A DNA stretch of 64,000 bases from positions 101,067 to 165,066 of the forward strand of contig JBEKVT010000001.1 in the NCBI GenBank assembly GCA_049997795.1, given 5' to 3'. Position numbers and translations under genes: made by a program. Positions 1 to 64,000 of this stretch are shown here, piece by piece. Source of the DNA: Minisyncoccia bacterium (GTDB taxonomy: Bacteria; Patescibacteriota; Minisyncoccia; Phycocordibacterales; PALSA-1337). Under the pieces are notes generated by a model. That model did no database searches, was not told where the DNA came from, and was given only the letters and a program-made list of their open reading frames with translations. Position 1 is the stretch's first letter. The number at the start of each line of letters is the position of its first letter.

Positions 1-1028
1 TTCCTCGGCCAAGAAGGCCGGGGTCTCCAGTTTTCCGAAGGGGTCGGCGTACACGACATCGGTCTGGAAGCTGACCTTGGCCAGATCGGTGAAGCCCTTC
101 AGAAGGACGCCGCCGCCGGTCAAGATGACCTTGCCGACATTCTTCTGGTATTTCTTCTGATAGTTGAGCAGAGCGGCGTTGGCTTCATAGAAGATGTAAT
201 CGAGGTTGACGGTGATGATCTCGGTCAGCTCCTTGTATTCCGGACCGCCCTTCAGGCCTTTGGAGCGCTTCATGGTCTCGGCGTCGATGACCGGCACGGA
301 CAGAGCCTTGGACAAGGCCAGGGTGATGTCCTGGCTTCCTTTGTTCACGATGTGCGAGGCGCGCAAGATGCCTCGCTCGACGACATAGAGCTTGGTGGCC
401 CTGGCGCCCATATCTATGATCATGACCGTGGAGACGCCCTGATCGGCCACTGCCCGGATGGAGCTGAAGATCTCGATCTCGTAGAAGCTCGGCTGGAGGC
501 CGCTCGAGGACATGATCGACTGGTATTCATTCAGGTATTCGTTGTGGATGGCCACCACCAGGACGTCGCGCCGCTCCGGCTCGGTCTTGGCTGTTTCATT
601 CTCGCCGACGTACGTATCCTCTTTGGGGATTATCGAATAATCCAAGAAGACTTCGTTCAGAGGGACGGGGATATACTTGCGGGCTTCGATGGTCACCACG
701 TCACCGACCTGTTTGTCGGGCACGGGAGGTATGGAGATGAAAGTTATGAGGCTCGACGAGAGCGGCAGGGCAGCGCCGCAGGAGACGGTGGTCGTCTTGG
801 ACTCGCGCAGGAGATCCTTGACGGCCTCGATCATCTTGGCGGCCGGCAGGCTGACGGCCCGGCCGACCTCGGTAGCCGCGTAGGGGCCGAGAGCCAGCTC
901 GCCGTAGGTCTCGAGGACCGCCCGGCCGCGCTTCTTCCTGATCTGCACGACCTTGACGGCCGAGGAGCCGATGTCTATGCCGAGGACGCTGGTCTCCTTT
1001 TGGAAGATTGGGGAGAAGAAAGACGCCA
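1..1028 (-). CDS. pilM: Type IV pilus assembly protein PilM (actin/FtsA-like ATPase fold); partial, C-terminus lies beyond the window start
   Basis: Manual reverse-complement translation from ATG at 1028..1026 gives MASFFSPIFQKETSVLGIDIGSSAVKVVQIRKK..., an open frame to position 1. GIDIGSS and later GGG motifs are typical of PilM/FtsA. This gene is not in the ORF track because it runs off the window edge. Confidence 0.7.
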
Positions 1029-1081
1029 TTATCGCACAGTATAGCAGATTCCTGGCCGGAAAATCCTGTATACTGTGCCGA

Positions 1082-1858
1082 ATGCCTCCGATCCGTGCCT
1101 TGTACAACACGATCCTCGACGCTCTTTTCCCCGTCCCGAAAGCCGAGGAAGAGCTGTCATCTCTCACGCCCGAAACGGCCTTCGAGGTCCTGCCGCGCGC
1201 CCCGGCATACACGGGGCTTGCCGTTTCTTTGCCGGAAGCGCGCTCGATATTCGCCTATAAGGACGAGCGGGTCTCGAAGCTCGTCTGGAGCCTGAAATAC
1301 AAGAGATCGGCCCGCGCAGCCGCTCTGGGCGGGTACGCGCTTTGGCGAGAATTATGCGCGGGGGCGGGAGTGATGTGTGTTCCGGTGAAAATTCACTTAC
1401 CAACCGGCCAGACCGGACCGATAAATCACTCTGCTTCGTCCTTTGAATTTTCACCGGAACACACATCACTCCCGCTCCATGCCATCATCATATCCATGCC
1501 GATCACGCCGCGCCGACGGCGGGAGCGCGGCTTCAATCAGTGTGAGCTTCTGGTCGACGAGATAGAGCGCCTCGATAAGGACGGGCGATTCGCCATCGAA
1601 AAGAACCTGCTCATGCGCGTCCGTCACGCCTCGCGCCAGACGCTGAAGGGCCGGACCGACCGCCTGTCCAGCGCCAAGGGAGTATTCGCAGTGAATGGAG
1701 AGGCGGCCGCGAGATTAAGGAGCTCGCCGCGATTCGAAGAGATGTCGATTGTCGTCATCGACGATGTCATCACCACGGGCAGCACAATGCGGGAAGCCTT
1801 GGATGCCTTGAAAAAGGCCGGCTTCGCAAAAATATCCGGCCTGTCGCTGGCGCACTAG
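1082..1858 (+). CDS. comFC: ComF family protein (phosphoribosyltransferase domain, competence)
   Basis: C-terminal PRTase motifs (RGFNQCELL, IVVIDDVITTGSTMREAL) are present. The upstream in-frame start at 953 would overlap the divergent pilM start. Start 1082 (MPPIRAL) sits 8 nt after a TATACT -10. The start is uncertain. Confidence 0.6.
   Translation: MPPIRALYNTILDALFPVPKAEEELSSLTPETAFEVLPRAPAYTGLAVSLPEARSIFAYKDERVSKLVWSLKYKRSARAAALGGYALWRELCAGAGVMCVPVKIHLPTGQTGPINHSASSFEFSPEHTSLPLHAIIISMPITPRRRRERGFNQCELLVDEIERLDKDGRFAIEKNLLMRVRHASRQTLKGRTDRLSSAKGVFAVNGEAAARLRSSPRFEEMSIVVIDDVITTGSTMREALDALKKAGFAKISGLSLAH
1364..1475. repeat. 32-bp perfect inverted repeat (gcgggagtgatgtgtgttccggtgaaaattca ... 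tgaattttcaccggaacacacatcactcccgc) with a 48-nt loop, embedded in-frame inside the comF coding sequence
   Basis: Read directly from the sequence. The arms are 1364-1395 and 1444-1475. The comF reading frame continues through it. Confidence 0.7.
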
Positions 1859-1870
1859 ATTTAACACTGT

Positions 1871-3073
1871 CTAAACTTTAATCCTGACGAACCGCCGTTT
1901 CCCTATCTTTAGCACGACGGTACCAGCCGGCTTCCAGTTCGGGTCGGTGATCTTCTCATCTTTCTCCGTCTTGACAGCTCCGTCATCGATCAGTCGCCGC
2001 CACTCGGTCTTCGACGGCACGACGCCGGCCCTGATGAGCGCGTCTGCGAGCGACGCGCCTTCTTTGACTGATATTTCTAGAGCGTCATCCGGCACGCCGC
2101 CTTTGGCGAAGGTCTTCTCGAACGCCTCTTCAGCCGTCTCGGCCGCCGCTTTCCCGTGGAATCTTCCGACGATGTCGGAAGCCACGCGCGCCTTGGCCAG
2201 GCGCGGGCCCAGAGCCATGAGAGCGTCTTTCTCGCCCATGGGGATGCGCGTGCAATTCAGGAACAAAGGCTCGATCATCGGGTCGGGCAGAGCCATGAGC
2301 GCGCCGAAAAGCTCGTTCGGGCCCTGGTCGATGAAGACGCCGGTGCCATTCGACTTGGACATGAGCTCGCCGGTCTTCGGGTTGGCGAGGAGGTTCAGGG
2401 CGATGACGAATTTATCCTTGTTCTTCAGGCGTTTGAGGAGGGTCCGGCCGGCCAGGGCGTTGAAGATCTGATCGGTGCCACAAAGCTCGGCGTCCACGTC
2501 CATGGCCACGCTGTCATAGCCCTGCATCAGAGGATACAGAAACTCATGGAGATATATGGGGATTCCCTCTTTAAACCGTTTCTCGAACATATCTCTCTCT
2601 ATCAGTTGCTGAACGGTAAAATTCTGCGCGAGTGCAGCCACTTCTTGCATGGTAAGTTTCGACAGCCATTCAGAATTATGCTTTATCCCTGTTGGATTAT
2701 CCTTGTCTTCGAGATCGATCACCGGCTCGATTTGCCTTAACCAGTCTGATTCATTCCTTTTAACCTCACGACTGGTCAATTGGGTCCGGGCCGCTGTTTT
2801 GCTGCTCGGATCGCCGATCATGGCGGTGAAGTCGCCGAAGAGCACTATGACCTCATGGCCGAGCTGCCGCAACTCTTCCAGGAACATCAGGTTCTTGGCA
2901 TGGCCGAGGTGGAGGGCCGGCGAAGTGGGATCGAGGCCTATGTAGATCTTGAGGCGTTTGCCGCTCTCGAGCGCCTTCAAAAGCTCTTCCTTGGAAGGAA
3001 AAGCTTCGACCACGGTGCCGCGGGCAAAGACTTCCTCAAGCCGCCTTCGGTCCGTTATGGTTGGCGTTCTCAT
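1871..3073 (-). CDS. tyrS: Tyrosyl-tRNA synthetase
   Basis: HLGH motif, KMSKS-like ELMSKS, a class I Rossmann layout and a C-terminal S4-like domain; 400 aa. Confidence 0.85.
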   Translation of the reverse strand: MRTPTITDRRRLEEVFARGTVVEAFPSKEELLKALESGKRLKIYIGLDPTSPALHLGHAKNLMFLEELRQLGHEVIVLFGDFTAMIGDPSSKTAARTQLTSREVKRNESDWLRQIEPVIDLEDKDNPTGIKHNSEWLSKLTMQEVAALAQNFTVQQLIERDMFEKRFKEGIPIYLHEFLYPLMQGYDSVAMDVDAELCGTDQIFNALAGRTLLKRLKNKDKFVIALNLLANPKTGELMSKSNGTGVFIDQGPNELFGALMALPDPMIEPLFLNCTRIPMGEKDALMALGPRLAKARVASDIVGRFHGKAAAETAEEAFEKTFAKGGVPDDALEISVKEGASLADALIRAGVVPSKTEWRRLIDDGAVKTEKDEKITDPNWKPAGTVVLKIGKRRFVRIKV

Positions 3074-3350
3074 TGCCGCTCATCTTACCGCCTGTGAGGC
3101 CCTTGTGCCACTTCTTGACGAAGAAGACGATGTAGACCAGCTCTAGGATGCCGGCGGTGTTGATGATGAGCATGATCACGAACCACCATTTCTCGTCGCG
3201 CTTGGCCGCGTACCAGAGAGCATAGCCTTTCAAGGCGATCATCACGACCACCATGACGGTAATCAGGATAAAGGAAAGGACGCCCATAGCGCCGAGGCCC
3301 ACGAAAGCGGTCGGACCCCACCACGAATAGCTGCTCCATGAATGCATCAT
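3036..3350 (-). CDS. Small integral membrane protein (3 predicted TM helices), hypothetical
   Basis: Hydrophobic 104-aa ORF. Its 3' end overlaps the tyrS start by 38 nt. Confidence 0.4.
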   Translation of the reverse strand: MMHSWSSYSWWGPTAFVGLGAMGVLSFILITVMVVVMIALKGYALWYAAKRDEKWWFVIMLIINTAGILELVYIVFFVKKWHKGLTGGKMSGNENANHNGPKAA

Positions 3351-3417
3351 GATAGTAAGGGGATTAAATCTGGTACGGACGCATTATAGCACGTCAATGC
3401 GTCTCGTCGAACGCGGT

Positions 3418-3675
3418 TCAGGCTTTGGAAACCCCATCTCCTTCCCGGACCGGCTGGGAGACTTTGACGCCTATGACTTCGCCCTTCTTGGCTGACTCTA
3501 TGTTCGCATGCTCCACTTGCATGGAAGAGACGGCTTCCTTGAAGTCGGTGGTCTTGCCCTTGAAGTGGAGCTCATCGCCCGCCGAGACGGCCGCGGAGAG
3601 CTCGACGATGGCTACGCCGATCTTCGGGTAATAATGCGTCACCTTTCCGACGATCTTTTCTACTTCTTTGGCCAT
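3418..3675 (-). CDS. Hypothetical small protein (beta-barrel, EF-Tu domain-2-like)
   Basis: 85-aa ORF, MAKEVEKIVGKVTHYYPKIGVAIVEL... Confidence 0.4.
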   Translation of the reverse strand: MAKEVEKIVGKVTHYYPKIGVAIVELSAAVSAGDELHFKGKTTDFKEAVSSMQVEHANIESAKKGEVIGVKVSQPVREGDGVSKA

Positions 3676-3867
3676 ATTTTGAGCTTTATTCGGCTGATAA
3701 TGGAGACATTATAGCACCAACGGATCATTAATGCCTGTAGATGGATTTTAACGAAAATTCATCGGATTTTGAACCTTTTTTGAACGTTTCTTCATCCCCC
3801 TAGGCGTATGATGGCAGAGGCCGCATTCGAGGCGGCATTTTTATTATGAGGTCGTCTCATAGCTAAT

Positions 3868-4971
3868 ATGCATATATTAAGAGCCGCATTCGCGATCGTC
3901 TTGGGGGTGATGCCCGTTCAGGCCGCCGCTATCAAAACCGGCACGATCGACGCTTTCGAAGCCAGGCCGCCTATTCACGCCCTGGCCGGAACCATGACTG
4001 CTCCTCTCGGGCTCACGCCGAGCGAGGTCCGCGCTGCGTATCATCTGCCCGCCTCCGGCGGCTCCGGGACCGTCGCCATCATCTCGGCCTTCCATCACCC
4101 GTCGCTTGAAAGCGATCTCTCGGCGTTCGGCGCCGAATTCATGCTTCCCGGCTGCACGCAGGCGGATGGCTGCCTGGAAATCCATCGGATGGCGTCCGGC
4201 ACGAAAGAGAACGCCGGCTGGGCCCTCGAGTCGGCGCTCGACACCGAGTGGGCGCATGCCATCGCTCCGTCGGCCAAACTGCTCGTGGTCGAGGCGGGGA
4301 GCGCCAAGGGAGGAGACCTGATGAAGGCCGTCGATTACGCCCGCGGCCGGCCGGACGTCGTGGCGGTCTCGATGAGCTGGGGCGGCGATGAATTCTCCGG
4401 AGAGACGAAGTTAGACGGACATTTCAGGGCGGCGAATTCTTCGCCGAACCGTCCCATGGCATTCTTCGCTTCTTCCGGAGATGACGGGGCTGGGGCGAGC
4501 TGGCCGGCGGTCTCGCTGAATGTCGTCGCCGTCGGCGGCACGACGCTCGACATATCTAAGAAGCCGGTCTCGGAAAGGGCCTGGGCGGGGAGCGGCGGCG
4601 GAGTGAGCGCGTACGAGAGCGAGCCTCCGTACCAGAGGGGATATTCAATCCCCCGATCCACGGGCAAGCGGGCTATCCCCGACGTGGCTTACGCGGCTGA
4701 CCCGGATCATGGTTTTTCCGTGTATCACGCCAAGAGGTGGTACGTGGTCGGCGGCACTTCGGCCGGGGCGCCGCAATGGGCGGCCATCGAGGCCCTCGGC
4801 AGGAGCGTCACGCCGGAGAGGCTCTACGCCGATAAGGCCGGCCCGGCGCCGGGCGATTATTTCCGGGATATCAAGAGCGGCTCGAACGGCGCTTGCGCCT
4901 ATTATTGCGAGGCCCGGGCGCGATACGACTACGTGACCGGCCTGGGTTCGCCAGTGACCTACAGGTTCTAG
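3868..4971 (+). CDS. Secreted S8/S53 (sedolisin-like) family serine peptidase
   Basis: N-terminal signal peptide. GGTSAGAP matches the sedolisin SGTSxxAP motif, and SMSWGG is also present. Confidence 0.6.
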   Translation: MHILRAAFAIVLGVMPVQAAAIKTGTIDAFEARPPIHALAGTMTAPLGLTPSEVRAAYHLPASGGSGTVAIISAFHHPSLESDLSAFGAEFMLPGCTQADGCLEIHRMASGTKENAGWALESALDTEWAHAIAPSAKLLVVEAGSAKGGDLMKAVDYARGRPDVVAVSMSWGGDEFSGETKLDGHFRAANSSPNRPMAFFASSGDDGAGASWPAVSLNVVAVGGTTLDISKKPVSERAWAGSGGGVSAYESEPPYQRGYSIPRSTGKRAIPDVAYAADPDHGFSVYHAKRWYVVGGTSAGAPQWAAIEALGRSVTPERLYADKAGPAPGDYFRDIKSGSNGACAYYCEARARYDYVTGLGSPVTYRF

Positions 4972-5480
4972 GGTGATCGCCGCTTGCGGACGAGGGGGCT
5001 CAGGGCGCAGGCGGTCAGGGCGGCGCCGAGGATGGAGAACGTCATGTCGCCCATGGTGTCGCTATCGGTCGGCTGGTCCAAGCGATTCGGGACAGTCATG
5101 TTCTCATGCAGGATCTTCATCCTGAATTGGTCGTGGCAGAATTCGCCGAATTCCCAGGACACCGCGATCATGGCGACGAGGGAGACGATGATGAGGAAGT
5201 TCTTCCAGAAGCGCTCATGGAACAAGTCGATCGCGGGGAATCTTCTCATGAGCCAGACGATGAGGGAAGCGTCCATGACGCCGCTCACGAAATGGAGGGC
5301 GGCGTCATAGCCGAAGAATCCGATATTGCATCCGAGGATGGCGTAGCATCTGTCATTGGCGATGAGGACCGGTCCCTTGACGCCCAAGAACCAGCCGACG
5401 ACGAAGACGGCGACTACAATGACGACTGCTCTGTTGAGGATGCGGTCGCTCCGGCCGGGTGATGATGGTTCCATAGACAT
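4968..5480 (-). CDS. Hypothetical membrane protein
   Basis: 170-aa ORF with several hydrophobic helices. It is convergent with the peptidase gene. Confidence 0.4.
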   Translation of the reverse strand: MSMEPSSPGRSDRILNRAVVIVVAVFVVGWFLGVKGPVLIANDRCYAILGCNIGFFGYDAALHFVSGVMDASLIVWLMRRFPAIDLFHERFWKNFLIIVSLVAMIAVSWEFGEFCHDQFRMKILHENMTVPNRLDQPTDSDTMGDMTFSILGAALTACALSPLVRKRRSP

Positions 5481-5577
5481 GGATTATATATCAGACGACG
5501 CGCCGCAATCAAAAGATCCGCGGGCTTTCCCGCGGATCTTTGAGATGTTTCTATGACTTCCCAGCCGTCGCATCGGT

Positions 5578-6417
5578 TCAAAATCCGAACAGATGCATGA
5601 AGAACTGGCCGATGCTACCGAAGAAGCCGCGCGACTGTCCTTTGCTATGGGCCGGCGTCGCGCTCGGAGGCGCATGCTGATCGACGATCGTCGTGGCGGT
5701 GACGGAAGTGCCGTTCACCGCACCTTGGATGAGCACTTTGTCGCCGACGGTGAGGCCTGAGAGGACGATCGTGCTCTGGCCCTCTAGGATCTTGGCGCTA
5801 GACGCGTCGACAGTGTAGGTCACGTTGCTTCCGGTCGTCAGGGTGAGCGATGCGCCATTTATAGCCGAGATCGTGCCGGCGATGACCGGCTGGCCGTTGC
5901 CTACGAATGGGGGCGTAGAAGTGGCGTGGCCTTGGTCGCCCTGGCCATTTTTGTCCTGACTGCCATTGTTGCCCGTGCGGCCCATGACGCTGTCGAATAT
6001 CATGGTAGCGGCCACATTCGTGCCCGTGACCGTGCCTTGAGCGAAGATCCTGTCGCCTACCAAGATGCTCGAAACGGTGCTTGTGGCGTTATTCTTCCTG
6101 ACCGTGGCATTCGTGGCATCGACGGTATAAACGACGGGAGCCGCGGTCGCCGCCGGGCCGAAGCCTTGGCGGCCGCTTACGGTGATGATGTCGCCGTTTA
6201 TGGCCGAGACCGTCCCGAAGACGCCGGGTTTCATGCCTTGGCCTGGCATCCTGCCTTGGCCACGCATCTGGCCGTTCCAGGCGCCGACATTGGGATGATT
6301 ATTATCGCCCGATTGATCGTTGGGACTGTTGGTCTGGGCGAATGTCGGGATGGCCAGAGCCATGCTCGCCATCAAGGCGAGACCTGCGCTGATAAATATG
6401 ATCTTTTTAGCGTTCAT
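5578..6417 (-). CDS. Secreted protein with two tandem internal repeat domains, hypothetical
   Basis: Signal peptide. An internal duplication (GTVSAINGDIITVSG...VYTVDATNATV...VGDRIFAQGTVTGT / GTISAINGASLTLTTG...VTYTVDASSAKI...VGDKVLIQGAVNGT) is visible in the translation. Confidence 0.5.
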   Translation of the reverse strand: MNAKKIIFISAGLALMASMALAIPTFAQTNSPNDQSGDNNHPNVGAWNGQMRGQGRMPGQGMKPGVFGTVSAINGDIITVSGRQGFGPAATAAPVVYTVDATNATVRKNNATSTVSSILVGDRIFAQGTVTGTNVAATMIFDSVMGRTGNNGSQDKNGQGDQGHATSTPPFVGNGQPVIAGTISAINGASLTLTTGSNVTYTVDASSAKILEGQSTIVLSGLTVGDKVLIQGAVNGTSVTATTIVDQHAPPSATPAHSKGQSRGFFGSIGQFFMHLFGF

Positions 6418-6581
6418 GTGGTTTTGATGGATATACTAGGTTGATAAAGGAAGGGGCTCGATTGGCCCCGCGCTGTATATACGCTTTATAAGAAAGAGGC
6501 GGTGCAGCCGCGTTCCCTATGCCACAAGATGCCGTGTCGCTCAAAGATCGATTACGCGCCGATCGCCGTCGCGGTATCCTT

Positions 6582-7181
6582 TCAGGCCGGCCTAGCGGGG
6601 TCCTCCTTCTTCAGAAAAAGCTTGAAGACCAAGAAGATCAGGGCGGCGACGAGGACTATCCAGCCGGCGAGCTCAGCGATGTCGGAAAAGTTCTCGCTGT
6701 AAACGCCCAGGACATAACCGGCCAGGAGGAAAAAGACGATATCGAGGGCGTTCCCTATCGCGTCATAGAGCACGAAGCGTCTGAACGGCACGCCAAGAAG
6801 ACCGCACAGGAAATTCACGACCACGCCAGGCGTACCTAGGAAACGCGTCACCAGGATGGTCATACGGGCGTACTTATGGACGAACCGCTCTATCTTGACC
6901 ACGGCCGAAAAGCGCTCGAGGCGGGCCCTGGTCACGATGCGCGTCCCCCAGAACCGCGTGAGCGAGTAGCCCAGGCTGTCGCCCAAGACGTTCGAGACAA
7001 GGGCGACCAGGAAGATCGTCGTCACGTTCATGTAGCCCTGGCTCGAGAAGGCGCCGGCGGCAAGAAGGAGCGTATTGGACGGCAAGGGCAGGATGAGGCC
7101 GGAAAGGAAGACGACGACGGAGATCGTCGCGTACTTGTACAGCAGGAGGTAAGACAGCAATGCGCTCAAGATGTAGTTCAT
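6582..7181 (-). CDS. DedA/SNARE-associated family membrane protein
   Basis: 199 aa with DedA-like TM topology, including the FLCGLLGVPFRRFVLYDAIG region. Confidence 0.65.
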   Translation of the reverse strand: MNYILSALLSYLLLYKYATISVVVFLSGLILPLPSNTLLLAAGAFSSQGYMNVTTIFLVALVSNVLGDSLGYSLTRFWGTRIVTRARLERFSAVVKIERFVHKYARMTILVTRFLGTPGVVVNFLCGLLGVPFRRFVLYDAIGNALDIVFFLLAGYVLGVYSENFSDIAELAGWIVLVAALIFLVFKLFLKKEDPARPA

Positions 7182-7193
7182 ATGAGCGCCTGC

Positions 7194-7598
7194 TTACCGC
7201 CCCTTGGGGACGAGATAGCTCTCCACCGCCCCGCGCACCGCCTGCGTGAAGCCGTCCGAGCTGGTAGCTATCGTCCTGGCATATCGGCCGAGCGTGAGAT
7301 TCGGATATCCGGCGGTCGAGCTCGAGATCCCGAGCGCGGTCATAAGATACAGGGCCGGCACCTTGAATGAGACGCTGACGTAATCGAAGGTCATCCACGG
7401 CTCGATGAGCCCGGCGTCCGCGGCGCCGAGCGGATGATGACTGGCGAACTCGGCGAACCGGATGCGTTCCGAGGAGACGATCCCCTGGCGCACGGCGATC
7501 CGATATTGCCGCACCAGGAAGCCGCAAAGGACGACGAGCACGACGATCAAGACGGCTACGGCGATCTGGGCATACCAGTTGGAGCGTCGGGGGGTCAT
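7194..7598 (-). CDS. Hypothetical membrane-anchored protein
   Basis: 134-aa ORF with one N-terminal TM helix, tightly packed between the DedA and tatC genes. Confidence 0.4.
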   Translation of the reverse strand: MTPRRSNWYAQIAVAVLIVVLVVLCGFLVRQYRIAVRQGIVSSERIRFAEFASHHPLGAADAGLIEPWMTFDYVSVSFKVPALYLMTALGISSSTAGYPNLTLGRYARTIATSSDGFTQAVRGAVESYLVPKGR

Positions 7599-8380
7599 GT
7601 TCGATCGGCATTAAGAGCTAATGGTTCCTGGCCGGCTGCCGCGGCGGCTTCCGCTTGGGCGGCGCGCCGGGCGGAGTAGCCTGAATTGGCCCAGATGGTC
7701 ATCTCATATATGAGGATGAGGGGCAGGGCCTCGAGGATCGTCGAGAAGATGTCCGGCGGCGGCAGGAAACCGACGAAGATGAATATTATGGCGATGGCGA
7801 AGCGGCGCTTCTTGCGCAGATATGCCGTGTCGAAGAGACCGGCCCTTATGAGGAAGGTCAGGACTATGGGGAACTGGAAGACAAGTCCGAGAAGGGCCGA
7901 CGTCAGGATCACTTGCGACAAGAAGGTGCTGATATCCCACATGTTCTTCAGGCCGAAGGCCAGATTGATGCCGGAGACGGAGTTGAGATAGAAGAACAGT
8001 ATCCCGTAGCCGTAAGCGAATCCGACCGCGAACAGGACGAGGCCGACCGGCAACAGGATGAAGAACAGCCTCTTCTCTTTTCCGGAGAGGCCGTCTTTCA
8101 GGAAATCATACATTTGATAGATGAAGAGCGGCAGACAGACGATGAGCCCGGTATACAGGCCGATCTTCGTCGCCAAGTCCAGGAATTGGAACGGCGAAGT
8201 GGTGACGATGACGGCGTTCTGCAGATCGAAGACGCCGACCGCCGTCCTCAGGATGTATCCGGCCCCGAAGAATCCGACGACGAAGAATATGAAGAAGAAG
8301 ACGGCCAGGACGTATATCCTCTTCCTGATGCTCTCGAAATATTCGGAGTAACCGGAGAATATTTGGTTGAATTTTTCCAT
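7595..8380 (-). CDS. tatC: Twin-arginine translocase subunit TatC
   Basis: Six-TM pattern and the conserved FQFPIVLTFLIRAGL region. Confidence 0.8.
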   Translation of the reverse strand: MEKFNQIFSGYSEYFESIRKRIYVLAVFFFIFFVVGFFGAGYILRTAVGVFDLQNAVIVTTSPFQFLDLATKIGLYTGLIVCLPLFIYQMYDFLKDGLSGKEKRLFFILLPVGLVLFAVGFAYGYGILFFYLNSVSGINLAFGLKNMWDISTFLSQVILTSALLGLVFQFPIVLTFLIRAGLFDTAYLRKKRRFAIAIIFIFVGFLPPPDIFSTILEALPLILIYEMTIWANSGYSARRAAQAEAAAAAGQEPLALNADRT

Positions 8381-8383
8381 AGA

Positions 8384-8473
8384 TGGCGGAGACGGTGGGA
8401 TTCGAACCCACGAGGGAGTTTCCCCCCTAACACCTTAGCACGGTGCCGCTTTCGACCGCTCAGCCACGTCTCC
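8384..8473 (-). tRNA. tRNA-Ser (anticodon GCU), 90 nt including an encoded CCA
   Basis: Manual fold: acceptor GGAGACG/CGUCUCC, anticodon loop GUGCUAA, a long variable arm and T-arm GGGUUCGAAUCCC. Confidence 0.8.
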
Positions 8474-8579
8474 GGGAATTAAAAGCGGGCGGACCAGGCC
8501 ATTCTGGCACAAAAGATCGGTTTTTACAAAAACATGGAAGTCCCCGACAGGCGGGCTCAAATCATGTAGAATTGAACCC

Positions 8580-10814
8580 ATGCCGCTTTCTCTCGAAACG
8601 CCCTTGAACGAACGCTTCCGCCTGACTCAAGCGCAGAGGGACGCCCTGCGGCGCCTCGGCATATCGGATGTGAGAGACCTCCTCTATCACTTCCCCGTCC
8701 GCTACGGCGACGTGGCGGAATCGCGGAACATCAACACGCTCGAGAAGGGCGACGTCGCCGTGGTCTTCGGCAAGGTCTCCGGCCTCAAAGCCTCGAAGGG
8801 CTGGAAGTCGAAGGTGGCCATGGCCGAGGCGGACGTCAAGGACGAGACGGGTAAGATCCACTGCGTCTGGTTCAACCAGCCGTACCTGGCCAAGATGACG
8901 CCTGAAGGAGCCTCGGTGCGCCTCGAGGGCCGGGTGTCGCAGAGGAGGGGAAGCGGCGAGCTGTATTTCTCGAATCCGAAGATCGAGGTCGTTAATGAAT
9001 TGCCGTCCGGCGCTCCCGATTCCCTTTTCGGCGAAGGCGAAGGGGCGCACAATCTGTATCCGGTCTATCCGGAATCGCGCGGCATAAGCTCGGCTTGGCT
9101 CTATCACAACATCGCCAAGCTATTCAAGGGCGGCATCCTGGAAGAGTTGGAAGATCCTCTGCCCGGTCATATCTTGGTCAAATATCATCTGCCGAACGTC
9201 CGCACCGCCCTGGTCTGGATCCACGCGCCCAAGAAGAAAGAGGACGCCGAGGCGGCCCGGAAGCGCTTCGCCTTCGAGGAGATATTCATCATCCAATTGT
9301 CCAGGCAGAAGGCCAGAGCGGAATACCGGCGGAATCCGGCTTTTGTCATCGAGCCATCGAAGAGGTCGGTGGAGGAATTCGTGCGGCGATTTCCCTTCAA
9401 GATAACGGCCGCCCAGAAGCGCTCGATAGACGCCATCCTCGGCGACTTCGCCCGCGACGAGGCCATGACGAGATTGCTTGAAGGCGATGTCGGGAGCGGT
9501 AAGACGGCCGTAGCCGCAGCCGCGGCCTTCGCCGCCGTGACCACCAGGCCGTCGCTCGTCCGTCCGGACGGCATGCGCGTACTCCAAAAGTTCGGTAGCC
9601 TACAAGTCGCCTACATGTGCCCGACGGAGATCCTGGCCGCCCAACATTTCGAGTCATTCATACAATATTTCTCATATCTAGGAATCCGTATCGGCCTTAT
9701 CACCTCCTCTGGCTGTAGGGTCTTCCCTTCGAAAGTGAATCCCAAGGGCTCCACCGATATCTCAAAGAATCAACTGCTCTCTTGGGTGGCAAACGGGGAA
9801 ATCCCAATCCTGGTCGGCACTCACGCTCTCATCCAGAAGTCAGTCACTTGGAAGCATCTGGCTTTCGTCATCATTGACGAACAGCACCGTTTCGGCACGG
9901 CCCAGCGGGCGCGGCTGCTCATGAAACACCTGGAGCCGCCGAAGAAAAAGGTTTCTCCGGATCTTTCTCCCTCGCCCGTTCCTCACTTGCTCTCGATGAC
10001 CGCCACGCCCATCCCGCGCACCTTGGCTCTGACTCTGTACGGCGACCTCGACCTGACTCTCCTAGACGAGATGCCGGCCGGCCGCAAGCCGGTCGTGACC
10101 GAGATCGTCTATCCGACCAAGCGTGCCGAAGTCTACGAGAAGATACGCCGCGAGCTTGCGGCCGGCAGGCAAGCTTACGTCATCTGCCCGCGCATAGACG
10201 AGCCTGACCCGGCCAAAGAAGCGGCCATCATCGCCAAATCCGTCAAGGAAGAGGCCAAGCGCCTGAAGAAAGACGTCTTCCCCGAATTCGAGATCGGCGT
10301 CCTCCACGGCAAGATGAAGCCGGATGAGAAAGATGCCATTATGGACGGCTTTAGGAAGGGCCACATCCATATCCTCTGCTCGACTTCTGTCGTCGAAGTG
10401 GGCATGAACGTGCCGAATGCCACGGTCATGGTCATCGAAGGCGCCGAGCGGTTCGGCCTGGCCCAATTGCACCAATTCCGCGGCCGGGTCATGAGGAGTT
10501 CCGATCAGGCTTACTGCTATTGCTTCGCCGAGACGACTTCCGAGAAGTCCGTCGAGCGTTTGAAGGCCTTGAAGACAGCCAAGAACGGCTTCGAGCTCGC
10601 CGAATTCGATCTTACGCAGCGCGGGGCCGGCGAATTATCCGGCGCCAGGCAATGGGGAGTCTCCGACATAGCCATGGACGCCCTCCGGAATCTGCGCCTG
10701 GTAGAGGCCGCCAGGACCGAAGCGGTCCGCCTCATAACCGAAGACGCCGAATTGACCAGGCACCCCGCCCTCAAAAGACTGATCGAGAGCGAGACGGTGG
10801 CGCATTTCGAATAG
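8580..10814 (+). CDS. recG: ATP-dependent DNA helicase RecG
   Basis: 744 aa with an N-terminal wedge region, helicase motifs (GDVGSGKT, DEQHRFG) and a RecG-like C-terminus. Confidence 0.85.
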   Translation: MPLSLETPLNERFRLTQAQRDALRRLGISDVRDLLYHFPVRYGDVAESRNINTLEKGDVAVVFGKVSGLKASKGWKSKVAMAEADVKDETGKIHCVWFNQPYLAKMTPEGASVRLEGRVSQRRGSGELYFSNPKIEVVNELPSGAPDSLFGEGEGAHNLYPVYPESRGISSAWLYHNIAKLFKGGILEELEDPLPGHILVKYHLPNVRTALVWIHAPKKKEDAEAARKRFAFEEIFIIQLSRQKARAEYRRNPAFVIEPSKRSVEEFVRRFPFKITAAQKRSIDAILGDFARDEAMTRLLEGDVGSGKTAVAAAAAFAAVTTRPSLVRPDGMRVLQKFGSLQVAYMCPTEILAAQHFESFIQYFSYLGIRIGLITSSGCRVFPSKVNPKGSTDISKNQLLSWVANGEIPILVGTHALIQKSVTWKHLAFVIIDEQHRFGTAQRARLLMKHLEPPKKKVSPDLSPSPVPHLLSMTATPIPRTLALTLYGDLDLTLLDEMPAGRKPVVTEIVYPTKRAEVYEKIRRELAAGRQAYVICPRIDEPDPAKEAAIIAKSVKEEAKRLKKDVFPEFEIGVLHGKMKPDEKDAIMDGFRKGHIHILCSTSVVEVGMNVPNATVMVIEGAERFGLAQLHQFRGRVMRSSDQAYCYCFAETTSEKSVERLKALKTAKNGFELAEFDLTQRGAGELSGARQWGVSDIAMDALRNLRLVEAARTEAVRLITEDAELTRHPALKRLIESETVAHFE

Positions 10815-10815
10815 T

Positions 10816-10887
10816 GCACGCGCCAGGACTTGAACCTGGAACCGATCGCGTATAAGGCGACTGCTCTACCATTGAGCTACGCGTGCG
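10816..10887 (-). tRNA. tRNA-Ile with anticodon UAU as encoded (possible Ile2-type), 72 nt, CCA not encoded
   Basis: Manual fold: acceptor GCACGCG/CGCGUGC, D-arm GCUCAAUGGUAGAGC, anticodon loop CUUAUAC and T-arm CCAGGUUCAAGUCCUGG. Confidence 0.65.
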
Positions 10888-10898
10888 ACACCGGAAGC

Positions 10899-12839
10899 TT
10901 AAACCTTTTTCTCTTTCTTAACAATGATGCCGTTCGCCGCCAGCAATTTCTCGTATTCTTCGCGCTCGATGGTCTCCTTCTCGACGAGCGTCTTGGCCAC
11001 GGCCTCGAAGGCCTTCTTGTGAGAGGAGAGCGTCTTCTCGGCGGTCGTCCGGGCTTCCGTCATGATACGGGTCACTTCGGCGTCTATCTCCGCCGCCACT
11101 TTCTCCGAATATTCCCTGTCGGCCACGCCCATGCCGAACATCACCCTGCCCTGGGCGCTGTCCAAGGCCACCGGACCTATCTTCTCCGACATGCCGTAGC
11201 GCGTCACCATGTCCCGGGCCAGGGCCGTCGAGACCTGCAGGTCATTGGAGGCGCCGGTCGTCATATCGTCGAAGACCATGCGTTCGGCCACGTATCCGCC
11301 GAGCGAGACGGCGATGTCGTCCAGGAATTCCTTGCGCGACTGTAATCTCCTGTCCTCGAACGGCAATTTCAATGTATAACCGGCGGCGCGGCCTCTCGAG
11401 ATTATGGAGATCTTGTGCACCGGATCGGCGTGAGGCAATACGGAAGCGACGATGGCGTGGCCGGCCTCGTGGTAGGCGGTGATCTCCTTCTCGTGCGGCG
11501 ACAGGACGTGCGAGCGGCGCTCGGGGCCCAGCATGACCTTCTCGATCGAGCGGATGAAATCGAACTGGCCAATCTTGGAGCGGCCTTCGCGGGCGGCCAA
11601 TATGGCCGCTTCGTTGGTGAGCGAGGCCAGGTCGGCCCCGGAGAAGCCTGGAGTGCGCTCGGCCACTATCCGCAGATTGACGTCCTCGGCCAACTGCTTC
11701 TTGCTGACGTGTATCTTCATGATGTCTTCGCGGTCATTCCTGTCGGGCAGGTCTATCGTCACCCGGCGGTCGAAGCGGCCCGGCCGAAGGAGCGCCGGAT
11801 CGAGGACATCAGGCCGGTTGGTTGCGGCCATGACGATGACCTTCTCATTCGGCTCGAAGCCGTCCATCTCCACCAGGATCTGATTCAGGGTCTGTTCACG
11901 CTCATCGTTGCCGCCGCCCCAGCCGCCGCCCCGGGTCCTTCCTACGGCGTCTATCTCATCCACGAAGACGATGGCCGGCGCGGCTTCTTTGGCCATCTTG
12001 AAGAGGTCGCGCACCCGCGAGGCCCCGACGCCGACAAACATCTCCACGAATTCCGAGCCGGAGATCGCGAAGAAGGCTACGCCGGCTTCGCCGGCCACCG
12101 CCCGGGCGAGGAGCGTCTTGCCTGTCCCCGGCGCGCCCATCAGGATGACGCCCTTCGGGATCTCCGCTCCGATGTCTATGAATTTCTTCGGGTTCTTCAG
12201 GAAGTCGACGATCTCCAGCAGTTCCTGCTTGGCCTCCTTGGCTCCGGCCACGTCTTTGAAAGTGATCTTTGGCTTCTGGTCCTCGGGCAAGGTCACTCTG
12301 GCCTTTGATTGGCCGAATGAGAGGGCCGCCATGCCGGCTCCGCGCATCTGTCGCGACAGGAGCCAGACGAAGAAGATGAGGAAGATGAACGGCAGGATGA
12401 AAGGCGCCAGCTGACCAGCCCAGTATAGGAAGCCGGAAGGCTCGGCCACGGTTATGGTGGTAGTCGACAGTTGGGCAGGTGTGACGCCGAGGCGAGTCAG
12501 GGATTCGGTGAGAGATGAGTCTGTCTCCTTCTGTGCAGTCCTCGTCGTCTTGTCGGTATATTGAGTGGTGACGGTCGTGTCCTGGATGGTCAATGAAGAA
12601 ATAAGGCCGCGTTTCAGGCCGTCGGCGATGGTCGAGAGCGGCACGGACGGCGCCGGCTGGTTCTGGGCGGAATATTCGGCATATATGCCGGAGACCAGAA
12701 GGAAGACCAGGATGATGGTGGCGACGATGTTGACGAAATTCCAGCGGGGCGCTGCGGGGCCGCGGCCGTCTTTCTTGCCGCTGCGGCGGCCATTGCCTTG
12801 GCCGTTGGACCGGCCGTTCGGGTTGGCGAATGGAGGCAT
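10899..12839 (-). CDS. ftsH: ATP-dependent zinc metalloprotease FtsH
   Basis: AAA+ Walker A GAPGTGKT, the SRH region and the HEAGHA zinc motif; 646 aa. Confidence 0.9.
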
Positions 12840-12900
12840 GATGGTTGATTATACAGAAAAGCCCTGAAATTGAAAGAAATCCGGGGTCTTGACTGGTACC

Positions 12901-12928
12901 TTGCGGATTTTACGGCCCGGTGTATACT
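12901..12928 (+). promoter_or_regulatory. Candidate sigma70-type promoter (TTGCGG-16-TATACT)
   Basis: Read directly from the sequence. It precedes the structured leader/ncRNA candidate. Confidence 0.35.
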
Positions 12929-12934
12929 GCTTAC

Positions 12935-13086
12935 GCAATGCCAGAGAATCGCGGATTCATTATGTCCACCGGGAAGCAGGTCCTCGCCTATCGTCGGGGG
13001 CTCATGTTTGGCATTGCGAGAGAGTAATAAGATTTAGACCAAGATACCAAACACGAGCCCCCGACATCCGGGGGCTCGTTTCGTTG
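12935..13086 (+). ncRNA. Candidate structured RNA (riboswitch-like leader or small ncRNA) bounded by a promoter and an intrinsic terminator
   Basis: A 10-bp closing stem (cgcaatgcca/tggcattgcg) encloses further hairpins. A possible anti-terminator segment gtcgggggctc is followed by the terminator acgagccccc-gacatcc-gggggctcgt-UUUCGUU (13052-13086), then AAAGGAG and ATG at 13123. The RNA class is not recognised. Confidence 0.35.
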
Positions 13087-13122
13087 GGCTCTTTAGCTCT
13101 TTAGAAAGGAGAAGAACCCCCC

Positions 13123-13305
13123 ATGAAGACAGTCAACGGCAAAGACCCGTCGACGACCACTGCACCGAAAAACGGCAGGGATCATGGATTGAGGGGCACA
13201 GTGCTCCTGCCCGTAACCGGCAGACGCGCCATCACCTTGATTTCGATCCCGGCTGATCTTCTCAGTAGGCCGTCCTTCAGGCGCCTGGTCCACGAGATCA
13301 GGTAG
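13123..13305 (+). CDS. Hypothetical small protein (60 aa) with a strong RBS
   Basis: AAAGGAGAAG lies 8 nt upstream of the ATG. The gene sits directly after the terminator of the candidate leader and is followed by a terminator hairpin at 13312-13337. Confidence 0.35.
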   Translation: MKTVNGKDPSTTTAPKNGRDHGLRGTVLLPVTGRRAITLISIPADLLSRPSFRRLVHEIR

Positions 13306-13359
13306 CCAAAACCCCCGGATGCTTACGCGTCCGGGGGTCTTCTCATTCAAGGTCGAGGC

Positions 13360-13566
13360 CTATTTCTTCTCCTCGCAGCACTTGCAGCGGCAGAGCTTCG
13401 GCCAGACCGCCACGATGAGGAGGATCGGCCAGATGATGTCGGCCACGTACCAGCTGAAGACGTTGAAGTTCGCCAGAAGGACAGTGACGGCGATCAGGAC
13501 GACCGCAACGGGCATGACCTTGTGGTGCGGGCACTTGCACACCTTTGGACCTTCGTTCGGATTCAT
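13360..13566 (-). CDS. Small Cys/His-rich membrane protein (putative metal-binding), hypothetical
   Basis: 68 aa, CKCPHHK ... two TM helices ... CRCKCCEEKK. Confidence 0.45.
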   Translation of the reverse strand: MNPNEGPKVCKCPHHKVMPVAVVLIAVTVLLANFNVFSWYVADIIWPILLIVAVWPKLCRCKCCEEKK

Positions 13567-13668
13567 GGTTATTGTGGATGATTATGCTAGTAAAAGTAGA
13601 CATATTATAGCATCTCCCGGCGCCTCATGGCCCGCAACGGTTGTGGGGAAAGTAATGAAGGACAGGCA

Positions 13669-13697
13669 AGAAAAAGGGCCCGTTTTTGGTGGGGCCC
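13669..13697 (-). terminator. Intrinsic terminator downstream of gene 13706..14434
   Basis: Stem gggccc/gggccc with a 10-nt loop, followed by a T-run on the minus strand. Confidence 0.5.
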
Positions 13698-13705
13698 TCG
13701 CAAAA

Positions 13706-14434
13706 TTAACGAGATCGGCTGCTGGCGACTGCTTCGACAGGCGATCTCAATGGCTCGAAGCGGAAGTAATACCCTTTCTTGTGCTTGACGATCCCGAAGA
13801 TATCGTGAAGGAGGAGATACAGCTCATCGAACTCGCAGCTGCATCGATCACGTGAAGCCTGGGTGAGCTGCCGGTTGCTTTCGACGCCGACGTCGAAGCG
13901 GCCGGCTGCTTCTCCTTCGCCTTCCACGCGTTTCAGCCTCAAGATCTCATCGGCGATGGGCTGCAAATCAGAGTCAGCGGCCGATTCCGCCTCGGACAGG
14001 CTCTCGGCCGTCGCGATCGACGAGTGCTCTTCAAGGAGCTTGCCGTACTGTTCGAGTAAATATCCGAACCCTCTCGACACAGACACTCGGTCGGGCAGCT
14101 CCGCCCTCTTGTTCCAGAGCGAAATCAGGACCCGGATGGCGGCAGCCGGCGCCGCCAGACTGCTCACGGCGCTCAGGGCGATCGCCAGGATCGGATGGAG
14201 ATTGACGTCCATCCGCGCGATGATCATGAACGACATCGCTGTCCACAAGATGAAGGACACGACAGCGAAGACGATGGCACAGGCGTTGTTCCGTCTCCTG
14301 CGGACCATGTCTTTCGCCTTTTCCATGAGGATCTCATGTTCCCAGCGGAGATCGACCCTCTGGGATTTCTCCCAGCAATCGAATACCCACGGCCGCATTT
14401 TCTTCAAGATGCGGACGAGCTTGGATGCTTTCAT
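13706..14434 (-). CDS. Hypothetical membrane protein
   Basis: 242-aa ORF with two TM helices and an acidic C-terminal half. Confidence 0.45.
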   Translation of the reverse strand: MKASKLVRILKKMRPWVFDCWEKSQRVDLRWEHEILMEKAKDMVRRRRNNACAIVFAVVSFILWTAMSFMIIARMDVNLHPILAIALSAVSSLAAPAAAIRVLISLWNKRAELPDRVSVSRGFGYLLEQYGKLLEEHSSIATAESLSEAESAADSDLQPIADEILRLKRVEGEGEAAGRFDVGVESNRQLTQASRDRCSCEFDELYLLLHDIFGIVKHKKGYYFRFEPLRSPVEAVASSRSR

Positions 14435-14678
14435 TCTTCCCTTTCTGTTCTCAATGGGCTTTTGGCCGTCATCCCCCCGTCTCCGGAGGGCGACACTTCA
14501 TCGAGTTCTGCATCGCCCCGGACGAGACTGTTCGTAACGTCCTGGCTTTGCACCGCCATTTGTTTTTAGCAATGGCGGGGATGATTCCGCCACAAATAAT
14601 ATCACCGCTAGGAGAATTTGTCAAATCAGTTCAGATGATGTGGCTAGGCGATGAAAATCGCCGCGCCAAGCGGATGTT

Positions 14679-14957
14679 CTAGCCGAGAGCCAGCCGGATG
14701 GCGGCCTTGCAGGCATCGGAGACCATGCCTCCGACCTCCCTGCTGTTGTCTTCGATGCGCACCTTTTCCCCATTCCTCGGCAGATAGACGTATTCACCCT
14801 CTATGTAGGCGATCCTTTTGCCGGTCATGTCGAAGACCTCCGTGCTCGAGAAGTAAGCGACCTTATTGCCGTTATGGTCGTATATATGGTCGCCGTCCAC
14901 CCGGCCGATCTTCACCCCGCCGCGCCTGATCTCGTTGTTGTTCACGACCTGGATCAT
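14679..14957 (-). CDS. Hypothetical small protein
   Basis: 92-aa ORF, MIQVVNNNEIRRGGVKIGRVDGDHIYDHNGNKVAYF... Confidence 0.4.
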   Translation of the reverse strand: MIQVVNNNEIRRGGVKIGRVDGDHIYDHNGNKVAYFSSTEVFDMTGKRIAYIEGEYVYLPRNGEKVRIEDNSREVGGMVSDACKAAIRLALG

Positions 14958-15031
14958 GGCCCTATTGTATCAGATGGGGAAATAAAAATCCCGCGGTACG
15001 ATTATCGTCGCATTTATACTATAATCAAGGG

Positions 15032-15838
15032 ATGGAATTCTTCGTACTGCTCGGCGCCCGCACTCCCAGGAACGAGAGGGGGGAGATCACGTTCCCTCTT
15101 GTCGCCGGGACCAGGACGAATTCAAACGCCTCCATGGAAGAAGAGGTCTCGGGAGGATGGGCGCGGATGGGCGGATTGAGGATATTGAAACAGCAGTTCA
15201 CGTCCAACGTCCATCCGTCAGACCTTATCGTATTCGTCACGGGCGGCCAAGAGCCTGGGGCCGATGCTTCTCGCGCCGAAAACATGGCGAGGGCCTTGGT
15301 GGAGACTTTCGGTTTCGACCCCGCAAAAGTCATCCCCATCCGGGGTAAGGGCTCTACTCAAGGGAACGCCGAGTCGATCATCCGCTATATGGTGGAGAAG
15401 AAATACATGAAGAAGACTCCTCTGGTGCTGAATCTCGTGACCAACGACTATCACATGCTCCGCGCGTGGCTCTTGTTCGCGTTCGCCTTCTACGAACATC
15501 ACAACGGCACCTCGCTCGTATTGCCGGCCGAGGATATCGAAACGATAAGGACGATCCTGAAAAAGGCCACCGAGAAGCTCGCGGAAAAAAAGAAATGCGA
15601 CCCGGACGCGTTCCGAGAGGTGCGCGACCACGTGCTGTCGATCGTCCGTCCCCACCTTCTGGGGGAGCTCGCCGTGCAATTGGAGCCCTGTGTCGTCGAG
15701 GACATCTTCCAGCACACCCACCGCCATCTTCTGGAGAGGTACGCGGAGTGGCTCCGCGAGCACCCGAAGGTCCTCGAGACCACCAAATACGAGTACAAGG
15801 GAGTGATGGACCTGCTCGAAGGAAAATACGGACTATAG
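15032..15838 (+). CDS. DUF218/YdcF-like domain protein
   Basis: GSTQGNAES resembles the DUF218 GxS..T.ENA motif; 268 aa. Confidence 0.45.
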   Translation: MEFFVLLGARTPRNERGEITFPLVAGTRTNSNASMEEEVSGGWARMGGLRILKQQFTSNVHPSDLIVFVTGGQEPGADASRAENMARALVETFGFDPAKVIPIRGKGSTQGNAESIIRYMVEKKYMKKTPLVLNLVTNDYHMLRAWLLFAFAFYEHHNGTSLVLPAEDIETIRTILKKATEKLAEKKKCDPDAFREVRDHVLSIVRPHLLGELAVQLEPCVVEDIFQHTHRHLLERYAEWLREHPKVLETTKYEYKGVMDLLEGKYGL

Positions 15839-15950
15839 CCGCGGCCCCGGGAACAGATCGGCACTGAATAAGACACACCATTAAAAATTGGCGCCACTGT
15901 CTTCACCAACATAAAATCTCTGGAACCAGTCAGGGCCCTTTCTGCCCTTT

Positions 15951-16883
15951 TTATGTCGCTTTTAAGGCAAGCGATCTGTTGTGATGCCGCCGCGATTTCT
16001 CGAAAAACCAACCTACGGTCAAGAATGTCACCAACGGCGATACCCAGCCTGGTATATCCATGTGAAATGCGTTTAACGACATAATGATTCCCAGGAATAA
16101 TATCGAATACATCGCTCCGTTCTTCAGGAAAACATAATTCTTGATCCGCTGTATGTTTCCGACTGTTAATTGGCGCACGACGTACGCTCCGAGGCCGTTA
16201 CCAAGGATGATCACGGGCACGGATAGCGTGAAAGCGAACGCGCCCAGTACCCCGTCTATCGAGAATGTCGCGTCGATGATCTCGAGATAGAGCACCTTGC
16301 TCACGTCGGAACGCGTCTTTTTGATCAGGTTTTCTTCCGCCAATTCGGCGCTCTGTTTGAAGCCGTGCGTGATGAAAAAGGCTGTCGATCCTACGACGGC
16401 GCCGAACGCCATGAATGGATTTACCTTGATGGCAAACCAAACGATGACCGCGAGCATGATGGAAGTGGTCGCATAGAACCAGACGCCTTGTTCCAAGAAG
16501 AATCTCTCATGAGGCAATCCGATATTCTTGTCTTCAAGGAAAAGCCAGTGGAGAAAAAGCAATATGAGGAACATCCCGCCGCCGAGCAGCAAGATGGGCG
16601 CTGCGTATCCGATCGCGTCCAATACGGCCGGGTCGCTGCTGAACGTGGCGGTGAAGGCGCCGATAGGTCCAAGCGCCGGACTCGTCGTCCAGATGATGAT
16701 CCAGGGCAATGCCCCGCGAATCACGAAGACCGCGAACAGAAGTCCCCAGAACAAGAACCATTTCCTGGCCCGCGGCCGCATGGTCGCAAGGACTTCCGCA
16801 TTTACGATCGCATTGTCGACGCTACTGATAGTTTCGAAGAGAGCCAAACCGCAGATAGTAATGGCAAGAGTAAATAGATTCAT
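15951..16883 (-). CDS. TerC/DUF475 family integral membrane protein
   Basis: 310 aa with multiple TM helices and TerC-like FSIDGVLGAFAFT segments. Confidence 0.6.
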   Translation of the reverse strand: MNLFTLAITICGLALFETISSVDNAIVNAEVLATMRPRARKWFLFWGLLFAVFVIRGALPWIIIWTTSPALGPIGAFTATFSSDPAVLDAIGYAAPILLLGGGMFLILLFLHWLFLEDKNIGLPHERFFLEQGVWFYATTSIMLAVIVWFAIKVNPFMAFGAVVGSTAFFITHGFKQSAELAEENLIKKTRSDVSKVLYLEIIDATFSIDGVLGAFAFTLSVPVIILGNGLGAYVVRQLTVGNIQRIKNYVFLKNGAMYSILFLGIIMSLNAFHMDIPGWVSPLVTFLTVGWFFEKSRRHHNRSLALKAT

Positions 16884-16926
16884 ACGGCCACATTATAGCT
16901 CTTAAGAGACGTCATTCGAAATAGTT

Positions 16927-17024
16927 GAGATGGGTGCGTCTCTGTAGAACTGAATTCTCTAAAGCTATATGAGAAGATTTAGCCTGCATATAAAAAGTGC
17001 GATGAACCCGAAGGTCCATCGCAC
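16927..17024 (-). repeat. Intergenic repeat, copy 1 (~100 bp), containing a minus-strand intrinsic terminator
   Basis: It shares gagatgggtRcRtctctgtagaacYgaattctctaa ... tatataaaaagtgcgatgaacccgaaggtYcatcgcac with copy 2. The hairpin (16999-17024) plus the TTTTTATATA run on the minus strand is terminator-like. Confidence 0.55.
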
Positions 17025-17059
17025 CTGACCGAGCCGACTACTGTAGCGTGTGGCCGTCG

Positions 17060-17404
17060 TTACATGAGGTAGTGAAGGACCCAACCGAAGGAAAGCGCGA
17101 GGAGTGCATAAAGTAGGCTGGTTCCTAATGAGAGATACAGCATATAACCCCAACCCCGCTCCACTTCCTCATTGTAAGATCCGGAATGCATCGTGAGATA
17201 GCCCACGATCATGGAAATTCCCATTGCCGGAATGATTTTCAACACCGGCAAATGAAAAACCGGGACTACAAACCATCCCCACAGCACGCTCAGCACGAAG
17301 CCGTCGAGAATCGTCACGAGAGCCAGTGAGGCAATAAAACCGACGATGATCCAACTGGTTCGATTGAATTCGAGCCTGATACGTTGTCTTTCAGAGAACC
17401 ACAT
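17060..17404 (-). CDS. Hypothetical small membrane protein (114 aa)
   Basis: Three or four TM helices. It is flanked by AT-rich DNA and the two repeat copies. Confidence 0.45.
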   Translation of the reverse strand: MWFSERQRIRLEFNRTSWIIVGFIASLALVTILDGFVLSVLWGWFVVPVFHLPVLKIIPAMGISMIVGYLTMHSGSYNEEVERGWGYMLYLSLGTSLLYALLALSFGWVLHYLM

Positions 17405-17494
17405 GATTCCTTTCTATTTCAAGATGCATGCTTGCTACCTTGAACTGTGATTTAGGTGTATTGGGAAATTGCTACTCCCAGATGTTCTGAAAAT

Positions 17495-17524
17495 ATTGTA
17501 GCACACTTGATAACCATTAGTCAA
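17495..17524 (-). promoter_or_regulatory. Candidate sigma70 promoter (TTGACT-18-TACAAT) for the 114-aa membrane protein gene
   Basis: Read on the minus strand in the AT-rich spacer. It would give a ~90-nt 5' UTR. Confidence 0.45.
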
Positions 17525-17537
17525 GTGATAAATGGTG

Positions 17538-17637
17538 GAGATGGGTACATCTCTGTAGAACCGAATTCTCTAATCTATATATCTAGAGGTATTAATCTGT
17601 ATATAAAAAGTGCGATGAACCCGAAGGTTCATCGCAC
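17538..17637 (-). repeat. Intergenic repeat, copy 2, with a perfect terminator hairpin downstream of the SPFH gene
   Basis: gtgcgatgaac-ccgaag-gttcatcgcac followed by TTTTTATATA on the minus strand (hairpin 17609-17637). Confidence 0.55.
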
Positions 17638-17658
17638 TCGAACTAACGAAATGACAAG

Positions 17659-18984
17659 CTATTTCTCACCACTGCTGGTAGGCTGCTTCGGCACTGACAT
17701 GTCCAAGGACAAGTCCTTGGCTGCTTTCGCCGTCAGCAGATTGATGAGGTCGACCGCACCAGAACCGGCGTTGCTGCCGGAACCAGTGTTGCTGCCCGCC
17801 ATAAAGATGCTGGGCACCCACGGGCCTTGGTGATTCTGAATCGCCACGGCGTACGCTTTGTTGACCTCGATGTAAGCATTCAGCTTTATCGCGAGGGCGC
17901 CGTCGGCTTCCATTACGAGCTTCCGACGAGTCGCGTCGCCTTCGCCTTCGAGCGTCTGCTGGCGCTTGTACTGTTCGGCAGCCTGGGCTTTCAGCGTCGC
18001 CACGGAGAGATCTCGCTGTGCATTTCTCTGCTGCACATTGTATTCCCGTTCGGCGTCGGTCTCGGCTACGGCCTTCTGCTGCTGGGCCTTGGTGACTTCG
18101 GTCGCCTTGATGACTTCCTGTTCCCACTTGGCCTTGGCGGCGTTCGCCTCGCCCTGCTTGGCGACAGTGATCGCATTCTGCTCAGCGGTCTTGGACTGGG
18201 CGATGGCCGTCTGCACGTCCATGATCGCCTTTTGCTGGGCTTGAATCTGCTGTTCCACCGTGTCGCCATATTTGACTTCATTGATGGAGAGGTTGAAGAC
18301 CTTGACGCCGAATTCCTTGAGCGGGGATTCCTCCTCGCGCACGAAGTTCCCGTCCGGTCCCTTCAACGGCTCGACGAATTTGATCGTCTTCTTCTGGCCG
18401 GTGAGAAGGTCGTCCGTCAGCACATCCTTGGAGGCCGTGCGATAGACGCCGTTGACCTGCTGGTCATAGATGAGGCTCAACAGATCGTTACGCCGGGTGG
18501 CGTAGGATTCCGCCGAGGACATCAATGGTCCTGTCATGTAGAGGCTTTTCTCCAGGTTGGTCCTGATCAGCTGCTGTTCCACCGCCCTCTCGCTGCCATA
18601 CTTTGTGTGGATGAGCGTAAGGTGAGCGGAATCCAGCGGCATTTCCCACGACATGGAACCGGAGATGTGGGCCTCGGCGCCGTCGTTGAAGCGGATCTTG
18701 ACCGCCTCGTTCTGCGCACTGCCCTGGTCGGGCTTTGAAGAGAACCAGAACTGCATGCGCTTGTGATATGTCACGACGTGTCCGAGATACTGGAGTTTGA
18801 GCCCCGGCATCGTATACCATTCCAGTTTGCCCGAGATGGGGTGCTGGACGACGACGATCTCGTCGGCGGCAACGTGAGTGAACGAGCGAGTGAGGACGAA
18901 GAGGCCAATGAGCACACCTACGACGGTGAGGACAGTGGCCACGATTTTCCGGGTCTGGATTTCCTGACCTGAGGAGTTAGTCAT
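17659..18984 (-). CDS. SPFH/band-7 (flotillin/prohibitin-like) domain protein
   Basis: An N-terminal TM helix, an SPFH-like core and a long Q/A/E-rich coiled coil; 441 aa. Confidence 0.65.
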   Translation of the reverse strand: MTNSSGQEIQTRKIVATVLTVVGVLIGLFVLTRSFTHVAADEIVVVQHPISGKLEWYTMPGLKLQYLGHVVTYHKRMQFWFSSKPDQGSAQNEAVKIRFNDGAEAHISGSMSWEMPLDSAHLTLIHTKYGSERAVEQQLIRTNLEKSLYMTGPLMSSAESYATRRNDLLSLIYDQQVNGVYRTASKDVLTDDLLTGQKKTIKFVEPLKGPDGNFVREEESPLKEFGVKVFNLSINEVKYGDTVEQQIQAQQKAIMDVQTAIAQSKTAEQNAITVAKQGEANAAKAKWEQEVIKATEVTKAQQQKAVAETDAEREYNVQQRNAQRDLSVATLKAQAAEQYKRQQTLEGEGDATRRKLVMEADGALAIKLNAYIEVNKAYAVAIQNHQGPWVPSIFMAGSNTGSGSNAGSGAVDLINLLTAKAAKDLSLDMSVPKQPTSSGEK

Positions 18985-19035
18985 GTCTGATTGGGGTTGT
19001 CTGAGTTGAGTTGTGTGTCTGAGGTTGGGACAGAA

Positions 19036-19293
19036 TCAGGATTGCGGTCCTCCAGATTCCGGCTTGGGAGCAGCGGGGGTAGCTTTGGCGCGAGTGGAAT
19101 CGAGTTCCCTCGCGATCCGCTGCTCATCCAGTGTGCCGCGGGCATCCCGGAGTGCCGCCTTGAGTTTGCGGCGGTTTCCCCGGAACATCGGGAACAGCGG
19201 CTTATTCGTCCAGAGCGGAACGGCTATCTGGAAGAATAAGAACGTCAGGAACAGGATCGTTCCTACGGCGACTGACATTTCAGCGAAGTTCAT
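19036..19293 (-). CDS. Small membrane protein upstream of the SPFH gene (NfeD-like partner), hypothetical
   Basis: 85 aa with an N-terminal TM helix, co-oriented with and adjacent to the SPFH gene. Confidence 0.4.
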   Translation of the reverse strand: MNFAEMSVAVGTILFLTFLFFQIAVPLWTNKPLFPMFRGNRRKLKAALRDARGTLDEQRIARELDSTRAKATPAAPKPESGGPQS

Positions 19294-19528
19294 GGCTGAT
19301 TTGGGTTTGGGTTGACAGTACAGGTTGATATTTTGCTTGACTTTCTACCTCGAAATGAGGGAGTCAATCACAGCTCACGAAAAACCAAGGAATCATTGGA
19401 TGGATTTTCCATAAGCTGTGATCGAATCAGCAAACTATTTCAATGATCCTTTTGCGGCAGTATAACAAAAGTAATACTATTTGTCAATAGTTCCATTGAC
19501 ATTGTTAAAAAATCATGAAATCGGGAAT

Positions 19529-19550
19529 GGAAAAAGGACGCCGGGCGTCC
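19529..19550 (-). terminator. Intrinsic terminator after ssrA
   Basis: ggacgcc-cgg-gcgtcc followed by TTTTTCC on the minus strand. Confidence 0.5.
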
Positions 19551-19558
19551 TTAAGAAC

Positions 19559-19924
19559 TGGTGGAGATGGCGGGAATCGAACCCGCGTGCAATCGAAGCG
19601 AACCGGACGGTTCTACGGCGGTAGTCAGGTTTGATGTCTGACGGCCGTGCTCGAAACGAGACAAAACACATGGCCGCGATCTCTTTGATTCGGATGGCGG
19701 AGTGAGAAGCTCCGCCGCCCTACATCCAGGTTATGACATCGCACTACGGTAAGGATCCCCGTAGATAGACGCGCTCTACTTAAGCGAGAGCGAATGCAAA
19801 GTCCTTCGCTCCGAAATACGGAGAAACGGTTGATTTGGCACTTCAGATTTGGAACGGATTTGCGAGTCATTCCGGCTCGCGCCGCCCGAACGGACGCCGG
19901 CGATTGTCTATGCCGATCATCCCC
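19559..19924 (-). ncRNA. ssrA: tmRNA (ssrA), ~366 nt
   Basis: The 5' end GGGGAUGAUCGGCAUAGAC resembles the tmRNA 5' consensus. The 3' end is tRNA-Ala-like, GGUUCGAUUCCCGCCAUCUCCACCA. The internal tag frame ...GCG AAG GAC UUU GCA UUC GCU CUC GCU UAA gives (A)KDFAFALA*. The ORF-track hits inside this region are spurious. Confidence 0.85.
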
Positions 19925-19936
19925 ATATGCTCTTTG

Positions 19937-20383
19937 TCAACGATCGTTCATTGCCCGTCTCGCCTCCATGGCCGTCTCGCGCTTCTTTATCGCCTGGCGC
20001 TTGTCGTAGCGCTTCTTGCCGCGGGCCACGGCTACCGAGACCTTGACGAGGTGGCCTTTATTATATATCGAAATCGGCACGATTGTCAATCCTTTGCCCG
20101 TTTCGAGCGACGCCAGGCGCGCGATCTCCTTCTTGGAGAGGATGAGCCGGCGGTTCCGACGCGGCTCGTAACCCGGCGGAGTATTCCTTTCCTGATACGG
20201 CGGCACCAGGGCGTTCACCATGAAAGCCTCCCCGCCGCGGACGATGACGTGCGAGCCGTCGAGCGAGCCCTGGCCCTTCTTCAGGGATTTGACCTCGAGG
20301 CCGAGGAGCTCGATGCCCGCCTCGAAGGTCTCGAGGATCTCGTAATCGAACCGGGCCTTCCTGTAGTCGACTAAAACGCTCAC
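19937..20383 (-). CDS. smpB: SsrA-binding protein SmpB
   Basis: The translation from the GTG start matches SmpB (VLVDYRKARFDYEILETFEAGIEL...). The longer track ORF (to 20695) is an artefactual upstream extension that overlaps the divergent cls gene. Confidence 0.85.
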   Translation of the reverse strand: MSVLVDYRKARFDYEILETFEAGIELLGLEVKSLKKGQGSLDGSHVIVRGGEAFMVNALVPPYQERNTPPGYEPRRNRRLILSKKEIARLASLETGKGLTIVPISIYNKGHLVKVSVAVARGKKRYDKRQAIKKRETAMEARRAMNDR

Positions 20384-20408
20384 GGATGATATCGTAACAC
20401 ATATTCCC

Positions 20409-21503
20409 GTGACTTCTCTCACCAAATGGACCTTATACGCCTCGAATGAGGAAGCTTGGACAGCCATGCTCGGGGACTGCTCGCGCGCCAGGAAGTCGAT
20501 CGTCCTCGAGCAATTCATCTTCACCGCCGACGATTTCGGCAAGAGGTTGATCGATGTATGCGCCGAGCGAGCGGCGGCCGGCGTCAAGGTCCGTTTCCTC
20601 TGGGACGCCGCCGGCAGCTTCAGCTTCTTCGGCTCGAACATCGTCGAAGACCTCCGCAAGAAGGGCATCAGGCTCGTCTTCTGGAAGACCCTCATCCCCG
20701 GCTACTTCAAGGTGCCCGACATCCGCTCGTGGTTCCTGCGCAATCATCGCCGGACCTTGGTCATCGACGAGAGCGCGGGATATACCGGCAGCATCTGCGT
20801 CAAAGACGGCATGAGGAATTGGCGGGACACCAACGCCCGCTTCGAGGGACCTGTCGTCCTTTCGATGCAGAACGCCTTCGACCGGATGTGGGCCCGGGCC
20901 CTGAAGCAGAAGCAATTGCCGCCCAAGGATCTGCCGCGCGACCCCGAATTCCGGTATGAGACCAACTATCCCGCTCCCGGTAAGCGGCGGATATACAGGA
21001 GCCTGGTCGAAGCCATCCGCGGCGCGAGCGCCTACATCTACATGACGACGCCTTACTTCGTGCCGACCCGCCGGCTTTCCAGGGTCATCAAGCTGGCGGC
21101 TCATCGCGGCGTGGACGTCCGGCTCATCATCCCCGAGCGGACCGACCACTATCCGGCACTCGATCTCGGCGCCCGGTCGTTCTTCTCCACTCTCCTTTCG
21201 TCCGGGGTGCGCATCTTCCTCTATCCGAACAAGGGCGGCGCTTCTTTGATCCACGGCAAGGCAGTCGTCGTCGACGGCGAATGGGCCACTCTGGGTTCGC
21301 TCAATCTGGACAACGTCAGCCTGCTTTATAACTTTGAAGCGAATATCATCTCAACGGACACGCGCTTCGCCGAAGAGCTTTCGGCCCATTTCGTTCATGA
21401 TATGAACCTATCCAAAGAAGTCGACCCCGATGCCTGGCGCCGGCGGTTCTTCCTGGAGAAGTTGCCGGAGATCGGGATCAGGGTCGTCAGGAAGTTCTTG
21501 TAA
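20409..21503 (+). CDS. Phospholipase D-family protein / cardiolipin synthase-like
   Basis: Two PLD (HKD-type) motifs: a degenerate NHRRTLVIDE and IHGKAVVVDGEWATLGSLNLD; 364 aa. Confidence 0.7.
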   Translation: MTSLTKWTLYASNEEAWTAMLGDCSRARKSIVLEQFIFTADDFGKRLIDVCAERAAAGVKVRFLWDAAGSFSFFGSNIVEDLRKKGIRLVFWKTLIPGYFKVPDIRSWFLRNHRRTLVIDESAGYTGSICVKDGMRNWRDTNARFEGPVVLSMQNAFDRMWARALKQKQLPPKDLPRDPEFRYETNYPAPGKRRIYRSLVEAIRGASAYIYMTTPYFVPTRRLSRVIKLAAHRGVDVRLIIPERTDHYPALDLGARSFFSTLLSSGVRIFLYPNKGGASLIHGKAVVVDGEWATLGSLNLDNVSLLYNFEANIISTDTRFAEELSAHFVHDMNLSKEVDPDAWRRRFFLEKLPEIGIRVVRKFL

Positions 21504-21514
21504 GACGCCTGCGC

Positions 21515-21542
21515 AATAAAAAGCCGCGACGGGAGTCGCGGC
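21515..21542 (-). terminator. Intrinsic terminator (gccgcgac-ggga-gtcgcggc + TTTTTATT on the minus strand)
   Basis: Read directly from the sequence. It lies downstream of ORF 21558..21839 on the minus strand and just after the cls stop on the plus strand. Confidence 0.45.
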
Positions 21543-21557
21543 TGGGGGCAAACAGAC

Positions 21558-21839
21558 TCAGACCGTTTTACCGTTGACGGTGCCTTCCTTCTTTCGACGG
21601 AAGCGGCGAAGATGCCTCGGTATGTCGGCGGCGGCAGGACCCGCCTCAAGGACCAGCAATAAAATGACAGCGAGGAAAAATGCGGGCCCTACAACATGTC
21701 CCATGATGGATTCCAGAAATCCTAGAAAAGAGCTCATGGATAGAATATTGTTAAAAGGCCGGGAGTTTGTCAATGGTGCCAAAGATAGCTGGGTTTGCGC
21801 CCCCGGACGGCCTATGCTATAAATAACGCCTGTAACCAT
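21558..21839 (-). CDS. Hypothetical small protein
   Basis: 93-aa ORF with a hydrophobic centre. It is supported mainly by the downstream terminator. Confidence 0.3.
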   Translation of the reverse strand: MVTGVIYSIGRPGAQTQLSLAPLTNSRPFNNILSMSSFLGFLESIMGHVVGPAFFLAVILLLVLEAGPAAADIPRHLRRFRRKKEGTVNGKTV

Positions 21840-21856
21840 AATCGTCCGACAATTCG

Positions 21857-22366
21857 TTGGCCATCCGCGTCAAAATCAACCATCAAATCAAGGCGCCTGA
21901 GCTGCGGGTCATCACCGCGGAAGGCGAGAATCTGGGGGTCATGCCGACTGGCAGGGCCCTTGAGGAGGCTCGCTTACGAGGCCTTGATCTGATAGAGATA
22001 TCGCCCATGGCGACGCCGCCCATAGGGAAGATCATGGATTACGGCAAGTACCTTTACGACGACAAGAAGAAGGCGAAGGCGGCCAGATCCAAGACCCAGA
22101 CCACCGACGTCAAGACCGTCCAGGTCAAGATCGGCACCGGCGAGCACGACCTCAACCTGAAGGCCAAGAGGGTATCTGAATGGCTCTCCGAAGGCAATAG
22201 GGTCAAGATAGATCTCTTCCTCGTCGGCCGCTCCAAGTACATGGACTTCAACTTCCTGAAGGAGAGGCTCGAGCGCATCCTGAAGCTCATCACCGTCGAT
22301 TACAAGGTGGCCCAGGACGCCGTCAAGGGACCGAGGGGCCTCACCATATACGTCGAGAAGAAATGA
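21857..22366 (+). CDS. infC: Translation initiation factor IF-3
   Basis: INHQIKAPELRVITAEGENLGV and the following sequence match IF-3. The start is non-ATG (TTG at 21857, or a nearby ATT). Confidence 0.8.
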   Translation: MAIRVKINHQIKAPELRVITAEGENLGVMPTGRALEEARLRGLDLIEISPMATPPIGKIMDYGKYLYDDKKKAKAARSKTQTTDVKTVQVKIGTGEHDLNLKAKRVSEWLSEGNRVKIDLFLVGRSKYMDFNFLKERLERILKLITVDYKVAQDAVKGPRGLTIYVEKK

Positions 22367-22367
22367 C

Positions 22368-22559
22368 ATGAGGAAAACCGTAAAATCATACGCCAAGCGC
22401 CTGAAGGTGACTCGCACCGGCAAGGTGAAGTCGCGCAAGCCCGGCCAGAATCATTTCAACGCCAAGGAGCGCAGCCGCATCGGCATGAACAAGCATCGCC
22501 TGAATGATCAGGTTATGAACAACGACGCCAAGAGCCGTTTTTTGATTAATCTAGGATAA
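22368..22559 (+). CDS. rpmI: 50S ribosomal protein L35
   Basis: A basic 63-aa protein matching the L35 pattern, in the infC-rpmI-rplT order. Confidence 0.8.
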   Translation: MRKTVKSYAKRLKVTRTGKVKSRKPGQNHFNAKERSRIGMNKHRLNDQVMNNDAKSRFLINLG

Positions 22560-22568
22560 ATAACCGCC

Positions 22569-22934
22569 ATGACCAGAGTCAAAAAGGCCGTCCACGCCCT
22601 GAAGAATCGCCGCAATACCTTGCGCCAGGCCAAGGGCTTCCGTTTTCGCCGTTCGAACACCGAGCGGGCCGCCAATGAAGCTCTCATGCATGCCGGAGCT
22701 TACGCTTTCGCCCATCGCCGCGACAAGAAGGGCGTCTTCCGCCGCCTCTGGAACGTCAAGATAAACGCTGCTCTGCGCCAGATCGACGCTTCCTATTCAT
22801 ACAGCAAGTTCATGGGCGCCGCCAAGAAGAAGGGTCTGGCTCTCGACCGCAAATCACTGGCTTACCTGGCAGAATCCAAGCCCGAGGCCTTCAAGAAAGT
22901 AGTGGATAAGGTCGTCGCCGCTCCGGCACGATAG
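22569..22934 (+). CDS. rplT: 50S ribosomal protein L20
   Basis: MTRVKKAVHALKNRR... fits L20; 121 aa. Confidence 0.85.
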   Translation: MTRVKKAVHALKNRRNTLRQAKGFRFRRSNTERAANEALMHAGAYAFAHRRDKKGVFRRLWNVKINAALRQIDASYSYSKFMGAAKKKGLALDRKSLAYLAESKPEAFKKVVDKVVAAPAR

Positions 22935-24288
22935 CCTTCTTGCCTAACTCGTCGTTCAATCGCTGGGCGAGGTGCATCGACGCGCCCGGTTCGCCCATGA
23001 CGACAAATGTCTCCTTCAGTCTGTCGCCGGCCGTCCGGACGAATTCGACCAAGTGGTCGCCGTCCTTGTGGGCCGAATAGCCGTATAAGGTCTCGATCTT
23101 GGCTTTGACTTTGATATTCTCGTGGTTCGCATGGATCCTCTTCGCGCCGTCGGCCAGTTCCCTGCCGAGCGAGCCCGCTGCCTGGTAGCCGACTAGGAGG
23201 ATGGTGCTCTTCGGATCCGGCAGGAAGCGCGCCTCGTGGCTTATGACCCGGCCGCCCATGGACATGCCTGAGCCGGCTAGGATGATCTTGGCGCCTTTCA
23301 TCTTCTCGATGTCCTGCGACTCTTCCCTCGACATGGTGTATTCGAGCCGCGGGAATTTAAAGATATCATCGCCGCGCTTGATCTGCTCCCGGACCTGATC
23401 ATTGAACAAGGCCTCACTTGATCTGTAGATCTCGGTTGCCTTGATGGCCATGGGCGAATCGATGAAGACCGGCACCTTCGGGATCCTGCCCTGCTCGACC
23501 AAGTTGTTCAATTCGTAAAGCAACACCTGGGTGCGGTCGATGGCGAAGGTGGGGATGACCAAGGTGCCACCGCGGCCGAGCGTTTCTTTGATGATCCGTT
23601 CGAATTCCTTGAGGCGTTCCTCTTTCGGCTCGTGATTCCGGTCGCCATAAGTGCTTTCCATTACGAGGTAATCGACATTGCCGACCGCTTCGGTATCGCG
23701 GAGGAGGGGCGCCGGCGAATTGCCGAGATCGCCGGTGAACAGAATCTTCGTCGAGATCGGCATGGAGGCCGGCACGGAGACTTCGACCATGGCCGAGCCT
23801 AGGATGTGGCCGGCGTCTTTCAGGAATATAGAGATGTCGCCTGTCACGTCGAGCCGTTCGTGATACGGCACGGTCTTCCACAAAGGGAAAACCCTCTGCA
23901 CATCGTCGCTGCCGTAAAGAGGCGGCTTGCCGTCTTGCTTGGCTTCGCTCGCGATAATGCCTGCGGCATCGTTCAAGACGAGTTCCGCCAAGGACTTCGT
24001 CTCCGGCGTCGAATAGATCGCCCCCTTGAAGCCTTCTCGGACGAGCTTGGGGATGCGGCCGACGTGATCGAGGTGGGCGTGGGTGACGATGAGGGCCCGG
24101 ATCGAGGCCGGCTCGTACGGGAATGGCTCGCGGTTCTCGTCGAGAGCGACTCTCTCTCCCTGGACCATGCCGCAATCGACGAGGATCTTCGAGCTGGTGG
24201 GCGATTCGAGGAGGAAATTCGCGCCGGTCACGGTGCCGACGCCCGAACAAAAGGTGATCTGCGGTCTTTCATCCATGATACAGTCCAT
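22891..24288 (-). CDS. Beta-CASP family MBL-fold ribonuclease (RNase J / CPSF-like)
   Basis: HAHLDHVG metallo-beta-lactamase motif, beta-CASP-type length (465 aa) and downstream motifs. Confidence 0.65.
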   Translation of the reverse strand: MDCIMDERPQITFCSGVGTVTGANFLLESPTSSKILVDCGMVQGERVALDENREPFPYEPASIRALIVTHAHLDHVGRIPKLVREGFKGAIYSTPETKSLAELVLNDAAGIIASEAKQDGKPPLYGSDDVQRVFPLWKTVPYHERLDVTGDISIFLKDAGHILGSAMVEVSVPASMPISTKILFTGDLGNSPAPLLRDTEAVGNVDYLVMESTYGDRNHEPKEERLKEFERIIKETLGRGGTLVIPTFAIDRTQVLLYELNNLVEQGRIPKVPVFIDSPMAIKATEIYRSSEALFNDQVREQIKRGDDIFKFPRLEYTMSREESQDIEKMKGAKIILAGSGMSMGGRVISHEARFLPDPKSTILLVGYQAAGSLGRELADGAKRIHANHENIKVKAKIETLYGYSAHKDGDHLVEFVRTAGDRLKETFVVMGEPGASMHLAQRLNDELGKKAIVPERRRPYPLLS

Positions 24289-24550
24289 TATAAATCAAAA
24301 ACACCGCCTCAGGCGATGTTCTTGATCGGTTGCGGAAGTACAATCCTGTTTGCACAGGTGGGTGACCTCGCGCGGAACGCCAAGGCGCCCGCGAATAGTT
24401 GGTCTCCCGTAAAAATTTATTTTGTAGATTTATACTCACGCAACCTGAGTATATTCTAGACCTGCTTCCGGCGGGCGCAAGGGGCAAAAACAGTTGCGAC
24501 ACTGATTTGACAGCTGTGGCAAAGTTGACAGCTTACTTTTATCCGCCAGA

Positions 24551-25174
24551 TTATTCCAGGGTGCCGTCCAGATTGACGTCGTAGAGAACCGATTCCTGGA
24601 CGATTTTGTAGTCGACAAGCTCTTCTTTCTTGAACCAGTGGGCGATCTCAGCCTCGGCTTCCTTCACGGAGCCGGAAGCGTGGACGAGATTGCGGAGAGC
24701 ACGGCCGTCGGCGTCGCTCATGCGATAGGAATCGAGCATGTAATCGCCCCGGATGGTGCCGACGTCGGAAGTCAGGGGCTCCGTGCCGCCGGTCAGTTTG
24801 CGCACGATCTCCACGGCATGGGCGCCCTGCCAGACCATGGCGATGACCGGGCCGCTAGTCATGTATCTCGCGAGATTCTTCAGGATTATCTCGGTTATCT
24901 TGAGCGGGTCGGTATGCGGAGGCGTCAAGCCCTTGTCGGTATATCCTTTGATGGTCTTCAGGCCGGTCTTTACGCGCCATTCCGGATCGAGAGTGTAGTG
25001 CTTCTCGATAAGTTCGGCGGTCGGGACCATCATCTTGATGCCGACCAGCTTCAAGCCTATCTGCTCGTAGCGCTTCACGATCTCGCCGATAAGGCTCCTC
25101 TGGACGCCGTCAGGCTTGATGATGACCAGAGTGCGTTCGTGTTTGGGGTGTGCTGCATTCTTCACGTTTTTCAT
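24551..25174 (-). CDS. ndk: Nucleoside diphosphate kinase (with an insertion)
   Basis: ERTLVIIKPDGVQR ... GTIRGD ... HASGS pattern of Ndk. Confidence 0.75.
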   Translation of the reverse strand: MKNVKNAAHPKHERTLVIIKPDGVQRSLIGEIVKRYEQIGLKLVGIKMMVPTAELIEKHYTLDPEWRVKTGLKTIKGYTDKGLTPPHTDPLKITEIILKNLARYMTSGPVIAMVWQGAHAVEIVRKLTGGTEPLTSDVGTIRGDYMLDSYRMSDADGRALRNLVHASGSVKEAEAEIAHWFKKEELVDYKIVQESVLYDVNLDGTLE

Positions 25175-25199
25175 AGACGAGAATGATACAGGAAGCGCT

Positions 25200-25967
25200 T
25201 CACGCCGTCAAAATCTCCGCGTCGCCCTTGGTGATGAGCACGGTATGCTCGAAATGGGCGCTTTGCTTCCCGTCCGCCGCACGATAGGTGTAACCGTCGG
25301 GGTCGAGCTTGATCCTGTGCGTGCCGAGATTAAACATCGGCTCGATGGCGATGACCAAGCCCGGTTTCAAGACTTCCCCGCGGCCCGCTTCGCCGTAATT
25401 CGGCACATAAGGATCCTCGTGGACGCGATAGCCGACGCCGTGGCCGGCGAGCTCTTCGACGATGCCGTACTTCCCCGCCGCGCCGACGCGTTCAATCGCA
25501 TTCGAAATGTCTCCTACTCGCCTGCCGCCCTTGGCTTCTTTGATGCCGGCCATCAAAGCTTCCTTGGTCGTTTTGAGGAGCCTCTCCAATTCAGGCTTGA
25601 TCTTTCCGACGCCGACCGAGACGGCCGCGTCGGTTATCAATCCTTTATGGACGAGGCCGAGATCAAGGCTGACTATGTCGCCCTCTTTCAGGATCTTGTC
25701 TCCTTCGTTCGGGATGCCGTGGACTATCTCGTCGTTAACGGAGACGCAGAGCGAGGCCGGGTATGGCCTCGGCGCGCCCTGGGGTCTGTAATTCAAGAAG
25801 GCCGATCGGTCGCCACCCGCGACAATGAGCTCTTCGGCCTTGGTGTTCAGTTCCGCCGCCGTGACGCCGGGCCTCACCATGCCGGCCAGCTCTCTCAGGA
25901 TGACCGCGTGCCGGCGGCCGCCCTCGCGCAGGATGGCGACGTCTTTCTTGGTCTTTATGGTTATCAT
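25200..25967 (-). CDS. map: Type I methionine aminopeptidase
   Basis: The conserved metal-ligand pattern of MetAP (DxxD, HGIP, GHGVG, E...E). Confidence 0.85.
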   Translation of the reverse strand: MITIKTKKDVAILREGGRRHAVILRELAGMVRPGVTAAELNTKAEELIVAGGDRSAFLNYRPQGAPRPYPASLCVSVNDEIVHGIPNEGDKILKEGDIVSLDLGLVHKGLITDAAVSVGVGKIKPELERLLKTTKEALMAGIKEAKGGRRVGDISNAIERVGAAGKYGIVEELAGHGVGYRVHEDPYVPNYGEAGRGEVLKPGLVIAIEPMFNLGTHRIKLDPDGYTYRAADGKQSAHFEHTVLITKGDAEILTA

Positions 25968-26010
25968 GCTGAAAATCTCCGAACTGCCCGGACGCTCCCT
26001 CGAGGCCCGG

Positions 26011-26604
26011 TCATGAGAGGCCGAGCCGGCTCATGATGTCCTGGTGGATGTCTTCGATTGATCGTTCGCCGTCGATCTTGAGGAAGTGGTATCTCGGATT
26101 AGTGCGGTAATATTCGACAGCCGGGGCAACGTCAGTCTCGTACCAGGCCAAGCGTTTCTTGATCTCTTCGGTGTCGTCATCGAAGCGCTTGCGCAGGAGG
26201 AGGCGCTTCATGGATTCTTCCGGGCTGATGTCGATGTTCAAGACCCACATGGTCTCGATGCCGTAGAAGCCGAAGACGGAATCGAGCACGCCGGCCTCGT
26301 GGAACTTGCGCGGCGTGCCGTCGAAGATGATGTGCTCGCCGCCCTTGTATTTTTCGATGAGAGGCTTTTCCCACATCTGCACGGCCAAAAATTCCGGCTG
26401 AAGGCCGCCGGCCTCGTATATCTCGCGAGCTTTCTTTTGCGTGAATGTATCTCCTTTGATGAAATCCCTGAATCCCTGGCCGGTCTGGACATAGATGATG
26501 TCCCGCGAGGGTTCGGCGCGCCTCAAGGCCTCGTCGAGGAGCTTGACCTGAGTGCCCTTGCCGCAGCCCGAGCGGCCGATGAAGATGTATGCTTGCGGTT
26601 TCAT
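26011..26604 (-). CDS. adk: Adenylate kinase
   Basis: GRSGCGKGTQ P-loop and LID region. The start is taken at MKPQAYIFIG. Confidence 0.85.
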   Translation of the reverse strand: MKPQAYIFIGRSGCGKGTQVKLLDEALRRAEPSRDIIYVQTGQGFRDFIKGDTFTQKKAREIYEAGGLQPEFLAVQMWEKPLIEKYKGGEHIIFDGTPRKFHEAGVLDSVFGFYGIETMWVLNIDISPEESMKRLLLRKRFDDDTEEIKKRLAWYETDVAPAVEYYRTNPRYHFLKIDGERSIEDIHQDIMSRLGLS

Positions 26605-26650
26605 GCGTACATTATAACGCAACGCACGGAAGAAAAGAGTGGCGCGGCTC

Positions 26651-27946
26651 CTAATATTCCCTCATGGCTATCTGGGCGTCTATCTTCTTCAGGAGATCTA
26701 GGACAACGGAGACCACGATGAGGAGGGCCGTGCCGCCGACGGCGAACGACTGGGTGGAATCCGGCGAGAAGAGCTGGATCAAGAGGGGCAGGATAGCCAC
26801 CACGCCGAGGAAGATGGCGCCGACCAGGGTGATCCTGGTCACGATGTTGCCGAGATAGTCGCGCGTGTGCTCGCCTGGCCTGACGCCGGGGATGAAGGCT
26901 CCAGAGCGCTGGAGATTCTCGGAGATCATCTGGGGATCGAAGGTCACGGCCGTGTAGAAATAGGTGAAGGCCACCACCATGATGAAGTATAGGCAGCCGT
27001 AGACCAGGGATGGCGGCGTAAGGAGGAGGGCCACCGACTGCGACCAGGACGCCAGGGCCGGATGAGCAGCCCATTTCGCCAGGGCGTTGAAGATAATCTG
27101 CGGGAAGAGCAGGATGGAAAGGGCGAAGATGATGGGTATGACGCCGGACTGGTTCAGGCGCAAGGGGATGTAAGTGGAAGCGCCGCCGTAGACCTTGTTG
27201 CCGCGGACCTGCTTGGCATATGTGACCGGCACCGAGCGCTCGGCCTCGGTGACATAGATGACGCCGGCTGTGGCGAGGATGGCCACGACAAGGACGCCGA
27301 GATAGAACGGCAGGTTGGCCATATCCGAGGCCATGAGCTTCTGAAGATTCTGGATGAAGGAGATGGGCAGGCGAGAGACGATGCCGGCGAAGATGATGAG
27401 GCTGACGCCGTTTCCGATGCCGAACTCGGAGACGAGCTCGCCGAGCCACATGAGCAGGATCGAGCCGCTGGCCACGACCAGGACGTTGGTGGAGAAGGCG
27501 AAGGTCCCCAAGTGCGGCAGGACGCCTTGGGACTGGAATAGGATGAGATAGCCGATGCCCTGGAGGATGGCAAGGGGCGCTCCCAGGATGCGCGAGTATT
27601 GCGACAGCTTCATGCGGCCGGCTTCGCCTTCCTCGTGCATCAGAGCTTTCCATTTCGGCAGGACCATAGTGAGGACCTGGACGATGATGGAGGCAGTGAT
27701 GAACGGGCCGACGCCGAGCATGACGATGGAGAGGTTAGACAGGCCGCCGCCGGAGAAGATGTTCAGGAAGCCGAAGAATTGGCTGGAATTCAAAAGCGAG
27801 GCGAGGGTAGCGGGATTGACGCCTGGAACAGGGATGGCGGCGAGGAGCCGGAAGAGGATGAGGGCTCCGATGGTGAAGCCGATGCGCTTCCGGAGGGCCG
27901 GGTCCTTGATCGCAGCGGAGATCTTTTGTAAGAAAGACTGCATCAT
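26651..27946 (-). CDS. secY: Preprotein translocase subunit SecY
   Basis: 10-TM SecY pattern, 431 aa, at the end of the spc operon. Confidence 0.9.
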   Translation of the reverse strand: MMQSFLQKISAAIKDPALRKRIGFTIGALILFRLLAAIPVPGVNPATLASLLNSSQFFGFLNIFSGGGLSNLSIVMLGVGPFITASIIVQVLTMVLPKWKALMHEEGEAGRMKLSQYSRILGAPLAILQGIGYLILFQSQGVLPHLGTFAFSTNVLVVASGSILLMWLGELVSEFGIGNGVSLIIFAGIVSRLPISFIQNLQKLMASDMANLPFYLGVLVVAILATAGVIYVTEAERSVPVTYAKQVRGNKVYGGASTYIPLRLNQSGVIPIIFALSILLFPQIIFNALAKWAAHPALASWSQSVALLLTPPSLVYGCLYFIMVVAFTYFYTAVTFDPQMISENLQRSGAFIPGVRPGEHTRDYLGNIVTRITLVGAIFLGVVAILPLLIQLFSPDSTQSFAVGGTALLIVVSVVLDLLKKIDAQIAMREY

Positions 27947-28557
27947 TTATCGTTTTCGGACTTGGAAGGCTTCGTTCCTTTCTTGGTCCCAGTCTTGGCT
28001 TTCCCGGTTTTGGCGGGAACAGCTGGAATCTTTGTCTCCGCTTTCGGGGCCTGTCTCGCCTTTATTTCCTTCTTGAACGCCGGAGGAAGAGGCACGACCG
28101 AGCCGCCGGCCTTTTCAATGGCAGCCTTAGCCGATTCGGAGACTCCGCAACCGGATATCTTAAGAGATTTTTCGAGTTCGCCGTCGCCCAAGATCTTGAT
28201 GCGAGAGACGCGCCCGGAAAAGGTTGGGACCACGCCGCGCTCGACGAGAGAGGCCGGAGTGACGGCCTCGCCGGAGCTGAAGGCGGCCTCGAGGGCTTCC
28301 AAGTCAACAATCGCCGGTCTTCCTGAGTCGGTTTTCACCGACTTGTTGGAGTTCTTGCCGCGGCCGCGGAGCTTCGGCAGCCTCTTGATGATGTCGCGCC
28401 ATTCCGGCCGGCGCTTGTTACCGGCCCGGGCCGTCTGTCCTTTGCCGCCCCGGCCGGAGGTCTTGCCGCGCTTACCGCCTCTTGCGACCTGCATGCGCTT
28501 CCTGTTCGGATGGGTGCGTCTTAGGGCGTCGGTTTGCATGTTATTTCTTCGGGGCAA
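27943..28557 (-). CDS. rplO: 50S ribosomal protein L15 with a Lys/Ala-rich C-terminal extension
   Basis: GGKRGKTSGRGGKGQ matches the L15 motif. Its position after rpsE with no L30 gene in between is CPR-like. Confidence 0.8.
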   Translation of the reverse strand: MPRRNNMQTDALRRTHPNRKRMQVARGGKRGKTSGRGGKGQTARAGNKRRPEWRDIIKRLPKLRGRGKNSNKSVKTDSGRPAIVDLEALEAAFSSGEAVTPASLVERGVVPTFSGRVSRIKILGDGELEKSLKISGCGVSESAKAAIEKAGGSVVPLPPAFKKEIKARQAPKAETKIPAVPAKTGKAKTGTKKGTKPSKSENDK

Positions 28558-29269
28558 GGGCTGACCTCTGGACCTTCGAGAGCTTCTCCAGGGCGGCGAT
28601 GGCTACTCTGGCGTTATTGAGCTTGTTCTTGCTGCCGGAGAGGTACTTGGCGCAGATATCCTTGATGCCGGCCAATTCGATGACCGCTCTGGCGGAAGAG
28701 CCGGCCACGACTCCGGAACCGCGAGCCGGGAAGATCTTTATCCTGGAGCTGCCGAGCTTAGCTTCGACGGCATGCGGAATAGTCATATACTGCGAGAGCG
28801 GGACTTTTATGAGATGCTTCTTGGCTTCGCGGGTGGCCTTCTCCATGGCCACAGCGGTGTCGGCGCCTTTGCCGAGACCGACTCCGACACGGCCCTTCCT
28901 GTCGCCCGCGACCACGGCCACGCTGAAATTGAGCCGTCGGCCGCCGGCAGTCACTCTGGTGACCCGGCGGACGTCGATGATCCTGGAATCGAATTCCGGC
29001 TTGACGCGCTCACGGTTGTCTCCGCCTCTTCCGCCGCCGCGGCCTCCCCTCCTCCCGCCGCCCGGGCCCTGCATGGAGGCGCCCCGGCCGCCGCGGCGGG
29101 CCGAATCGCGCATCCTGCGGCCCGGCGTGATCTTGCCCGTCGGAGCGGGCGCGGGGACCGGAGCCGGGACCGCTTCGGCCTGCGCCTCTTCGGGCACGGC
29201 CGGAAGATCGGCTGCTGGCAAGGCCTGCGTCTCTTCTCTTTCTTCTTTTTTGATCTCTGGGTCTTTCAT
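28541..29269 (-). CDS. rpsE: 30S ribosomal protein S5 with a Pro/Ala/Gly-Arg-rich N-terminal extension
   Basis: The S5 core RVTRVTAGGRRLNFSVAVVAGDRKGRVGVGLGKG is present. Confidence 0.85.
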   Translation of the reverse strand: MKDPEIKKEEREETQALPAADLPAVPEEAQAEAVPAPVPAPAPTGKITPGRRMRDSARRGGRGASMQGPGGGRRGGRGGGRGGDNRERVKPEFDSRIIDVRRVTRVTAGGRRLNFSVAVVAGDRKGRVGVGLGKGADTAVAMEKATREAKKHLIKVPLSQYMTIPHAVEAKLGSSRIKIFPARGSGVVAGSSARAVIELAGIKDICAKYLSGSKNKLNNARVAIAALEKLSKVQRSALAPKK

Positions 29270-29274
29270 GATAT

Positions 29275-29625
29275 TCAGAATTGAAGGCCTCCTTCCCTGG
29301 CGGCTTCCGCCACCACCTTGATCTTGCCGGCGAAAGGATAGCCGCCCCGATCGAAGACGACCTTGACGATCTTGGCCGCTTTGGCTTTCTTGGCGATCTC
29401 GAGGCCGACTTCCTTGGCTCGTTCGACCGGCTTCTTGCCGTCCGCCCTGCGGGAATCGGCGGCGGCCAAGGTGCGGCCCTTATCGTCGTCTATCAATTGG
29501 GCGTAGATGTACCGGTGCGACTTGAAGACGGACAGGCGCGGACGCTCCGCCGTGCCGTTTATCTTGGCGCGGACACGGGCCCTCCTGCGGGCGAAAGTAA
29601 TCTGTTTCTTTTCTAGGGTGTTCAT
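29275..29625 (-). CDS. rplR: 50S ribosomal protein L18
   Basis: RLSVFKSHRYIYAQLIDDDKGRTLAAAD matches L18. Confidence 0.85.
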   Translation of the reverse strand: MNTLEKKQITFARRRARVRAKINGTAERPRLSVFKSHRYIYAQLIDDDKGRTLAAADSRRADGKKPVERAKEVGLEIAKKAKAAKIVKVVFDRGGYPFAGKIKVVAEAAREGGLQF

Positions 29626-29651
29626 GGTGATTATGTGCCAATCGTCCCGGC

Positions 29652-30185
29652 CTAAGCGGCCTTCTTGCCCTGTTTCCTCCGGATGACCTCGTCCGAGTAG
29701 CGGATGCCCTTGCCGAGATACGGCTCCGGCTTCTTCAGGGCCCTGACGTCGGCGGCGAACTGGCCGACTTTCTCGCAGTCCACGCCGGAGATGGTGATGT
29801 TGTTCTTCTCGGTGGTCACCTTGAGGTCGGCCGGGATGGGCATGACGACGGGATGGGAGAAGCCGAGCGAAAGGGCCAGGTCCTTGCCCTTGACGTCCGC
29901 CTTGAAGCCGATGCCTTCGACTATGAGCTTCTTCTCGTACGGCTTATTGACTCCCGAGAGCATGTTCCTGACGTGCGAGGCGTAGGTGCCGACGGCGACC
30001 TTGGCCTCCGGCGAGCCGCTTGCCGGCGCCAGGATGACCTTGCCGCCCTCGACGGCGATCGAGACCAGCGGCCGGAAGGCCTTCGAGACCGTGCCGAGCG
30101 GACCCTTGACGGCCATCACGCCGCCCGAGTATGAGACCTCGGTCTTGGGCGGGATGATGATGGGCTTTTTGGCTAGGCGCGACAT
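29652..30185 (-). CDS. rplF: 50S ribosomal protein L6
   Basis: Two-domain L6 pattern, 177 aa. Confidence 0.85.
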   Translation of the reverse strand: MSRLAKKPIIIPPKTEVSYSGGVMAVKGPLGTVSKAFRPLVSIAVEGGKVILAPASGSPEAKVAVGTYASHVRNMLSGVNKPYEKKLIVEGIGFKADVKGKDLALSLGFSHPVVMPIPADLKVTTEKNNITISGVDCEKVGQFAADVRALKKPEPYLGKGIRYSDEVIRRKQGKKAA

Positions 30186-30204
30186 GATATTGAAATAGGC
30201 ATTA

Positions 30205-30600
30205 TCACCAGATCTTGAAAAGGACTTCCCCGCCGGCCCTCGTCTTCTTGGCGTCTTCGTCCATGAGCACTCCCTTCGGCGTAGACAGGAAGGTGTTGCC
30301 GAAGCCGCTCCGGAAGGCGCGGATGTCGCCGGCTCTCTGATAGACCCGGCGCGACGGCTTGGAGACGCGTTCCACTCCGTGGATCCTCGGGCCGGCCTGG
30401 TCGAAATATCGAAGGCCGATCTCCAGGCTCCTGTCGAAGAGCTCGCCTTTCTTCTCGACCGATTCGATGTAGCCGGCCTTCTTCAGGGCGTAGGCGACGT
30501 TCTCGGCGAACTTCGAATACGGCACTTCGACCGACGGTTTCTTGGCGTTCGAGCCGTTCTTCAGGCGGATGATGAAATCTCCGATGGGGTCGGTCACCAT
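30205..30600 (-). CDS. rpsH: 30S ribosomal protein S8
   Basis: [16 protein letters not shown]... matches S8. Confidence 0.85.
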
Positions 30601-30779
30601 GATGATTTCTTGATGCCGGGGATCATGCCTTCATTGGCGAATTCGCGGAAGCAGATGCGGCAAAGGTCGAAATCCCTCATGTAGCCGCGCTTCCGGCCGC
30701 AACGGAAACAGCGCCGGACCACGCGCGACTTGAATTTCGGCTTCCTTTTCGACCTGACGACGACTGACGTCTTTGCCAT
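30594..30779 (-). CDS. rpsZ: 30S ribosomal protein S14 (type Z, zinc-binding)
   Basis: 61 aa with the CxxC...CxxC pattern ([22 protein letters not shown]). Confidence 0.85.
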
Positions 30780-30953
30780 GGATGTTCGGGTAGCTCCGTT
30801 CCCCGGAAAAACAAAGGGGATTGGTCAGCTCCGCCCTGCCGGGGTTCGCTTCCAATCGCTTTTTCCTCGAAATGCCGGGTATCTAGAGGTAAGGGAGATG
30901 CTAACAGATGCCCGGTGGCGAGTCAAGGCTCGGGACCGGCCGGGGGCTCGCCA

Positions 30954-31298
30954 CTAATCGCCCCCTTTCAGGGCGTTCAGGAGGCCGTGGATGACCGCGA
31001 GGACAAGAGCGAAGAAGAAGGCCGCCCAGAAGCCGGACACCGTGAAATCCGGCACCATATAGGCGGCTAGCATCACCAGGGCGGCGTTGATGACCAAGGT
31101 GAAGAGGCCGAGAGTGATCACGTTTATCGGCAGGGTCAGGAAGATCAGTATCGGCCTAAGGAGCATGTTGATGGCGCCGAGCACCGCGGCGAGGATGAGC
31201 GCCGCCACGAAGCCGCTCACGGCCACGCCGGGCAGGATGTAGGCAGTCACGAGTATGGCCGCGGCGTATAGGAACCAGTTGAGGATCAATTTGATCAT
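30954..31298 (-). CDS. Holin-like / 4-TM small membrane protein family, hypothetical
   Basis: 114 aa with four hydrophobic helices, inserted between rpsZ and rplE. Confidence 0.45.
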   Translation of the reverse strand: MIKLILNWFLYAAAILVTAYILPGVAVSGFVAALILAAVLGAINMLLRPILIFLTLPINVITLGLFTLVINAALVMLAAYMVPDFTVSGFWAAFFFALVLAVIHGLLNALKGGD

Positions 31299-31399
31299 TG
31301 CGAGATAGATGATACCAGAAGAGAGCCGCCTCGGCTATCCCTTTTCTCGCCTTGACCGGTTCACTATCCCAGGGTAAGGTGAAGAAAAAGGAGGTTGTT

Positions 31400-31819
31400 A
31401 TGGATAAAAACAGTTCTTCGAACAATAACAATGTAAGGTGGTTCATCAAGGCCATCAGCACCAATCTCAAGACTGCAATCGAGCAGAGGGACGACAAAAT
31501 GATCACTGCTCGGTATAAGGTGAGTTGTGTCGATCGTAACGGCAGAGAGATCGGTCCGTATAGTCTCTATGAGATCCCGGCTGATTTCAAAGACGACATC
31601 GTCAAGAACAGGGTCGACTTCGGTTTCGAGTTCGTGCTGTTCCGCGCCGTGGGCGAAGGCCGGCCGGTCGTCTATTACGAATGGCCCAGAGGCAGACCTG
31701 CTTACCCGGCGCCAAAACACCGGCGGCTGAAGAAGGGTTCGGTCTTCCCGGGCAGCGCCCTTCTCGGCGACAGAGTGCTCTTCGCTGAAAGAGCTGCCCG
31801 CGTCGATAGCCACCCCTAG
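31400..31819 (+). CDS. Hypothetical protein (139 aa) with a low-complexity N-terminus. It is the only plus-strand gene inside the minus-strand r-protein run
   Basis: AAGGAGG lies 6 nt upstream of the ATG at 31400. The track ORF starts further upstream. Confidence 0.45.
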   Translation: MDKNSSSNNNNVRWFIKAISTNLKTAIEQRDDKMITARYKVSCVDRNGREIGPYSLYEIPADFKDDIVKNRVDFGFEFVLFRAVGEGRPVVYYEWPRGRPAYPAPKHRRLKKGSVFPGSALLGDRVLFAERAARVDSHP

Positions 31820-31863
31820 TCCCAGCCTTTCCCCGTAGGCGGAGCTCTGCTCCGCTTTTTTAT

Positions 31864-32496
31864 TCAACGATCCAAGGCCCTTGCCACTTCCGCGTCGCTC
31901 GTCTGGTCGAAATCGTCGTAATATTCCCCGACGGCGCCGAGATAATCGGGGTCGACGAAGATGGCGACAACATCGTCGGCCTCGGCCTTGAGGGCCTCGG
32001 CCGCGGACGCCGGCATGACAGGCACGGCGATGACAAGCCTCAATGGCTTCTGTTTCCGGAGCATCCTGGCCGCAGCCATGATCGTCAGGCCGGTGGCGAT
32101 GCCGTCGTCAGTGAGGATGGCTGTCTTGCCCGTCGCGGGAATGGCCGGCCGGCTGCCCTGATAGAGCTCCTTACGGCGCTTGATCTCCTCCGTTTGGCGC
32201 TCAATCTCCCGTTCGAGCCAATCACGGTCGACCGTCTTCAATTCAGTTCCTTGGCCGACGAATGTCCCGTCTTCGGCCACTGCTCCGATCGCATATTCTG
32301 GATGGAGCGGGTGTCCGATCTTGCGGGTGATAGCCAGCTCGAGAGGCGCTTTCAGATGTTTTGCTGCTTCCGCGGCCACGATCACGCCGCCGCGCGGCAG
32401 GCCGTATATCACTGTCTTCGGCGAAAGGTACGGTTCGAGCAACTTCGCCAGCCGTTGGCCGGCATCAGCCCGGTTTTTGAAGCATGGCCTGTTCAT
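31864..32496 (-). CDS. Phosphoribosyltransferase-domain protein
   Basis: The PRTase fold signature AILTDDGIATGLTI; 210 aa. Confidence 0.6.
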   Translation of the reverse strand: MNRPCFKNRADAGQRLAKLLEPYLSPKTVIYGLPRGGVIVAAEAAKHLKAPLELAITRKIGHPLHPEYAIGAVAEDGTFVGQGTELKTVDRDWLEREIERQTEEIKRRKELYQGSRPAIPATGKTAILTDDGIATGLTIMAAARMLRKQKPLRLVIAVPVMPASAAEALKAEADDVVAIFVDPDYLGAVGEYYDDFDQTSDAEVARALDR

Positions 32497-32882
32497 GATC
32501 TCTTGCTCTTCTCCCGCTTCACCACCTCGTCTTCGTTCAGGCCGAAATGGTGCGCCACCTCGTGCCAGATCGTTTCTTCCACGACCCGCTGCACCGGGAT
32601 ACCGTCCTCTTCAGCGGCCTTGAGGATCGGCCGGCGGTACAGAGTGATGGTATCCGGTAGGGTGCCGGCTATGCCGTAGCTCTCGCCTCGGGCGGTCCGG
32701 GGGATGCCGTGATAGAGGCCGAGCAGAGTCTCGTCCTTAGCAAGCCCCATGTCGCGGCGCGTCTCTTCCGGCACATCGTCCTCGACGAGCAGAGCCGCAT
32801 TCTCGATCAGACCTCGGAACTTCTCCGGCACGGGCGAGAAGCCTACGTCCGCCACGAGCCTTTTGAATGCGGTCCAGTCCAT
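32493..32882 (-). CDS. Putative zinc metallopeptidase (DUF1025-like, HExxH)
   Basis: WHEVAHHFGLNEDE motif; 129 aa. Confidence 0.5.
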   Translation of the reverse strand: MDWTAFKRLVADVGFSPVPEKFRGLIENAALLVEDDVPEETRRDMGLAKDETLLGLYHGIPRTARGESYGIAGTLPDTITLYRRPILKAAEEDGIPVQRVVEETIWHEVAHHFGLNEDEVVKREKSKRS

Positions 32883-32930
32883 ACGTCATTTATAGCACAA
32901 AAAACCGCCCGGGGTCCTTCCGAGCGGCTG

Positions 32931-33494
32931 TTATTTCTTCGCCTCTTCCCTCTTCAAGGGCAAGCCTAGGTGCTCGAGGAAGGCCAGAGTGGCGTTCTTG
33001 TCTCTCGAGGTGGTGACGATAGTGATGGACATGCCGAAGACGTCTTTCAGGTCCTCGTCGGCGGTCTCCGGGAATATGGTGTGCTCCTTTATGCCGATGG
33101 TGAAATTGCCCATGGCGTCGACGGAAGTCCTCGGCAGGCCACGGAAATCTTTGGTGCGGGGCAGGGCGAGGTGGATGAGACGGTCCAGGAAATCGGTCAT
33201 GCGCCTGCCGCGCAGGGTCACTTGGTAGGCGACCGGGTCGCCTTCGCGCGTCTTGAAAGAAGCGATGGCCTTTTTGGTGACCCGAACGGCCGGCTTCTGG
33301 CCGGTTATCCTGGTCAAGCGGTCGGCGATGAGCTCTATCTTCTTCTTGTCCTTGACCGAGCCGAAGCCGCTCGAGACGACGATCTTCGCGAGGCGCGGCG
33401 TCTGCATCGGGTTCGTGAGATGGAGCTTCCCGCCGAGGTCCCTGAAAGAATCCTTGCTGAGCTCGTATGAGGTTTTGGGCGTGATGACAGTCAT
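32931..33494 (-). CDS. rplE: 50S ribosomal protein L5
   Basis: MTVITPKTSYELSKDSFRDLGG... matches L5. The track ORF to 33872 is a spurious upstream extension. Confidence 0.85.
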   Translation of the reverse strand: MTVITPKTSYELSKDSFRDLGGKLHLTNPMQTPRLAKIVVSSGFGSVKDKKKIELIADRLTRITGQKPAVRVTKKAIASFKTREGDPVAYQVTLRGRRMTDFLDRLIHLALPRTKDFRGLPRTSVDAMGNFTIGIKEHTIFPETADEDLKDVFGMSITIVTTSRDKNATLAFLEHLGLPLKREEAKK

Positions 33495-33505
33495 GGGGAT
33501 GGCGC

Positions 33506-33736
33506 TTATTTGGAGGCCTTGTCGGCTTTCACGGCCTTCGAAGCGTAGATCGGCATGGCCCGCTCGACGGTCTGGCCCTTGCCTTCCTGGGTCTTCGCGC
33601 GCTCGTGCTTCTTCATCACGTTCACGCCTTCGACCAGGATCTTGTTCTCGGCCGGAAAGGCCCGGAGGACCTTGGCGGTCTTGCCTTTGTCGTCGCCTGA
33701 AAGTATGGTCACCATATCTCCTTTCTTGATGCGCAT
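33506..33736 (-). CDS. rplX: 50S ribosomal protein L24
   Basis: MRIKKGDMVTILSGDDKGKTAKV matches L24 (KOW). Confidence 0.85.
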   Translation of the reverse strand: MRIKKGDMVTILSGDDKGKTAKVLRAFPAENKILVEGVNVMKKHERAKTQEGKGQTVERAMPIYASKAVKADKASK

Positions 33737-33744
33737 GGTATGTA

Positions 33745-34116
33745 TCAGACGATCTCGGCCGCCCGGGAAGCGATGGTCTGGAAGCCGGCCTCCTGGACCT
33801 CGCGCGGGATCGGCCCGAATATGCGCCCGGCGATCGGCTCCTTTTTGCCCTTCTCGATGATGACCACGGCATTCTCGTCGAAACGGACGTATGAGCCGTC
33901 CTTGCGGCGAGTAGGTTTCACCTGGCGCACTACTACGGCGTGCAGGATGTCCTTCTTCTTGACGGCCTTACGCGGCTCGGCCTTCTGGACGGAAAGGACG
34001 ACCACTTCCCCGAGCTCGGCGGAGCGTTTCTTGGAAGCGCCGAGGACCTTGAAGATGCGCCCGATCTTGGCCCCGGAATTGTCCGCGATATTGACGATGG
34101 TTCTCGGCTGGATCAT
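33745..34116 (-). CDS. rplN: 50S ribosomal protein L14
   Basis: MIQPRTIVNIADNSGAK matches L14. Confidence 0.9.
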   Translation of the reverse strand: MIQPRTIVNIADNSGAKIGRIFKVLGASKKRSAELGEVVVLSVQKAEPRKAVKKKDILHAVVVRQVKPTRRKDGSYVRFDENAVVIIEKGKKEPIAGRIFGPIPREVQEAGFQTIASRAAEIV

Positions 34117-34141
34117 GGGATTATTGTCTGGGTGGCGCCGA

Positions 34142-34417
34142 TCAGGCGACTATCTTGAAGGCCTTGCGCTTCGATATCGGCCGGCAGGCTTCGACCGTCG
34201 CCTTCTCTCCTTCTTTCTTGGTGTTGCCCGGGTCGTGGGCCATGACTTTCGTCCGGCGGACGACGTACTTGCCGTACTTCGGGTGCTTGACGTAGCGCAG
34301 GACGAGGATGACTGCCGTGTCTTTCATCTTGCTTGAAACCACCGTGCCAGTCATGGTCTGGCGGCGGATGCCGGCGTTCTTCTGCTTCGCTCCTCTGTCG
34401 GTCGTTTTGTTAGACAT
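34142..34417 (-). CDS. rpsQ: 30S ribosomal protein S17
   Basis: A 91-aa basic OB-fold protein at the S17 position. Confidence 0.8.
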   Translation of the reverse strand: MSNKTTDRGAKQKNAGIRRQTMTGTVVSSKMKDTAVILVLRYVKHPKYGKYVVRRTKVMAHDPGNTKKEGEKATVEACRPISKRKAFKIVA

Positions 34418-34460
34418 GGTATTCGAGTGTATGCGATAAGTCGGCGCTTGTCCAGAAAAT

Positions 34461-34658
34461 TCAGGCTTTCTTCGCCTTTATGTCGTTAAGGGCCGTCAAG
34501 ATCCTGGCGATGTCCTTCCTCACGGCCCGGCCTTCGCGGACGTTCTTCGATTTGGCTCCGGCGGCCCCGAACCGGAAGACGCGCAAGGTCTCGCGCTTGT
34601 CGGAAAGCATCTTGAGGAGGTCGGCGGCGGTCTTGTTGACGATGTCTTTGCTCTTCAT
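34461..34658 (-). CDS. rpmC: 50S ribosomal protein L29
   Basis: 65 aa, helical, at the L29 position. Confidence 0.8.
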   Translation of the reverse strand: MKSKDIVNKTAADLLKMLSDKRETLRVFRFGAAGAKSKNVREGRAVRKDIARILTALNDIKAKKA

Positions 34659-34667
34659 GATGATTTA

Positions 34668-35093
34668 TCAGGCGCGACTGACCACTCTCGTCTTCACCGG
34701 CAGCTTGGTGCCGGCTTTGCGCAGGGCCTCGGCGGCCACCTCCGGCTCGACTCCGTCTATCTCGAAGACGATGCGGCCGGGCTTGACCTCGGCGATGAAG
34801 CCCTGTGGGTCGCCCTTGCCTTTGCCCATCTTCACTTCGGCCGGCTTCTGGGTGAACGGATGGTCCGGGAAGACGCGGATCCAGACCTTGCCGGTCTTCC
34901 CCGCGTGGTGCATGGCCGCCTTCCTGGCCGCCTCGATCTGGTTCGAAGTCACCCTGGCGTACTTCGTCGCCTTGAGGCCGTAAGAGCCGAAAGCCAGTTC
35001 TATACCGCGCGTCTCCGCGTGAGCGGCTTCTTTCACCGGATGCTCCCGCATAGTGAACCACTTGCGATGTTTGACTTTTTTGGGGAATAGCAT
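34668..35093 (-). CDS. rplP: 50S ribosomal protein L16
   Basis: MLFPKKVKHRKWF... matches L16. Confidence 0.9.
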   Translation of the reverse strand: MLFPKKVKHRKWFTMREHPVKEAAHAETRGIELAFGSYGLKATKYARVTSNQIEAARKAAMHHAGKTGKVWIRVFPDHPFTQKPAEVKMGKGKGDPQGFIAEVKPGRIVFEIDGVEPEVAAEALRKAGTKLPVKTRVVSRA

Positions 35094-35102
35094 GGCGGTA
35101 GC

Positions 35103-35786
35103 TTATGCGGGGCGCTCTCCCTTCTGGTCCTTCTTGAATATCTCGCCCTTGTATATCCAGACCTTGATGCCGAGGTCACCGTAGGTCATGTGGGCCTTCT
35201 CGCGGGCGAAATCGATGTCGGCCCGCAGGGTCTGAAGGGGCACCCGGCCGCGCTTCATCTCCTCGGAGCGGGCGATCTCCGCCCCGCCCAGGCGGCCGCC
35301 CAGGTAGACGCGCACGCCCTTGACCTCCTTGTTGGCCATGACCTTCTCGAGAGTCTGCTTCATGACGCGGCGGAAAGGCAGGCGCTTCTCCAGGGCCTCG
35401 GCTATCATGAGGCCCACGATGGCGGCGTTCGATTCCGGGCTCCTGACCTCTTCGACGTCGAGCTTCAGCTCCTGGCCGCCCAAGTCGATATGATTCTTCG
35501 TAAGGAGAGCCAGGACCTTCGCCCGCAATTTGGTGATGCCGTCGCCGGCCTTGCCTATGAGCATGCCGGGACGCGAGGTCTTGATGATGATCCGGAGGAC
35601 TTTTTGGCTGCGCTCGATCTCGAGCCCGCCCAAAAAGTACGGCCGGAGCTCCTTCACCAAGAATTCGCGGATCACGATGTCGGCTTTCAGGGCTGCGCGG
35701 TAATTCTTGTGCAAAAGGAACCAGCGGCTCTTCCAGTCGCGGGTGATCCCCAGTCTGTGCGAATACGGATGGACGGTGTGAGACAT
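35103..35786 (-). CDS. rpsC: 30S ribosomal protein S3
   Basis: MSHTVHPYSHRLG (KH domain) matches S3. The start is trimmed from the track ORF. Confidence 0.85.
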   Translation of the reverse strand: MSHTVHPYSHRLGITRDWKSRWFLLHKNYRAALKADIVIREFLVKELRPYFLGGLEIERSQKVLRIIIKTSRPGMLIGKAGDGITKLRAKVLALLTKNHIDLGGQELKLDVEEVRSPESNAAIVGLMIAEALEKRLPFRRVMKQTLEKVMANKEVKGVRVYLGGRLGGAEIARSEEMKRGRVPLQTLRADIDFAREKAHMTYGDLGIKVWIYKGEIFKKDQKGERPA

Positions 35787-35787
35787 G

Positions 35788-36126
35788 TTACTTCGTGGGA
35801 AGCGGGGCAAGCACCAAGGTGACGTTCGCGGTGCGCTTCTTTATGGGGAAGGCCGAGCCCCGCGCCATCGGCATCGAGCGCTTCAGGGTGCGGCCCTGAT
35901 CGACGCGGATCTCCTTGACGTACAGGTTCTCGGCTTCGAGCTTGAAATTATGAGAGGCATTCGAGACGGCCGAATCGATGAGGTCGGATATCGGGTGGCG
36001 GGCCTTCTTCCCGGCGTTTCCCAGGATGGCCTTGGCTTCGTTCGCATTCTTGCCGCGGATCATATCGGCCACCAGGCGGACCTTGCGGGGAGAGATCCTG
36101 TAGTTTTGAAGGGTGGCGATGATCAT
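35788..36126 (-). CDS. rplV: 50S ribosomal protein L22
   Basis: 112 aa, ...ISPRKVRLVADMIRGK... matches L22. Confidence 0.85.
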   Translation of the reverse strand: MIIATLQNYRISPRKVRLVADMIRGKNANEAKAILGNAGKKARHPISDLIDSAVSNASHNFKLEAENLYVKEIRVDQGRTLKRSMPMARGSAFPIKKRTANVTLVLAPLPTK

Positions 36127-36153
36127 GGCGGTGTGTTGTCGGGCGTCAGCGGA

Positions 36154-36504
36154 TTATTTCTTCGTGTCGGCGGCTAGGGCGGCGGCTTTGGCGGCCTGAG
36201 CAGAAGCGATCTCGGCCTCCTTGGCCTTGATCTCGAGCTCTTTCTGCATCTTGCCGCCGTGGCGGACGAACTTCTTAGTGGGCGAAAATTCACCGAGGCG
36301 GTGTCCTACCATGTCCTCGGTGACGAATACTTCTATATGCTGTTTGCCGTTGTGGACGCCGAAAGTGAAGCCGATCATCTCCGGCGAGATCTGGGAGCGG
36401 CGGGCCCAAGTATTCACCACGCCCAAAGAGGCCGGCTTCTTGCCGGAGATCTTTTTGATGATCGATTCATCGACGTAAGGGCCTTTTTTTAGCGAGCGGG
36501 ACAT
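36154..36504 (-). CDS. rpsS: 30S ribosomal protein S19 with an Ala/Lys-rich C-terminal extension
   Basis: [18 protein letters not shown]... matches S19. Confidence 0.85.
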
Positions 36505-36585
36505 TGAGGCTTGTAGAAAGAAAATCAGCTCCGAGGAGCTTCCCCGCATAGTAGCAGAGCCGTATTTTTAAGTCAATATGATATA

Positions 36586-37386
36586 ATGAGCGGCATCATT
36601 ATGAACGTCTATCTCGTGGCCGCCGTGGTCGTCATCGCCTTGACCGGGGCCGCCATGGCGGCCATTCTGGCCGTCTTGTGGCGCAAGCTCCGTGAGGACG
36701 AGAGCATGAAGCGCGAGTTCGCCTCCATCATCGCCCACAAGTTCCGCACTCCCCTGACCCACATCAAATGGTCGGCCGACAACCTGATCATGAGCGAGAC
36801 GGATCCGTACAGCAAGCGCAGTCTCGCCGACATCAAGGAATCCAACGAGAAGCTCATCAAGCTGACCGGCACGCTCCTCGAGCTTACCGATTCGGACGAC
36901 GCCGCGGTCTCGTCGTACAAATTCGAGCGCCTCGACATCTGTTCCCTGGCCCGGACCGCCGTCGAGGCTTCGAGGAAGGCTCTCCACGAGAAGAACCTGT
37001 TCCTGTCGATCAATTGCGCGGAACCGGAGATATTCGTCAGAGCGGACCGTTCGCGGATGGAGTTCGTCCTAGCCGCTCTCCTCGACAATGCCTGCCTCTA
37101 CAGCCCGCCCGGACGCGACGTCTCTGTGGCCGTGTCGGCAGAAGGCAGCGATGCCGCCATATCGGTCACCGACAACGGCATCGGCATGGCTCCGGCCGAC
37201 ATTTCAAGGGTCTTCACCAAGTTCTTCCGGTCCAAAGAGGCTAAGGCGGCCGACAGCGAGGGGTTCGGCGTCAGCTTGTATCTGGCTCAGAGCGTCGCGA
37301 GGCGCCACGGCGGTAAGATCCGGGCCGAGTCCGAAGGATCGGGCAAGGGCTCGACCTTCAGCGTCGTCCTGCCGAGAGTGAATTGA
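36586..37386 (+). CDS. Sensor histidine kinase (HisKA + HATPase_c), no adjacent response regulator
   Basis: H-box SIIAHKFRTPL, G1 DNGIGM, G2 GFGVSLYLA, and an N-terminal TM helix. Confidence 0.75.
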   Translation: MSGIIMNVYLVAAVVVIALTGAAMAAILAVLWRKLREDESMKREFASIIAHKFRTPLTHIKWSADNLIMSETDPYSKRSLADIKESNEKLIKLTGTLLELTDSDDAAVSSYKFERLDICSLARTAVEASRKALHEKNLFLSINCAEPEIFVRADRSRMEFVLAALLDNACLYSPPGRDVSVAVSAEGSDAAISVTDNGIGMAPADISRVFTKFFRSKEAKAADSEGFGVSLYLAQSVARRHGGKIRAESEGSGKGSTFSVVLPRVN

Positions 37387-37417
37387 TCAGGTATATTTTT
37401 CCGGTCTCCTCCAGTAA

Positions 37418-37852
37418 TCACTTCCTGCCGCGCCGGCGCTTGTAGAAATTCTTCGATTCGCGGGTGATAGCCAGGATGCCGATCACGCCGATATAAGAGG
37501 CGCTGACTTCGGCCGGCAGATGGTATGACGGATTGTAGAAGGTGTCCCCGACGATGAGGGCAAGCACCAGGATCGTCCAGAGGATGGCATAGAGCTCGCC
37601 GGGATGCATGGAGCTGTGCATGTGGTGCCAGCGTCGGAATTCCTTCTCGGCGCTGTATATGGCGAGAAGAGCCGTGTAGATAGCGGCGATGGCCAGGAGA
37701 ACCTCGGCTTTCGAAAGGATATTGTCTTGGTAGAAATCGTAGGCGATGGCCGCGAAGAAGATCGCCGTCCAGAAATTGACCATGTGGCGCCAGAGCTTGA
37801 ACGAACCGGCCTTTTGAAGATCGAAGTGTTTCATGTTTGAGACCTGTATCAC
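37418..37852 (-). CDS. Hypothetical membrane protein
   Basis: 144 aa with four TM helices, directly upstream of the ABC permease gene. Confidence 0.4.
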   Translation of the reverse strand: MIQVSNMKHFDLQKAGSFKLWRHMVNFWTAIFFAAIAYDFYQDNILSKAEVLLAIAAIYTALLAIYSAEKEFRRWHHMHSSMHPGELYAILWTILVLALIVGDTFYNPSYHLPAEVSASYIGVIGILAITRESKNFYKRRRGRK

Positions 37853-39090
37853 TCGAACCGCAGGGCCTCGATGGGGCTCTTCTTGGAAGCTTGGCTAGCC
37901 GGGTAGCCGCCGAAGACCAAGCCGATCACGGTGGAAACCGAGAGCCCGAGGATGACGCCGCTCCACGGGAAGACGAACTGCCAATTGAGAGCCAAGAAGT
38001 GCGACAAGGCAAAAGCGGTCAGGAAGGCCAGACCGGCGCCCAAGACGATGCCTATCACTCCGCCGATCACCGTGAGAAGAACGGCTTCCAGGAGGAATTG
38101 CGTGAGGATGTCGCGGTCTTTCGCCCCGAGAGCCTTCCTCAAGCCGATCTCTCTGGTGCGCTCGGTCACGGAGACCAGCATGATGTTCATGATGCCGACG
38201 CCGCCCACGAATAGGGCGATCGAGGCCACGGCCACAAGGAACCAGGTCAGGGCCGAGGTGATGGTGCCCAGGGTGTTGGCCAGGGTCTGCTGGGTCTCTA
38301 TGGTGAAATCGTCCTTCGTCGGATCGGTGATGTTATGCGATTCCTCCAGGGTCAGCTTGATGTAGCTTGCGGTCACCGGAACGGCCGCGTCGGAGACGGC
38401 TTGGGTGACGATGCGGTTGTAATACTTCTGGCCGGTCACGTACGTCATGGCCGTCGTATAAGGCATGATGACCATGGAGTCGAAATTGAAGAGCGAGCCG
38501 CCGCCTGACTTAGGCAACACCGCCACTATGCGGAAATTGCGGCCTTTTATCTTTATGTTCTGATTCAACGGATCCTGATTGTCGAAAAGGTATTTGGCGA
38601 CGTCGCCGCCTATCACAACCACGCTCAAATACGAGTCCACGTCGCTCTGGTCGAAGAACAGCCCTTCCGAAGGCACAAGGTTGAAAATGTCGGCGATCAA
38701 GTTGGTGCCGCCGAAGATAGTGACCTGATAGGTGTTCGGTCCGTATGAAGCCACATCGGCGCCGATCACGACCGGCATGAGCGACTCTAGGCCGGGCACG
38801 TTCGCTTTGTTCTCGAGGGCCGTCACGTCCTTCGGTTTCAATGAATCGCTGAACAGGGCGGAGGCGTTCGACGACGGATTAGTCGATACTTGGCCGGGGA
38901 TAATGGCGATGGTATTCGTGCCGAGGCCCTGGACCTCGCCCAAGATCAGGTTCTGGGCTCCGGCCCCCAAGGACACCACCAGCATGATGGCGGTTATGCC
39001 GATCACGATGCCGAGGATGGTCAAGGACGACCGCGAACGGTTGGTGGTGAGTCCGGTCAGCGAGGTCTTGAAGGTGTGGCGCCAGGTCAT
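37849..39090 (-). CDS. ABC transporter permease, FtsX/MacB family
   Basis: MTWRHTFKTSL... shows the MacB/FtsX topology: an N-terminal TM helix, a large periplasmic domain and three C-terminal TM helices. The N-terminal 123 aa of the track ORF overlap the ATPase gene and were trimmed. Confidence 0.75.
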   Translation of the reverse strand: MTWRHTFKTSLTGLTTNRSRSSLTILGIVIGITAIMLVVSLGAGAQNLILGEVQGLGTNTIAIIPGQVSTNPSSNASALFSDSLKPKDVTALENKANVPGLESLMPVVIGADVASYGPNTYQVTIFGGTNLIADIFNLVPSEGLFFDQSDVDSYLSVVVIGGDVAKYLFDNQDPLNQNIKIKGRNFRIVAVLPKSGGGSLFNFDSMVIMPYTTAMTYVTGQKYYNRIVTQAVSDAAVPVTASYIKLTLEESHNITDPTKDDFTIETQQTLANTLGTITSALTWFLVAVASIALFVGGVGIMNIMLVSVTERTREIGLRKALGAKDRDILTQFLLEAVLLTVIGGVIGIVLGAGLAFLTAFALSHFLALNWQFVFPWSGVILGLSVSTVIGLVFGGYPASQASKKSPIEALRFE

Positions 39091-39095
39091 ATGGA

Positions 39096-39821
39096 TTATT
39101 TTATGAATTCGTCCTCCGACGTCAGGCGGTCTTTGACCTTGACGTCGCTCTCGATCTCCCCGTCCATGAGCTTCATGATGCGTTCGGCATGGTCGGCCGT
39201 GGTAGCCTCGTGGGTGATGAGGACGATGGTCTTGCCGTGCTCCTCGTTCAGGTGCTGGATGATCGACATGACGTTCTTGCCGGCCTTGGAGTCGAGATTG
39301 CCCGTCGGCTCGTCGGCGAAGATGATCTCCGGATCGTTGACCAGGGCCCTGGCTATGGCCACGCGCTGTTTCTCTCCGCCGGAGAGCTCCGCCTGCTTGT
39401 GATGCATGCGCTGGCCGAGGCCGACGTCTTCGACCGCCTTCCTGGCGCGCTTCTCCCACTCATGCTCCGGCACGCTCGAGTAATAGAGGGGCAGTTTGAC
39501 GTTTTCCAGGACGGTGGTGCGCGGCAGGAGGTTGAAGGCCTGGAAGACGAAGCCGAGCTTCTCGTTCCGGATCTTGGCCAATTCGTTGCCAGAGTAAGAT
39601 GATACGTCTTTGCCGTCGAAGTGATAGACGCCGGAAGTCGGCTCGTCGAGGAGACCCAGAAGGTGGAGTAGGGTCGATTTGCCTGATCCTGACGGACCCA
39701 TGATAGCCAGGAACTCCCCTTTCCTGACGTTGAAAGTCACGCCGTTCAGGGCCACCGTGGCGGTGGCTCCGCCGTCGTGATAGACCTTCTTCAAGTCCTT
39801 GACTTCGATGATGTTAGCCAT
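39096..39821 (-). CDS. ABC transporter ATP-binding protein (MacB/LolD-like)
   Basis: Walker A GPSGSGKST, signature LSGGEKQR and Walker B IIFADEPT. Confidence 0.85.
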   Translation of the reverse strand: MANIIEVKDLKKVYHDGGATATVALNGVTFNVRKGEFLAIMGPSGSGKSTLLHLLGLLDEPTSGVYHFDGKDVSSYSGNELAKIRNEKLGFVFQAFNLLPRTTVLENVKLPLYYSSVPEHEWEKRARKAVEDVGLGQRMHHKQAELSGGEKQRVAIARALVNDPEIIFADEPTGNLDSKAGKNVMSIIQHLNEEHGKTIVLITHEATTADHAERIMKLMDGEIESDVKVKDRLTSEDEFIK

Positions 39822-41296
39822 TACTTCACGTACGTCACTACCTTGTCGCCGACAGAGAGGCCGGAAACGATCTCGATAGTGCCGTAAGAGCCCTTGAGGC
39901 CTGTCACGACGGGCACGGGAGCGTAAGTCTTGCCGTCGGGACTGACAAGGCGCACGGTCTTCGAGCCACTGGTGTCGGTGACGGCCCGATAAGGGATCTC
40001 TAAGACGCCGTCGCGCTCGTGGGTCAGGATCTCGAGATTGGCCGTCATGCCGGAACGGATGCGGCTATCCGGATTCACGAATACCAGAGTGACTTTGTAG
40101 GTCGGTACGCCTTCGAGGACGGTCTCGGCCGGATCGATCATGATGACCTTGGCCGGAAAATCCGTGTCTGAGCCGTAAGCGTCGAGAGTGCTCGACGCCA
40201 GATCGCCGACGGAGACTTTGGCGATATCGGCTTCAGGCACGTAAGCCTCTACCTTGAAATCATTGTTCTGCACCGCGAAGCCGGACTGGCCTGGCGCCGC
40301 GTATTCGCCGACATCCGGGTCGGCCCTGGTGACGACGCCGTCGATCGGCGAGACGAGGGTGTCTTGGTCGAGAAGGGCTTGGGCTTGGGCGACTTTAGCG
40401 GCCAGGGCGGCGATCGATTGGGAGGAATTGCCGGCGAGCTTCAGGTCATAATTGGATTGAGCGGTGGAAAGGCCGGTTTGCGCCGCCGTCACGGAGTCGG
40501 TGGCGGTATTCAGAACGGAAAGCCCGGAATTCATGGTCGCTACGACGGCATTGATCTGGACTTGAGTCATGCTCGAGTTCCCGGGATTCAGCGCATTAAC
40601 GACGACCGAAAGGTCGGTCATGAAGCTCTTCACGGTCGAGAGATACCCGCTTGAGCGCGAGATGAGGCTTGCCGGGTCGAGGGCAGCGCTCAAGAGGTCG
40701 GCTGACCATTGGTTGAGGATCCCTGTGATGTTCAGGCGCTCTTGGTTCAAGGCGGTCTGGATGGGAACGGTGTCGGTGCGGATATAGAGGGTCGGGTTGG
40801 AACTCTGGGGGTTGGAGAAGAAGGCATCGGTGTAATTGAACAGGGCGTTCTGGGCCTTGACGAGGCCGTCATGAGCGGCGTTCAGGGCGTCTTTCTTGGC
40901 GTTGTCGAGCGAGGTCTTCTGGACGGCCAGCTCTTCGGGCGTCAGGCCGCGCGACAGGTCGGCCAAACTAGCTTCGGCGCTTGAGAGGGCCGCCCGATCG
41001 TTGCCGCTGTCGAGCGAAGCTATAAGGTCTCCCCTCTTCACGGCATCGCCAACCTTGACATAGATCCTGGAGATGACTCCGCCCTTCTCGAAAGCCAAGT
41101 CGGCCTTGGCGATCGGCGAGATCGTGCCGGTTACGCTCACCGTTTCTATGACGTTGCCTATTTGGGCCGCGGCCGTCTCGAATATCGGGACAGAACTACC
41201 GCTTCGCGCCCAGACGATGAGGATGACTATGATGATGACGGCGAGCCCGGCGATGACCCACTTATTTTTTAAATACTGCCAATAAGATTTTTTCAT
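39821..41296 (-). CDS. Efflux periplasmic adaptor subunit (HlyD/MacA family)
   Basis: An N-terminal TM helix, a long coiled coil, and beta-barrel/MP domains (SPIDGVVTRADPDVGEY...). Confidence 0.7.
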   Translation of the reverse strand: MKKSYWQYLKNKWVIAGLAVIIIVILIVWARSGSSVPIFETAAAQIGNVIETVSVTGTISPIAKADLAFEKGGVISRIYVKVGDAVKRGDLIASLDSGNDRAALSSAEASLADLSRGLTPEELAVQKTSLDNAKKDALNAAHDGLVKAQNALFNYTDAFFSNPQSSNPTLYIRTDTVPIQTALNQERLNITGILNQWSADLLSAALDPASLISRSSGYLSTVKSFMTDLSVVVNALNPGNSSMTQVQINAVVATMNSGLSVLNTATDSVTAAQTGLSTAQSNYDLKLAGNSSQSIAALAAKVAQAQALLDQDTLVSPIDGVVTRADPDVGEYAAPGQSGFAVQNNDFKVEAYVPEADIAKVSVGDLASSTLDAYGSDTDFPAKVIMIDPAETVLEGVPTYKVTLVFVNPDSRIRSGMTANLEILTHERDGVLEIPYRAVTDTSGSKTVRLVSPDGKTYAPVPVVTGLKGSYGTIEIVSGLSVGDKVVTYVK

Positions 41297-42360
41297 GCGG
41301 TATATTGTAGCATATCGTCCTTGCGCTGTTTAATGAGACTCTCCAGCTTCTTGGCGTTGCCGTGGCTGATCAGGCCGAGGTATGACTGCACAGTCTCCGC
41401 CTTTCCTTGTTTTTGCCGGATGCCTCGGAACATGCGCTTTTTCGTCGCCGTCCGTAGCACTCGATGATCCGGGAAAGTGACCCAACCGAGATAATCGACG
41501 CCAGACGCAATAGTTTTAATTGAGATTTTTCTCGGGTGAAGTTGAAGTTTCAACTTGCTCGATAAAAACTCTTTGATCGGGGGTAAAAGCCCGATGAGCC
41601 ATTCCTTATCGCGGGAAATGATAATGAAATCGTCGGCATAGCGGATATAGTATTTCGCCTTTAATTTGTGCTTCACGAACTGGTCGAACTCGTTCATATA
41701 GACATTCACGAGAAGCTGTGAGGTCAGGTTGCCGAGAGGCAGGCCGATGCCCTTTTTTACTGATGAAAAGCTTTTGATGACCTTTGATAGAAGGCCAACC
41801 GTATTTTTGTCAGGAATACGTTCGTCGAGGATGCCTATTAAAACCTCCTGGTCTATCGACGCGAAGAACTTCCTGATATCGCATTTCAGGACCCAGACGG
41901 TCTTCGTATGATTCTGCGAGGCCTTGTAGGCGAATGACCGGAATCTGTCCATGGCCTTGTGCGTTCCCTTGCCCAGACGGCATGAGAATGAATCAGATAT
42001 GAACCTCCTGTCGAAGAACGGATAAAGTTTCCTGTGCAGTGCATGATGCAACAGCCTGTCTCTCACCTCGGCCTTGTGGATATCGCGGCGCTTGGGATCA
42101 TAGATCCGGAAAAATTCATAAGGCGAGTGCTCGTAAGTTTTGGACGCCAGATCGTTGTGGAGCGAGATGATATTGCCCATCAAATCCCGCTCGAATTCTT
42201 GGACATCCTTGCGTTTTCGTTTCCCTTTTACAAATTCCTTCCAGGCCTCAAGAAGATTTTCGAGAGAAATGATATCATCATAGGCATGAACAAATTGGAT
42301 CCGTCGCAGACCCGTAAAGCCCCCCCCCCACGCAATTTTGCCGGTTTTGAATAAGATCAA
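41293..42360 (-). CDS. Diversity-generating retroelement reverse transcriptase (Brt-like)
   Basis: DGR-specific motif GLPLGNLTSQLLVNVYM (a SQ motif instead of the group II QG) and YADDFIII. The N-terminus ENLLEAWKEFVKGKRKRK and other blocks align with Bordetella phage Brt. An adjacent TR/VR pair is present. Confidence 0.85.
   Translation of the reverse strand: MILFKTGKIAWGGGFTGLRRIQFVHAYDDIISLENLLEAWKEFVKGKRKRKDVQEFERDLMGNIISLHNDLASKTYEHSPYEFFRIYDPKRRDIHKAEVRDRLLHHALHRKLYPFFDRRFISDSFSCRLGKGTHKAMDRFRSFAYKASQNHTKTVWVLKCDIRKFFASIDQEVLIGILDERIPDKNTVGLLSKVIKSFSSVKKGIGLPLGNLTSQLLVNVYMNEFDQFVKHKLKAKYYIRYADDFIIISRDKEWLIGLLPPIKEFLSSKLKLQLHPRKISIKTIASGVDYLGWVTFPDHRVLRTATKKRMFRGIRQKQGKAETVQSYLGLISHGNAKKLESLIKQRKDDMLQYTA
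42320..42329. repeat. Homopolymeric C10 (G10 on the minus strand) tract
   Basis: Read directly from the sequence. It lies in the 5' coding region of the RT (codons W-G-G-G) and just upstream of the avd start. Confidence 0.8.
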
Positions 42361-42688
42361 AGATGCTTATCTGCTTTGGCATGGTTATCACCAGGAATTA
42401 CCGAAAATCCACAGGTATTCGCTAGGATCTCGCATTGACTCGTTATTTATAGAGATCATCGAGGCCGTCGCGGCGGCAAGCTTCTTGTCTCGCGAAGAAA
42501 AACACCCTTACGTGCGCCTGGCGATCAGAAAATCGGATGCGCTCAAGATACTTCTGATGGTCCTCTGGGAAACGAAATCGCTCGACGACAAGAAGTATAT
42601 CGCATTGTCGGTGAAATTGGACGAGGTTGGCAGAAACCTCGGCGGCTGGAGCGGCCAGCTCATGAAACAAAACTCCCCCAACAAATAG
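42338..42688 (+). CDS. avd: Avd-like accessory variability determinant (four-helix-bundle family), encoded divergently from the RT
   Basis: LPKIHRYSLGSRIDSLFIEIIEA and the C-terminal VGRNLGGWSGQLMKQ resemble Avd/four-helix-bundle proteins (compare bAvd ...VGRILGSWIARVNRK). The start is TTG at 42338 or 42347. Confidence 0.65.
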   Translation: MPVLNKIKDAYLLWHGYHQELPKIHRYSLGSRIDSLFIEIIEAVAAASFLSREEKHPYVRLAIRKSDALKILLMVLWETKSLDDKKYIALSVKLDEVGRNLGGWSGQLMKQNSPNK

Positions 42689-42712
42689 TAGGGGGAGAAA
42701 TGAAGAGAGTTA

Positions 42713-42834
42713 CGGACACCGCCGCCGGATTGTCACTGTTCCAGTCGTTGTCGAGCCTGTTGTAGTTCCAGTTCCACCTGTCGTCGTCCCAGTAGAGGTA
42801 ACGGACGTTGAGGTCGCCGTCAGCGTTGCGGTAT
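42713..42834 (-). repeat. DGR template repeat (TR), 122 nt core
   Basis: Hand alignment to the VR gives 122 nt without indels and 24 mismatches, 23 of them at TR adenines on the minus (sense) strand. The TR carries AAC/TAC/GAC codons where the VR has CTC/TTC/GGC and so on. The track ORF 42660..42860 is this repeat, not a gene. Confidence 0.8.
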
Positions 42835-43081
42835 CGTACGAAGTGCCCTCCGTGCCACAACCCCTCGAATGCTCTCGGGGTTGAATCGTATTCGGCATAT
42901 TTAATGCCCTAGCACCTCGTACCAAGTATTTTCATTTTTTAATGAAGTTCTGCATACACCACCCTACCCAAAACCTTGGTCGTGGATATTCTCGATGTAC
43001 GGATACTAGTTTCGGTAGCAAGCAACCTTGGTCGCTCACGTATTCACCTACTCCCGCCCCATCTTACCATACAGAAATCAG

Positions 43082-43109
43082 CCCTGTGCGTTGTCGCACA
43101 GGGCTGAGG
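43082..43109 (-). other. GC-rich hairpin ~55 nt downstream of the VR (cagccctgtgcg-ttgt-cgcacagggctg)
   Basis: Perfect 12-bp stem. Its position is analogous to the hairpin/cruciform 3' of the VR in the Bordetella phage DGR. Confidence 0.5.
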
Positions 43110-43155
43110 TTAAAGGTCATAGGTTCCGAAGAACAAATTGACCGAGGTTCAAGAA

Positions 43156-43779
43156 CTAACTTGCGGACACCGCCGCCGGATGGCCACTGAGCCAGAAGGA
43201 GTCGAGCCAGAAGAAGAGCCAGAGCCACCTGTCGTCGTCCCAGAAGAGGAAACGGACGAAGAGGCCGCCGCCAGCGCGGCGGTATATCGTGCCCCAGAAG
43301 AAGATGTAGCGGGTGTTGCCCTCTTCATCCTTTTTCCACTCCTCAGGGATGAGGTGCGGATTCTTCAGAAGGTAGTCGAGCACGTTGGCGTCCAGGACAG
43401 GCATCTTAGCGAGCTCCTTGCGGAGGTCGTTACCAACGATGGAACTGCCCTTCCTCTGCTTCTTCGACAAGTAGAACTCGATCTTCTTGCCGTCGACGTA
43501 GAGGTCGGGACCTTTCCGTTCGAGCTTGACGATACCGCCCTTGTGGTGCTCCTCGACCGTCCAGTTGTAGCCGGAGGGGATGACCGCATCGACACCGCAG
43601 TCGATGGCGTGTTCAACGGGCTTGATTTCGGCAAGACCTCGTTGGACATCCCTCACGCGGCCGAGGAAATCCCCGACTGTGAGAGCTTTTACTTCTTCCA
43701 GCGACTGGAAGCCGTTGCGGTTGAGTGCATGCTCGATTTCTTGAGCCAAACCAACACCGAGGATTAACTTGTCATTCAT
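43156..43779 (-). CDS. DGR variable (target) protein: N-terminal helix-hairpin-helix domain (ComEA-like), C-terminal variable region; no signal peptide
   Basis: 207 aa. LILGVGLAQEIEHALNRNGFQSLEEVKALTVGDFLGRV resembles an HhH motif. The VR occupies the last ~45 codons (...YRRAGGGLFVRFLFWDDDRWLWLFFWLDSFWLSGHPAAVSAS*). Confidence 0.75.
   Translation of the reverse strand: MNDKLILGVGLAQEIEHALNRNGFQSLEEVKALTVGDFLGRVRDVQRGLAEIKPVEHAIDCGVDAVIPSGYNWTVEEHHKGGIVKLERKGPDLYVDGKKIEFYLSKKQRKGSSIVGNDLRKELAKMPVLDANVLDYLLKNPHLIPEEWKKDEEGNTRYIFFWGTIYRRAGGGLFVRFLFWDDDRWLWLFFWLDSFWLSGHPAAVSAS
43164..43285 (-). repeat. DGR variable repeat (VR) at the 3' end of the target gene
   Basis: Cognate of the TR. The 17-nt 3' end is identical and GC-rich (IMH-like ccggcggcggtgtccg), after which the flanks diverge. 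Confidence 0.8.
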
Positions 43780-43943
43780 GACGTGTTTTTCTCCATAATG
43801 GACATGTTCGTTTAGAACTAGTCTGGTACTGTTGGGCTCCTCGTGTTGAGGTTTGCCACAGCGCTCAAGGACCTGAAGGGATTCAAGTCCCTAAACGCTG
43901 CGGCAAATGCAAGTTAGTCTTTCAAAGACCTTATTACCTTGCT

Positions 43944-43973
43944 ATTATACACCAAATGTGACTTGTATGTCAA
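43944..43973 (-). promoter_or_regulatory. Consensus sigma70 promoter TTGACA-18-TATAAT directed toward the DGR target gene
   Basis: Read on the minus strand. It is followed by a long imperfect hairpin (43853-43906) in the ~155-nt leader, then GGAG and ATG at 43779. Confidence 0.5.
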
Positions 43974-44032
43974 GATGTCCAAATCTGCCTTGAAACAAGG
44001 CCATTTCCTTCCACATAGAGAGGGTATGACGA

Positions 44033-44887
44033 TCAGCTTCCGCTCCTCATCAGTCGGCCGGGATTGCGGCGCGAGACGATGAAGACATTAGAATACTTCT
44101 TGGGAGTGCGGGTCTTCTGGCCCTTGCCCGCGGGCTTGCCCCAGCGGGTCTTCAGGCGGCGCAGGCCGCGGCCTTGGCGCTGTTCGCCGCCGCCGTAAGG
44201 ATGGTCGACCGGGTTCTGGGCGGTGCCGCGCACCGTGGGACGTATCCCCATCCAGCGCGAGCGGCCGGCCTTGCCGATGACCACCAGGCGATTCTCCTCG
44301 TTGGAAACGGCGCCGATCGAAGCCCAGGAATTCTGGTGGACTTTGCGGACCTCGGTCGAAGGCATCTTGATGTGGGTGTAGCCGGCGTCATTGGCGATGA
44401 CTTGGGCGAAAGAACCGGCCGAGCGGACAAGTTTGGCGCCGGAGCCGGGATTGATTTCGATGTTGTAGACGTATGTGCCGACCGGGATGTTCTTCAAAGG
44501 CAGGCGATTGCCTGTCTCGATCGGGGCTTTTTCGGAAACGATGAATGTGTTGCCGACTTTCATGGTCTTCGGCAGGAGGACGTAGCGCTTGGCGCCATCC
44601 CTGTAGGCGACCAGGCCGATGTAGCCGGTGCGGAAGGGATCGTACTCGACGGTCTTCACTGTGGCCGGGATGTCTTTCTTGTCATACAGGAAATCGACGA
44701 GGCGATAGAGCTTCTTGTGGCCGGCGCCCTTGTGGCGGACGGTGATGCGGCCGAAAGCGTTCCTGCCGACGTCGCGCTTGAAACCTGTTGTGAGCGGCTT
44801 GTACGGCTCGGACGCCGTCAAGTATTCCTTGAACGGCAAGGTTGTCATGTGGCGGCGCGATTTGGTTGTGGGTCGGTATGTCTTCAT
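44033..44887 (-). CDS. rplB: 50S ribosomal protein L2
   Basis: 284 aa with the GRNxxGxITxRHxGGGHK pattern. Confidence 0.9.
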   Translation of the reverse strand: MKTYRPTTKSRRHMTTLPFKEYLTASEPYKPLTTGFKRDVGRNAFGRITVRHKGAGHKKLYRLVDFLYDKKDIPATVKTVEYDPFRTGYIGLVAYRDGAKRYVLLPKTMKVGNTFIVSEKAPIETGNRLPLKNIPVGTYVYNIEINPGSGAKLVRSAGSFAQVIANDAGYTHIKMPSTEVRKVHQNSWASIGAVSNEENRLVVIGKAGRSRWMGIRPTVRGTAQNPVDHPYGGGEQRQGRGLRRLKTRWGKPAGKGQKTRTPKKYSNVFIVSRRNPGRLMRSGS

Positions 44888-44896
44888 GGAGCTTGA

Positions 44897-45385
44897 TTAT
44901 ACGAAGTCTATCTTCTCGCCTTTCTTGACGGTGACGATCGCTTTTCTCACGCCGGAAACGGTGCCGCGCCGGCCCTTGACGAAGACATTCTTCGACGGCA
45001 GGTTGACCATGGCGACTTTGACCGGAGTGACCTTGTACAGGGCGCGCATGGCCTTGGCCACTGAAGATTTGTTCGCATTGGAAGTGACCTGGAAAGTGTA
45101 AGCGCCGGATTGGCTCAAGATGCCGGACTTCTCCGTGATGTGCGGACGGATGATGCTCTCGGTCGCGCTTCCGAACGAGCCTTTCGGCAGGGCAGGACCG
45201 GCCTTCCCGGCACCCGCGTCCTTTGTCACGACCGCCGAGGAGATCTTTTCGGGTTTCGGGGACGAGAACTGCTTGGCGCCCTTATCTTTGGCATCGCCCT
45301 TCTTCACTGTCTTGGCCAATTCGGCCGTGGCCTGAATGTGGCTCTGCTCGTGCTTCTTGTCTTTTCTGAATCCGAATAATGGCAT
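44897..45385 (-). CDS. rplW: 50S ribosomal protein L23 with a ~70-aa N-terminal extension
   Basis: The C-terminal core SIIRPHITEKS... matches L23. Confidence 0.75.
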   Translation of the reverse strand: MPLFGFRKDKKHEQSHIQATAELAKTVKKGDAKDKGAKQFSSPKPEKISSAVVTKDAGAGKAGPALPKGSFGSATESIIRPHITEKSGILSQSGAYTFQVTSNANKSSVAKAMRALYKVTPVKVAMVNLPSKNVFVKGRRGTVSGVRKAIVTVKKGEKIDFV

Positions 45386-45395
45386 GGTATTGAAA

Positions 45396-46070
45396 TTATT
45401 TGTCGGTCTTATCCGTCTTCACAGTAAGGGCCTTCAGCGACTCTTCCGGATCTGTAACGATAAGGTATGTATGATTCAAAACGGACACCGGATTCAGGTT
45501 GCGAAACTCCTCGACAGAGACATTGCCAAAATTGCGGAAGCTCTTAGCTACAGCGTCGGTCTTCTGGCCGAGAGCGATCAGGGCGGCGTTCTCCTTCTTC
45601 GTGGCGAGCTTCTCATAGCCCTTGATCTTGGCCAATGAATGCAAAATGGTCCGAGCTTCTTTGGCCTTGGGCGCGGCAAGCTTCATGGCGTCGAGGAAGA
45701 GCACTTCGCCGTCCTTGAATTTCCGGGACAGGATCGTGTAAAGGGCCTTGACCCGGGCCTTCTTGTTTATCTTGCGGGTGAAATTCTTGTCGTTTCTCGG
45801 GCCATGAGCGACGCCGCCGCCGACCCAGATCGGGGAGCGGGTGGAACCGTGGCGGGCCCGGCCGGTGCCCTTCTGCTGCCAGGGCTTCCTGCCGCCGCCG
45901 CGGACCTCGCCGCGGGTCTTGGTGTGAGCGACATTGGTGCGGCTGTTGGAATTCATCAGGCGGACGATCTCATGGACGAGATCGGCATTCCAAGGGACGT
46001 TGAAGATGCTCTCCGGGAGCTTTATCTTCCCTGCGGCCTTACCTTCTTGATTGTATATCGGTGCGTCCAT
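45396..46070 (-). CDS. rplD: 50S ribosomal protein L4
   Basis: The GTGRARHGS motif region; 224 aa. Confidence 0.85.
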
Positions 46071-46089
46071 GGTGATATTGAAATGACGA

Positions 46090-46716
46090 TCAGTTCTTGG
46101 CGACGATCTCGACCAACGTGCCCCGGCGGCCGGGAACCGCTCCGGAAACGTAAAGGATGCTCTCTTCCGGATCGACGTGCACGACCTTCAAGTTCGTGAC
46201 CGTCACCCGGTCCGAACCCATCCTGCCGGCCATCCTGGTACCGACTGGCACGTGAGTGCGCAAGCCGCCGCCGATTGAGCCGGGCTCGCGCTCGGAATGC
46301 TTCTGGCCGTGGGAACGCGGACCGCCGTGGAAGCCGTGGCGCTTGACCACGCCCTGGAAGCCTTTGCCTTTGGAGATGGCGGAGACTTGGACGACGTCGC
46401 CGGCCTTGAATTGGGAGAGTTCCAGCTTGTCGCCGACTTTGGCCGTCGGTCCGCCGGCTGGCGGATCCGTCCGGAATTCCTTGACCGAAGCGAAACTGCC
46501 CAAATCTTTCCACTGGCCCTTCTGGGGCTTAGCGATGCGGCTTGCGTGCCGCGAGCCTTCGCCGACCTGCACGGCTTCATAGCCGTCATTCTCCTTGGTG
46601 CGGACTTGAGTGACGACGTTGCCGCGCACGAGGACGGCCGTAGCGGGGATGGCGGCGCCGGAGGCGTCATAGATCTGGGTCATATTCAGCTTTCTTCCGA
46701 TAATGAATTTCATGAT
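46090..46716 (-). CDS. rplC: 50S ribosomal protein L3
   Basis: MKFIIGRKLNMTQIYD matches the L3 start. The track ORF to 46833 is a spurious extension into the structured spacer. Confidence 0.85.
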   Translation of the reverse strand: MMKFIIGRKLNMTQIYDASGAAIPATAVLVRGNVVTQVRTKENDGYEAVQVGEGSRHASRIAKPQKGQWKDLGSFASVKEFRTDPPAGGPTAKVGDKLELSQFKAGDVVQVSAISKGKGFQGVVKRHGFHGGPRSHGQKHSEREPGSIGGGLRTHVPVGTRMAGRMGSDRVTVTNLKVVHVDPEESILYVSGAVPGRRGTLVEIVAKN

Positions 46717-46722
46717 CTTTAC

Positions 46723-46845
46723 GAACGGTAGCGGATGTCCTTCTCGATACGCGGAAAGTTTTCTGCAGAAAACTTTCCTAATCCTCGACGATTCTCTGCT
46801 GAGAATCGTCTGCGGACATATCTCGAAAGACATCCGCTACCGTTC
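46723..46845 (-). other. Structured intergenic element between rpsJ and rplC: a 17-bp outer stem enclosing two perfect hairpins (three-way junction)
   Basis: Outer stem gaacggtagcggatgtc/gacatccgctaccgttc. Inner palindromes are ggaaagttttctg-cagaaaactttcc and gacgattctc-tgct-gagaatcgtc. Confidence 0.55.
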
Positions 46846-46853
46846 TTTCAAAA

Positions 46854-47273
46854 CTACATCATCTTGACGTCGATGTTCACGCCGGACGGAAGGGAGAGAT
46901 TGGTCAGGGCTTCGATGACCTTCTGGTTCGGGTTGACGATGTCGATCAGGCGCTTGTGCACCCTCATCTCGAACTGCTCGCGGGCGTTCTTGTCTATGAA
47001 CGACGAGCGGTTGACCGTGTACTTCTTGATCTCGGTCGGGAGGGGCGTCGGGCCGTGGATCACGGCGTCGTAACGGGCAGCCGTGTCCATTATCTGGCGC
47101 AAGCTGGCATCGAGGATCTTGTGCTCGTAGGCGCGCACCCGGATCCTAAGGTGCGGCACTTCGCCTGCCGGCTTGGCCTTGCGCGAGCGCACCGGCTTTC
47201 CGGCCGACACGGACTTCGCTGCGGCGGATGGCGCGGCGGCTTTCTTCTTGGTTGTTTCTTTCGCTGTCGCCAT
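46854..47273 (-). CDS. rpsJ: 30S ribosomal protein S10 with a ~35-aa basic N-terminal extension
   Basis: The core LRIRVRAYEHKILD... matches S10. Confidence 0.85.
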   Translation of the reverse strand: MATAKETTKKKAAAPSAAAKSVSAGKPVRSRKAKPAGEVPHLRIRVRAYEHKILDASLRQIMDTAARYDAVIHGPTPLPTEIKKYTVNRSSFIDKNAREQFEMRVHKRLIDIVNPNQKVIEALTNLSLPSGVNIDVKMM

Positions 47274-47302
47274 GTTCTTGATCTTTATCTCGTGACAGAC
47301 GG

Positions 47303-48490
47303 TTAGGCGATTACTTTGGTGACCACGCCCGAGCCGACGGTCTTGCCGCCCTCGCGGACGGCAAAGCGTATCTGGGCTTCGAGAGCGACGGGTGCGACGA
47401 GCTTCACCTTGAAGCTGGCGGTGTCGCCGGGCATGACCATCTCCACCTTTTCCGGCAGAGTGACCTCGCCGGTCACATCGGTGGTACGGATGTAGAACTG
47501 CGGCTTGTAGCCGGTGAAGAACGGGGTGTGGCGTCCGCCCTCTTCCTTCTTCAGGATATAGACTTCAGCCTCGAATTCGGTGTGGGGCTTGACGGAGCCG
47601 GGTTTGGCCAGGACCTGGCCGCGGGAGACGTCATCCTTGGCAGTGCCGCGCAGGAGGATACCGGCGTTGTCGCCGCAAATGCCTTCTTTCAGGGACTTAT
47701 TGAACATCTCGATGCCTGTCACGACTGTCTTCACCGTATCCCTGAAGCCGACTATCTCGACTTCGTCGCTGATCTTGACCTTGCCGCGCTCGATCCTGCC
47801 GGTCACGACGGTGCCACGGCCTTCGATCGAGAAGATGTCTTCTATCGGCATGAGGAACGGCTTATCGACGTCGCGGACCGGTTCCGGGATGAAGGTATCG
47901 ATGGCATCCATGAGCTCGTCGATCTTCCCCGTCCAGACCGGATCGCCTTCGAGGGCCTTCAGGGCCGAACCGCGGATGACCGGGGCGTTCTTGCCGTCGA
48001 ATTCGTACTTGGTGAGGAGCTCGCGCACCTCTTCCTCGACCAGATCGATCAAGTCCTTCTCCTCCACCATGTCGCACTTGTTGAGGAAGACCAGGACCTT
48101 CGGCACGCCGACCTGGCGGGCCAGAAGGATGTGCTCCCTGGTCTGGGGCATGACGCCGTCCTGGGCGGACACGACCAGGATGGCTCCGTCCATCTGGGCG
48201 GCGCCGGTGATCATATTCTTGACGAAGTCGGCGTGGCCGGGACAGTCGATGTGGGCGTAGTGGCGCTTCGGCGTCTCGTACTCGACGTGCGAGAGCGAGA
48301 TGGTGACGGTCTTGGTGGCGTCACGGACGGTGCCGCCTTTGGTGATGTCGGCGTAAGCCTTGAGCTTGGCCATGCCCTTCTTGGCCTGGACGGCCAGGAT
48401 GGCGGCGGTCAAGGTGGACTTGCCGTGGTCGATGTGACCGATCGTGCCGACGTTCACGTGCGGCTTATTGCGATTGAATTCAGCTGCCAT
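47303..48490 (-). CDS. tuf: Elongation factor Tu
   Basis: [16 protein letters not shown] and NKCD GTPase motifs; 395 aa. Confidence 0.95.
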
Positions 48491-48605
48491 ATTATTTACT
48501 TAGTGCTTTGGCTTCCAACGTGCGGGCGCGAACGCCGCGCGACGGGCGCCAAAGATAAAGTTGTTAATAGCGATTTATAAAACGCCGGGTAGGCGTGTAA
48601 ATCAG

Positions 48606-48633
48606 AGGATAGCAGAGGGGGATGGGGTTGTCA
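48606..48633 (-). promoter_or_regulatory. Candidate promoter for tuf (TTGACA-16-TATCCT), immediately after the Fic stop codon
   Basis: Read on the minus strand. Confidence 0.35.
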
Positions 48634-48645
48634 AATATATACAAA

Positions 48646-49860
48646 CTAGACCCCGTCCTCTGATTTCCTGTTTAAGAATTCAGGGACAAAACCATTTTCT
48701 TCCAGAGCTCTTACTACATCCCTGAGAAGATAATTGTTACGGAACTGAATTGTATATTTTCTGCTTTTATTGCCCTTGGTCGGCACGAGCATCTCTTTAT
48801 CCTTTAACCGTTTAATTATGCGCGACCTTTGAACAGGCGAAGCCTCGTTCAATGCAGCTTTTATGTCTAAGGATTTAATCGTCATATCCTTAGTCTTAAC
48901 AACACAGCTCAAAACAGCATGCTCCTGATTATTTATACTCTTACGTTCAAGAGAATATCGGAGCGCGGGTATGAGAATGGTATCGGTGATATATTCCAAG
49001 TTAAGCAATTTATCAATTTTTTCTATCTCTTTACGTAAACCGTTTAGAACATATTCGCACCATTCAAGAACTTTGACTTCATCGCCAGTATCGGCAACCG
49101 CAAGCATTTCATAGTATTTCGCTCGATCCATACAAAAAATAGCAGTGGGGTTCAATATACGCCCTGTCTTAACCTGGAATCCTTGTTTGATTAACAGGGC
49201 GTATGTGAACATTCGGACAAATCTACCGTTGCCGTTATCAAATGGATGTATCCAAGCCATTCGGTGATGGGCAAGCGCAGTAATAAGCAGATGATACTTG
49301 GAACTGACAGAGGCATTAACAAATGTCATAAGTTCTTCAAAATATTCAGGCACCTTAATGCTCTTTGGTGGGACATGCGGCGACCCTGTAATCGATACAT
49401 CCACTGGTCTCAAGGCGCCAGGATAGTGAGAACCCTCTCCCCCTGGGGGAGGTGTGAGATCTTTTACAATAATCCTGTGTATTTCGGAAATCAGGGCGCG
49501 GTCAAAGATAGTTGTCTTCTTTATATTTTTCTCAATAAAATCAATGACATCTTCCAAATTAAAAATCTCTTTCATGCTTTCGTCCGCAGTAGCTCTGGAA
49601 GGATTTTCTATTACCTTTTCGACAAATTCCATCAGGGTCGTTCTATTCCCCTCAATGCGAGCAGATCCGAGGCTCTCAAATAATTGAAAAATCTCCTTCA
49701 ATTGGAAAAATACATGTGGTGGAACTGGGCCTCCAAGCCTTTTAACCCTTAATTTCTCTAGCTCTATGATAGTAGTCGCTAAATCAGAGCTCCATTTTGG
49801 ATCATAGAGCTTGAGTTCTGTGTGTTTAAATTGTTTAGTATTTTCCTTATCCATAATCAT
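48646..49860 (-). CDS. Fic/Doc (Fido) family protein, class II (N-terminal inhibitory S-x-x-x-E-G motif), C-terminal winged-helix domain
   Basis: The Fic active-site motif HPFDNGNGRFVR and the N-terminal SARIEGN inhibitory-helix motif. The coding GC content (~40%) is much lower than in the flanking genes. Confidence 0.8.
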   Translation of the reverse strand: MIMDKENTKQFKHTELKLYDPKWSSDLATTIIELEKLRVKRLGGPVPPHVFFQLKEIFQLFESLGSARIEGNRTTLMEFVEKVIENPSRATADESMKEIFNLEDVIDFIEKNIKKTTIFDRALISEIHRIIVKDLTPPPGGEGSHYPGALRPVDVSITGSPHVPPKSIKVPEYFEELMTFVNASVSSKYHLLITALAHHRMAWIHPFDNGNGRFVRMFTYALLIKQGFQVKTGRILNPTAIFCMDRAKYYEMLAVADTGDEVKVLEWCEYVLNGLRKEIEKIDKLLNLEYITDTILIPALRYSLERKSINNQEHAVLSCVVKTKDMTIKSLDIKAALNEASPVQRSRIIKRLKDKEMLVPTKGNKSRKYTIQFRNNYLLRDVVRALEENGFVPEFLNRKSEDGV

Positions 49861-49869
49861 GATTTAACA

Positions 49870-49898
49870 ATTATACCAAAAAACACATATGTGTCAAC
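49870..49898 (-). promoter_or_regulatory. Consensus promoter TTGACA-17-TATAAT; the predicted TSS is 0-3 nt from the Fic start codon (leaderless)
   Basis: Read on the minus strand. The -10 element ends 9 nt before the ATG at 49860. Confidence 0.5.
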
Positions 49899-49965
49899 GT
49901 ATATTACTAGTGCAAAATTGATTTCAATTAACACAGCCAGTCCTACCATTTAACAATATTTAAAT

Positions 49966-49996
49966 ATCGAAAAGGCCCTTATAAATTAAGGGCCTT
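49966..49996 (-). terminator. Intrinsic terminator after fusA (aaggccctta-...-taagggcctt + T-run)
   Basis: Read directly from the sequence. It separates fusA from the Fic cassette. Confidence 0.55.
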
Positions 49997-50018
49997 TTTA
50001 GTAATTAACCAATATTTC

Positions 50019-52163
50019 TTATTTCCTCTTCTCCTTTATCTCCTCGGCCACATTGGCCGGCACGACCTCGTAGTGATCGAATTCGAGCATGGCGCTCCCT
50101 TGGCCAGAGGTCATTGAGCGCAACTGGGTGGTGTAGCCGAACATCTCGGAGAGCGGCACTTTGGCGATGATGGAGACGGCCTGGCCCTTCGGGTTCTGGC
50201 CTTCAATCATGCCGCGCTTCGAGGCGATACTGCCGTTCACGTCGCCGATGTACTTTTCAGGGCAGACGACTTCAAGCTTCATGATGGGCTCCAGGATGAC
50301 CGGCTTGGCGCGCTTGGCGGCGTCCTGGAAGGCTTGGGAGGCGGCGATCTTGTAGGCGATCTCCGAGGAGTCGACGTCATGGTACGAGCCGAAGGTCAGT
50401 TCGCAGGAGATGTTGACCATCTTGTAGCCGGCCACGATGCCGCGGTCCATGGCTTCGTGGACGCCTTTCTCGACGGCTGGGATGAATTCCTGCGGGATGA
50501 CGCCACCCTTGATAGAGTTGATGAATTCGAAATCATCGTAGCGCTTGACGTTCTTCGGGACCTTCTCGCCTTCGACGAGTGGTTTCATCGGACGCAAGGT
50601 GATGCGGACGTGGCCGTACTGGCCCTTGCCGCCCGTCTGTTTGATGTACTTGTTCTCGGCCTCGGCTGTACCGAGGATGGACTCGTGATAAGCCACCTGC
50701 GGCTCGCCGACGTTGGCCTCCACGCCGAATTCGCGCTTCATGCGGTCAACCATGATCTCGAGGTGGAGCTCGCCCATACCGGAGATGATGGTCTCGCCGG
50801 TCTCCTGGTTGGAAGTGATCTTGAAGGTCGGGTCTTCATTAGCCAATTTGTGGAGAGCGATGCCCATCTTCTCCTGGTCGGCCTTGGTCTTCGGCTCGAT
50901 CCGGAGAGAGACGACCGGCTCCATGAATTTGATGACTTCGAGGACGATCGGGTGCTCCTCGTCGCAGAAAGTGTGCGAAGTCAGGGCGTCTTTCAAGCCC
51001 ACGGCCGCGGCGATCTCGCCGGCGAAGACTTTCTTGACCTCTTCGCGCTTATCGGCCTGCAAACGGACGATGCGGCCCAGGCGCTCTTTCTTGCCGGTCG
51101 TCGAATTGTAGAGATAAGTGCCGGCTTCGATGGTGCCGGAATAGACGCGGAAGAAGGTCAGTTGGCCGACGAACGGGTCGTTCTGGAGCTTGAAGGCCAG
51201 AGCGGAGAATGGTTCGCTGTCGGAAGCGTGGCGGACGATCTCTTCGCCGGTATTCGGGTCGATGCCCTTGATAGGCGGCATGTCGAGAGGCGACGGCAGG
51301 TAGTCCACGACGCCGTCCAAGACCAGTTGCACGCCGATATTCTTCAGAGCGGAACCGGTGAAGACCGGGAACATCTTGTTCTCGATCACGGCCTTCCTGG
51401 TGATCTTCTTCAATTCCTCCACGGGAACTTCGTGGCCCTCCAGATATTTGTGCATGGCCGCGTCGTCGTGCTCGACGATCTTCTCGACGAGCTCGGCGCG
51501 ATATTTCTTGGCCTCTTCCAGAAGATCGGCCGGGATCTCCTTCTCGACGACCTTCTCTCCTTTGTCGCCCTCGAACGTATAGGCCTTCATCTTCAAAAGA
51601 TCGATGACACCGGAATGGTTCTCTTCGAGACCGATGGGGATCTGGAACCGGACAGCGTTCTTATTCAAGCGTTCCAGAATAGACTTAAATGATTTCTCGA
51701 AAGATGCGCCCATCCGGTCCATTTTGTTGATGAAGCAGAGGCGCGGCACTTTGCCGTCGTCGGCATAGCGCCAGTTGGTCTCCGATTGAGGCTCCACGCC
51801 GGCCACGCCGTCGAAGACGACGACCGCACCATCAAGGACGCGCAACGAACGTTTGACCTCGACCGTGAAATCGATGTGCCCCGGGGTGTCGATGATATTG
51901 AAACGGACCTTTTTCGACAGGTCGGCCGCCGGCATATACGTTGGGTTCCAGAAACAGGTGATGGCCGCGGCCGTGATGGTGATGCCGCGCTCCCTTTCCT
52001 GCTCCATCCAGTCGGTCACGGTGTCGCCCTCGTGGACCTCGCCAATCTTGTGGGTCATGCCTGTGTAATACAAGATACGCTCCGACGTGGTCGTCTTGCC
52101 GGCGTCGATGTGGGCGATGATGCCGAAGTTCCTTACTCGTTCAAGCGGGTAGTCGCGTTGCAT
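50019..52163 (-). CDS. fusA: Elongation factor G
   Basis: 714 aa with the G-domain motifs [14 protein letters not shown] and NKMD. Confidence 0.95.
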
Positions 52164-52172
52164 AAAGCTTTG

Positions 52173-52643
52173 TTACCAGGCGAAGTGGGCGAAGGCCTTG
52201 TTGGCTTCGGCCATCTTGTGGACATTCTCGCGCTTCTTGACGGCTTCGCCCTCGTTCTTCGAGGCGGCGATGATCTCGTCGGCCAATTTCTCGGCGATCG
52301 GCTTGCCTTTCTTGGAGCGGGCGGCTTCGATGATCCACTTCATGGACAGGGCGCTTCGGCGCTCCGGCCGGACTTCGCGGGGAACCTGGTAGTTGGCACC
52401 GCCAACGCGGCGGGAACGGACTTCCATGGCCGGGGCCGTGTTCCGGAGGGCCGTTTCGAAGACTTCGAGCGGATTCTCCACCTTGGCTTTCTCTTTGATG
52501 GCGGTCATGCAGTCGCTCATGATGGCCCGGGCGATCGTCTTCTTGCCGGATTCCATGATGTAATTGGTGAACTTGGCCAGCTTCAGGGACTCGTAGGCCA
52601 TGTCGGGCTTGAGGTCGCGCTTTATGTTGATCTTGCGTCGCAT
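52173..52643 (-). CDS. rpsG: 30S ribosomal protein S7
   Basis: 156 aa, MRRKINIKRDLKPD... matches S7. Confidence 0.9.
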   Translation of the reverse strand: MRRKINIKRDLKPDMAYESLKLAKFTNYIMESGKKTIARAIMSDCMTAIKEKAKVENPLEVFETALRNTAPAMEVRSRRVGGANYQVPREVRPERRSALSMKWIIEAARSKKGKPIAEKLADEIIAASKNEGEAVKKRENVHKMAEANKAFAHFAW

Positions 52644-52664
52644 GATATTGGAAAAACGTCCGAA

Positions 52665-53087
52665 CTAAGCGGCTTTGGCGGCCTTCGGCTTCTTATTGCC
52701 GTACTGGCTGCGGCCCTTCCTCCTGGCTTCGACGCCGGCGCAGTCGAGGACGCCGCGCACGATGGAATAGCGCAGGCCGACATCCTTGACGCGGCCGCCG
52801 CGGAGGAGGACTACGGCGTGTTCCTGGAGGTTATGCCCCATGCCCGGCACGTAGGCCGTGACTTCCATGCCGTTGGTGAGGCGCACGCGGGCGATCTTGC
52901 GGATGGCGGAGTTGGGCTTCTTCGGGGTCTTGGTGGTGACCTTGACACAGACGCCGCGCTTGAACGGGGCCGGGAAGAAGATCGGCCGGTTCTTGATGGA
53001 ATTGAAAGTACGAGTCAGGGCCACGGACTTCGACTTCCGCTTGAAGCGCTTCCTGTGAGTCTTCGTCAACTGGTTGATGGTCGGCAT
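52665..53087 (-). CDS. rpsL: 30S ribosomal protein S12
   Basis: [14 protein letters not shown]... matches S12. The start is trimmed from the track ORF. Confidence 0.9.
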
Positions 53088-53318
53088 GATGAGATGCTTT
53101 TGCGTGGATCCGCTTGGATTTTCACCATTTTCGGCTAGAGAGCCTGAATGATTACTCACGCGGGTCCGATAATCGTGTTTTTATGCCCTCGGGGGCAGTG
53201 GCGATACATTAGCATGCCGGCAGACCCGACGCAATGCCGGCCATTCCGAACAAAAAAGACCGCCAGGTGTTGTAGGCACCTAGCGGCTTCGACGCGAATG
53301 AATGAGCGGTTGGTCGCG

Positions 53319-53615
53319 TCAGACTGTGGGGGCGACGGCAGGATCGAGCCAATCATGCGCGAGCGCTTTGAATGGTCCGATGCTGCCCCGTTTCACCTGC
53401 AAGAGCTTTCCGGGCGACGGGCGGTCTTCCAGCCTGGACACGACGATGTTTAGATCGTCATTGAGGGCTTGGATGGCCGCGAGATCGGCCCGAATGCTCG
53501 CGCCAACGGCTGGCGCCCGAGGAGCTATGGCGAGCTCCGCAGGAACCAGCTCGGTAACTTCACGCACAGGCGGGGATACCGCCGGTACGACGAGCAGGAG
53601 CACGACAGAGAGCAT
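53319..53615 (-). CDS. Hypothetical small secreted protein (weak call)
   Basis: 98-aa ORF with an N-terminal hydrophobic segment in the S12 upstream region. It could be a leader region instead of a gene. Confidence 0.2.
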   Translation of the reverse strand: MLSVVLLLVVPAVSPPVREVTELVPAELAIAPRAPAVGASIRADLAAIQALNDDLNIVVSRLEDRPSPGKLLQVKRGSIGPFKALAHDWLDPAVAPTV

Positions 53616-53690
53616 ACAAGGAACAAGTATAATCGAGAGACGGAGAAAAAGTAAACCGGGTTATCCACCAAGCGATCGGTCTCTGCCAGG

Positions 53691-54209
53691 CTACCCTTCT
53701 AATTTCTCCAGAACGTTCGACTCGTCCACGTCCGTCCGTCCGTATTTTTCAGCCTGCTCCTTCATCCTTTGGATCAGGAACTCTGGTCTATGCCATTCGA
53801 CCAAGCTGTTCGTCTCAATATCCGTGCCCGTGCGCTTGGAAGCGTCCTCGGAGACGACCTTGCACAAGAAATACAAAGTGGTCTTCTCCACTTCGACGCC
53901 CTTATCCTTGAAATGGCTTTGGATCGAGCCGATGTAATCTTCCGTCTCGGCCGTGGCACCGAATTCTTCCGCGAGACCGCGATCTAGGGCGTGCTCGAGC
54001 GGCTCGCCCGGTTCGAGCGTCTTGCGCATCAGGAGATAGAAGTCATCCAGACCTTGTTCCTTCCAATAGCCCTTCAGGTCTTTGGTCTTGAAATGATGGC
54101 AGCAGACCTCGCCCTTGTCGTTCATGAGGACCGCGCCGACGGACACATGGCGTGGATGCCGGCTATTCCCTTGAAAATATGTCGGGGCCATACACATATA
54201 TTGTACCAC
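53691..54209 (-). CDS. NUDIX hydrolase
   Basis: The Nudix box region EPGEPLEHALDRGLAEEFG. Confidence 0.6.
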   Translation of the reverse strand: MVQYMCMAPTYFQGNSRHPRHVSVGAVLMNDKGEVCCHHFKTKDLKGYWKEQGLDDFYLLMRKTLEPGEPLEHALDRGLAEEFGATAETEDYIGSIQSHFKDKGVEVEKTTLYFLCKVVSEDASKRTGTDIETNSLVEWHRPEFLIQRMKEQAEKYGRTDVDESNVLEKLEG

Positions 54210-54210
54210 T

Positions 54211-54885
54211 TCAGAAATTAATGCCAGTGAACAAACGGAACACCCACGGGATGACCGGCGACAGGATCTGCCAGAGGAAGAAGACTACGATGAGGACGAA
54301 GACCGGCGCGTAGGATTCGAGGACGTAGCGGACGCGGCCGTACTGGGTCGGCAGAGCGGCGAAGAGGAGTTTCGAGCCGTCGAGGGGCGGCAACGGGATC
54401 AGGTTGAAAACGGCCAGCACTATGTTGATGACGACGATATAAGAGATAATGGTGATGAACGGCGCTATGGCCACGGCGGAAGCGGCATCCGTGATGCCGT
54501 ACGATATGAAACGCAGGATGGTGCCGAAGACGAGGGCGATCGCCAGATTCGATGCCGGCCCGGCGATGGCTATCAAGGGCTCGCCGATGCGCCTGTTCTT
54601 CAGGTTGTAAGGGTTGTACGGTACCGGCTTGGCCCAGCCGAAAGTGAAGCCCATGAGCGAGGTCACGAGCGGCACGATGATAGAGCCGATGGGGTCGATG
54701 TGCTTCAGGGGGTTCAGCGAGAGCCGGCCCGATAGCCTCGCCGTCGGGTCGCCCAGAGCTTCGGCCATGTAACCGTGCGACACCTCATGGAGGATGACCG
54801 AGAATATGAGGATGACGATCGAGAGGATGATGAAAAGCATGAAGAGTTTCGGCGGCTTGAATCCGCTCGGACTCCATGATACCAT
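54211..54885 (-). CDS. Site-2 protease family (M50) zinc metallopeptidase
   Basis: HEVSHGYMAEALGD HExxH in a TM helix; multiple TM helices; 224 aa. Confidence 0.65.
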   Translation of the reverse strand: MVSWSPSGFKPPKLFMLFIILSIVILIFSVILHEVSHGYMAEALGDPTARLSGRLSLNPLKHIDPIGSIIVPLVTSLMGFTFGWAKPVPYNPYNLKNRRIGEPLIAIAGPASNLAIALVFGTILRFISYGITDAASAVAIAPFITIISYIVVINIVLAVFNLIPLPPLDGSKLLFAALPTQYGRVRYVLESYAPVFVLIVVFFLWQILSPVIPWVFRLFTGINF

Positions 54886-54901
54886 ACGGGCTCATCGTTT
54901 T

Positions 54902-55144
54902 ATGGCCAAATCCTGCGACATCACCAAGCGAGGCTCCGTCTCCGGCGGCCGGTATTCCAACCGGACGCGCGCCACGCAGTTCAATCCCTGCGGCACCATA
55001 AGGCGCTACCCGAATCTCCAGAAGAAGACCGTCTACGTCCCCGAATTGAAGAAATCGGTGCGCATCACCGTCTCCGCCCGCGGCCTCCGCACTATCGAGA
55101 AGAAGGGCGCTTTCCGGGCCCTGCGCGACGCCGGGATAATCTAA
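54902..55144 (+). CDS. rpmB: 50S ribosomal protein L28
   Basis: MAKSCDITKRGSVSGGRYSNRTRATQF... matches L28. The start is trimmed to the ATG at 54902. Confidence 0.8.
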   Translation: MAKSCDITKRGSVSGGRYSNRTRATQFNPCGTIRRYPNLQKKTVYVPELKKSVRITVSARGLRTIEKKGAFRALRDAGII

Positions 55145-55170
55145 GGCTTGCCGTCGTTTTCGAGCTTGAA

Positions 55171-55197
55171 GGCCGCGTTACCGCGGTTTTTTGTTTT
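55171..55197 (+). terminator. Intrinsic terminator after rpmB (ccgcg-ttac-cgcgg + TTTTTTGTTTT)
   Basis: Read directly from the sequence. Confidence 0.5.
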
Positions 55198-55212
55198 ACC
55201 TGGCGCTGGTTC

Positions 55213-56139
55213 TTATTGATTACTGACGCCTACATGCATTCCGTCTGACACGATCTTCACCGTGCCGGTCTTGCGGACATTGAACCGGCGGTCATCCGTG
55301 ATCCCGGCCAATGGGTCGCCAGCGGCTTTTTTCTTCGCAGCGGCCGGCGGCTTCTTCGGCGACTTCATAATCTGCTGTGAGTACAGCAGAAAATCCGGTG
55401 CCATTGAATCCACTAATTCGGCCGAGACGTTCGATGCCGTAGCGCTCTGTGAGATAACCACGGCATCGGCCGGTTTTTGATTCTCTGTGGCGACGAACTT
55501 CTGGATCTTGACGCCGGCCCCGCCGAGAAGAGCAACGGAGGTCGAGCCATACTCTATTCTCATGACGATCTCGGGAACGCTGGCCTTAGAATAATTGAAT
55601 CGGTCGGCAGGAACGGGAAACAGAGTGTCGGCCGTTACGCCGTCATTTGAATCAATACCGGTTCGATCAAGAACTAGTCTGTCTCCGGACAAGACTTTCT
55701 GAACGGGAATATGATGTAAGTCGATCGTCTCGATGAATGTCCGGTAGATCGGGTCGCTCGAGCTGGCCAGACCGAGGCTTTCCAAGGTTACGTCCGGAAT
55801 AATGGCCTTATCGACAGAATAGCGATTCAAGGCCTCGATGAGCCCAGTCACATTTTTACCATCGGCGGCCGTGGCGACGACGGAATCTATCCGTCTGGAA
55901 TAAAAAGGCAGGATCTTCGTCAGGCGGCGGATGACTTCCGCGTTCGAGCCGCCATCGATCAATATCCTCTTGTCGTTTGGAGTCCTGATGAAAACAGCTG
56001 GGGCTCCGGGCAGGTCGAAGACGAAAAGCTCGAGGACCGCCGGCCGGCGCGATTCGTGCCAGGCATAAAGACCGGTGCCGCTTAGGGCCGCGGCCCCGGC
56101 AGCAAAAATGAGCAGTGGTTTCGACGCACCTTTTATCAT
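55213..56139 (-). CDS. MBL-fold metallo-hydrolase with an N-terminal TM helix, resembling the ComEC C-terminal beta-lactamase domain, encoded as a separate gene
   Basis: An N-terminal signal/TM segment and an MBL-like core (ILIDGGSN...). It lies 1.6 kb downstream of the comEC competence-domain gene with three genes in between. Confidence 0.55.
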   Translation of the reverse strand: MIKGASKPLLIFAAGAAALSGTGLYAWHESRRPAVLELFVFDLPGAPAVFIRTPNDKRILIDGGSNAEVIRRLTKILPFYSRRIDSVVATAADGKNVTGLIEALNRYSVDKAIIPDVTLESLGLASSSDPIYRTFIETIDLHHIPVQKVLSGDRLVLDRTGIDSNDGVTADTLFPVPADRFNYSKASVPEIVMRIEYGSTSVALLGGAGVKIQKFVATENQKPADAVVISQSATASNVSAELVDSMAPDFLLYSQQIMKSPKKPPAAAKKKAAGDPLAGITDDRRFNVRKTGTVKIVSDGMHVGVSNQ

Positions 56140-56243
56140 AGCGCGGACAGTATAGACAGAGCCGGTTCAAAAAACCCTCAAAAAAGGTTAAAATGCCGGT
56201 GAAGAAAGATTAAAATCCTAATGAACTTTCTTTCAAAATCACC

Positions 56244-56837
56244 ATGAAAACATTCACTGCCAGGACCTTCGAGATACCGGTCTTGAAAGGCATATCCACC
56301 AAGACCGTCGAAGAGCACCTGAAGCTCTACCAGGGCTACGTCAAGAACGCCAACTCGGTCCTCGAGAAGATCGAGGAATTGAAAGCGGATGCCGACAAGA
56401 ATACCTATCTTCTCGGCGAACTTAACCGCCGCTTCAGCTTCGAATACAACGGCATGCGCAATCATGAGGTCTATTTCGCCTCTCTCGAAGGCAGCGCCGC
56501 GGCCCCCTCGGACTCGGGCCCGCTCAAGAAGAAGATCGCCGAGACCTGGGGCTCGTTCGAGGCCTGGCTTGCCGGCTTCAAGGCCTTGGCTATGACTCGC
56601 GGCATTGGCTGGGCGGTCCTATGGTACGACCGCAAGGACGACCGACTCCTCGCTTCCTGGGTAGATGAACAGCACCTGGGCCAACTGAATGACTGCGCCA
56701 TGATCCTCGGTCTCGACATGTGGGAGCACTCGTACGTTGCCGATTACCAGCCTTCCGGCAAGAAGAATTACGTCGAAGACTTTTTCGCCAACCTAAATTG
56801 GGAAGTCGTCGAGAAGAACTTCAAGGAAGCCCGATAA
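56244..56837 (+). CDS. sodA: Fe/Mn superoxide dismutase-family protein
   Basis: All four metal-ligand positions are present (EEH, RNHEVYF, DMWEHSYV), and the GIGWAVLW region matches the SOD C-terminal domain. Confidence 0.65.
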   Translation: MKTFTARTFEIPVLKGISTKTVEEHLKLYQGYVKNANSVLEKIEELKADADKNTYLLGELNRRFSFEYNGMRNHEVYFASLEGSAAAPSDSGPLKKKIAETWGSFEAWLAGFKALAMTRGIGWAVLWYDRKDDRLLASWVDEQHLGQLNDCAMILGLDMWEHSYVADYQPSGKKNYVEDFFANLNWEVVEKNFKEAR

Positions 56838-56897
56838 GAAAAAATCTACCGGGGTCAGGATATCGGATTTTTGCTTTCGATCTGATATGATTCCGGC

Positions 56898-57359
56898 ATG
56901 CACGGAAACGACACCGACAAGCAGGTCTTCTTCTATGAGCACGAATTCTACGTCCTCTCCAACTTCTCTTCTTTCGCCATCGAATGGAAGGGCAAGCTGT
57001 GGCCGACATCGGAACACGCCTATCAGGCAGAATGTTTCGACGACGAGGGCTTGAAAGAGAAGATAAGGAACGCCCGTTCCGCCCACAATGCGATGAAGCT
57101 TGCGGAGGCTAATGAAAAGAGATATCGAAGCGGTTGGGATGACATCAAACTGGACGTCATGAGAGAGATTCTGCGCGCTAAGGTCGCCCAGCACCCGTAT
57201 ATCAGGAAGAAGCTTTTGGAGACCGGCGATAGAGAGCTTATCGAAGACTCGTGGCGCGACTCATATTGGGGTTGGGGGCCAGCTAAGGACGGCGAGAATC
57301 ATCTCGGCAAGCTTTGGATGGAAGTCAGGGCGGAGTTGAAGGAAAAATCTGGGGTATAA
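56898..57359 (+). CDS. NADAR (YbiA/DUF1768) family protein
   Basis: LSNFSSFAIEWKGKLWPTSEHAYQAECF ... SYWGWGP ... NHLGKLWMEVR pattern. Confidence 0.65.
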   Translation: MHGNDTDKQVFFYEHEFYVLSNFSSFAIEWKGKLWPTSEHAYQAECFDDEGLKEKIRNARSAHNAMKLAEANEKRYRSGWDDIKLDVMREILRAKVAQHPYIRKKLLETGDRELIEDSWRDSYWGWGPAKDGENHLGKLWMEVRAELKEKSGV

Positions 57360-57436
57360 GCTTTTTGATCTGTCGGTGTTTTATCAGAAAAAACCCGCGA
57401 ACGACATCGCGGGTCTTGATACCGACGTAAATGAGG

Positions 57437-57682
57437 CTAGTTTCCGGAGTGCGGGCCTGAATCTTGTTCAAGAGCCTTGAATTCGATCTCTTCCTGCGTG
57501 ATCTCGATCCAGAGCTGACGGGCCGCCGGGATCTTGCCGCAGACATCGTCCGGGCACGCCTTAAGCGGTGCGCCGGACATGATATTGGCAATGGTTTCTC
57601 CGTCGAGATTCCGAACCATCTCGCTGAGACGGGCGCGTTTCTCGCCCAGCGTTTCGCCGCCGATGACTGTGGAAGCTTGCAT
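57437..57682 (-). CDS. Hypothetical small protein
   Basis: 81-aa ORF with GGAGGG 7 nt upstream of the ATG. Confidence 0.4.
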   Translation of the reverse strand: MQASTVIGGETLGEKRARLSEMVRNLDGETIANIMSGAPLKACPDDVCGKIPAARQLWIEITQEEIEFKALEQDSGPHSGN

Positions 57683-57736
57683 GATAGTTGCCCTCCTGTC
57701 TTTTGAATGTTGAGAACGTGGTTACCGCCCAAGATA

Positions 57737-59164
57737 CTAGTCCCGAGATATTGCCATGTCAATACGACCGCGCTTGATTCTTCCCCGCCAAAAGAAGGCG
57801 CCGACGAACGCGGCGTAAAAAGCCGCCACCCACCAGATCGAGAATGGAGGAAAGTGGGCTGCGGCGAACGGCAACCGAGCGGAATGCTCAACGGTGAAAA
57901 GCTCGTATGAGAGGAGGGTGTGGGCACCCCAGCCGACAACTACGGAGACGGCGTATGAGACGAAGCCGGCGACGCCGGTCAGAAAGACGAGGAGCATCGT
58001 CGCCGGGATGAACGGCAGGATCAGGATGTTGACCGCCACGCCGATGATCGAGATCTGCCCCATCATATATAGAATGTAGGGCGAGACGAAGATCTGGGTG
58101 GCTAGACACGAAGCGACCGTGCCACGCATGCCGAACTTCTCGGGGATGAACCGGAGGTGCTCTTCGATGGGCGAGGCCAGAAGGACGAGGCCGACGGTGG
58201 CCAGAAAAGACAGCTGGAACGACGGGTCGTGCATCAATATGAGCGGATTGGCTATGAGCATGATGAGAGCGGCGAAAGCCAGAGCGCGATGGACGCTGTA
58301 ATCCCGGCGGATGAGGTCGGCTATCAAGGCGATACCGGCCATGAAGCAAGAGCGGACGACCGTGGCCCCGCCGCCCACAAGGATGCCGAAGAGGGCGATG
58401 CCTATGCCGCCCACGACTATGCCCCAGACTCTGGGCAAGAACGAGAGGGTGCGCCGGAGGGCCACCGCCACGATGGTGGTGTTGAAACCCGACAGGACGA
58501 CAATGTGGATCAGGCCGACCGTCCGGAAGTCGTTGAGAAGGCTTGCGCCGAGCGCGCTCTTCTCCCCCACTACCAAGCCGGCGGCCAGGGCGGCATGCGG
58601 CTCGCCGAGGACTCGCTCTAGATTGGCCACGAATCCGCGCTTCAGGGAGAAAAGACTGGAATTTGTGCCGTCGGCCAATGATCCAAGCGACCCGAGAATC
58701 GATCTTTGCTTAAAATCTTCGATCGTGCTCGTGCTCAACGAGACAACGGCGCTTTTCATCTCGTAATAGACGCCGTCTTTGGCCAGGTATCCCTTGTAAT
58801 CGAAGGTGCGGCCGCTGTCGCCTGAAAAATTGAACGGTTTTGACAGTTTCCCTGTGAATATGACACGGTCACCATAGGAAAAACGTGGATACGGTTTGGT
58901 TTTCACTCTGACCAAGATGTCGGCGGCGCACAGGATGGCTCTGCTCGAGCTCGCGGTCGGGACGACGAAGACCTTCTCGGCAGATATGATAAATACTTGC
59001 CCTGTTTCTTTGCGTTCCGGGTCTTCGGTTACCGTGCCGACGCCGCGATCGACGTGCTTGAGGCAGTCGTAAGCGTCTGGTGGACGCGACGAGAGCGACG
59101 CAGCCACGCGGAAGATCGCCGCGGCGACGAATATGCCCCAGAAGATGAAAACGCGCCCTTTCAC
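57737..59164 (-). CDS. comEC: ComEC/Rec2 DNA internalisation channel (DUF4131 + competence domain), lacking the fused MBL domain
   Basis: 475 aa with an N-terminal OB/DUF4131 region, then a multi-TM competence domain (LIHIVVLSGFN...); GTG start. Confidence 0.75.
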   Translation of the reverse strand: MKGRVFIFWGIFVAAAIFRVAASLSSRPPDAYDCLKHVDRGVGTVTEDPERKETGQVFIISAEKVFVVPTASSSRAILCAADILVRVKTKPYPRFSYGDRVIFTGKLSKPFNFSGDSGRTFDYKGYLAKDGVYYEMKSAVVSLSTSTIEDFKQRSILGSLGSLADGTNSSLFSLKRGFVANLERVLGEPHAALAAGLVVGEKSALGASLLNDFRTVGLIHIVVLSGFNTTIVAVALRRTLSFLPRVWGIVVGGIGIALFGILVGGGATVVRSCFMAGIALIADLIRRDYSVHRALAFAALIMLIANPLILMHDPSFQLSFLATVGLVLLASPIEEHLRFIPEKFGMRGTVASCLATQIFVSPYILYMMGQISIIGVAVNILILPFIPATMLLVFLTGVAGFVSYAVSVVVGWGAHTLLSYELFTVEHSARLPFAAAHFPPFSIWWVAAFYAAFVGAFFWRGRIKRGRIDMAISRD

Positions 59165-59260
59165 GGGCGCATCTTACAGTCCGAAGGTTAAATTTCCGTT
59201 CAAAAAAGCCTCAAATCCTGGTGAATTTTTATTCAAAATCCGATGAAGAGGCTCTCTCCA

Positions 59261-59986
59261 TCAAAACGTCCCGAATTCCTCGATTATCCTGCTTTCATCC
59301 GCGGCGTCAGTCGATTTTTTGTACTTGGCGCCGGCTACACTCTTCACTCTTTTCTCGCACTCTTCCCAGGTGTGATGGACTTCGATGACGCCGTCGACCA
59401 TACTGACATAGGAATATGCCTTGGCGCGGGAATGCGACGCTTCCGATCTCTTCGCAGTTAACTTTGATTTGTCGCCCGAGACATCCAGGATGTCTGGCAA
59501 GTCGTATCCGGCGAGCGGGCCTCTATAAAGCTTCACCTTCATGCCGTCGGCGAAGGCTGTGGCTATATGATCGCACCTCTCGTTTCCCAGAACGCCGACG
59601 TGTCCGCCGACGCGTCGCCAATCTATCTCGCGGGCCTCGGCCAAGCCGTCCAGTTCCTCCCATAGATCCCGGTTGAGGACGTCTTTCTTTGCCTTCGTCT
59701 TCCATTTGCCTTTCTTCCAGACCTTTATCCATTTGGTTATGCCGTTCATGACGTAAGAAGAGTCTGTATGGAGCGCGACCTTCGAGCCTTTCGGCGTCTT
59801 TTTGAGCGCCTTGATGGCCGCCGTCAATTCCATGACGTTATTGGTGGTCTCTTTCGCGCCTCCGCCAAGCTCGACAACCTTGTTTCCGTCAGCCACCAAG
59901 ACCGCCCCCCAGCCGCCGGGTCCGGGGTTGCCTCTCGAGGCGCCGTCGGTGAATATGACGATGATGGAAGGCTTGGCCATATTCAA
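59261..59986 (-). CDS. rnhA: Ribonuclease HI with a C-terminal hybrid-binding (Cauli_VI-like) domain
   Basis: The RNase H1 catalytic core (TDGASRGNPGPGGWGAVL ... ELTAAIKAL ... HTDS) plus the C-terminal YSYVSMVDGVIEVHHTWEECEKRVKSVAGAKYKK HBD-like segment. Confidence 0.75.
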   Translation of the reverse strand: MNMAKPSIIVIFTDGASRGNPGPGGWGAVLVADGNKVVELGGGAKETTNNVMELTAAIKALKKTPKGSKVALHTDSSYVMNGITKWIKVWKKGKWKTKAKKDVLNRDLWEELDGLAEAREIDWRRVGGHVGVLGNERCDHIATAFADGMKVKLYRGPLAGYDLPDILDVSGDKSKLTAKRSEASHSRAKAYSYVSMVDGVIEVHHTWEECEKRVKSVAGAKYKKSTDAADESRIIEEFGTF

Positions 59987-61719
59987 GATTTTATCACGTC
60001 GACGACGCGCAGTCGCAGCTCGGGCGTATTCCGGAACATGGATTTCTCCAATGAAGCCACCAGATCAAGCGTTTTTCCGGCCTGAAGGGCAGGAGCCCAA
60101 TCGTTCGTGACACCGAAGAACGATATCGCGGAGATCTTTCCGCCGTTCTCTTTATCGAAGACCAGCTCTATGTGCTCGCTTCCCTTCCCGAAGCGGCGCA
60201 CTGACGTCGGCGACACCTTTTTGAATAGAAAAACTGGCTTCGGATTGCCGATGCCGAATGGAGCGAGCCTCGAGATATCGTCATACAGGCGCGAATCGAT
60301 GTCTTCCAGGGACAGCTCGGCGTCAATCATGTCATCCTCGCCGCCGGCCGGCCCATTTGCTTCTCCAGAATCGGAACTCAGTCGTTTTGCGCCCTCATTC
60401 AGGCGCTGTTCAAGATAATGGACGGCCTCGTCATTCACGGTGAATCCCCCGGAATGCCTGTGGCCGCCGAATTCCGTCAGGACGCCCGGCGCGACCGCTC
60501 TCATTAGCTCGACGACGTGAGTCTTCCCTTCCGATCTGCATGAGCCCTTGAAACGCGAGTCGCCGTCGCGGCCCCAGAGGAAGACCGGCCGATGGAATTC
60601 TTCGACGCACGAGTTCGCCGCAAGGCCGAGGAGCGAGGGGCGCCAAGCCGGATTGCCGAGGACGATGACCGAGGGCATGTCGGTGCCGTGGCGGCTCCGG
60701 ACAGTCTTTTTGACTTCCTTGACGAGCGAGGCCACCACGCCCTTGCGTTCGTCGTTCACGCGGTCCAAGCGCTCCGCCCGTAGGGCCGCGTCAGCGTCGT
60801 TATCGGCGATCAGGAGATCATATGCGTCCATCGGCACGCCCATTCGGGAGGCGGCGTTTATCCTGGGCGTGATCATGAAAGTGATATCGTCTTCGGTCAC
60901 ATATCCCTGCGGCATCCTCAATCTCGAGAACAATTGCTTCAAGCCTTTCCGCTGGCTTTTGCGCATGACCGCCAAGCCGTAATGGGCGAACACCCGGTTC
61001 TCCCCGGTGAGCGGCACCATGTCGGAGAGCGTGGCCAAGCCGACGAGATCCAGAAGCCATTTTTCCATGCCTTTCTTCAGACCGAAGCGGTCCTTGGCCA
61101 GGATCGCCTGGATCAGCTTGAAAGCCACGCCTGTGCCGCAGAGATCCTTGTCGGGGTAGGCGCAATCGGCCTGCTTGTGATCGACGATGGCGAAAGCCGG
61201 CGGCAATCCTTGCGGCGGTTCGTGGTGATCAGTGATGATCACGTCTATTCCAAGCTTATTGGCGCGCTCGACAGCCACAGTATCAGAAATACCGCAATCG
61301 ACAGTGATGACGAGCTTGGCGCCCTGCTCCGATAATGAAGCGACGGCTTCCTCATTCAAACCGAAACCTTCGTGGTGGCGGTGCGGGATGTAGATGATGA
61401 AATCCTTGAAGCCGATCCTGTTGAAGAAATCGTAGAACATGGCCGCGCCCGGGATGCCGTCGGCGTCATAATCAGCGTATATGGCGATTTTTTCGTTGTT
61501 CTTGACCGCTTTGATGATCCTGTCGGCAGCCTTGTCGGCGTCTTTCAAGAGCGACGGATCATAGGTATCGCGTTCGTAGTCTGGGTTCAAAAATCTATCG
61601 GCGGAGGTCTTGTCGGCAAGGCCGCGATGAAATAAAAGATGTGCGAGTAGGTCTGAATGCCCGGTTAAGGCATCCTTTTCGTGGGCGGTGAGCGTTCGGC
61701 GCTTGGCGTATGCGGGCAT
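59983..61719 (-). CDS. recJ: Single-stranded-DNA-specific exonuclease RecJ
   Basis: DHH family motifs (IYADYDADG, ITDHH) and a DHHA1 region; 578 aa. Confidence 0.85.
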   Translation of the reverse strand: MPAYAKRRTLTAHEKDALTGHSDLLAHLLFHRGLADKTSADRFLNPDYERDTYDPSLLKDADKAADRIIKAVKNNEKIAIYADYDADGIPGAAMFYDFFNRIGFKDFIIYIPHRHHEGFGLNEEAVASLSEQGAKLVITVDCGISDTVAVERANKLGIDVIITDHHEPPQGLPPAFAIVDHKQADCAYPDKDLCGTGVAFKLIQAILAKDRFGLKKGMEKWLLDLVGLATLSDMVPLTGENRVFAHYGLAVMRKSQRKGLKQLFSRLRMPQGYVTEDDITFMITPRINAASRMGVPMDAYDLLIADNDADAALRAERLDRVNDERKGVVASLVKEVKKTVRSRHGTDMPSVIVLGNPAWRPSLLGLAANSCVEEFHRPVFLWGRDGDSRFKGSCRSEGKTHVVELMRAVAPGVLTEFGGHRHSGGFTVNDEAVHYLEQRLNEGAKRLSSDSGEANGPAGGEDDMIDAELSLEDIDSRLYDDISRLAPFGIGNPKPVFLFKKVSPTSVRRFGKGSEHIELVFDKENGGKISAISFFGVTNDWAPALQAGKTLDLVASLEKSMFRNTPELRLRVVDVIKS

Positions 61720-61921
61720 TGTGTCGATTATATCACGCTCATCCTAGGACTATCTGACGGACTGACACAGTATTTGACCGACAGCCAGGTACATGGTAAG
61801 TTCTCTCCCGGTCTAAAAGTACAAACGGCTGGCGTTCCGCCGGCCAAGAAAGGAATCTCTGAAAACAACGAATGGAGCGAAGGTCCATCCTCTGGACCTT
61901 AAAGAGGACGATCGGATAACC

Positions 61922-62269
61922 GTGGTCAAGAAGACGGTCGCCAAGGAATGTTCTGTGGATCTTGTCTGTTTCTTCCAAGAGAAGCGGGGCAAGGAAAGCA
62001 TAAGCTGGGCGCGTCAGCTCGCCATGTATCTTTGTCTGGAGTTCAAGCTCGGTTCGCAGGAGGAGGTCGCCGAGAGATTCGGGCGAAATCGCACGAACCT
62101 CGTCTATGTCCAGAAGATCATCGCCACACAGCTCGAGATGTTCGACTTGAAGTCCAGGCTGCGGAACGAACAGCTATTCAAATGCCGCAGGCTGATCCAG
62201 GAACATCCGGTCTTCGAGTACGCGAGGTTGTCTCCGCCTCAGCTGATTTCCCAGCCCGTTTCCGCCTGA
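61922..62269 (+). CDS. Stand-alone DnaA domain-IV-like (HTH) protein
   Basis: ISWARQLAMYLCLEFKLGSQEEVAERFGRNRTNLVYVQKI matches the DnaA C-terminal DNA-binding domain; 115 aa; GTG start. Confidence 0.5.
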   Translation: MVKKTVAKECSVDLVCFFQEKRGKESISWARQLAMYLCLEFKLGSQEEVAERFGRNRTNLVYVQKIIATQLEMFDLKSRLRNEQLFKCRRLIQEHPVFEYARLSPPQLISQPVSA

Positions 62270-62313
62270 GAAGTGGAACGGGCTTTTTATTTTTGTAGTA
62301 CAATAAGGACGTC

Positions 62314-62679
62314 ATGATGCCAGACTGCGTCTTTTGCAAGATGGTCAAGAGGGAAATCCCGGCTTATATCGTCTACGAGGACGAGGATTTCATGGCATTC
62401 CTCGACATCCATCCACAATCGCCCGGGCATGTTCAGGTCGTTCCCAAGAAGCATTATCGTTGGGTCTGGAACGTGCCGAACCTGGGCCAGTACTTCGAGG
62501 TGGTCGGCAAGATCGCCCGGGCGCAACAAAAGGCCTTCAGTAACGACCAGGTCCTATGCCGGATCGTCGGTGAGGAAGCAGAACATGCTCATATCTGGAT
62601 CTATCCCAGCTACAAGGCTAAGGGAGACAAGATGGATTTCGAGTGGAATGCGAAGAAGATCATAGAGAAGCTACGATAG
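62314..62679 (+). CDS. HIT family (histidine triad) protein
   Basis: HAHIWIYP histidine triad and an N-terminal CVFCKM zinc-binding region. Confidence 0.8.
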   Translation: MMPDCVFCKMVKREIPAYIVYEDEDFMAFLDIHPQSPGHVQVVPKKHYRWVWNVPNLGQYFEVVGKIARAQQKAFSNDQVLCRIVGEEAEHAHIWIYPSYKAKGDKMDFEWNAKKIIEKLR

Positions 62680-63792
62680 CGCTTCTATCCCCGGCAGAGT
62701 GCCTGTAGCCAGGAAGTCGAGCATGGCTCCGCCGCCGGTCGAGATGAAGGTGAACTTGTCCGCCACGCCGAGAGTATCGATGGCCGCCAAGGTGTCGCCG
62801 CCGCCGACTATGGTTGTGGCGCCTCGAGCCGTGGTATCGCCGATCATTTTGGCCAACTCGAGAGTCGGCCCTTTGTAGCCGTCCTCGTATACGCCGAGCG
62901 GGCCGTTCCAGAGGATGAATCTGGCGGCATTTATTTTCTCTTGAAGCGCGGCGACTGTCTTCTCTCCCGCGTCGACTATCTTGTCGTCCGCCGACAGGGC
63001 ATTGGAGGCCCTGGTCTCGCGTTTCTCCGTGACGACATCGACCGGCAGGAGTAGTTTGGAGCTGCCCAGGAACTTTTTGAAATCGAAACCTGTTTTCGAA
63101 AGAGCGGATAGGCCTGTCTCATAGCCCTTGGCTTTGAAGAAATCGTTGGCCAGGGCCCCGCCCACGAAAATAGTATCGGCGGTATCGAAAAATCTCTCGA
63201 TGACGGGTAATTTCGTCTCGAATTTAGCCCCGCCCAAGATGAAGAGGAACGGATGGGCGGGATCGAAGGCTCGCGACAGGTTCGCTACTTCTTTCTCCAG
63301 CTGAAGGCCGGCGTAGCTCGGCAGGAATCTGGGGACGCCGACGATTGAGGCGTGCTTCCGGTGACAGACCGAGAAGGCGTCGTCGACGTATATGTCGGCG
63401 AGCGAGGCGAGATCTCTGGCGAACTTCTCGCTGTTGGCCTTCTCGCCCTCGAACTGGCGGAGATTCTCCAAGAGCATGCAGTCGCTCCCCGCCGAGCCGC
63501 TCTCGATGAGATCGCGGGCGGTCCTGATACTGCTCACGAACAGGGCGTGTAGACCGAGCTCGGCGAGGCGCCGGACGACCGGTTCGAGCGAAGGAGTCCC
63601 GCCGTCGATCGATTCCATATGGCTTGCGAGCACGATCTTCGCCCCCTTGGCCCGCAGGAAATCGACGGTCGGCATGGCAGCTTTGATGCGGGTGTCGTCT
63701 GAGACGACGCCGTCTCGCAACGGCACATTGAAATCGACGCGCAGAAAGACCTTCACGCCTTCAAAATTCCCTATGTCGCGGAGGGTTTTCAT
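62671..63792 (-). CDS. pgk: Phosphoglycerate kinase
   Basis: RVDFNVP, the hinge and C-domain motifs. The start is taken at MKTLRD (an alternative lies 15 nt upstream and overlaps tpiA). Confidence 0.9.
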   Translation of the reverse strand: MKTLRDIGNFEGVKVFLRVDFNVPLRDGVVSDDTRIKAAMPTVDFLRAKGAKIVLASHMESIDGGTPSLEPVVRRLAELGLHALFVSSIRTARDLIESGSAGSDCMLLENLRQFEGEKANSEKFARDLASLADIYVDDAFSVCHRKHASIVGVPRFLPSYAGLQLEKEVANLSRAFDPAHPFLFILGGAKFETKLPVIERFFDTADTIFVGGALANDFFKAKGYETGLSALSKTGFDFKKFLGSSKLLLPVDVVTEKRETRASNALSADDKIVDAGEKTVAALQEKINAARFILWNGPLGVYEDGYKGPTLELAKMIGDTTARGATTIVGGGDTLAAIDTLGVADKFTFISTGGGAMLDFLATGTLPGIEALS

Positions 63793-63794
63793 GT

Positions 63795-64000
63795 CATCCG
63801 ACCGCATCTACCGCCTTCAGAAGCTCGATGAACCCTGGCATATTGACGCTCTCGCGGCCGACCAGGAGGCCATCCACCTTGCCGATCCTCACGATGTCCT
63901 GGGCATTCCTAAAATTCACCGCCCCGCCGTAAAGAACCCTGACCCGGAGGCCGGCCTCATGCCCGAAGATGTCGGCGAAGGCTTTCTTGACGAAGATGGA
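63795..64000 (-). CDS. tpiA: Triose-phosphate isomerase, C-terminal part (partial; continues beyond the window end)
   Basis: Manual translation ...LYGGAVNFRNAQDIVRIGKVDGLLVGRESVNMPGFIELLKAVDAVG* matches the TIM C-terminus. The stop TGA is at 63797..63795. Confidence 0.8.

Follow-up and report, generated by a model that had tools for sequence, protein, structure and literature searches.

The described systems that come closest to the element analysed here are Rickettsia palindromic elements (RPEs) and intragenic MITEs, the Ripley-type correction of quasipalindromes by template switching, and intragenic invertons. RPEs constitute families with many copies in unrelated genes (PMC10969869). Template switching homogenises the arms of an inverted repeat, inverts the spacer reversibly and gives rise to multi-residue protein changes, and in the yeast gene REG2 it has extended the arms into the flank, from 5 to 16 bp (PMC8604942). 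Moreover, template switching is reported to expand inverted repeats (PMC13100816) and both to create and to maintain hairpins (PMC8794818). In intragenic invertons, which are also known (bioRxiv 10.1101/2023.03.11.532203), inverted repeats flank a short segment of coding sequence and the reading frame is kept both ways. The gene concerned here, comF, is related to natural transformation, in which single-stranded DNA is bound by ComFC; com genes are kept across CPR phyla, and in a Tn-seq study of Saccharibacteria they were not found to contribute to fitness (PMC10633639), which is consistent with a relaxed constraint on comF.

The whole stretch of DNA that was analysed, hereafter the window, comprises 64,000 nucleotides from a Paceibacteria-like bacterium of the Patescibacteria (CPR). 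Its comF gene lies in a conserved gene order, pilM(-) / comF(+) / tyrS(-), beside type IV pilus genes, with pilM and the pilus genes upstream of comF. On sequence criteria, namely the PRTase-type C-terminal domain and the competence and type IV pilus neighbourhood, the product is assigned to the ComF/ComFC family. It matches the PRTase domain PF00156 of Pfam above the cut-off (8.1e-08) and the NCBIfam model TIGR00201 comF below the curated cut-off (1.6e-21), and the named proteins among its 490 homologues are ComF/ComFC of Patescibacteria (Taylorbacteria, Paceibacterota, Parcubacteria/Paceibacteria). The canonical N-terminal Cys4 zinc finger is lacking, as read directly from the sequence. The features of the gene that are referred to below are the following (positions in the window):

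comF, 1082 to 1858, plus strand: ORF of 258 aa (777-nt gene) for a ComF/ComFC-family phosphoribosyltransferase-like protein, host of the hairpin.
Left arm, 1361 to 1395, plus strand: 35 nt, inverted repeat.
Outer 15 nt of the left arm, 1361 to 1375, plus strand: GGGGCGGGAGTGATG, encoding G-A-G-V-M; ancestral comF sequence, homologous to GGAGCGGGAAAGATG in the insert-free orthologue L001.
Insert missing from the closest orthologue, 1376 to 1483, plus strand: 108 nt or 36 codons; gene positions 295-402.
Loop, 1396 to 1443, plus strand: 48 nt, with a small internal hairpin in which CCGG 1404-1407 is paired with CCGG 1413-1416.
Right arm, 1444 to 1478, plus strand: 35 nt, of which the outer 15 (1464-1478, CATCACTCCCGCTCC) repeat the host flank in inverted form.
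Encoded peptide GVMCVPVKIHLPTGQTGPINHSASSFEFSPEHTSLPLH, 1364 to 1480, plus strand: ComF residues ~95-133, a predicted disordered surface loop.

A preliminary description of this DNA had reported a palindrome with exact 32-nt arms (1364-1395 and 1444-1475) and a 48-nt loop within comF, and these arms are indeed present in the sequence. However, the inverted repeat grows to arms of 35 nt, 1361-1395 and 1444-1478, around the same loop, and the resulting 35-bp stem contains 34 Watson-Crick pairs out of 35 and a single G·U wobble, G1363·T1476, on the mRNA (sense) strand. None of the dinucleotide shuffles of the window yielded such an inverted match. The folding energy, which had been proposed as a check, is -76.7 kcal/mol for the RNA (z -10.7) and -45.6 kcal/mol for the DNA (z -9.6), and in neither case did any of 200 shuffles reach a value as low. 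In an unbiased, GC-corrected scan of 3,194 overlapping 130-nt windows across the 64 kb, the comF hairpin is one of two extreme outliers, at about -6.7 sd; the other is intergenic, so that the comF hairpin is the only strong outlier located within a gene in the 64 kb.

The open reading frame 1082-1858 stays open for its 258 aa and reads straight through the hairpin, as had been noted. Alignment with orthologues, also suggested then, reveals that the hairpin segment is an in-frame insertion, since the closest orthologue (P0002, at locus L001), with 86% nucleotide identity to the window comF over the aligned gene and 17% divergence outside the linker, lacks exactly 108 nt and has the empty-site sequence GGAGCGGGAAAGATG|ATCATAGTG. 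Thus, the extra segment of about 37 residues postulated at the outset holds as an insertion but not in its length, which is exactly 36 codons with respect to this orthologue. The 108 nt consist of the inner left arm (20 nt), the loop (48 nt), the whole right arm (35 nt) and ATGCC. Its placement, after the N-terminal region and before the PRTase core, is also as first described, and the loop there is predicted by AlphaFold2 to be disordered: in a model of ComF with a pTM of 0.80, the insert peptide appears as coil between the helix 77-94 and the first core strand 134-138, with mean pLDDT values of 68, 53, 47 and 45 in successive 10-residue blocks of residues 91-130, below 50 in residues 115-128 and above 89 in the flanks of the loop. 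Among 120 homologues, the linker ranges from 34 to 101 aa; the loop tolerates between 0 and 65 extra residues in relatives.

The exact ComF protein of the window is present on 23 contigs. Five loci were fetched, and the 777-nt gene is identical on four of them (three JGI samples and one ENA assembly), while the fifth, which carries the cluster representative, differs by one SNP in the left arm, G1368T, that is not compensated in the right arm. The occurrence of the same gene in independent JGI and ENA assemblies excludes an artefact of assembly or amplification.

The comparison with L001 also bears on the origin of the arms. The empty site contains the sequence of the outer left arm, which means that this part of the arm is host sequence and that the right arm carries its inverted copy; for these outer 15 nt, therefore, one arm pre-existed and the other is its reverse complement. 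Moreover, a change of AAAG in L001 to AGTG in the window lineage is common to both arms, and where the left arm now reads G1363 the right arm keeps the A of L001. Both observations indicate that the split from L001 came first and the formation or homogenisation of the arms afterwards; from the aligned sequences it would follow that the single mismatch between the arms arose later still, in the template (left) arm. These arm-shared changes and the near-perfect arms are the available signs of homogenisation in the window hairpin, for which no flipped relative is known. An 8-nt palindrome, ATGATCAT, which may have seeded a switch, can be read off the alignment at the L001 junction. As for the remaining 68 nt, neither the inner arm of 20 nt nor the loop of 48 nt has a significant source on either strand of comF, whether in the window or in L001 (z -1.3 to +1.3), or in the other sequences searched, so that not all of the inserted sequence is traced to a nearby template and the 108 nt are accounted for only in part by a simple local inverted duplication. 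A derivation of the inner arm and loop from the downstream beta-strand and RRRRERGFNQ region was also considered, and it is unsupported by alignment statistics.

Taken together, we consider the element to be a single-copy, lineage-specific, partly host-templated 108-nt in-frame hairpin insertion in a permissive loop of ComF, a reading to which we give a probability of about 0.5. The hairpin would have been created, or at least extended and perfected, by switching of the DNA polymerase between templates in the inverted-repeat arms, through fold-back or strand-switch copying in replication. Template switching is favoured because host-derived and near-perfect arms, concerted changes in arms and codons, and the occurrence of both spacer orientations match its outcomes. 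As in the cases described in PMC8604942, PMC8794818 and PMC13100816, one arm templates the other and the arms are near-perfect; the arms extend into the flank, the coding changes are concerted over several nucleotides and residues, and a reversible inversion of the spacer is seen, here or in the comF-Y element of relatives described below. However, the scale differs, since the published coding cases, in yeast, have arms of 9-16 bp and spacers that change by 2-5 bp, whereas here a net gain of 108 nt goes with arms of 35-44 bp and spacers of 26-75 nt; a further difference from those cases is that no template was identified for the inner arm and loop of the window. Once formed, the insert would have been retained because it adds a multiple of three nucleotides, holds no in-frame stop and falls in a disordered, insertion-tolerant loop, in a gene whose counterpart is dispensable for growth in a cultivated CPR relative. 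We infer that the insertion is nearly neutral, being translated as an unstructured filler of 36 residues for which a dedicated function would not be required.

The same loop of ComF carries hairpins in other genomes. By peptide signature, about 19 of 120 homologue clusters (~16%) contain a hairpin-type insert, and 4-5 more contain remnants. These hairpins come from at least four unrelated sequence families, those of the window, of L006, of L022 and of comF-Y having mutually unrelated sequences by blastn-short and a covariance model. L006 (P0094) has 39-nt arms, 95% complementary, around a 26-nt loop, and its left arm starts in host-like helix-end codons. L022 (P0092) has 44-nt arms, also 95% complementary, a 64-nt loop and an MFE of -93 kcal/mol; its left arm aligns with the ordinary linker of P0087, about 30 of the 44 nt appearing as host sequence at the protein level, and its 36-aa gap corresponds to the 64-nt loop plus the 44-nt right arm (108 nt). 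On this sequence comparison, L022 appears to be an independent case with the same anatomy, in which the insertion consists of the loop and an inverted copy of an arm of host sequence. All of the hairpins start 2.7-6 codons after the GGYAL helix and end 0.3-7.3 codons before the PxPIT strand; in the window, 6 codons separate GGYAL from the left arm and 4.7 codons separate the right arm from the PxPIT motif. A back-translation test of linker peptides for inverted repeats finds only the near-perfect hairpins (window, P0094 and P0092) and misses the bulged stems of comF-Y, which makes it unusable as a census of hairpins. Pairing between conserved comF flanks was considered as a seed for the hairpins, but it reaches significance in L006 alone (z -4.5) and in none of 10 other loci, and it was rejected as a general cause. 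The 64 kb contain no other hairpin within a gene, and yet hairpins occur at this loop in ~16% of clusters, which suggests a site-specific cause beyond mere tolerance.

A larger family among these elements, for which we coin the name comF-Y, occupies the same ComF site in related Paceibacteria (L002, L003, L004, L017 and L018). It consists of a long outer stem, a three-way junction and two hairpins (MFE -85 to -89 kcal/mol, z -7.5 to -10), with a conserved junction core of ~74 nt, GGGACGYUUCGGA … GAGAACCAGCCGC … GACGGCGUGUCC. Peptides of family B (…RDTPSTSAEVAAGSPSPSLSPKRPENSLPPP…) are the reverse-complement translation of those of family A (…GRFG..EGEPAA…DGVS…), and thus comF-Y sits in comF in both orientations, with one open frame in each. 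Compensatory double changes affect 27 of 54 pairs in the five sequences, in comparison with 10.8±2.3 pairs after shuffling of columns and 4-7 pairs in slid registers, and the outer stem changes together with the host codons that it overlaps (TTTG/PVVV, TITG/PVIVV, TTAAG/PAAVV). Pairs of sequences with 59-80% identity in comF as a whole reach 90-100% in the 41 junction columns; in the same pairs, codon position 2 of comF is 79-88% identical and position 3, 28-66%. Since the two orientations encode different peptides, the constraint acts on the nucleic acid and not on the peptide, and a core that is better conserved than its host gene cannot be explained by template switching alone. Neutral mutation does not fully explain either the conservation of this core or the recurrence of hairpins at the loop. 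The ComF tree does not separate these states: close relatives carry one or the other orientation, a half-remnant (L023), an arms-only remnant (L020) or an empty site. The element was found only at comF with a covariance model over ~140 kb of locus DNA, and among 5.8e9 protein clusters none outside ComF contains its peptides; a HMMER search with a comF-Y peptide against 50%-identity representatives returned only low-complexity repeat proteins and missed even the ComF representatives, so it is uninformative. Rfam gave no family near threshold on the comF-Y loci, one match that overlaps the L003 element scoring 19 bits against a gathering score of 50. The window hairpin and comF-Y share their codon-level position, a long outer stem over host codons, in-frame translation, a net size of ~100-108 nt and a single copy per locus. 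However, comF-Y contains the conserved ~74-nt three-way-junction core with two covarying hairpins, whereas the 48-nt loop of the window is mostly unstructured. Membership of the window hairpin in comF-Y was rejected: run without filters, the covariance model R1 gives 28 bits on each strand, and it matches the outer stem only and skips 71-74 core positions.

Several other origins can be weighed against the preferred one, beginning with those in which the hairpin moved or moves as an element. The preliminary description had likened it to the palindromic elements of reduced genomes, namely a dispersed RPE-like repeat or MITE landed in frame in comF, a proposal that it had itself made dependent on further copies. 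The resemblance is real in the size of ~110 nt (RPEs and intragenic MITEs being in-frame palindromes of ~100-150 bp), in the palindromic shape, in the in-frame read-through at a structurally permissive, surface-exposed part of a housekeeping-type protein, and in the reduced host genome. However, RPEs have tens of copies in unrelated genes and a conserved peptide, whereas the window element is unique in the data searched. No second copy exists in the 64 kb with up to 3 mismatches, this stretch being ~7-9% of the genome, which leaves room for a very low copy number elsewhere; blastn-short against ~140 kb of locus DNA retrieved no other copy, and blastn against phage and plasmid collections, no match. 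The decisive test of dispersal is a six-frame peptide query of 5.8 billion protein clusters, a database that includes the proteins of the organism of the window, and it returned only its own ComF cluster, P0001, so that the peptide is not shared with unrelated genes. Scans with the 20-nt inner arm gave only single-arm chance matches in unrelated organisms among public genome and metagenome contigs, and one lone chance 20-mer in a viral collection; as these scans missed the locus of the window itself, they are uninformative on dispersal in the source genome. In addition, the arms are partly host coding sequence, the outer 15 nt of the left 'TIR' being present in the empty site and not the element's own, four of the six frames of the element contain stops, and no clear target-site duplication is seen, the flanking direct repeat being at most ATG and out of register with the 108-nt gap. 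A dispersed repeat is thus scarcely credible and, like an artefact, effectively excluded. Competence genes are recurrent targets of mobile elements, and a non-autonomous, site-specific selfish element or its relic, homing-like or passed between lineages through natural transformation with homologous recombination, would account for a patchy occurrence with one copy per genome: hairpins are present or absent in a patchy manner in close relatives, and comF-Y, scattered over the ComF tree, has a conserved core and variable arms, occurs only in comF and is found in both orientations. We nevertheless regard such an element as decidedly improbable for the window hairpin, which has neither the comF-Y core nor a relative in the collections searched, no target-site duplication, no terminal repeats independent of host sequence and no associated enzyme identified, and four unrelated sequences would require four elements with one target. 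A programmed inverton, in which the 35-bp arms would flip the 48-nt spacer to produce ComF isoforms with …KIHLPTGQTGPINHSASSFEF… or …KIQRTKQSDLSVRSGRLVSEF…, recalls the known intragenic invertons in its inverted repeats around a short coding segment and in frame 0 being open in both orientations of the spacer, and the spacer of comF-Y has flipped repeatedly in evolution. However, the probability that 16 codons are open by chance in the flipped frame is ~0.46, so the open frame is not significant, and the orientation heterogeneity expected of an inverton is lacking: the five fetched loci, four with identical genes and the fifth with one SNP, all have the same orientation, and the protein cluster at 90% identity, which would absorb a flipped form, has two members, both in the + orientation. 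As the peptide lies in a disordered loop, two isoforms would also be unlikely to differ in function, and this switch is very improbable.

The main rival, a structural role also raised in the preliminary description, is a selected nucleic-acid structure within comF, acting in the mRNA (as an RNase III target, a translational pause or a determinant of stability) or as single-stranded DNA or a cruciform, in which case the window hairpin would be one of several convergent or fast-evolving solutions. We consider this unlikely, in spite of arguments of some weight: at least four unrelated hairpin families at one loop when in-gene hairpins are otherwise absent from the 64 kb, the compensatory changes in comF-Y, a junction core in which conservation exceeds that of codon position 2 in the host gene, and a G·U pair on the sense strand as the sole imperfect position of the window stem. 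On the other side, a hairpin is missing from the closest orthologue and from ~80% of homologues, comF-Y decays to halves without structure and to remnants consisting of the arms only (L023 and L020), a population variant of the window gene bears the uncompensated arm SNP, and comF-Y lies either way round with respect to the mRNA, which argues against a role in cis in that molecule. Regulatory signatures are also lacking. A terminator search of 1361-1490 on both strands detected none, the sequence past the stem, ATGCCATCATC, being without the U-tract of intrinsic terminators; search and inspection gave no promoter or attC-like consensus features at the hairpin; and Rfam, at gathering thresholds and at E<=10, gave no match over 1361-1478, one weak match lying downstream. 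A broader proposal sees in the ComF loop of Paceibacteria a niche reserved for structured nucleic-acid elements, with comF-Y as a functional RNA or single-stranded DNA and the hairpins of the window, L006 and L022 as its functional analogues or replacements. This seems distinctly unlikely; if true, comF-Y would be an undescribed element, in frame in a coding gene and working in either orientation, and the role of the hairpins would be tied to competence, for instance in the control of comF expression or as a cis-acting site in single-stranded DNA. The strand asymmetry of comF-Y, with a ratio of G·U to A·C of 19:7 overall and 7:0 in orientation-B loci, is suggestive, although it comes from few independent pairs. 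A translational bypass of the window hairpin, with take-off at ATG 1373 and landing at ATG 1479, was rejected because the frameshift on landing would abolish the conserved PRTase motifs.

Under the preferred reading of a partly host-templated insertion, the comF gene of the window would be a natural example of the gain of 36 protein residues in one or a few steps, and would take protein innovation by template switching, so far a matter of a few base pairs, to ~100 nt in the streamlined genome of a CPR bacterium. The recurrence of hairpins at the ComF loop, together with comF-Y in relatives, is the most interesting outcome of the analysis. Neither a ComF loop with unrelated 35-44-bp hairpins in about one sixth of related genomes nor a conserved, orientation-flipping, Y-shaped element in comF has a description in Rfam or in the literature searched. 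The loop is, then, either a mutational hot spot or the site of an undescribed structured element nested in coding sequence, and it makes testable how long in-gene palindromes originate and survive and whether nucleic-acid structure can be a selected feature of a translated segment. Such inserts also inflate the apparent divergence of proteins and create spurious antisense ORFs. In the window, the antisense ORF 1164-1469 on the minus strand is a spurious product of the hairpin insert.

The Y-shaped structured insert named comF-Y lies in frame within comF of related Paceibacteria, in both orientations, and is a conserved element: 27 of its 54 pairs covary, and its junction core is more conserved than the host gene. 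It belongs to no Rfam family and was found only in comF, at the following loci of relatives:

L002:920-1062, + strand, comF-Y copy
L003:288-430, + strand, comF-Y copy
L004:2567-2706, + strand, comF-Y copy
L017:471-613, - strand, comF-Y copy
L018:8295-8437, - strand, comF-Y copy
L023:475-534, comF-Y decay product, right half retained, unstructured (…SPKRPENSLPPP…)
L020:669-719, comF-Y decay product, remnant consisting of the arms alone (TTTTGSGNEVVV)

As one remnant keeps a half and the other only the arms, the loss of comF-Y can proceed piece by piece.

The same ComF loop, the stretch predicted to be disordered between the N-terminal region and the PRTase core, also accommodates further, unrelated hairpins in two other loci:

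L006:10262-10365, long hairpin, arms of 39 nt, 95% complementary
L022:2259-2410, long hairpin, arms of 44 nt, 95% complementary

Compared with P0087, a related ComF, the L022 insertion matches that of the window in size, at exactly 36 aa (108 nt). In L006, moreover, the flanks themselves can pair, 10213-10229 with 10406-10422 (17 nt, 94% complementary), which brings the conserved KHALAV codons on the upstream side of the linker together with the RRERGF codons on its downstream side; this flank duplex (z -4.5) is confined to L006, not being significant in the 10 other comF loci tested.

The window hairpin itself exists as a population variant (L008:908-1025), in which a G->T change in the left arm, equivalent to window position 1368, replaces Gly by Val and removes one stem pair without compensation. 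Overlapping comF is an antisense frame:

1164-1469, - strand, antisense ORF of 101 aa

As the arms encode the same VMCVPVKI/EFSPEHTSLP peptides on either strand, this ORF is a palindrome by-product, and it is likely a source of spurious gene calls.

Outside comF, the window holds another strongly folded region:

46723-46845, - strand, second extreme structure outlier of the window

Folded over 46705-46860 of the minus strand, it reaches an MFE of -82.1 kcal/mol (z -11.3) and is also Y-shaped, with outer arms of 27 nt that enclose two perfect hairpins, whose loops are AGCA and UGCA. It fills the intergenic gap between rpsJ and rplC, stops about 10 nt short of the rplC start codon ATG, and is open when read in the frame of rplC. 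The comF-Y covariance model, R1, scores 34 bits on its minus strand and 17.5 on its plus strand, most of the score coming from the stems; the architecture resembles that of comF-Y, any sequence homology being at most putative.

Other features of the window are:

12993-13065, intergenic, third inverted repeat, arms of 22 nt, 91% complementary, loop of 29 nt
10814-10886, - strand, tRNA-Ile, anticodon TAT (UAU)
19559-19924, - strand, tmRNA
8384-8473, - strand, tRNA-Ser(GCT)

A second copy of GGGGGCTCGT follows the inverted repeat and could form an alternative stem, which suggests a putative terminator or attenuator. The decoding of AUA by tRNA-Ile(UAU) is uncommon among bacteria.

Follow-up and report, generated by a model that had tools for sequence, protein, structure and literature searches.

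The window, the whole 64,000-nucleotide stretch of Minisyncoccia DNA analysed here, contains a ribosomal protein (r-protein) cluster in which rplB and rpsS are separated by a set of other genes and elements. Gene identities were assigned from ORF listings combined with Pfam and NCBIfam scans, while promoters denote consensus matches only. Related loci are referred to by L numbers. From rplB to rpsS, the features are:

44033-44887, minus strand: rplB (L2; Pfam Ribosomal_L2_N and Ribosomal_L2_C), last gene of the upstream r-protein transcription unit
43945-44016, minus: remnant of a small conserved ORF 3′ of rplB, from homology to the ORFs of relatives
43944-43973, minus: sigma-70-type promoter of the DGR target gene, TTGACA-18-TATAAT
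43780-43943, minus: structured 5′ leader of the target mRNA, from folding and covariation
43156-43779, minus: DGR target gene, 207 aa, with a C-terminal variable region and no Pfam match
43164-43285, minus: VR, pairing with the TR
43078-43107, minus: GC-rich 13-bp hairpin with a U-run, 3′ of the VR
42835-43060, minus: conserved non-coding block upstream of the TR
42713-42834, minus: TR, pairing with the VR at 43164-43285
42675-42694, no strand assigned: hairpin between the TR (minus) and the end of avd (plus), terminator-like on the minus strand
42338-42688, plus: avd (Pfam bAvd, NCBIfam DivGenRetAVD, PHROG 'Avd protein of DGR')
42320-42329, no strand assigned: length-polymorphic tract at the RT 5′ end, poly-G on the RT strand and poly-C on the other
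41293-42360, minus: DGR RT (RVT_1)
41304-41312, minus: native extended -10 box TGCTACAAT of the MFP gene (promoter scan match 41332-41304)
39821-41296, minus: HlyD/MFP gene, 491 aa (Pfam HlyD_D23/HlyD_3)
39096-39821, minus: ABC ATPase (Pfam ABC_tran)
37849-39090, minus: MacB-type permease (Pfam MacB_PCD and C-terminal FtsX)
37418-37852, minus: TM144, a 144-aa membrane protein with no Pfam match
36586-37386, plus: histidine kinase (HisKA and HATPase_c)
36548-36576, minus: rpsS promoter, TTGACT-17-TACTAT with TG (promoter scan)
36527-36540, minus: small rpsS leader hairpin with a U-run (same scan; the feature as a whole spans 36527-36576)
36154-36504, minus: rpsS (S19; Pfam Ribosomal_S19), first gene of the downstream r-protein unit

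The initial annotation had placed nine elements between rplB and rpsS (kinase, small membrane protein, permease, ATPase, adaptor, RT, avd, TR and target), and all nine were recovered from the ORFs and the Pfam/NCBIfam matches. It had left out the orientation of avd, which lies on the plus strand, opposite the RT.

The DGR cassette and its target gene

CPR-type diversity-generating retroelements (DGRs) were reportedly the subject of work by Paul and colleagues in 2017. The RT encoded at the locus falls in the DGR clade (RVT_1, E = 4e-23; PHROG 1423, E = 1e-105), displays the motifs LPLGNLTSQ and YIRYADDF when aligned, and is 70% identical to the L102 RT. The avd product matches bAvd (E = 1.5e-8), DivGenRetAVD (E = 7e-15) and PHROG 3206 (E = 1e-13); the first two scores fall below the curated cut-offs. 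It is divergent from the RT and antisense to the TR-RT strand, a layout shared with L009, L102, L133 and L135. The TR and VR (122-125 nt) are 80% identical, with 25 of the 26 substitutions located at TR adenines, and within the window the TR pairs with one VR only. Between the VR end and the target stop codon there are 8 nt, and GC-rich GGCGGCGGTGTCCG marks the end of the homology; a VR in the 3′ end of the target, an IMH and a GC hairpin are thus all present. The hairpin lies approximately 50 nt downstream of the VR and may act as a terminator, as the DGR homing hairpin, or as both; it is conserved, with covariation in its stems, behind all target homologues. The block upstream of the TR is highly conserved among full cassettes (window, L102 and L105), is absent after targets that have no TR, avd and RT directly downstream, and presumably forms the 5′ part of the DGR RNA. 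In such an element, the RT would copy the TR RNA with errors at adenines, and the copy would replace the VR at the target C-terminus.

The poly-G tract is located 9-18 nt upstream of the avd start and is the sole homopolymer of such length in the 64 kb. Its length varies (G10 in the window, G11 in L091 and L110, approximately G13 in L095), and these changes are the only indels among otherwise 99.9%-identical contigs; the tract is retained in related cassettes (G11 in L102, G8 in L105). Start codons occur in all three frames around it. Given its position at the divergent avd/RT start, the tract could act as a slippage switch for the element.

Some of these observations would suit a decaying, inactive DGR remnant in a region of neutral clutter at a permissive site. 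The VR is identical across at least eight assemblies and the 90% cluster holds only two other variants, the window has CTG where the RTs of L102 and L105 have the ATG that opens 'MRRIQF', the RT 5′ homopolymer varies in length, and L019 has a clearly decayed cassette in the same gap. However, the RT ORF is intact and retains its catalytic motifs, avd and the TR are likewise intact, and the G tract is flanked by alternative start codons. The TR/VR differences are almost all at adenines, and one population variant, P0241, has its change (G170D) where the TR carries an adenine. We consider decay rather unlikely, and the element may be active at present.

The target belongs to a family of 883 homologues, for which no relatives were found in Pfam, PHROG or PDB. 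An AF2 model (pLDDT 93.7) returned no significant structural match, the best Foldseek probability for a C-type-lectin fold being 0.23, and the protein has no signal peptide. Upstream of the gene, the promoter is the only 12/12 consensus match in the 8.9 kb scanned, and the leader folds with an MFE of -63.6 kcal/mol (z = -6.6). The initial annotation had correctly located both immediately after rplB, but their identity is that of a 5′ module of the DGR target gene family as opposed to a mere neighbour of rplB. All target homologues examined, which occupy unrelated loci, have this promoter conserved in front of them, and promoter and leader travel together with the gene family to unrelated genome sites. 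They probably drive, and probably regulate, the target gene rather than the exporter; both the putative transcription starts and the role proposed for the leader are read from the sequence.

The leader includes a long P1 hairpin (approximately 43852-43907), a P2 hairpin and a core, CTAACTTGC, at 43909-43917. Nine of the 22 P1 pairs show compensatory changes across 14 sequences, and 96% of cells are paired compared with approximately 40% in slid controls. No Rfam 15 family matched the window at gathering score, and none did better than E ~0.9 over 42600-44050; this is a previously undescribed structured RNA leader. The 9-nt core is a perfect complement of GCAAGTTAG (43156-43164), the 9 nt that close the target ORF, stop codon included, and one homologue carries a double compensatory change in this pairing. 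The core would contact the stop codon together with the VR-specific bases that distinguish VR from TR, and the resulting helix could gate translation termination or mRNA stability, or help to recognise the homing site. We tentatively raise the possibility that promoter and leader constitute a dedicated cis-element of a CPR DGR lineage, marking or controlling targets via an intramolecular 5′-3′ RNA helix, with the poly-G tract as an additional slippage switch.

The rplB-rpsS gap in related genomes

The rplB product is 76-92% identical to its counterparts in 80 Paceibacteria genomes. Clades were assigned using a quick NJ tree of four proteins (tuf, L3, L4 and L2; 60 loci). In clade A (24 genomes), the rplB-rpsS gap measures 34-225 nt, with one of 626 nt, while in clade B, which includes the window, it spans 1-8.8 kb in nearly all of approximately 30 genomes. 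Five short-gap genomes are placed inside clade B by this tree, and the ancestral state of the clade is therefore proposed rather than proven. The rpsS promoter is conserved in both clades, even where rplB and rpsS are adjacent, which argues that the site is an old transcription-unit boundary that tolerates insertions. As rpsS has its own conserved promoter, the 'S10 operon' would comprise two transcription units in this lineage, and the gap between them thus appears to have become a long-lived site for gene gain, swap and loss. Other clade-B gaps hold ordinary chromosomal genes (PBP1, an aminotransferase with a DAP/Orn decarboxylase, a DEAD helicase, MurB).

The MFP, ABC ATPase, permease and TM144 genes (37418-41296, minus strand) are tightly packed and co-directional, with an exporter gene spacing of -4 to +5 nt. 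The combination of HlyD_D23/HlyD_3, ABC_tran and MacB_PCD plus FtsX domains in one operon is that of a MacB-type tripartite exporter; the NCBIfam matches to MacB PRK10535 are partial. Orthologues of the trio follow rplB in L001/L012, L005, L011, L017, L024, L026, L037, L046, L047 and L054, with identities of 59-85% that resemble those of the neighbouring r-proteins. In some clade-B genomes the trio is instead located upstream of tuf (L019, L022, L055-57 and L081) or 100 kb away (L102), and repeated relocation is therefore possible instead of simple vertical descent. The extended -10 box of the MFP gene lies 7 nt before the ATG in the window (8-12 nt in relatives), inside the last RT codons, and the same box precedes the MFP ATG in L001, L054, L017 and L011, all of which lack the RT. 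The RT stop and the MFP start share an ATGA, an overlap that results from extension of the RT ORF into the native MFP promoter.

The kinase is minimal and membrane-anchored, with one N-terminal TM ahead of its HisKA and HATPase_c domains, and is divergent from rpsS. An opposite-strand kinase adjoins rpsS in most clade-B genomes, and approximately 25 relatives have one at 42-63% identity. Orthologues of the kinase and TM144 occupy the same junction in the sister species L009/L010, L014, L015 and L011 (the kinase in approximately 25 more), with the TM144>HK(-)>S19 order of L014 and L015 exactly like that of the window. A kinase with no adjacent regulator had been reported here, and tblastn with one OmpR-family query bore this out, detecting no response regulator or receiver domain in the 64-kb window; a two-component pair is hence not seen within it, and a partner may be encoded elsewhere in the genome.

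Target and MacAB-like exporter could form one functional unit, in which the exporter secretes or displays the target, the kinase acts as regulator, and co-location is under selection. The RT/MFP overlap is compatible with this, as are the presence of the target or cassette adjacent to, or less than 5 kb from, an orthologous trio in the window, L054 and L102, and the co-occurrence of kinase and trio around the r-protein cluster in many relatives. However, the trio stands at the site free of any DGR in L001, L005, L011 and L017, in seven further target contexts the surrounding 8-9 kb contain no trio, the MFP gene retains its own promoter, and the overlap is accounted for by read-on of the RT ORF. 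A dedicated unit is thus improbable.

The only species-specific part of the junction is a DGR cassette of approximately 2.7 kb (about 41315-43980). Relatives of both clades carry an intact 22-45-aa ORF after rplB with a K[GS]-hydrophobic-hydrophobic-[DE] motif. In the window, this ORF reads MWKEMALFQGRF... and appears homologous over only approximately the first 10 codons, the DGR promoter having replaced the remainder. The left edge of the cassette hence cuts the small ORF, and the right edge abuts the retained MFP -10 box. A search for att-like sites at the flanks gave a negative result: no flanking direct or inverted repeats of at least 8 nt surround the region as a whole, the flanks of the cassette share no 8-mer, no integrase or recombinase occurs among the region's ORFs, and no tRNA lies nearby. 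The same cassette family is found elsewhere in L102 (a related genome, 100 kb from the r-operon), in L105, in L133 (beside an integrase) and in L135 (between ruvC and ruvB). A diverged target homologue (42% identity) is located between rplB and MFP in L054, with no TR, avd or RT; the target could thus predate the RT at the locus, or two separate insertions may have occurred.

Composition over 36.5-44 kb is host-like in most of the region. GC3 is 0.76-0.84 for the kinase, TM144, the trio and the target, compared with 0.74-0.86 for the r-proteins, and deviates only in avd (0.64) and the RT (0.61). In two other genomes avd and the RT show the same drop against their host, which makes it a family trait rather than proof that the genes were recently imported.

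These comparisons bear on the initial annotation's proposal of a single recent insertion, whereby kinase, exporter and DGR arrived as one island of approximately 7.5 kb in a previously intact S10 operon. The r-protein run is indeed interrupted, rplB and rpsS are contiguous in the 24 more distant relatives, GC falls to approximately 0.50 at 41-44 kb, and the DGR part is absent from the site in close relatives. However, the junction is nearly always broken within the window's own clade (approximately 30 species), and the other five elements have orthologues at the junction in DGR-free sister species along with host-like GC3. This is the very combination, equal gene content in relatives and host-like composition, that the initial annotation had named as speaking against an insertion, and it holds for five of the nine elements. 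The GC dip is confined to avd and the RT, and flanking repeats and recombinase are both absent. The arrangement in L011, rplB-MFP-ABC-MacB-...-HK(-)-rpsS with no DGR, largely refutes the single island, which we regard as very improbable. An assembly or binning chimera, to which metagenome-assembled CPR genomes are prone although nothing specific suggests one here, can practically be dismissed, as the same 7.8 kb (≥99.9% identity) occurs in at least eight independent assemblies (JGI, ENA and Logan samples) and its junctions are reproduced in several projects and by several assemblers, two of the contigs being 657 kb and 155 kb long.

A probable layered region at an operon boundary

We conclude that the 7.5 kb is likely a mosaic of three layers of differing age at a long-standing operon boundary, with only the DGR being species-specific. 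In this Minisyncoccia/Paceibacteria (Taylorbacteria-like) lineage, the rplB-rpsS gap would accept gene turnover without harm to ribosomal expression. The oldest layer would be the minimal opposite-strand kinase by rpsS together with TM144, putatively ancestral to the whole clade. The MFP-ABC-MacB operon with its own extended -10 promoter, common to the nearest species at this site, would form the middle layer. The CPR-type DGR cassette, found at this position in the window's species alone, would be the newest, and appears to have landed with one edge in the small post-rplB ORF, which it truncated, and the other beside the MFP promoter. Read from the rplB side, it comprises the promoter and leader, the target with its VR, the hairpin, the non-coding block, the TR, the reverse-oriented avd and finally the RT.

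For Patescibacteria phylogenomics, a 'universal' ribosomal block is non-contiguous across a whole clade and breaks at internal promoters; the clade's gaps are filled mostly by ordinary chromosomal genes, and so are not automatically mobile islands. With regard to DGRs, a strong promoter and a covarying leader recur across several target-gene families within one lineage, a new feature that can be tested. Should the complementarity of the leader to the stop-codon/IMH end be functional, it would add a new layer of control or recognition to mutagenic retrohoming.

The cluster shares the canonical order of the bacterial S10-spc-alpha cluster, tuf-rpsJ-rplC-rplD-rplW-rplB ... rpsS-rplV-rpsC-rplP-rpmC-rpsQ-rplN-rplX-rplE ... 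rpsH-rplF-rplR-rpsE-rplO-secY, but throughout one clade it is interrupted at rplB|rpsS, with a further break at rplE|rpsH in the window and several relatives, and rpsS keeps its own promoter even when the genes are adjacent. As in MacAB-type exporters (E. coli MacA/MacB; Bacillus YknXYZ), there is an MFP, a separate ABC ATPase and a permease of four TMs that has a MacB periplasmic core domain plus FtsX. Here, ATPase and permease are separate polypeptides, like YknYZ, the MFP is long (491 aa), and an outer-membrane partner is not expected in the host organism.

The CPR 'B3' DGR layout and DGRs among ribosomal protein genes have already been reported (Wu et al. 2018, PMC5758913). The cassette shares with these the order target-VR, TR, reverse-oriented avd and RT, the adenine-specific TR/VR differences, a small target of unassigned fold and a Patescibacteria host. 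What sets this cassette family apart from 'B3' DGRs is that each target is preceded by a conserved consensus promoter and a structured leader of approximately 165 nt, that part of the leader is complementary to the final 9 nt of the target ORF, that a conserved block of 225 nt precedes the TR, and that the RT 5′ end carries a poly-G tract; no description of these features was found in Rfam or the literature searched. With the Bordetella phage BPP-1 DGR (mtd-avd-TR-brt), it shares an RT with [I/L]GxxxSQ and YxDD motifs, an Avd homologue, a C-terminal VR whose homology ends at an IMH-like GC-rich segment, and a GC hairpin 3′ of the VR. The element described here is chromosomal as opposed to phage-borne, its avd is inverted, its target gave no significant Foldseek match to C-type-lectin structures, and the region upstream of its TR is non-coding, whereas BPP-1 has avd in that position.

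Gene content and gene order between rplB and rpsS

The genes that the initial annotation placed between rplB and rpsS were borne out by the open reading frame (ORF) list together with Pfam and NCBIfam scans. They comprise a diversity-generating retroelement (DGR), an exporter trio (MFP, ABC and MacB genes), a small membrane protein and a histidine kinase. The kinase had been described as lacking an adjacent regulator, and indeed no response regulator was detectable in the 64-kb window by tblastn with one OmpR-family query.

Features from rplB to rpsS (coordinates, strand, feature). Apart from the template repeat, features are from the ORF list with Pfam/NCBIfam scans, in which the DGR target and the 144-aa membrane protein had no Pfam match.
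44033-44887, -, rplB
43156-43779, -, DGR target, 207-aa protein without known domain
42713-42834, -, template repeat (TR), matching the variable repeat (VR) at 43164-43285
42338-42688, + (opposite to the operon), avd
41293-42360, -, reverse transcriptase (RT), with LGNLTSQ and YADD
39821-41296, -, membrane-fusion protein (MFP)
39096-39821, -, ABC ATPase
37849-39090, -, MacB_PCD and FtsX permease
37418-37852, -, 144-aa membrane protein (TM144)
36586-37386, +, 266-aa histidine kinase (HK)
36154-36504, -, rpsS

The rplB-rpsS region was recovered at 99.9% identity or above in at least eight independent assemblies, including one 657-kb contig, and is therefore not an assembly artefact. The nearest L2 proteins are from Paceibacterota/Taylorbacteria MAGs (NCBI organism name, Minisyncoccia bacterium); exact look-up of the window L2 gave no match because gene callers set a later start codon. 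Elsewhere in the window, the 162-aa product of rplW (L23; 44897-45385; 88-162 aa among relatives) begins with a long N-terminal extension that is poorly conserved, GC falls sharply to 0.39 over 1 kb just upstream of tuf (49001-50000; window mean 0.57), a tmRNA gene lies on the minus strand at 19559-19924 (Rfam, 101.8 bits) and tRNAs are found at 10815-10886 and 8387-8473.

The rplB neighbourhoods of 80 species-level genomes and several metagenome contigs were compared (loci carry L numbers), and homologues of every window gene were located. A neighbour-joining tree of tuf, L3, L4 and L2 from 60 loci yields two clades, with the window in clade B. While rplB and rpsS are adjacent in the 24 genomes of clade A (gap of 34-225 nt, 626 nt in one case), the junction is broken by 1-8.8 kb in nearly all of the ~30 genomes of clade B, with five short-gap exceptions. 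An opposite-strand kinase (42-63% identity) lies directly upstream of rpsS in most clade-B genomes; the order TM144>HK(-)>rpsS is identical to the window in L014 and L015, and is HK(-)>TM144>rpsS in L009/L010. The trio directly follows rplB in L001/L012, L005, L011, L017, L024, L026, L037, L046, L047 and L054, with 59-85% identity to the window, approximately the same as for L3 and L4. L011 contains the arrangement rplB-MFP-ABC-MacB-(decarboxylase)-HK(-)-rpsS without a DGR. Other cargo of the clade-B gaps consists of ordinary chromosomal genes, encoding a class A PBP, a 2089-aa surface protein, a DEAD-box helicase, MurB, an aminotransferase and a DAP/Orn decarboxylase. The trio also occurs at other places, upstream of tuf in L019, L022, L055-57 and L081, and 100 kb away in L102.

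A promoter (TTGACT-N17-TG.TA..AT; window 36548-36576) is kept directly upstream of rpsS across ~50 genomes of both clades, even where the rplB-rpsS gap is 40-140 nt. The rplB|rpsS junction therefore probably marks an ancestral border separating two transcription units, which would account for the accumulation of genes at this site. The short rpsS leader contains a GCUC-loop-GAGC hairpin with a U-run (window 36527-36540), conserved across clade B and without an Rfam match, which is a candidate attenuator or binding site for an r-protein. A similar break in the r-protein cluster occurs in the window at rplE|rpsH (30600-32931).

Features of the rplE|rpsH break (coordinates, feature).
32493-32882, Zincin_1 (zincin-like) peptidase
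31864-32496, phosphoribosyltransferase
within 30600-32931, hypothetical 167-aa protein
30954-31298, Phage_holin_4_2 family (holin-family) protein

Insertions at rplE|rpsH are also found in the relatives L003, L006 and L009. In L009 and L013, a DGR is located just downstream of rplE, with contig coverage ending before rpsH.

Extent, composition and mobility of the DGR cassette

The cassette extends over ~2.7 kb, from ~41315 to ~43980. At its left edge, those relatives in which the trio comes after rplB have a small conserved ORF right 3' of rplB (e.g. ...HFPMFGFISGGLKGFIESILFHIIG...). This unannotated micro-ORF of 22-45 aa is present in both clades (L001 9823-9942, L017 1638-1769, L054 819-938; also L015, L062, L067 and others), and features a K[GS]-hydrophobic-hydrophobic-[DE] motif followed by a hydrophobic tail. 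Only about the first ten codons are left in the window (ORF at 44016-43945), where the DGR promoter starts and truncates the ORF. At the right edge, an extended -10 box (TGCTACAAT-like) is located 8-12 nt before the MFP ATG in L001, L011, L017 and L054, and is retained in the window at 41312-41304; the RT ORF runs on through this box to a TGA overlapping the MFP ATG. A search for att-like sites found no repeat of at least 8 nt, direct or inverted, flanking either the cassette or the whole region, and no recombinase gene is present in the region.

GC3 is host-like for MFP, ABC, MacB, TM144, the kinase and the DGR target (0.76-0.84; r-protein range 0.74-0.86), and falls below the r-protein range only in avd (0.64) and RT (0.61). 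This dip was rejected as a sign of recent transfer: in L102 and L009, whose hosts differ in GC, avd and RT likewise fall 0.1-0.2 short of the neighbouring genes, and the dip is therefore a property of this RT/avd family. The proposal that 36586-43979 constitutes a ~7.5-kb accessory insertion splitting the S10 operon is partly supported: it holds for the 2.7-kb DGR, which is lineage-specific, but not for the remainder, made up of host-like resident genes in a break that the clade shares at an ancestral promoter boundary.

Full cassettes organised like that of the window (target, hairpin, non-coding block, TR, reverse avd, RT) were located in four loci, at unrelated sites. The L102 cassette belongs to the same genome as L027 and lies 100 kb from the r-protein genes of that genome; that of L133 (8000-11570) adjoins a phage-type integrase, that of L135 (7800-10440) is located between ruvC/yebC and ruvB, and the fourth is found in L105. 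Targets without avd or RT directly downstream are seen in L054, L099, L106 and L134, of which L099 is part of a multi-target DGR locus, leaving only L054, L106 and L134 as truly solitary in appearance. The L099 locus (13025-16300) contains three different target-type genes, each preceded by the same promoter-leader module, as well as a second TR/VR pair (GVLRTVNVNWNDDGW... / GVLRTVRVSWGGDGW...).

Within the rplB|rpsS gap, a DGR or DGR remnant is present in the window, L019, L031 and L054 out of ~35 clade-B genomes, a count that is suggestive only, as the sample was centred on L2 and biased towards loci around rplB. In L054, whose species has 92% L2 identity, a target of 42% identity is situated between rplB and MFP. 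An intact small ORF precedes this target and the MFP gene directly follows it, which suggests that the gap either received a separate insertion or has a different history. L019 contains a decayed cassette (11870-13540) that retains the leader and a TR-like segment; its 210-aa target is different and belongs to a second family (...WWFAGLAK), and the RT is reduced to its C-terminal third, which runs into the rpsS promoter. In L031, avd and RT follow rplB and the kinase. A general link between target and MacAB was rejected, being seen in only 3 of ~10 contexts.

The target family comprises 883 proteins of ~190-210 aa with a hypervariable C-terminus ending ...PAAVSAS. A metagenome scan with the target protein yielded only 7 loci. 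The AlphaFold model is confident (pLDDT 93.7), and no significant structural or sequence relative was found, including by profile search of PDB sequences, PHROGs and NCBIfam. The VR is situated at the very end of the 207-aa ORF, and 25 of the 26 TR/VR differences fall at TR adenines. All retrieved assemblies have an identical VR; one member of the cluster, P0241, carries G170D, a difference at the position of a TR adenine. A ~225-nt non-coding block upstream of the TR (42835-43060) is highly conserved in the full cassettes of the window, L102 and L105, and has in front of it a -10-like box that directly follows the terminator hairpin of the target. This block presumably forms a structured portion of the DGR RNA; no Rfam family was found for the TR region at gathering and E-value thresholds.

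A poly-G tract (window 42320-42329), the only such homopolymer in the 64 kb, marks the RT 5' end and the divergent avd-RT starts. Population contigs that are otherwise 99.9% identical show indels only here (G10 in the window, G11 in L091 and L110, ~G13 in L095), and a tract is kept at the corresponding position in the related cassettes of L102 (G11) and L105 (G8). The latter two have an ATG 12-14 nt past the tract where the window has CTG, and start codons are available in all three frames just upstream. The tract may be a slippage switch, a ribosome-binding (SD-like) element or a sequencing artefact.

Promoter, leader and 3' end of the target genes

The consensus promoter reported after rplB (TTGACA-18-TATAAT, 43973..43944) is a perfect match, and the accompanying structured leader was confirmed by folding of the 164 nt after the promoter (-63.6 kcal/mol, z = -6.6 versus shuffles). 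Both are kept upstream of all target-family members examined (window, L054, L099, L102, L105-L108, L133-L135) as well as before two other target types in L019 and L099, and are missing from relatives without a target. They therefore belong to the target genes, as opposed to rplB or the exporter. Across 14 sequences, 9 of the 22 predicted pairs of the P1 hairpin show compensatory changes (for example UA in seven and CG in five). In a set of 8 sequences, 96% of cells pair, compared with ~40% for slid partners, and the observed covariation score was reached by no shuffle. The wobble pairs are all G.U on the sense strand, which points to the leader acting as an RNA structure in the target transcript. 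No Rfam family was found for the leader at gathering and E-value thresholds, and the literature searched contained no mention of such a target leader. Viral-contig matches to a leader 16-mer (22) were dismissed as chance, none containing the full leader or a target homologue.

The ORF closes with GCAAGTTAG (43164-43156), 9 nt that comprise the stop codon and bases starting at the precise point where TR and VR cease to be homologous. To these 9 nt the leader core, CTAACTTGC (43917-43909), is perfectly reverse-complementary. Of 200,000 shuffled leaders, 118 contained a perfect 9-mer.

Leader core and ORF 3' end across target loci (locus; core; ORF 3' end; relationship).
seven loci; CTAACTTGC; GCAAGTTAG; invariant
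L107; TTAACTTGC; GCAAGTTAG; one U.G pair
L135; TCAACTTGC; GCAAGTTGA; double compensatory change (TCA.../...TGA)
L099, second target; TTACTTGTC; GCAAGTAG; both sides one base shorter
L134; only 7 bp of complementarity retained
L109; no core; no leader found

On this small sample, a 5'-3' helix within the target mRNA is regarded as likely.

Relation to known CPR retroelements

Wu et al. (2018, PMC5758913) reported that a single architecture, B3, accounts for 90% of CPR DGRs, and that in five CPR DGRs the parts are interspersed with ribosomal protein genes. The DGR in the window is a new member of the known CPR type; the apparently new part is the conserved promoter-leader module and its complementarity to the end of the ORF.

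Follow-up and report, generated by a model that had tools for sequence, protein, structure and literature searches.

A hypermutable homopolymer in the putatively overlapping 5' ends of avd and the reverse transcriptase gene as a candidate reading-frame switch of a Patescibacteria DGR

The stretch of DNA analysed here, 64,000 nucleotides in length and referred to as the window, carries a DGR in which the accessory protein gene avd is oriented opposite to the template repeat (TR) and to the reverse transcriptase (RT) gene. The features of the locus are as follows, with positions counted from the first letter of the window.

41293-42360, minus strand: RT ORF as first read, TTG start, 355 aa, body intact (ORF translation and PF00078 match)
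42270-42278, plus strand: extended -10-like box TGaTATCAT proposed for avd, antisense within RT codons 28-31
42278-42382, minus strand: RT leader ORF, out of frame at tract length 10, 34 codons (computed)
42286-42288, plus strand: proposed true avd start, a leaderless ATG, antisense to the RT His25 codon
42286-42354, plus strand: leader ORF, out of frame at tract length 10, 22 codons (MNKLDPSQTRKAPPPRNFAGFE*; simulation of lengths 7-13)
42307-42309, minus strand: CTG codon where the family has its canonical RT start Met (N-terminus alignment)
42320-42329, no strand assigned: hypermutable homopolymer, C10 on the avd strand and G10 on the RT strand
42338-42688, plus strand: Avd body, a probable four-helix bundle accessory protein
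42380-42382, minus strand: putative upstream RT start ATG conserved in the sub-lineage (MPKQISIFDL...), antisense to the avd His15 codon, in frame only at tract lengths 9 or 12
42700-42834, minus strand: TR (135-nt alignment with the variable repeat, VR)
43078-43107, minus strand: GC-rich 13-bp hairpin, downstream of the VR and of the target stop codon
43151-43285, minus strand: VR, the 3' end of the target gene (TR alignment)
43156-43779, minus strand: DGR target gene, 207 aa (ORF list)

The RT matches PF00078 with an E value of 4e-23, and thousands of RT homologs with the same avd/TR context are found in Patescibacteria. The match of Avd to PF22296 (bAvd-like) scored 35.6 bits, below the curated cut-off of 40, but gains support from synteny conserved in 78 loci. 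In the 135-nt alignment of TR and VR, all 24 core mismatches were A-to-N changes at TR adenines, and the six non-A mismatches were confined to the final 13 bases, which follow the conserved GGCGGCGGTGTCCG block. Apart from tract length, the differences from the window number 25 in the same-strain contig L016, all of them within 43182-43278 in the VR, and one in contig L097, at a TR-adenine site (43271). The features that define a DGR were accordingly found at this locus, namely adenine-specific TR/VR differences, a DGR-clade RT near the TR, and ongoing VR diversification; as judged from the VR-confined differences in L016 and L097, the DGR is active in the window strain.

A sequence-only reading of the window had drawn attention to the homopolymer, which is present as it described: the plus-strand letters at 42320-42329 are CCCCCCCCCC, and the RT strand reads G10. 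This is the sole homopolymer longer than 7 in the window, the remaining C and G runs being 6 at most (four C6 and two G6), and a C10 run is expected about 0.1 times in the window under a first-order Markov model. The length of the run is far beyond chance expectation and, at C10 compared with a next-longest G/C run of 6, shows the slippage-prone length, anomalous for the genome, that is expected of a contingency locus. Two details of the same reading were also confirmed. W-G-G-G is encoded at RT codons 11-14 of the assumed TTG-start ORF (41293-42360, reading MILFKTGKIAWGGGF), and no in-frame ATG, GTG, or TTG occurs from the run to the ENLL block (codons TTT ACG GGT CTG CGA CGG ATC CAA TTT GTT CAT ...). 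The gap between the run and the TTG at 42338, the first codon of a 116-aa avd ORF and then taken as the avd start, is 8 nt instead of the 9 nt given.

Tract lengths were sampled by look-ups anchored on the avd and target proteins; the exact look-up with the 355-aa RT missed, as the stored ORF entry (P0129) has Leu as its first residue. For the window strain, 17 further loci (14 distinct contigs) were obtained from ENA, JGI, and Logan assemblies, and a scan of metagenome contigs with a flank pattern and a variable gap gave one match, L016. Among these consensus contigs, the tract was C9 in L097 and L098, C10 in nine distinct contigs and the window, and C11 in L007 and L016. The flanks of these contigs were 99.97-100% identical, and the tract was the sole difference in L007 (over 12.6 kb) and L098 (over 6.5 kb); outside the VR, tract length was essentially the only difference among near-identical contigs from other samples. 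Three more species with 100% identical RT were also polymorphic (G8/G10/G11, G10/G11, and G9/G10), and in three of the four species avd in-frame and out-of-frame alleles occurred side by side. The tract changes length in nature while its flanks stay constant, and the length polymorphism among otherwise identical genomes that marks contingency loci was observed here at the consensus level.

The sequence-only reading had offered a sequencing or assembly error as the other explanation of the run, and this option was not borne out, with independent assemblies of one strain showing 9, 10, or 11 bases. An artefact without biological role is very unlikely, even though Illumina chemistry is error-prone at long G runs and some contigs are broken or faulty here: L011, in which the run is G13 and two errors lie close by, stops 30 nt past it, L014 stops 22 nt short of the run, and L107 begins exactly at it. 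The run is found in the window and in the 17 further same-strain loci (14 distinct contigs) drawn from ENA, JGI, and Logan, the orthologous site carries a repeat in about 70 species assembled by many groups, the consensus contigs differ by up to 3 nt (G8 versus G11), and runs of at least 8 are essentially absent elsewhere in the same contigs. Some of the length calls that differ by one base, as well as contig breaks, could stem from Illumina errors at long G runs. The contig breaks at the tract also give an indirect hint of heterogeneity within populations.

In all 78 Patescibacteria relatives with upstream sequence, avd is divergent from RT at the same junction. G/C runs of at least 8 were found 63 times at this junction, compared with twice elsewhere in 473 kb of the relatives. 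Across species the run measures between 6 and 14, the total junction length is tightly held at approximately 53-55 nt, and about 80% of the loci have poly-G specifically, including those in genomes with a GC content of 31-45%, in which homopolymers are commonly A/T runs. Seven loci have, at this position and in place of the run, another simple repeat with units of 2, 4, or 7 bases, which on the avd strand are (AGCAATC)11, (AC)16, (CCAG)10, (AACG)8-9, (AGCC)x2, and (AG)n; none of the units is a multiple of three, and none introduces a stop in any avd-strand frame. The position of the tract is conserved across a large Patescibacteria DGR clade. The sequence-only reading had called for a comparison with related genomes and regarded the lack of a homopolymer at orthologous loci as fatal to its idea; since a homopolymer or other simple repeat occupies this exact site in about 70 species, that outcome did not arise.

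The high retention of poly-G despite low genomic GC and the tightly held junction length would also suit a fixed, sequence-specific element that matters for its G/C identity and not for its mutability, such as a site in the DGR RNA that a protein or an RNA recognizes, a surrogate for ribosome binding, a poly-Pro linker of Avd, or a programmed transcriptional slippage site; slippage would furthermore explain why most assemblies are out of frame with intact-looking DGRs. However, unrelated repeats replace the run in seven loci, its length varies both between species (6 to 14) and within them, and an Rfam scan of 41200-43900 at E values up to 1 gave no match, so that we consider a fixed element improbable. 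Transcriptional slippage is opposed in particular by the tetra- and heptanucleotide repeats, which are not substrates for RNA polymerase slippage. Such repeats are classic DNA-level contingency repeats.

The TTG at 42338 proved untenable as the general avd start. The aligned codon is an ordinary Leu codon (TTG 34, TTA 22, CTN 15): 37 of 79 loci have TTA or CTN here, and in 43 of 78 readable loci the codon is not a start codon. Upstream of it, the avd frame reads P-[RK]-[LI]-L-P-V-L, and in 11 loci the 40 codons that follow the repeat include no canonical start. The window itself has TTG at avd codons 1 and 4. The ATG at 42286, on the opposite side of the run, is reflected in the codon usage of the RT gene to which it is antisense: the RT His25 codon is CAT in 64 loci and CAC in 2, compared with 423 and 332 (56% CAT) at other conserved His columns, and RT Ile30 is ATC in 58 of 77 loci (75%) against a baseline of 27%. 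Furthermore, 68 of 79 loci have a TAnnnT ending 7 nt ahead of the antisense ATG, 58 of 79 have the TG, and the frame of this ATG is open up to the repeat in all 63 loci, versus 7 of 63 for each other frame. These signatures indicate that the conserved avd start is probably ATG 42286, upstream of the run; accordingly, the run would lie within the avd reading frame. Both signals are partly due to protein constraint, as conserved RT codons coincide with the open antisense frame and with some of the promoter-like motif. A two-hexamer sigma-70 scan of 42100-43200 returned no promoter; such a scan does not score extended -10 promoters, and its null result is thus uninformative rather than contrary.

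The sequence-only reading had placed the run inside the RT coding region, which does not hold for the family as a whole. In most relatives, RT begins at an ATG approximately 13 nt downstream of the run (M-x-R-I-Q-F), and the run is therefore outside RT. In the window's sub-lineage, the canonical Met is missing, its position being occupied by CTG in the window and by TTG in the close relative L021. The TTG at 42360 was judged unlikely as the RT start, since homologs without the canonical Met conserve an ATG equivalent to 42382. Homologs P0004, P0005, P0008, and P0013 begin with MPQQISIFDL, and the frame of the upstream ATG is open to the repeat in 7 of 10 loci without the canonical ATG versus 1 of 9 loci with it. 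From these comparisons, we infer that RT in this sub-lineage crosses the run, as had been proposed, but from ATG 42382 and not from TTG 42360. Because ATG 42286 of avd and ATG 42382 of RT each lie upstream of the run, the run would be part of both reading frames. A role of the G run as the RT ribosome-binding site, with its end about 13 nt before the ATG, was rejected, as no SD motif is seen in this organism even before ribosomal-protein genes and the run is replaced by unrelated repeats in some loci.

When tract lengths of 7 to 13 were simulated, an ATG-started avd (133 or 134 aa) together with an ATG-started RT was obtained only at lengths 9 and 12. At length 9, the leader ORF from 42286 is fused to avd in a product of 133 aa, and the natural C9 contigs L097 and L098 encode the fused avd (...GMNKLDPSQTRKAPPHAILPVLNK...). 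At length 10, only TTG starts are left, including that of the 355-aa RT ORF. Length change alters the reading frame, as in contingency loci, with the start codons deduced from codon signatures. The earlier expectation that a one-base slip frameshifts RT was correct insofar as the ATG-started RT exists only at 9 or 12; the ORF is not simply destroyed, because every one of the three frames has some upstream start codon. The G10 of the window, previously taken as the ON length, would instead represent an off or low state, given that ATG-started RT and avd ORFs occur only at 9 or 12. As TTG starts are available at length 10, this "off" may be only "low".

The tract might alternatively act mainly on transcription, as the -35/-10 spacer of a leaderless RT promoter or within a bidirectional avd/RT promoter region, its length tuning promoter strength like a rheostat. 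In 23 of 56 relatives, TAnnnT (TAGAAT, TAGACT, or TAGTAT) is located at exactly -13, leaving 7 nt to the RT ATG; the run directly adjoins the hexamer in 24, and the distance to a conserved TGG(C/T)AA motif clusters at 16-18 bp. L034 has two more G10 runs right before a -10-like hexamer and the ATG of other genes, one of them arranged as TTGCCA-18 bp-TATAAT. The frames of the tract are also evenly spread: the avd ATG is in frame in 15 of 63 species-representative loci, the other two frames accounting for 24 each, so that there is no in-frame enrichment (15/63 does not exceed 1/3), and a non-coding tract would give the same. In the window, however, the near-optimal -35/-10 arrangement of those 23 relatives fails, since the run is followed by CTTTAC GGGT CTG with neither a TAnnnT hexamer nor an ATG. 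In addition, the seven loci with repeats of 20-77 nt cannot hold a 17-bp spacer and lack the hexamer as well, and a transcriptional role leaves unexplained the CAT/ATC bias, the conserved antisense ATG, and the coding-like stretch P-[RK]-[LI] that separates the tract from the Avd body. A mainly transcriptional role consequently appears rather unlikely to us. The rheostat and frame-shift models are not exclusive, and both may act together.

Taken together, these findings suggest that the run is probably a simple-sequence contingency tract that gates avd, and in this strain also RT, via the reading frame. The phase-variation switch put forward in the sequence-only reading is thereby retained as the best reading of the locus, with the start codons and the ON length corrected. 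In the mechanism that we propose, the 5' ends of avd and RT would overlap antisense across approximately 97 nt, with the tract inside the overlap. Transcription of avd would start from the extended -10 box hidden in RT codons 28-31, as suggested by the codon signatures, and translation from ATG 42286, at or very near the RNA 5' end; about 11 codons would be followed by the tract, read as poly-Pro, and then by the Avd body. Slipped-strand mispairing at replication would add or remove one base and thus move avd into or out of frame. In the sub-lineage that has lost the canonical RT Met to CTG, RT would begin at ATG 42382 across the tract, and since this start is on the tract's other side, the same slip would shift RT too, the in-frame conditions of the two genes coinciding by geometry. 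At length 9 or 12, both proteins would be made from ATG starts and mutagenic retrohoming could run. At length 10 or 11, both ATG-started ORFs would end after 20-34 codons, only weak TTG starts would remain, and diversification would be off or low, leaving the current VR frozen. Relatives with the downstream RT ATG have a TAGAAT-like -10 box 7 nt ahead of it, immediately next to the G run, and in them the spacer of the RT promoter is probably tuned by tract length as well; in that geometry, a 17-bp spacer would correspond to the avd in-frame length.

We give even weight for and against the broader proposition that a whole CPR DGR clade possesses a built-in, heritable, and reversible switch of this kind, in which a repeat lies in antisense-overlapping, leaderless avd and RT 5' ends with mutually embedded promoters and starts, and a brief period of diversification may be followed by lock-in through slipping out of frame. 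In L016 the VR is fully rewritten and the tract is yet C11, which fits the switch model only with switching back after diversification. A VR change was seen in two of four non-C10 contigs versus none of nine C10 contigs; with a Fisher p of about 0.08, calculated by hand, this is suggestive only and is not used as support.

Little has been established, to our knowledge, about the natural control of DGR activity. Unchecked retrohoming would erase useful variants as fast as they are made. If the model is correct, a tract gating Avd, and RT in some lineages, would explain why most natural DGR loci look static yet intact, why identical VRs persist across samples (one VR is found in more than 20 contigs at length 10), and how symbionts with small genomes can afford a hypermutator. 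A stochastic mutation switch would then gate a targeted mutation machine, amounting to two-tier bet-hedging in which the diversified product is a surface-binding protein. Since the tract and the VR are approximately 900 nt apart, long reads in existing metagenomes can phase both. The model would also mean a systematic annotation error, in which avd and RT starts are mis-called and truncated according to tract length; the annotated lengths by tract state are 295, 347, or 355 aa for RT and 113, 116, 162, or 176 aa for avd. MNKLDPSQTRKAPPHAILPVLNK and MPKQISIFDLIQNR are candidate marker peptides for proteome searches. Each gene's start and -10 box would be embedded in the codons of the other, which would be an unusual dual-strand coding constraint, and the arrangement could provide a compact natural design for switchable DGR-based tools for directed evolution.

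The locus resembles the intragenic homopolymer contingency loci of Neisseria (pilC/lgtA), Campylobacter jejuni (poly-G), and Helicobacter pylori (poly-C/G) in having a G/C run, 8-14 nt long, close to the 5' end of an ORF, a length that differs by one or a few bases among clonal relatives, coexisting in-frame and out-of-frame alleles, and alternative units that are not multiples of three. Unlike in these loci, where surface antigens or restriction-modification enzymes are gated, the gated function would be that of a DGR accessory protein and RT, the tract would be shared by two ORFs that overlap antisense, and the hosts are uncultivated Patescibacteria. A similar correspondence is found with the phase-variable type III mod genes (phasevarions), which carry (AGCC)n or (AGTC)n: at L070 and L076 the tract is replaced by (AGCC)n, as read on the avd strand and close to where the ORF begins, and in both systems a single repeat would gate a regulator-like or enzyme function with population-level effects. 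The protein family is different, however, and the output here would be targeted DNA diversification and not methylation-dependent gene regulation.

The (TA)n repeat of Haemophilus influenzae hifA-hifB and the poly-G/C promoter tracts of Neisseria porA/opc and Bordetella fim share with our locus a repeat between divergent genes or inside the -35/-10 spacer, and in many relatives the G run likewise adjoins a -10-like box, the spacer measuring 16-18 bp. In contrast to those tracts, the window has no -10-like box, the family-wide codon evidence suggests that the tract acts in translation, on the avd strand, and the long-repeat variants are incompatible with a spacer role. In the literature searched for precedent, we found no DGR described as having a hypermutable tract or antisense 5' ends that overlap, and none for which an on/off switch was proposed. 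The DGR of Bordetella phage BPP-1 (mtd-avd-TR-brt) has in common with the window locus the RT, Avd, TR/VR with adenine-specific changes, and a hairpin after the VR, whereas its avd, TR, and brt are co-oriented and contain no repeat tract. The altered avd/TR arrangement is typical of CPR DGRs and has been catalogued as the "B3" architecture by Wu et al. 2018 (PMC5758913), in whose CPR set it accounts for 90%.

A run of ten C on the plus strand, corresponding to ten G on the strand of the reverse transcriptase (RT), was read at 42320-42329, as the sequence-only reading had noted. The run is the sole homopolymer longer than 7 in the 64-kb window, where the remaining G/C runs reach at most 6 and about 0.1 C10 would be expected under a first-order Markov model. 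The element around the tract is a bona fide diversity-generating retroelement (DGR) with the following parts.

41293-42360, minus strand: RT open reading frame (ORF) as first read, TTG start, 355 aa, reading MILFKTGKIAWGGGF
From TTG 42338, plus strand: ORF of the accessory gene avd, 116 aa, bAvd-like match
42834-42700, minus strand: template repeat (TR), paired with the variable repeat
43285-43151, minus strand: variable repeat (VR), at the 3' end of the target gene
43779-43156, minus strand: DGR target gene, 207 aa

The VR differs from the TR at 24 TR adenines. The avd gene is placed between TR and RT on the strand opposite to RT, so that avd and RT diverge from the tract, and 8 nt separate the tract end from TTG 42338. 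When the codons of the RT ORF were read in frame, no ATG, GTG or TTG was found between the tract and ENLL, in agreement with the earlier claim.

The DGR cassette (36100-44900; cf. locus L001, 1-8511) lies between rplB (L2) and rpsS (S19) within the S10 ribosomal-protein operon, together with a MacB-like permease, an ABC ATPase, an RND/HlyD-like adaptor, a small ORF, and a HisKA kinase. A few CPR DGRs with interleaved ribosomal genes were reported by Wu et al. 2018 (PMC5758913). At 41293-41296, the sequence ATGA joins the RT stop codon to the ATG of the 491-aa adaptor gene that follows, an overlap suggesting co-transcription and translational coupling of RT with the efflux-like genes. About 50 nt past the target stop codon and the VR, the minus strand carries a GC-rich hairpin with a perfect 13-bp stem and a loop of 4 nt, and TTTCTG after it (43078-43107); this hairpin looks like the inverted repeat/terminator common downstream of DGR VRs. 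A second, weaker one occupies 42675-42694, between the TR end and the avd stop. No Shine-Dalgarno-like purine motif was found within 30 nt of the ribosomal-protein gene starts in the window (rplB, rplW, rplD, rplC, rpsJ, and other genes), and translation initiation in this organism appears to proceed largely without such pairing.

The avd and target proteins were looked up by exact match, which yielded independent ENA, JGI, and Logan contigs of the same strain, 99.95-100% identical to the window. The tract length, an assembly consensus call in every case, was 9 in L097 (JGI 3300038417) and L098 (ERZ27250022), 10 in nine distinct contigs and the window, and 11 in L007 (a 657-kb JGI contig) and L016. 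The tract was the sole difference from the window in L007 (12.6 kb) and L098 (6.5 kb), and the gene-called avd proteins of the C9 contigs were 176 and 162 aa, reading ...GMNKLDPSQTRKAPPHAILPVLNK... The sequence-only reading had also considered a homopolymer sequencing or assembly error. In three samples, contigs stop at the tract or no more than 30 nt away from it: L011 runs 30 nt beyond the tract, in error-laden sequence with G13 and two nearby substitutions, L014 stops 22 nt short of it, and the 5' end of L107 falls exactly at it. These ends could reflect within-sample length heterogeneity or sequencing failure at the run. The recurrence of lengths 9, 10, and 11 in independent contigs argues against an error, and we conclude that the tract is real and length-variable, with changes that would arise by replication slippage.

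Besides tract length, L016 differed from the window at 25 positions, all in the VR (43182-43278), and L097 had a single difference, at a TR-adenine site of the VR. These differences indicate that the DGR is active in the window strain. Public annotations (P0001, P0121-P0129) call this RT as 295, 347, or 355 aa and this avd as 113, 116, 162, or 176 aa, varying with tract length and pipeline; NCBI PGAP gives 295 and 113 aa, respectively.

A homolog search returned thousands of RT homologs from Patescibacteria. In most, the protein begins with M-x-R-I-Q-F some 15 residues ahead of ENLL, downstream of the run, and every homolog with an ORF open further upstream reads GGG/GGGG about 4 codons ahead of the Met. 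The comparison with related genomes that had been proposed earlier was made on 80 species-representative loci from genome_contigs. The avd gene was divergent from RT in all 78 loci with upstream sequence, and a G run of 6-14 nt (mostly 8-11) occupied the same position in about 70 of the 80. G/C runs of at least 8 numbered 63 at the junction versus 2 elsewhere in 473 kb. Seven loci (L024, L025, L027, L053, L070, L076, and L093) had another simple repeat at this position, with units of 2, 4, or 7 nt: on the RT strand (GATTGCT)11, (GT)16, (CTGG)10, (CGTT)8-9, (GGCT) in two loci, and (CT)n. These repeats are stop-free in every avd-strand frame; on the RT strand, in contrast, the heptamer includes TGA. 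In L024, the heptamer array keeps the antisense ATG in frame with avd, and most other arrays put it out of frame. The swapping of repeat types at a fixed site argues that mutability, not G/C sequence, is conserved. Furthermore, three more species with 100%-identical RT and identical flanks were polymorphic (G8/G10/G11, G10/G11, and G9/G10); it is among their contigs that L107 begins exactly at the tract.

The only two G/C runs of at least 8 away from the junction are both G10 and both in L034 (3404-3413 and 5253-5262), each followed immediately by a -10-like hexamer and an ATG. The gene behind one of them encodes a signal-peptide protein (TTGCCA-18 bp-TATAAT-6 nt-ATG), and the other run stands before a second Avd-like four-helix-bundle gene; these bacteria may reuse the arrangement as a phase-variable promoter module.

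The starts of the two genes were reconsidered with the following sites.

42270-42278, plus strand: avd -10-like box, TGnTAnnnT
42286, plus strand: proposed avd ATG, complement of the RT His25 codon
42309-42307, minus strand: canonical RT Met position, CTG in the window and TTG in the close relative L021
42382-42380, minus strand: upstream RT ATG

At the codon aligned to TTG 42338, 34 loci have TTG, 22 have TTA, and 15 have CTN. Since these are synonymous Leu codons, the aligned position is a translated Leu, and TTG 42338 was rejected as the general avd start. The avd frame upstream of this Leu reads P-[RK]-[LI]-L-P-V-L. In eleven loci, the first 40 codons past the repeat hold no canonical start, and in many more a start there would cost avd its helix 1; avd translation would therefore start upstream of the repeat. 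RT His25 has ATG as its complement in 65 of 79 loci, and its CAT:CAC ratio is 64:2 versus 423:332 at the remaining conserved His positions in these genes (binomial p about 1e-14, our estimate). RT Ile30 is ATC in 58 of 77 loci versus a 27% baseline. Read on the avd strand, the two sites together form TGnTAnnnT (TAnnnT in 68/79 and TG in 58/79 loci), ending 7 nt before the antisense ATG, which is the geometry of a putative extended -10 promoter driving a leaderless mRNA; part of this signal coincides with conserved RT residues. The frame from the ATG to the repeat was open in 63 of 63 loci, versus 7 of 63 for each of the other two. An in-frame avd was not enriched among the representatives (15/63), which is compatible with a non-coding tract, neutral switching, a mostly-off regime, or transcriptional slippage.

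For RT, homologs without the canonical Met begin with MPQQISIFDL..., using an ATG that lies antisense to avd His15 and corresponds to ATG 42382 in the window. This upstream frame was open to the repeat in 7 of 10 loci without the canonical ATG versus 1 of 9 with it. TAnnnT (TAGAAT, TAGACT, or TAGTAT) stood exactly 7 nt before the RT ATG in 23 of 56 loci (other offsets, at most 3 each), and the G run abutted the hexamer in 24. The spacer to TGG(C/T)AA, which is antisense to avd codons 1-2, was 16-18 bp, and under that geometry 17 bp is the avd in-frame length. The window has no TAnnnT hexamer after the run. In many relatives, the tract probably also tunes the RT promoter.

The frames in the window were simulated for tract lengths (n) of 7-13.

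n = 9 or 12: avd from ATG 42286 full length, 133 or 134 aa; RT in frame from ATG 42382 (MPKQISIFDLIQNRQNCVGGGF...)
n = 10 (window): avd from ATG 42286 stops after 22 codons (42354); RT from ATG 42382 stops after 34 codons (42278); TTG 42360 (RT) and TTG 42338/42347 (avd) are left
n = 11: avd stops after 21 codons; RT is left with TTG 42335 only

The in-frame lengths of avd and RT necessarily coincide, since each ATG is aligned codon for codon, on the antisense strand, with the frame of the opposite gene. The antisense overlap of the two ATG-started ORFs spans 42286-42382, with the tract mid-way. The coding is mirror-image, the RT ATG being the complement of avd His15 as the avd ATG is that of RT His25, so that each start codon is fixed by the other gene's His codon. 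In the other polymorphic species, a tract of G10 or G9 gave the antisense-ATG ORF its full length of 133 or 141 aa, and the ORF was truncated in sister contigs. In the window strain, a functionally off state would correspond to lengths 10 and 11, at which the TTG starts may allow some leaky expression.

Taken together, we consider it fairly probable that this simple-sequence contingency tract gates DGR activity, in that a length change would shift avd in or out of frame and, in the window's sub-lineage, RT as well. The switch first proposed from the sequence is thus retained, with other start codons and another ON length, and with avd as the main family-wide target.

The inverted-avd layout matches the B3 architecture, which was reported in 90% of CPR DGRs (PMC5758913). 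Literature searches that paired DGRs with phase variation, homopolymer, orientation, or Patescibacteria turned up no description of a repeat tract or on/off switch in these elements. From established knowledge, the tract is mechanistically like the contingency loci of Neisseria, Haemophilus, and Campylobacter and the promoter-spacer tracts of the hifA/B type; the novel aspects are the function that is gated, the overlap on both strands, and the conservation across a whole uncultivated phylum-level radiation.
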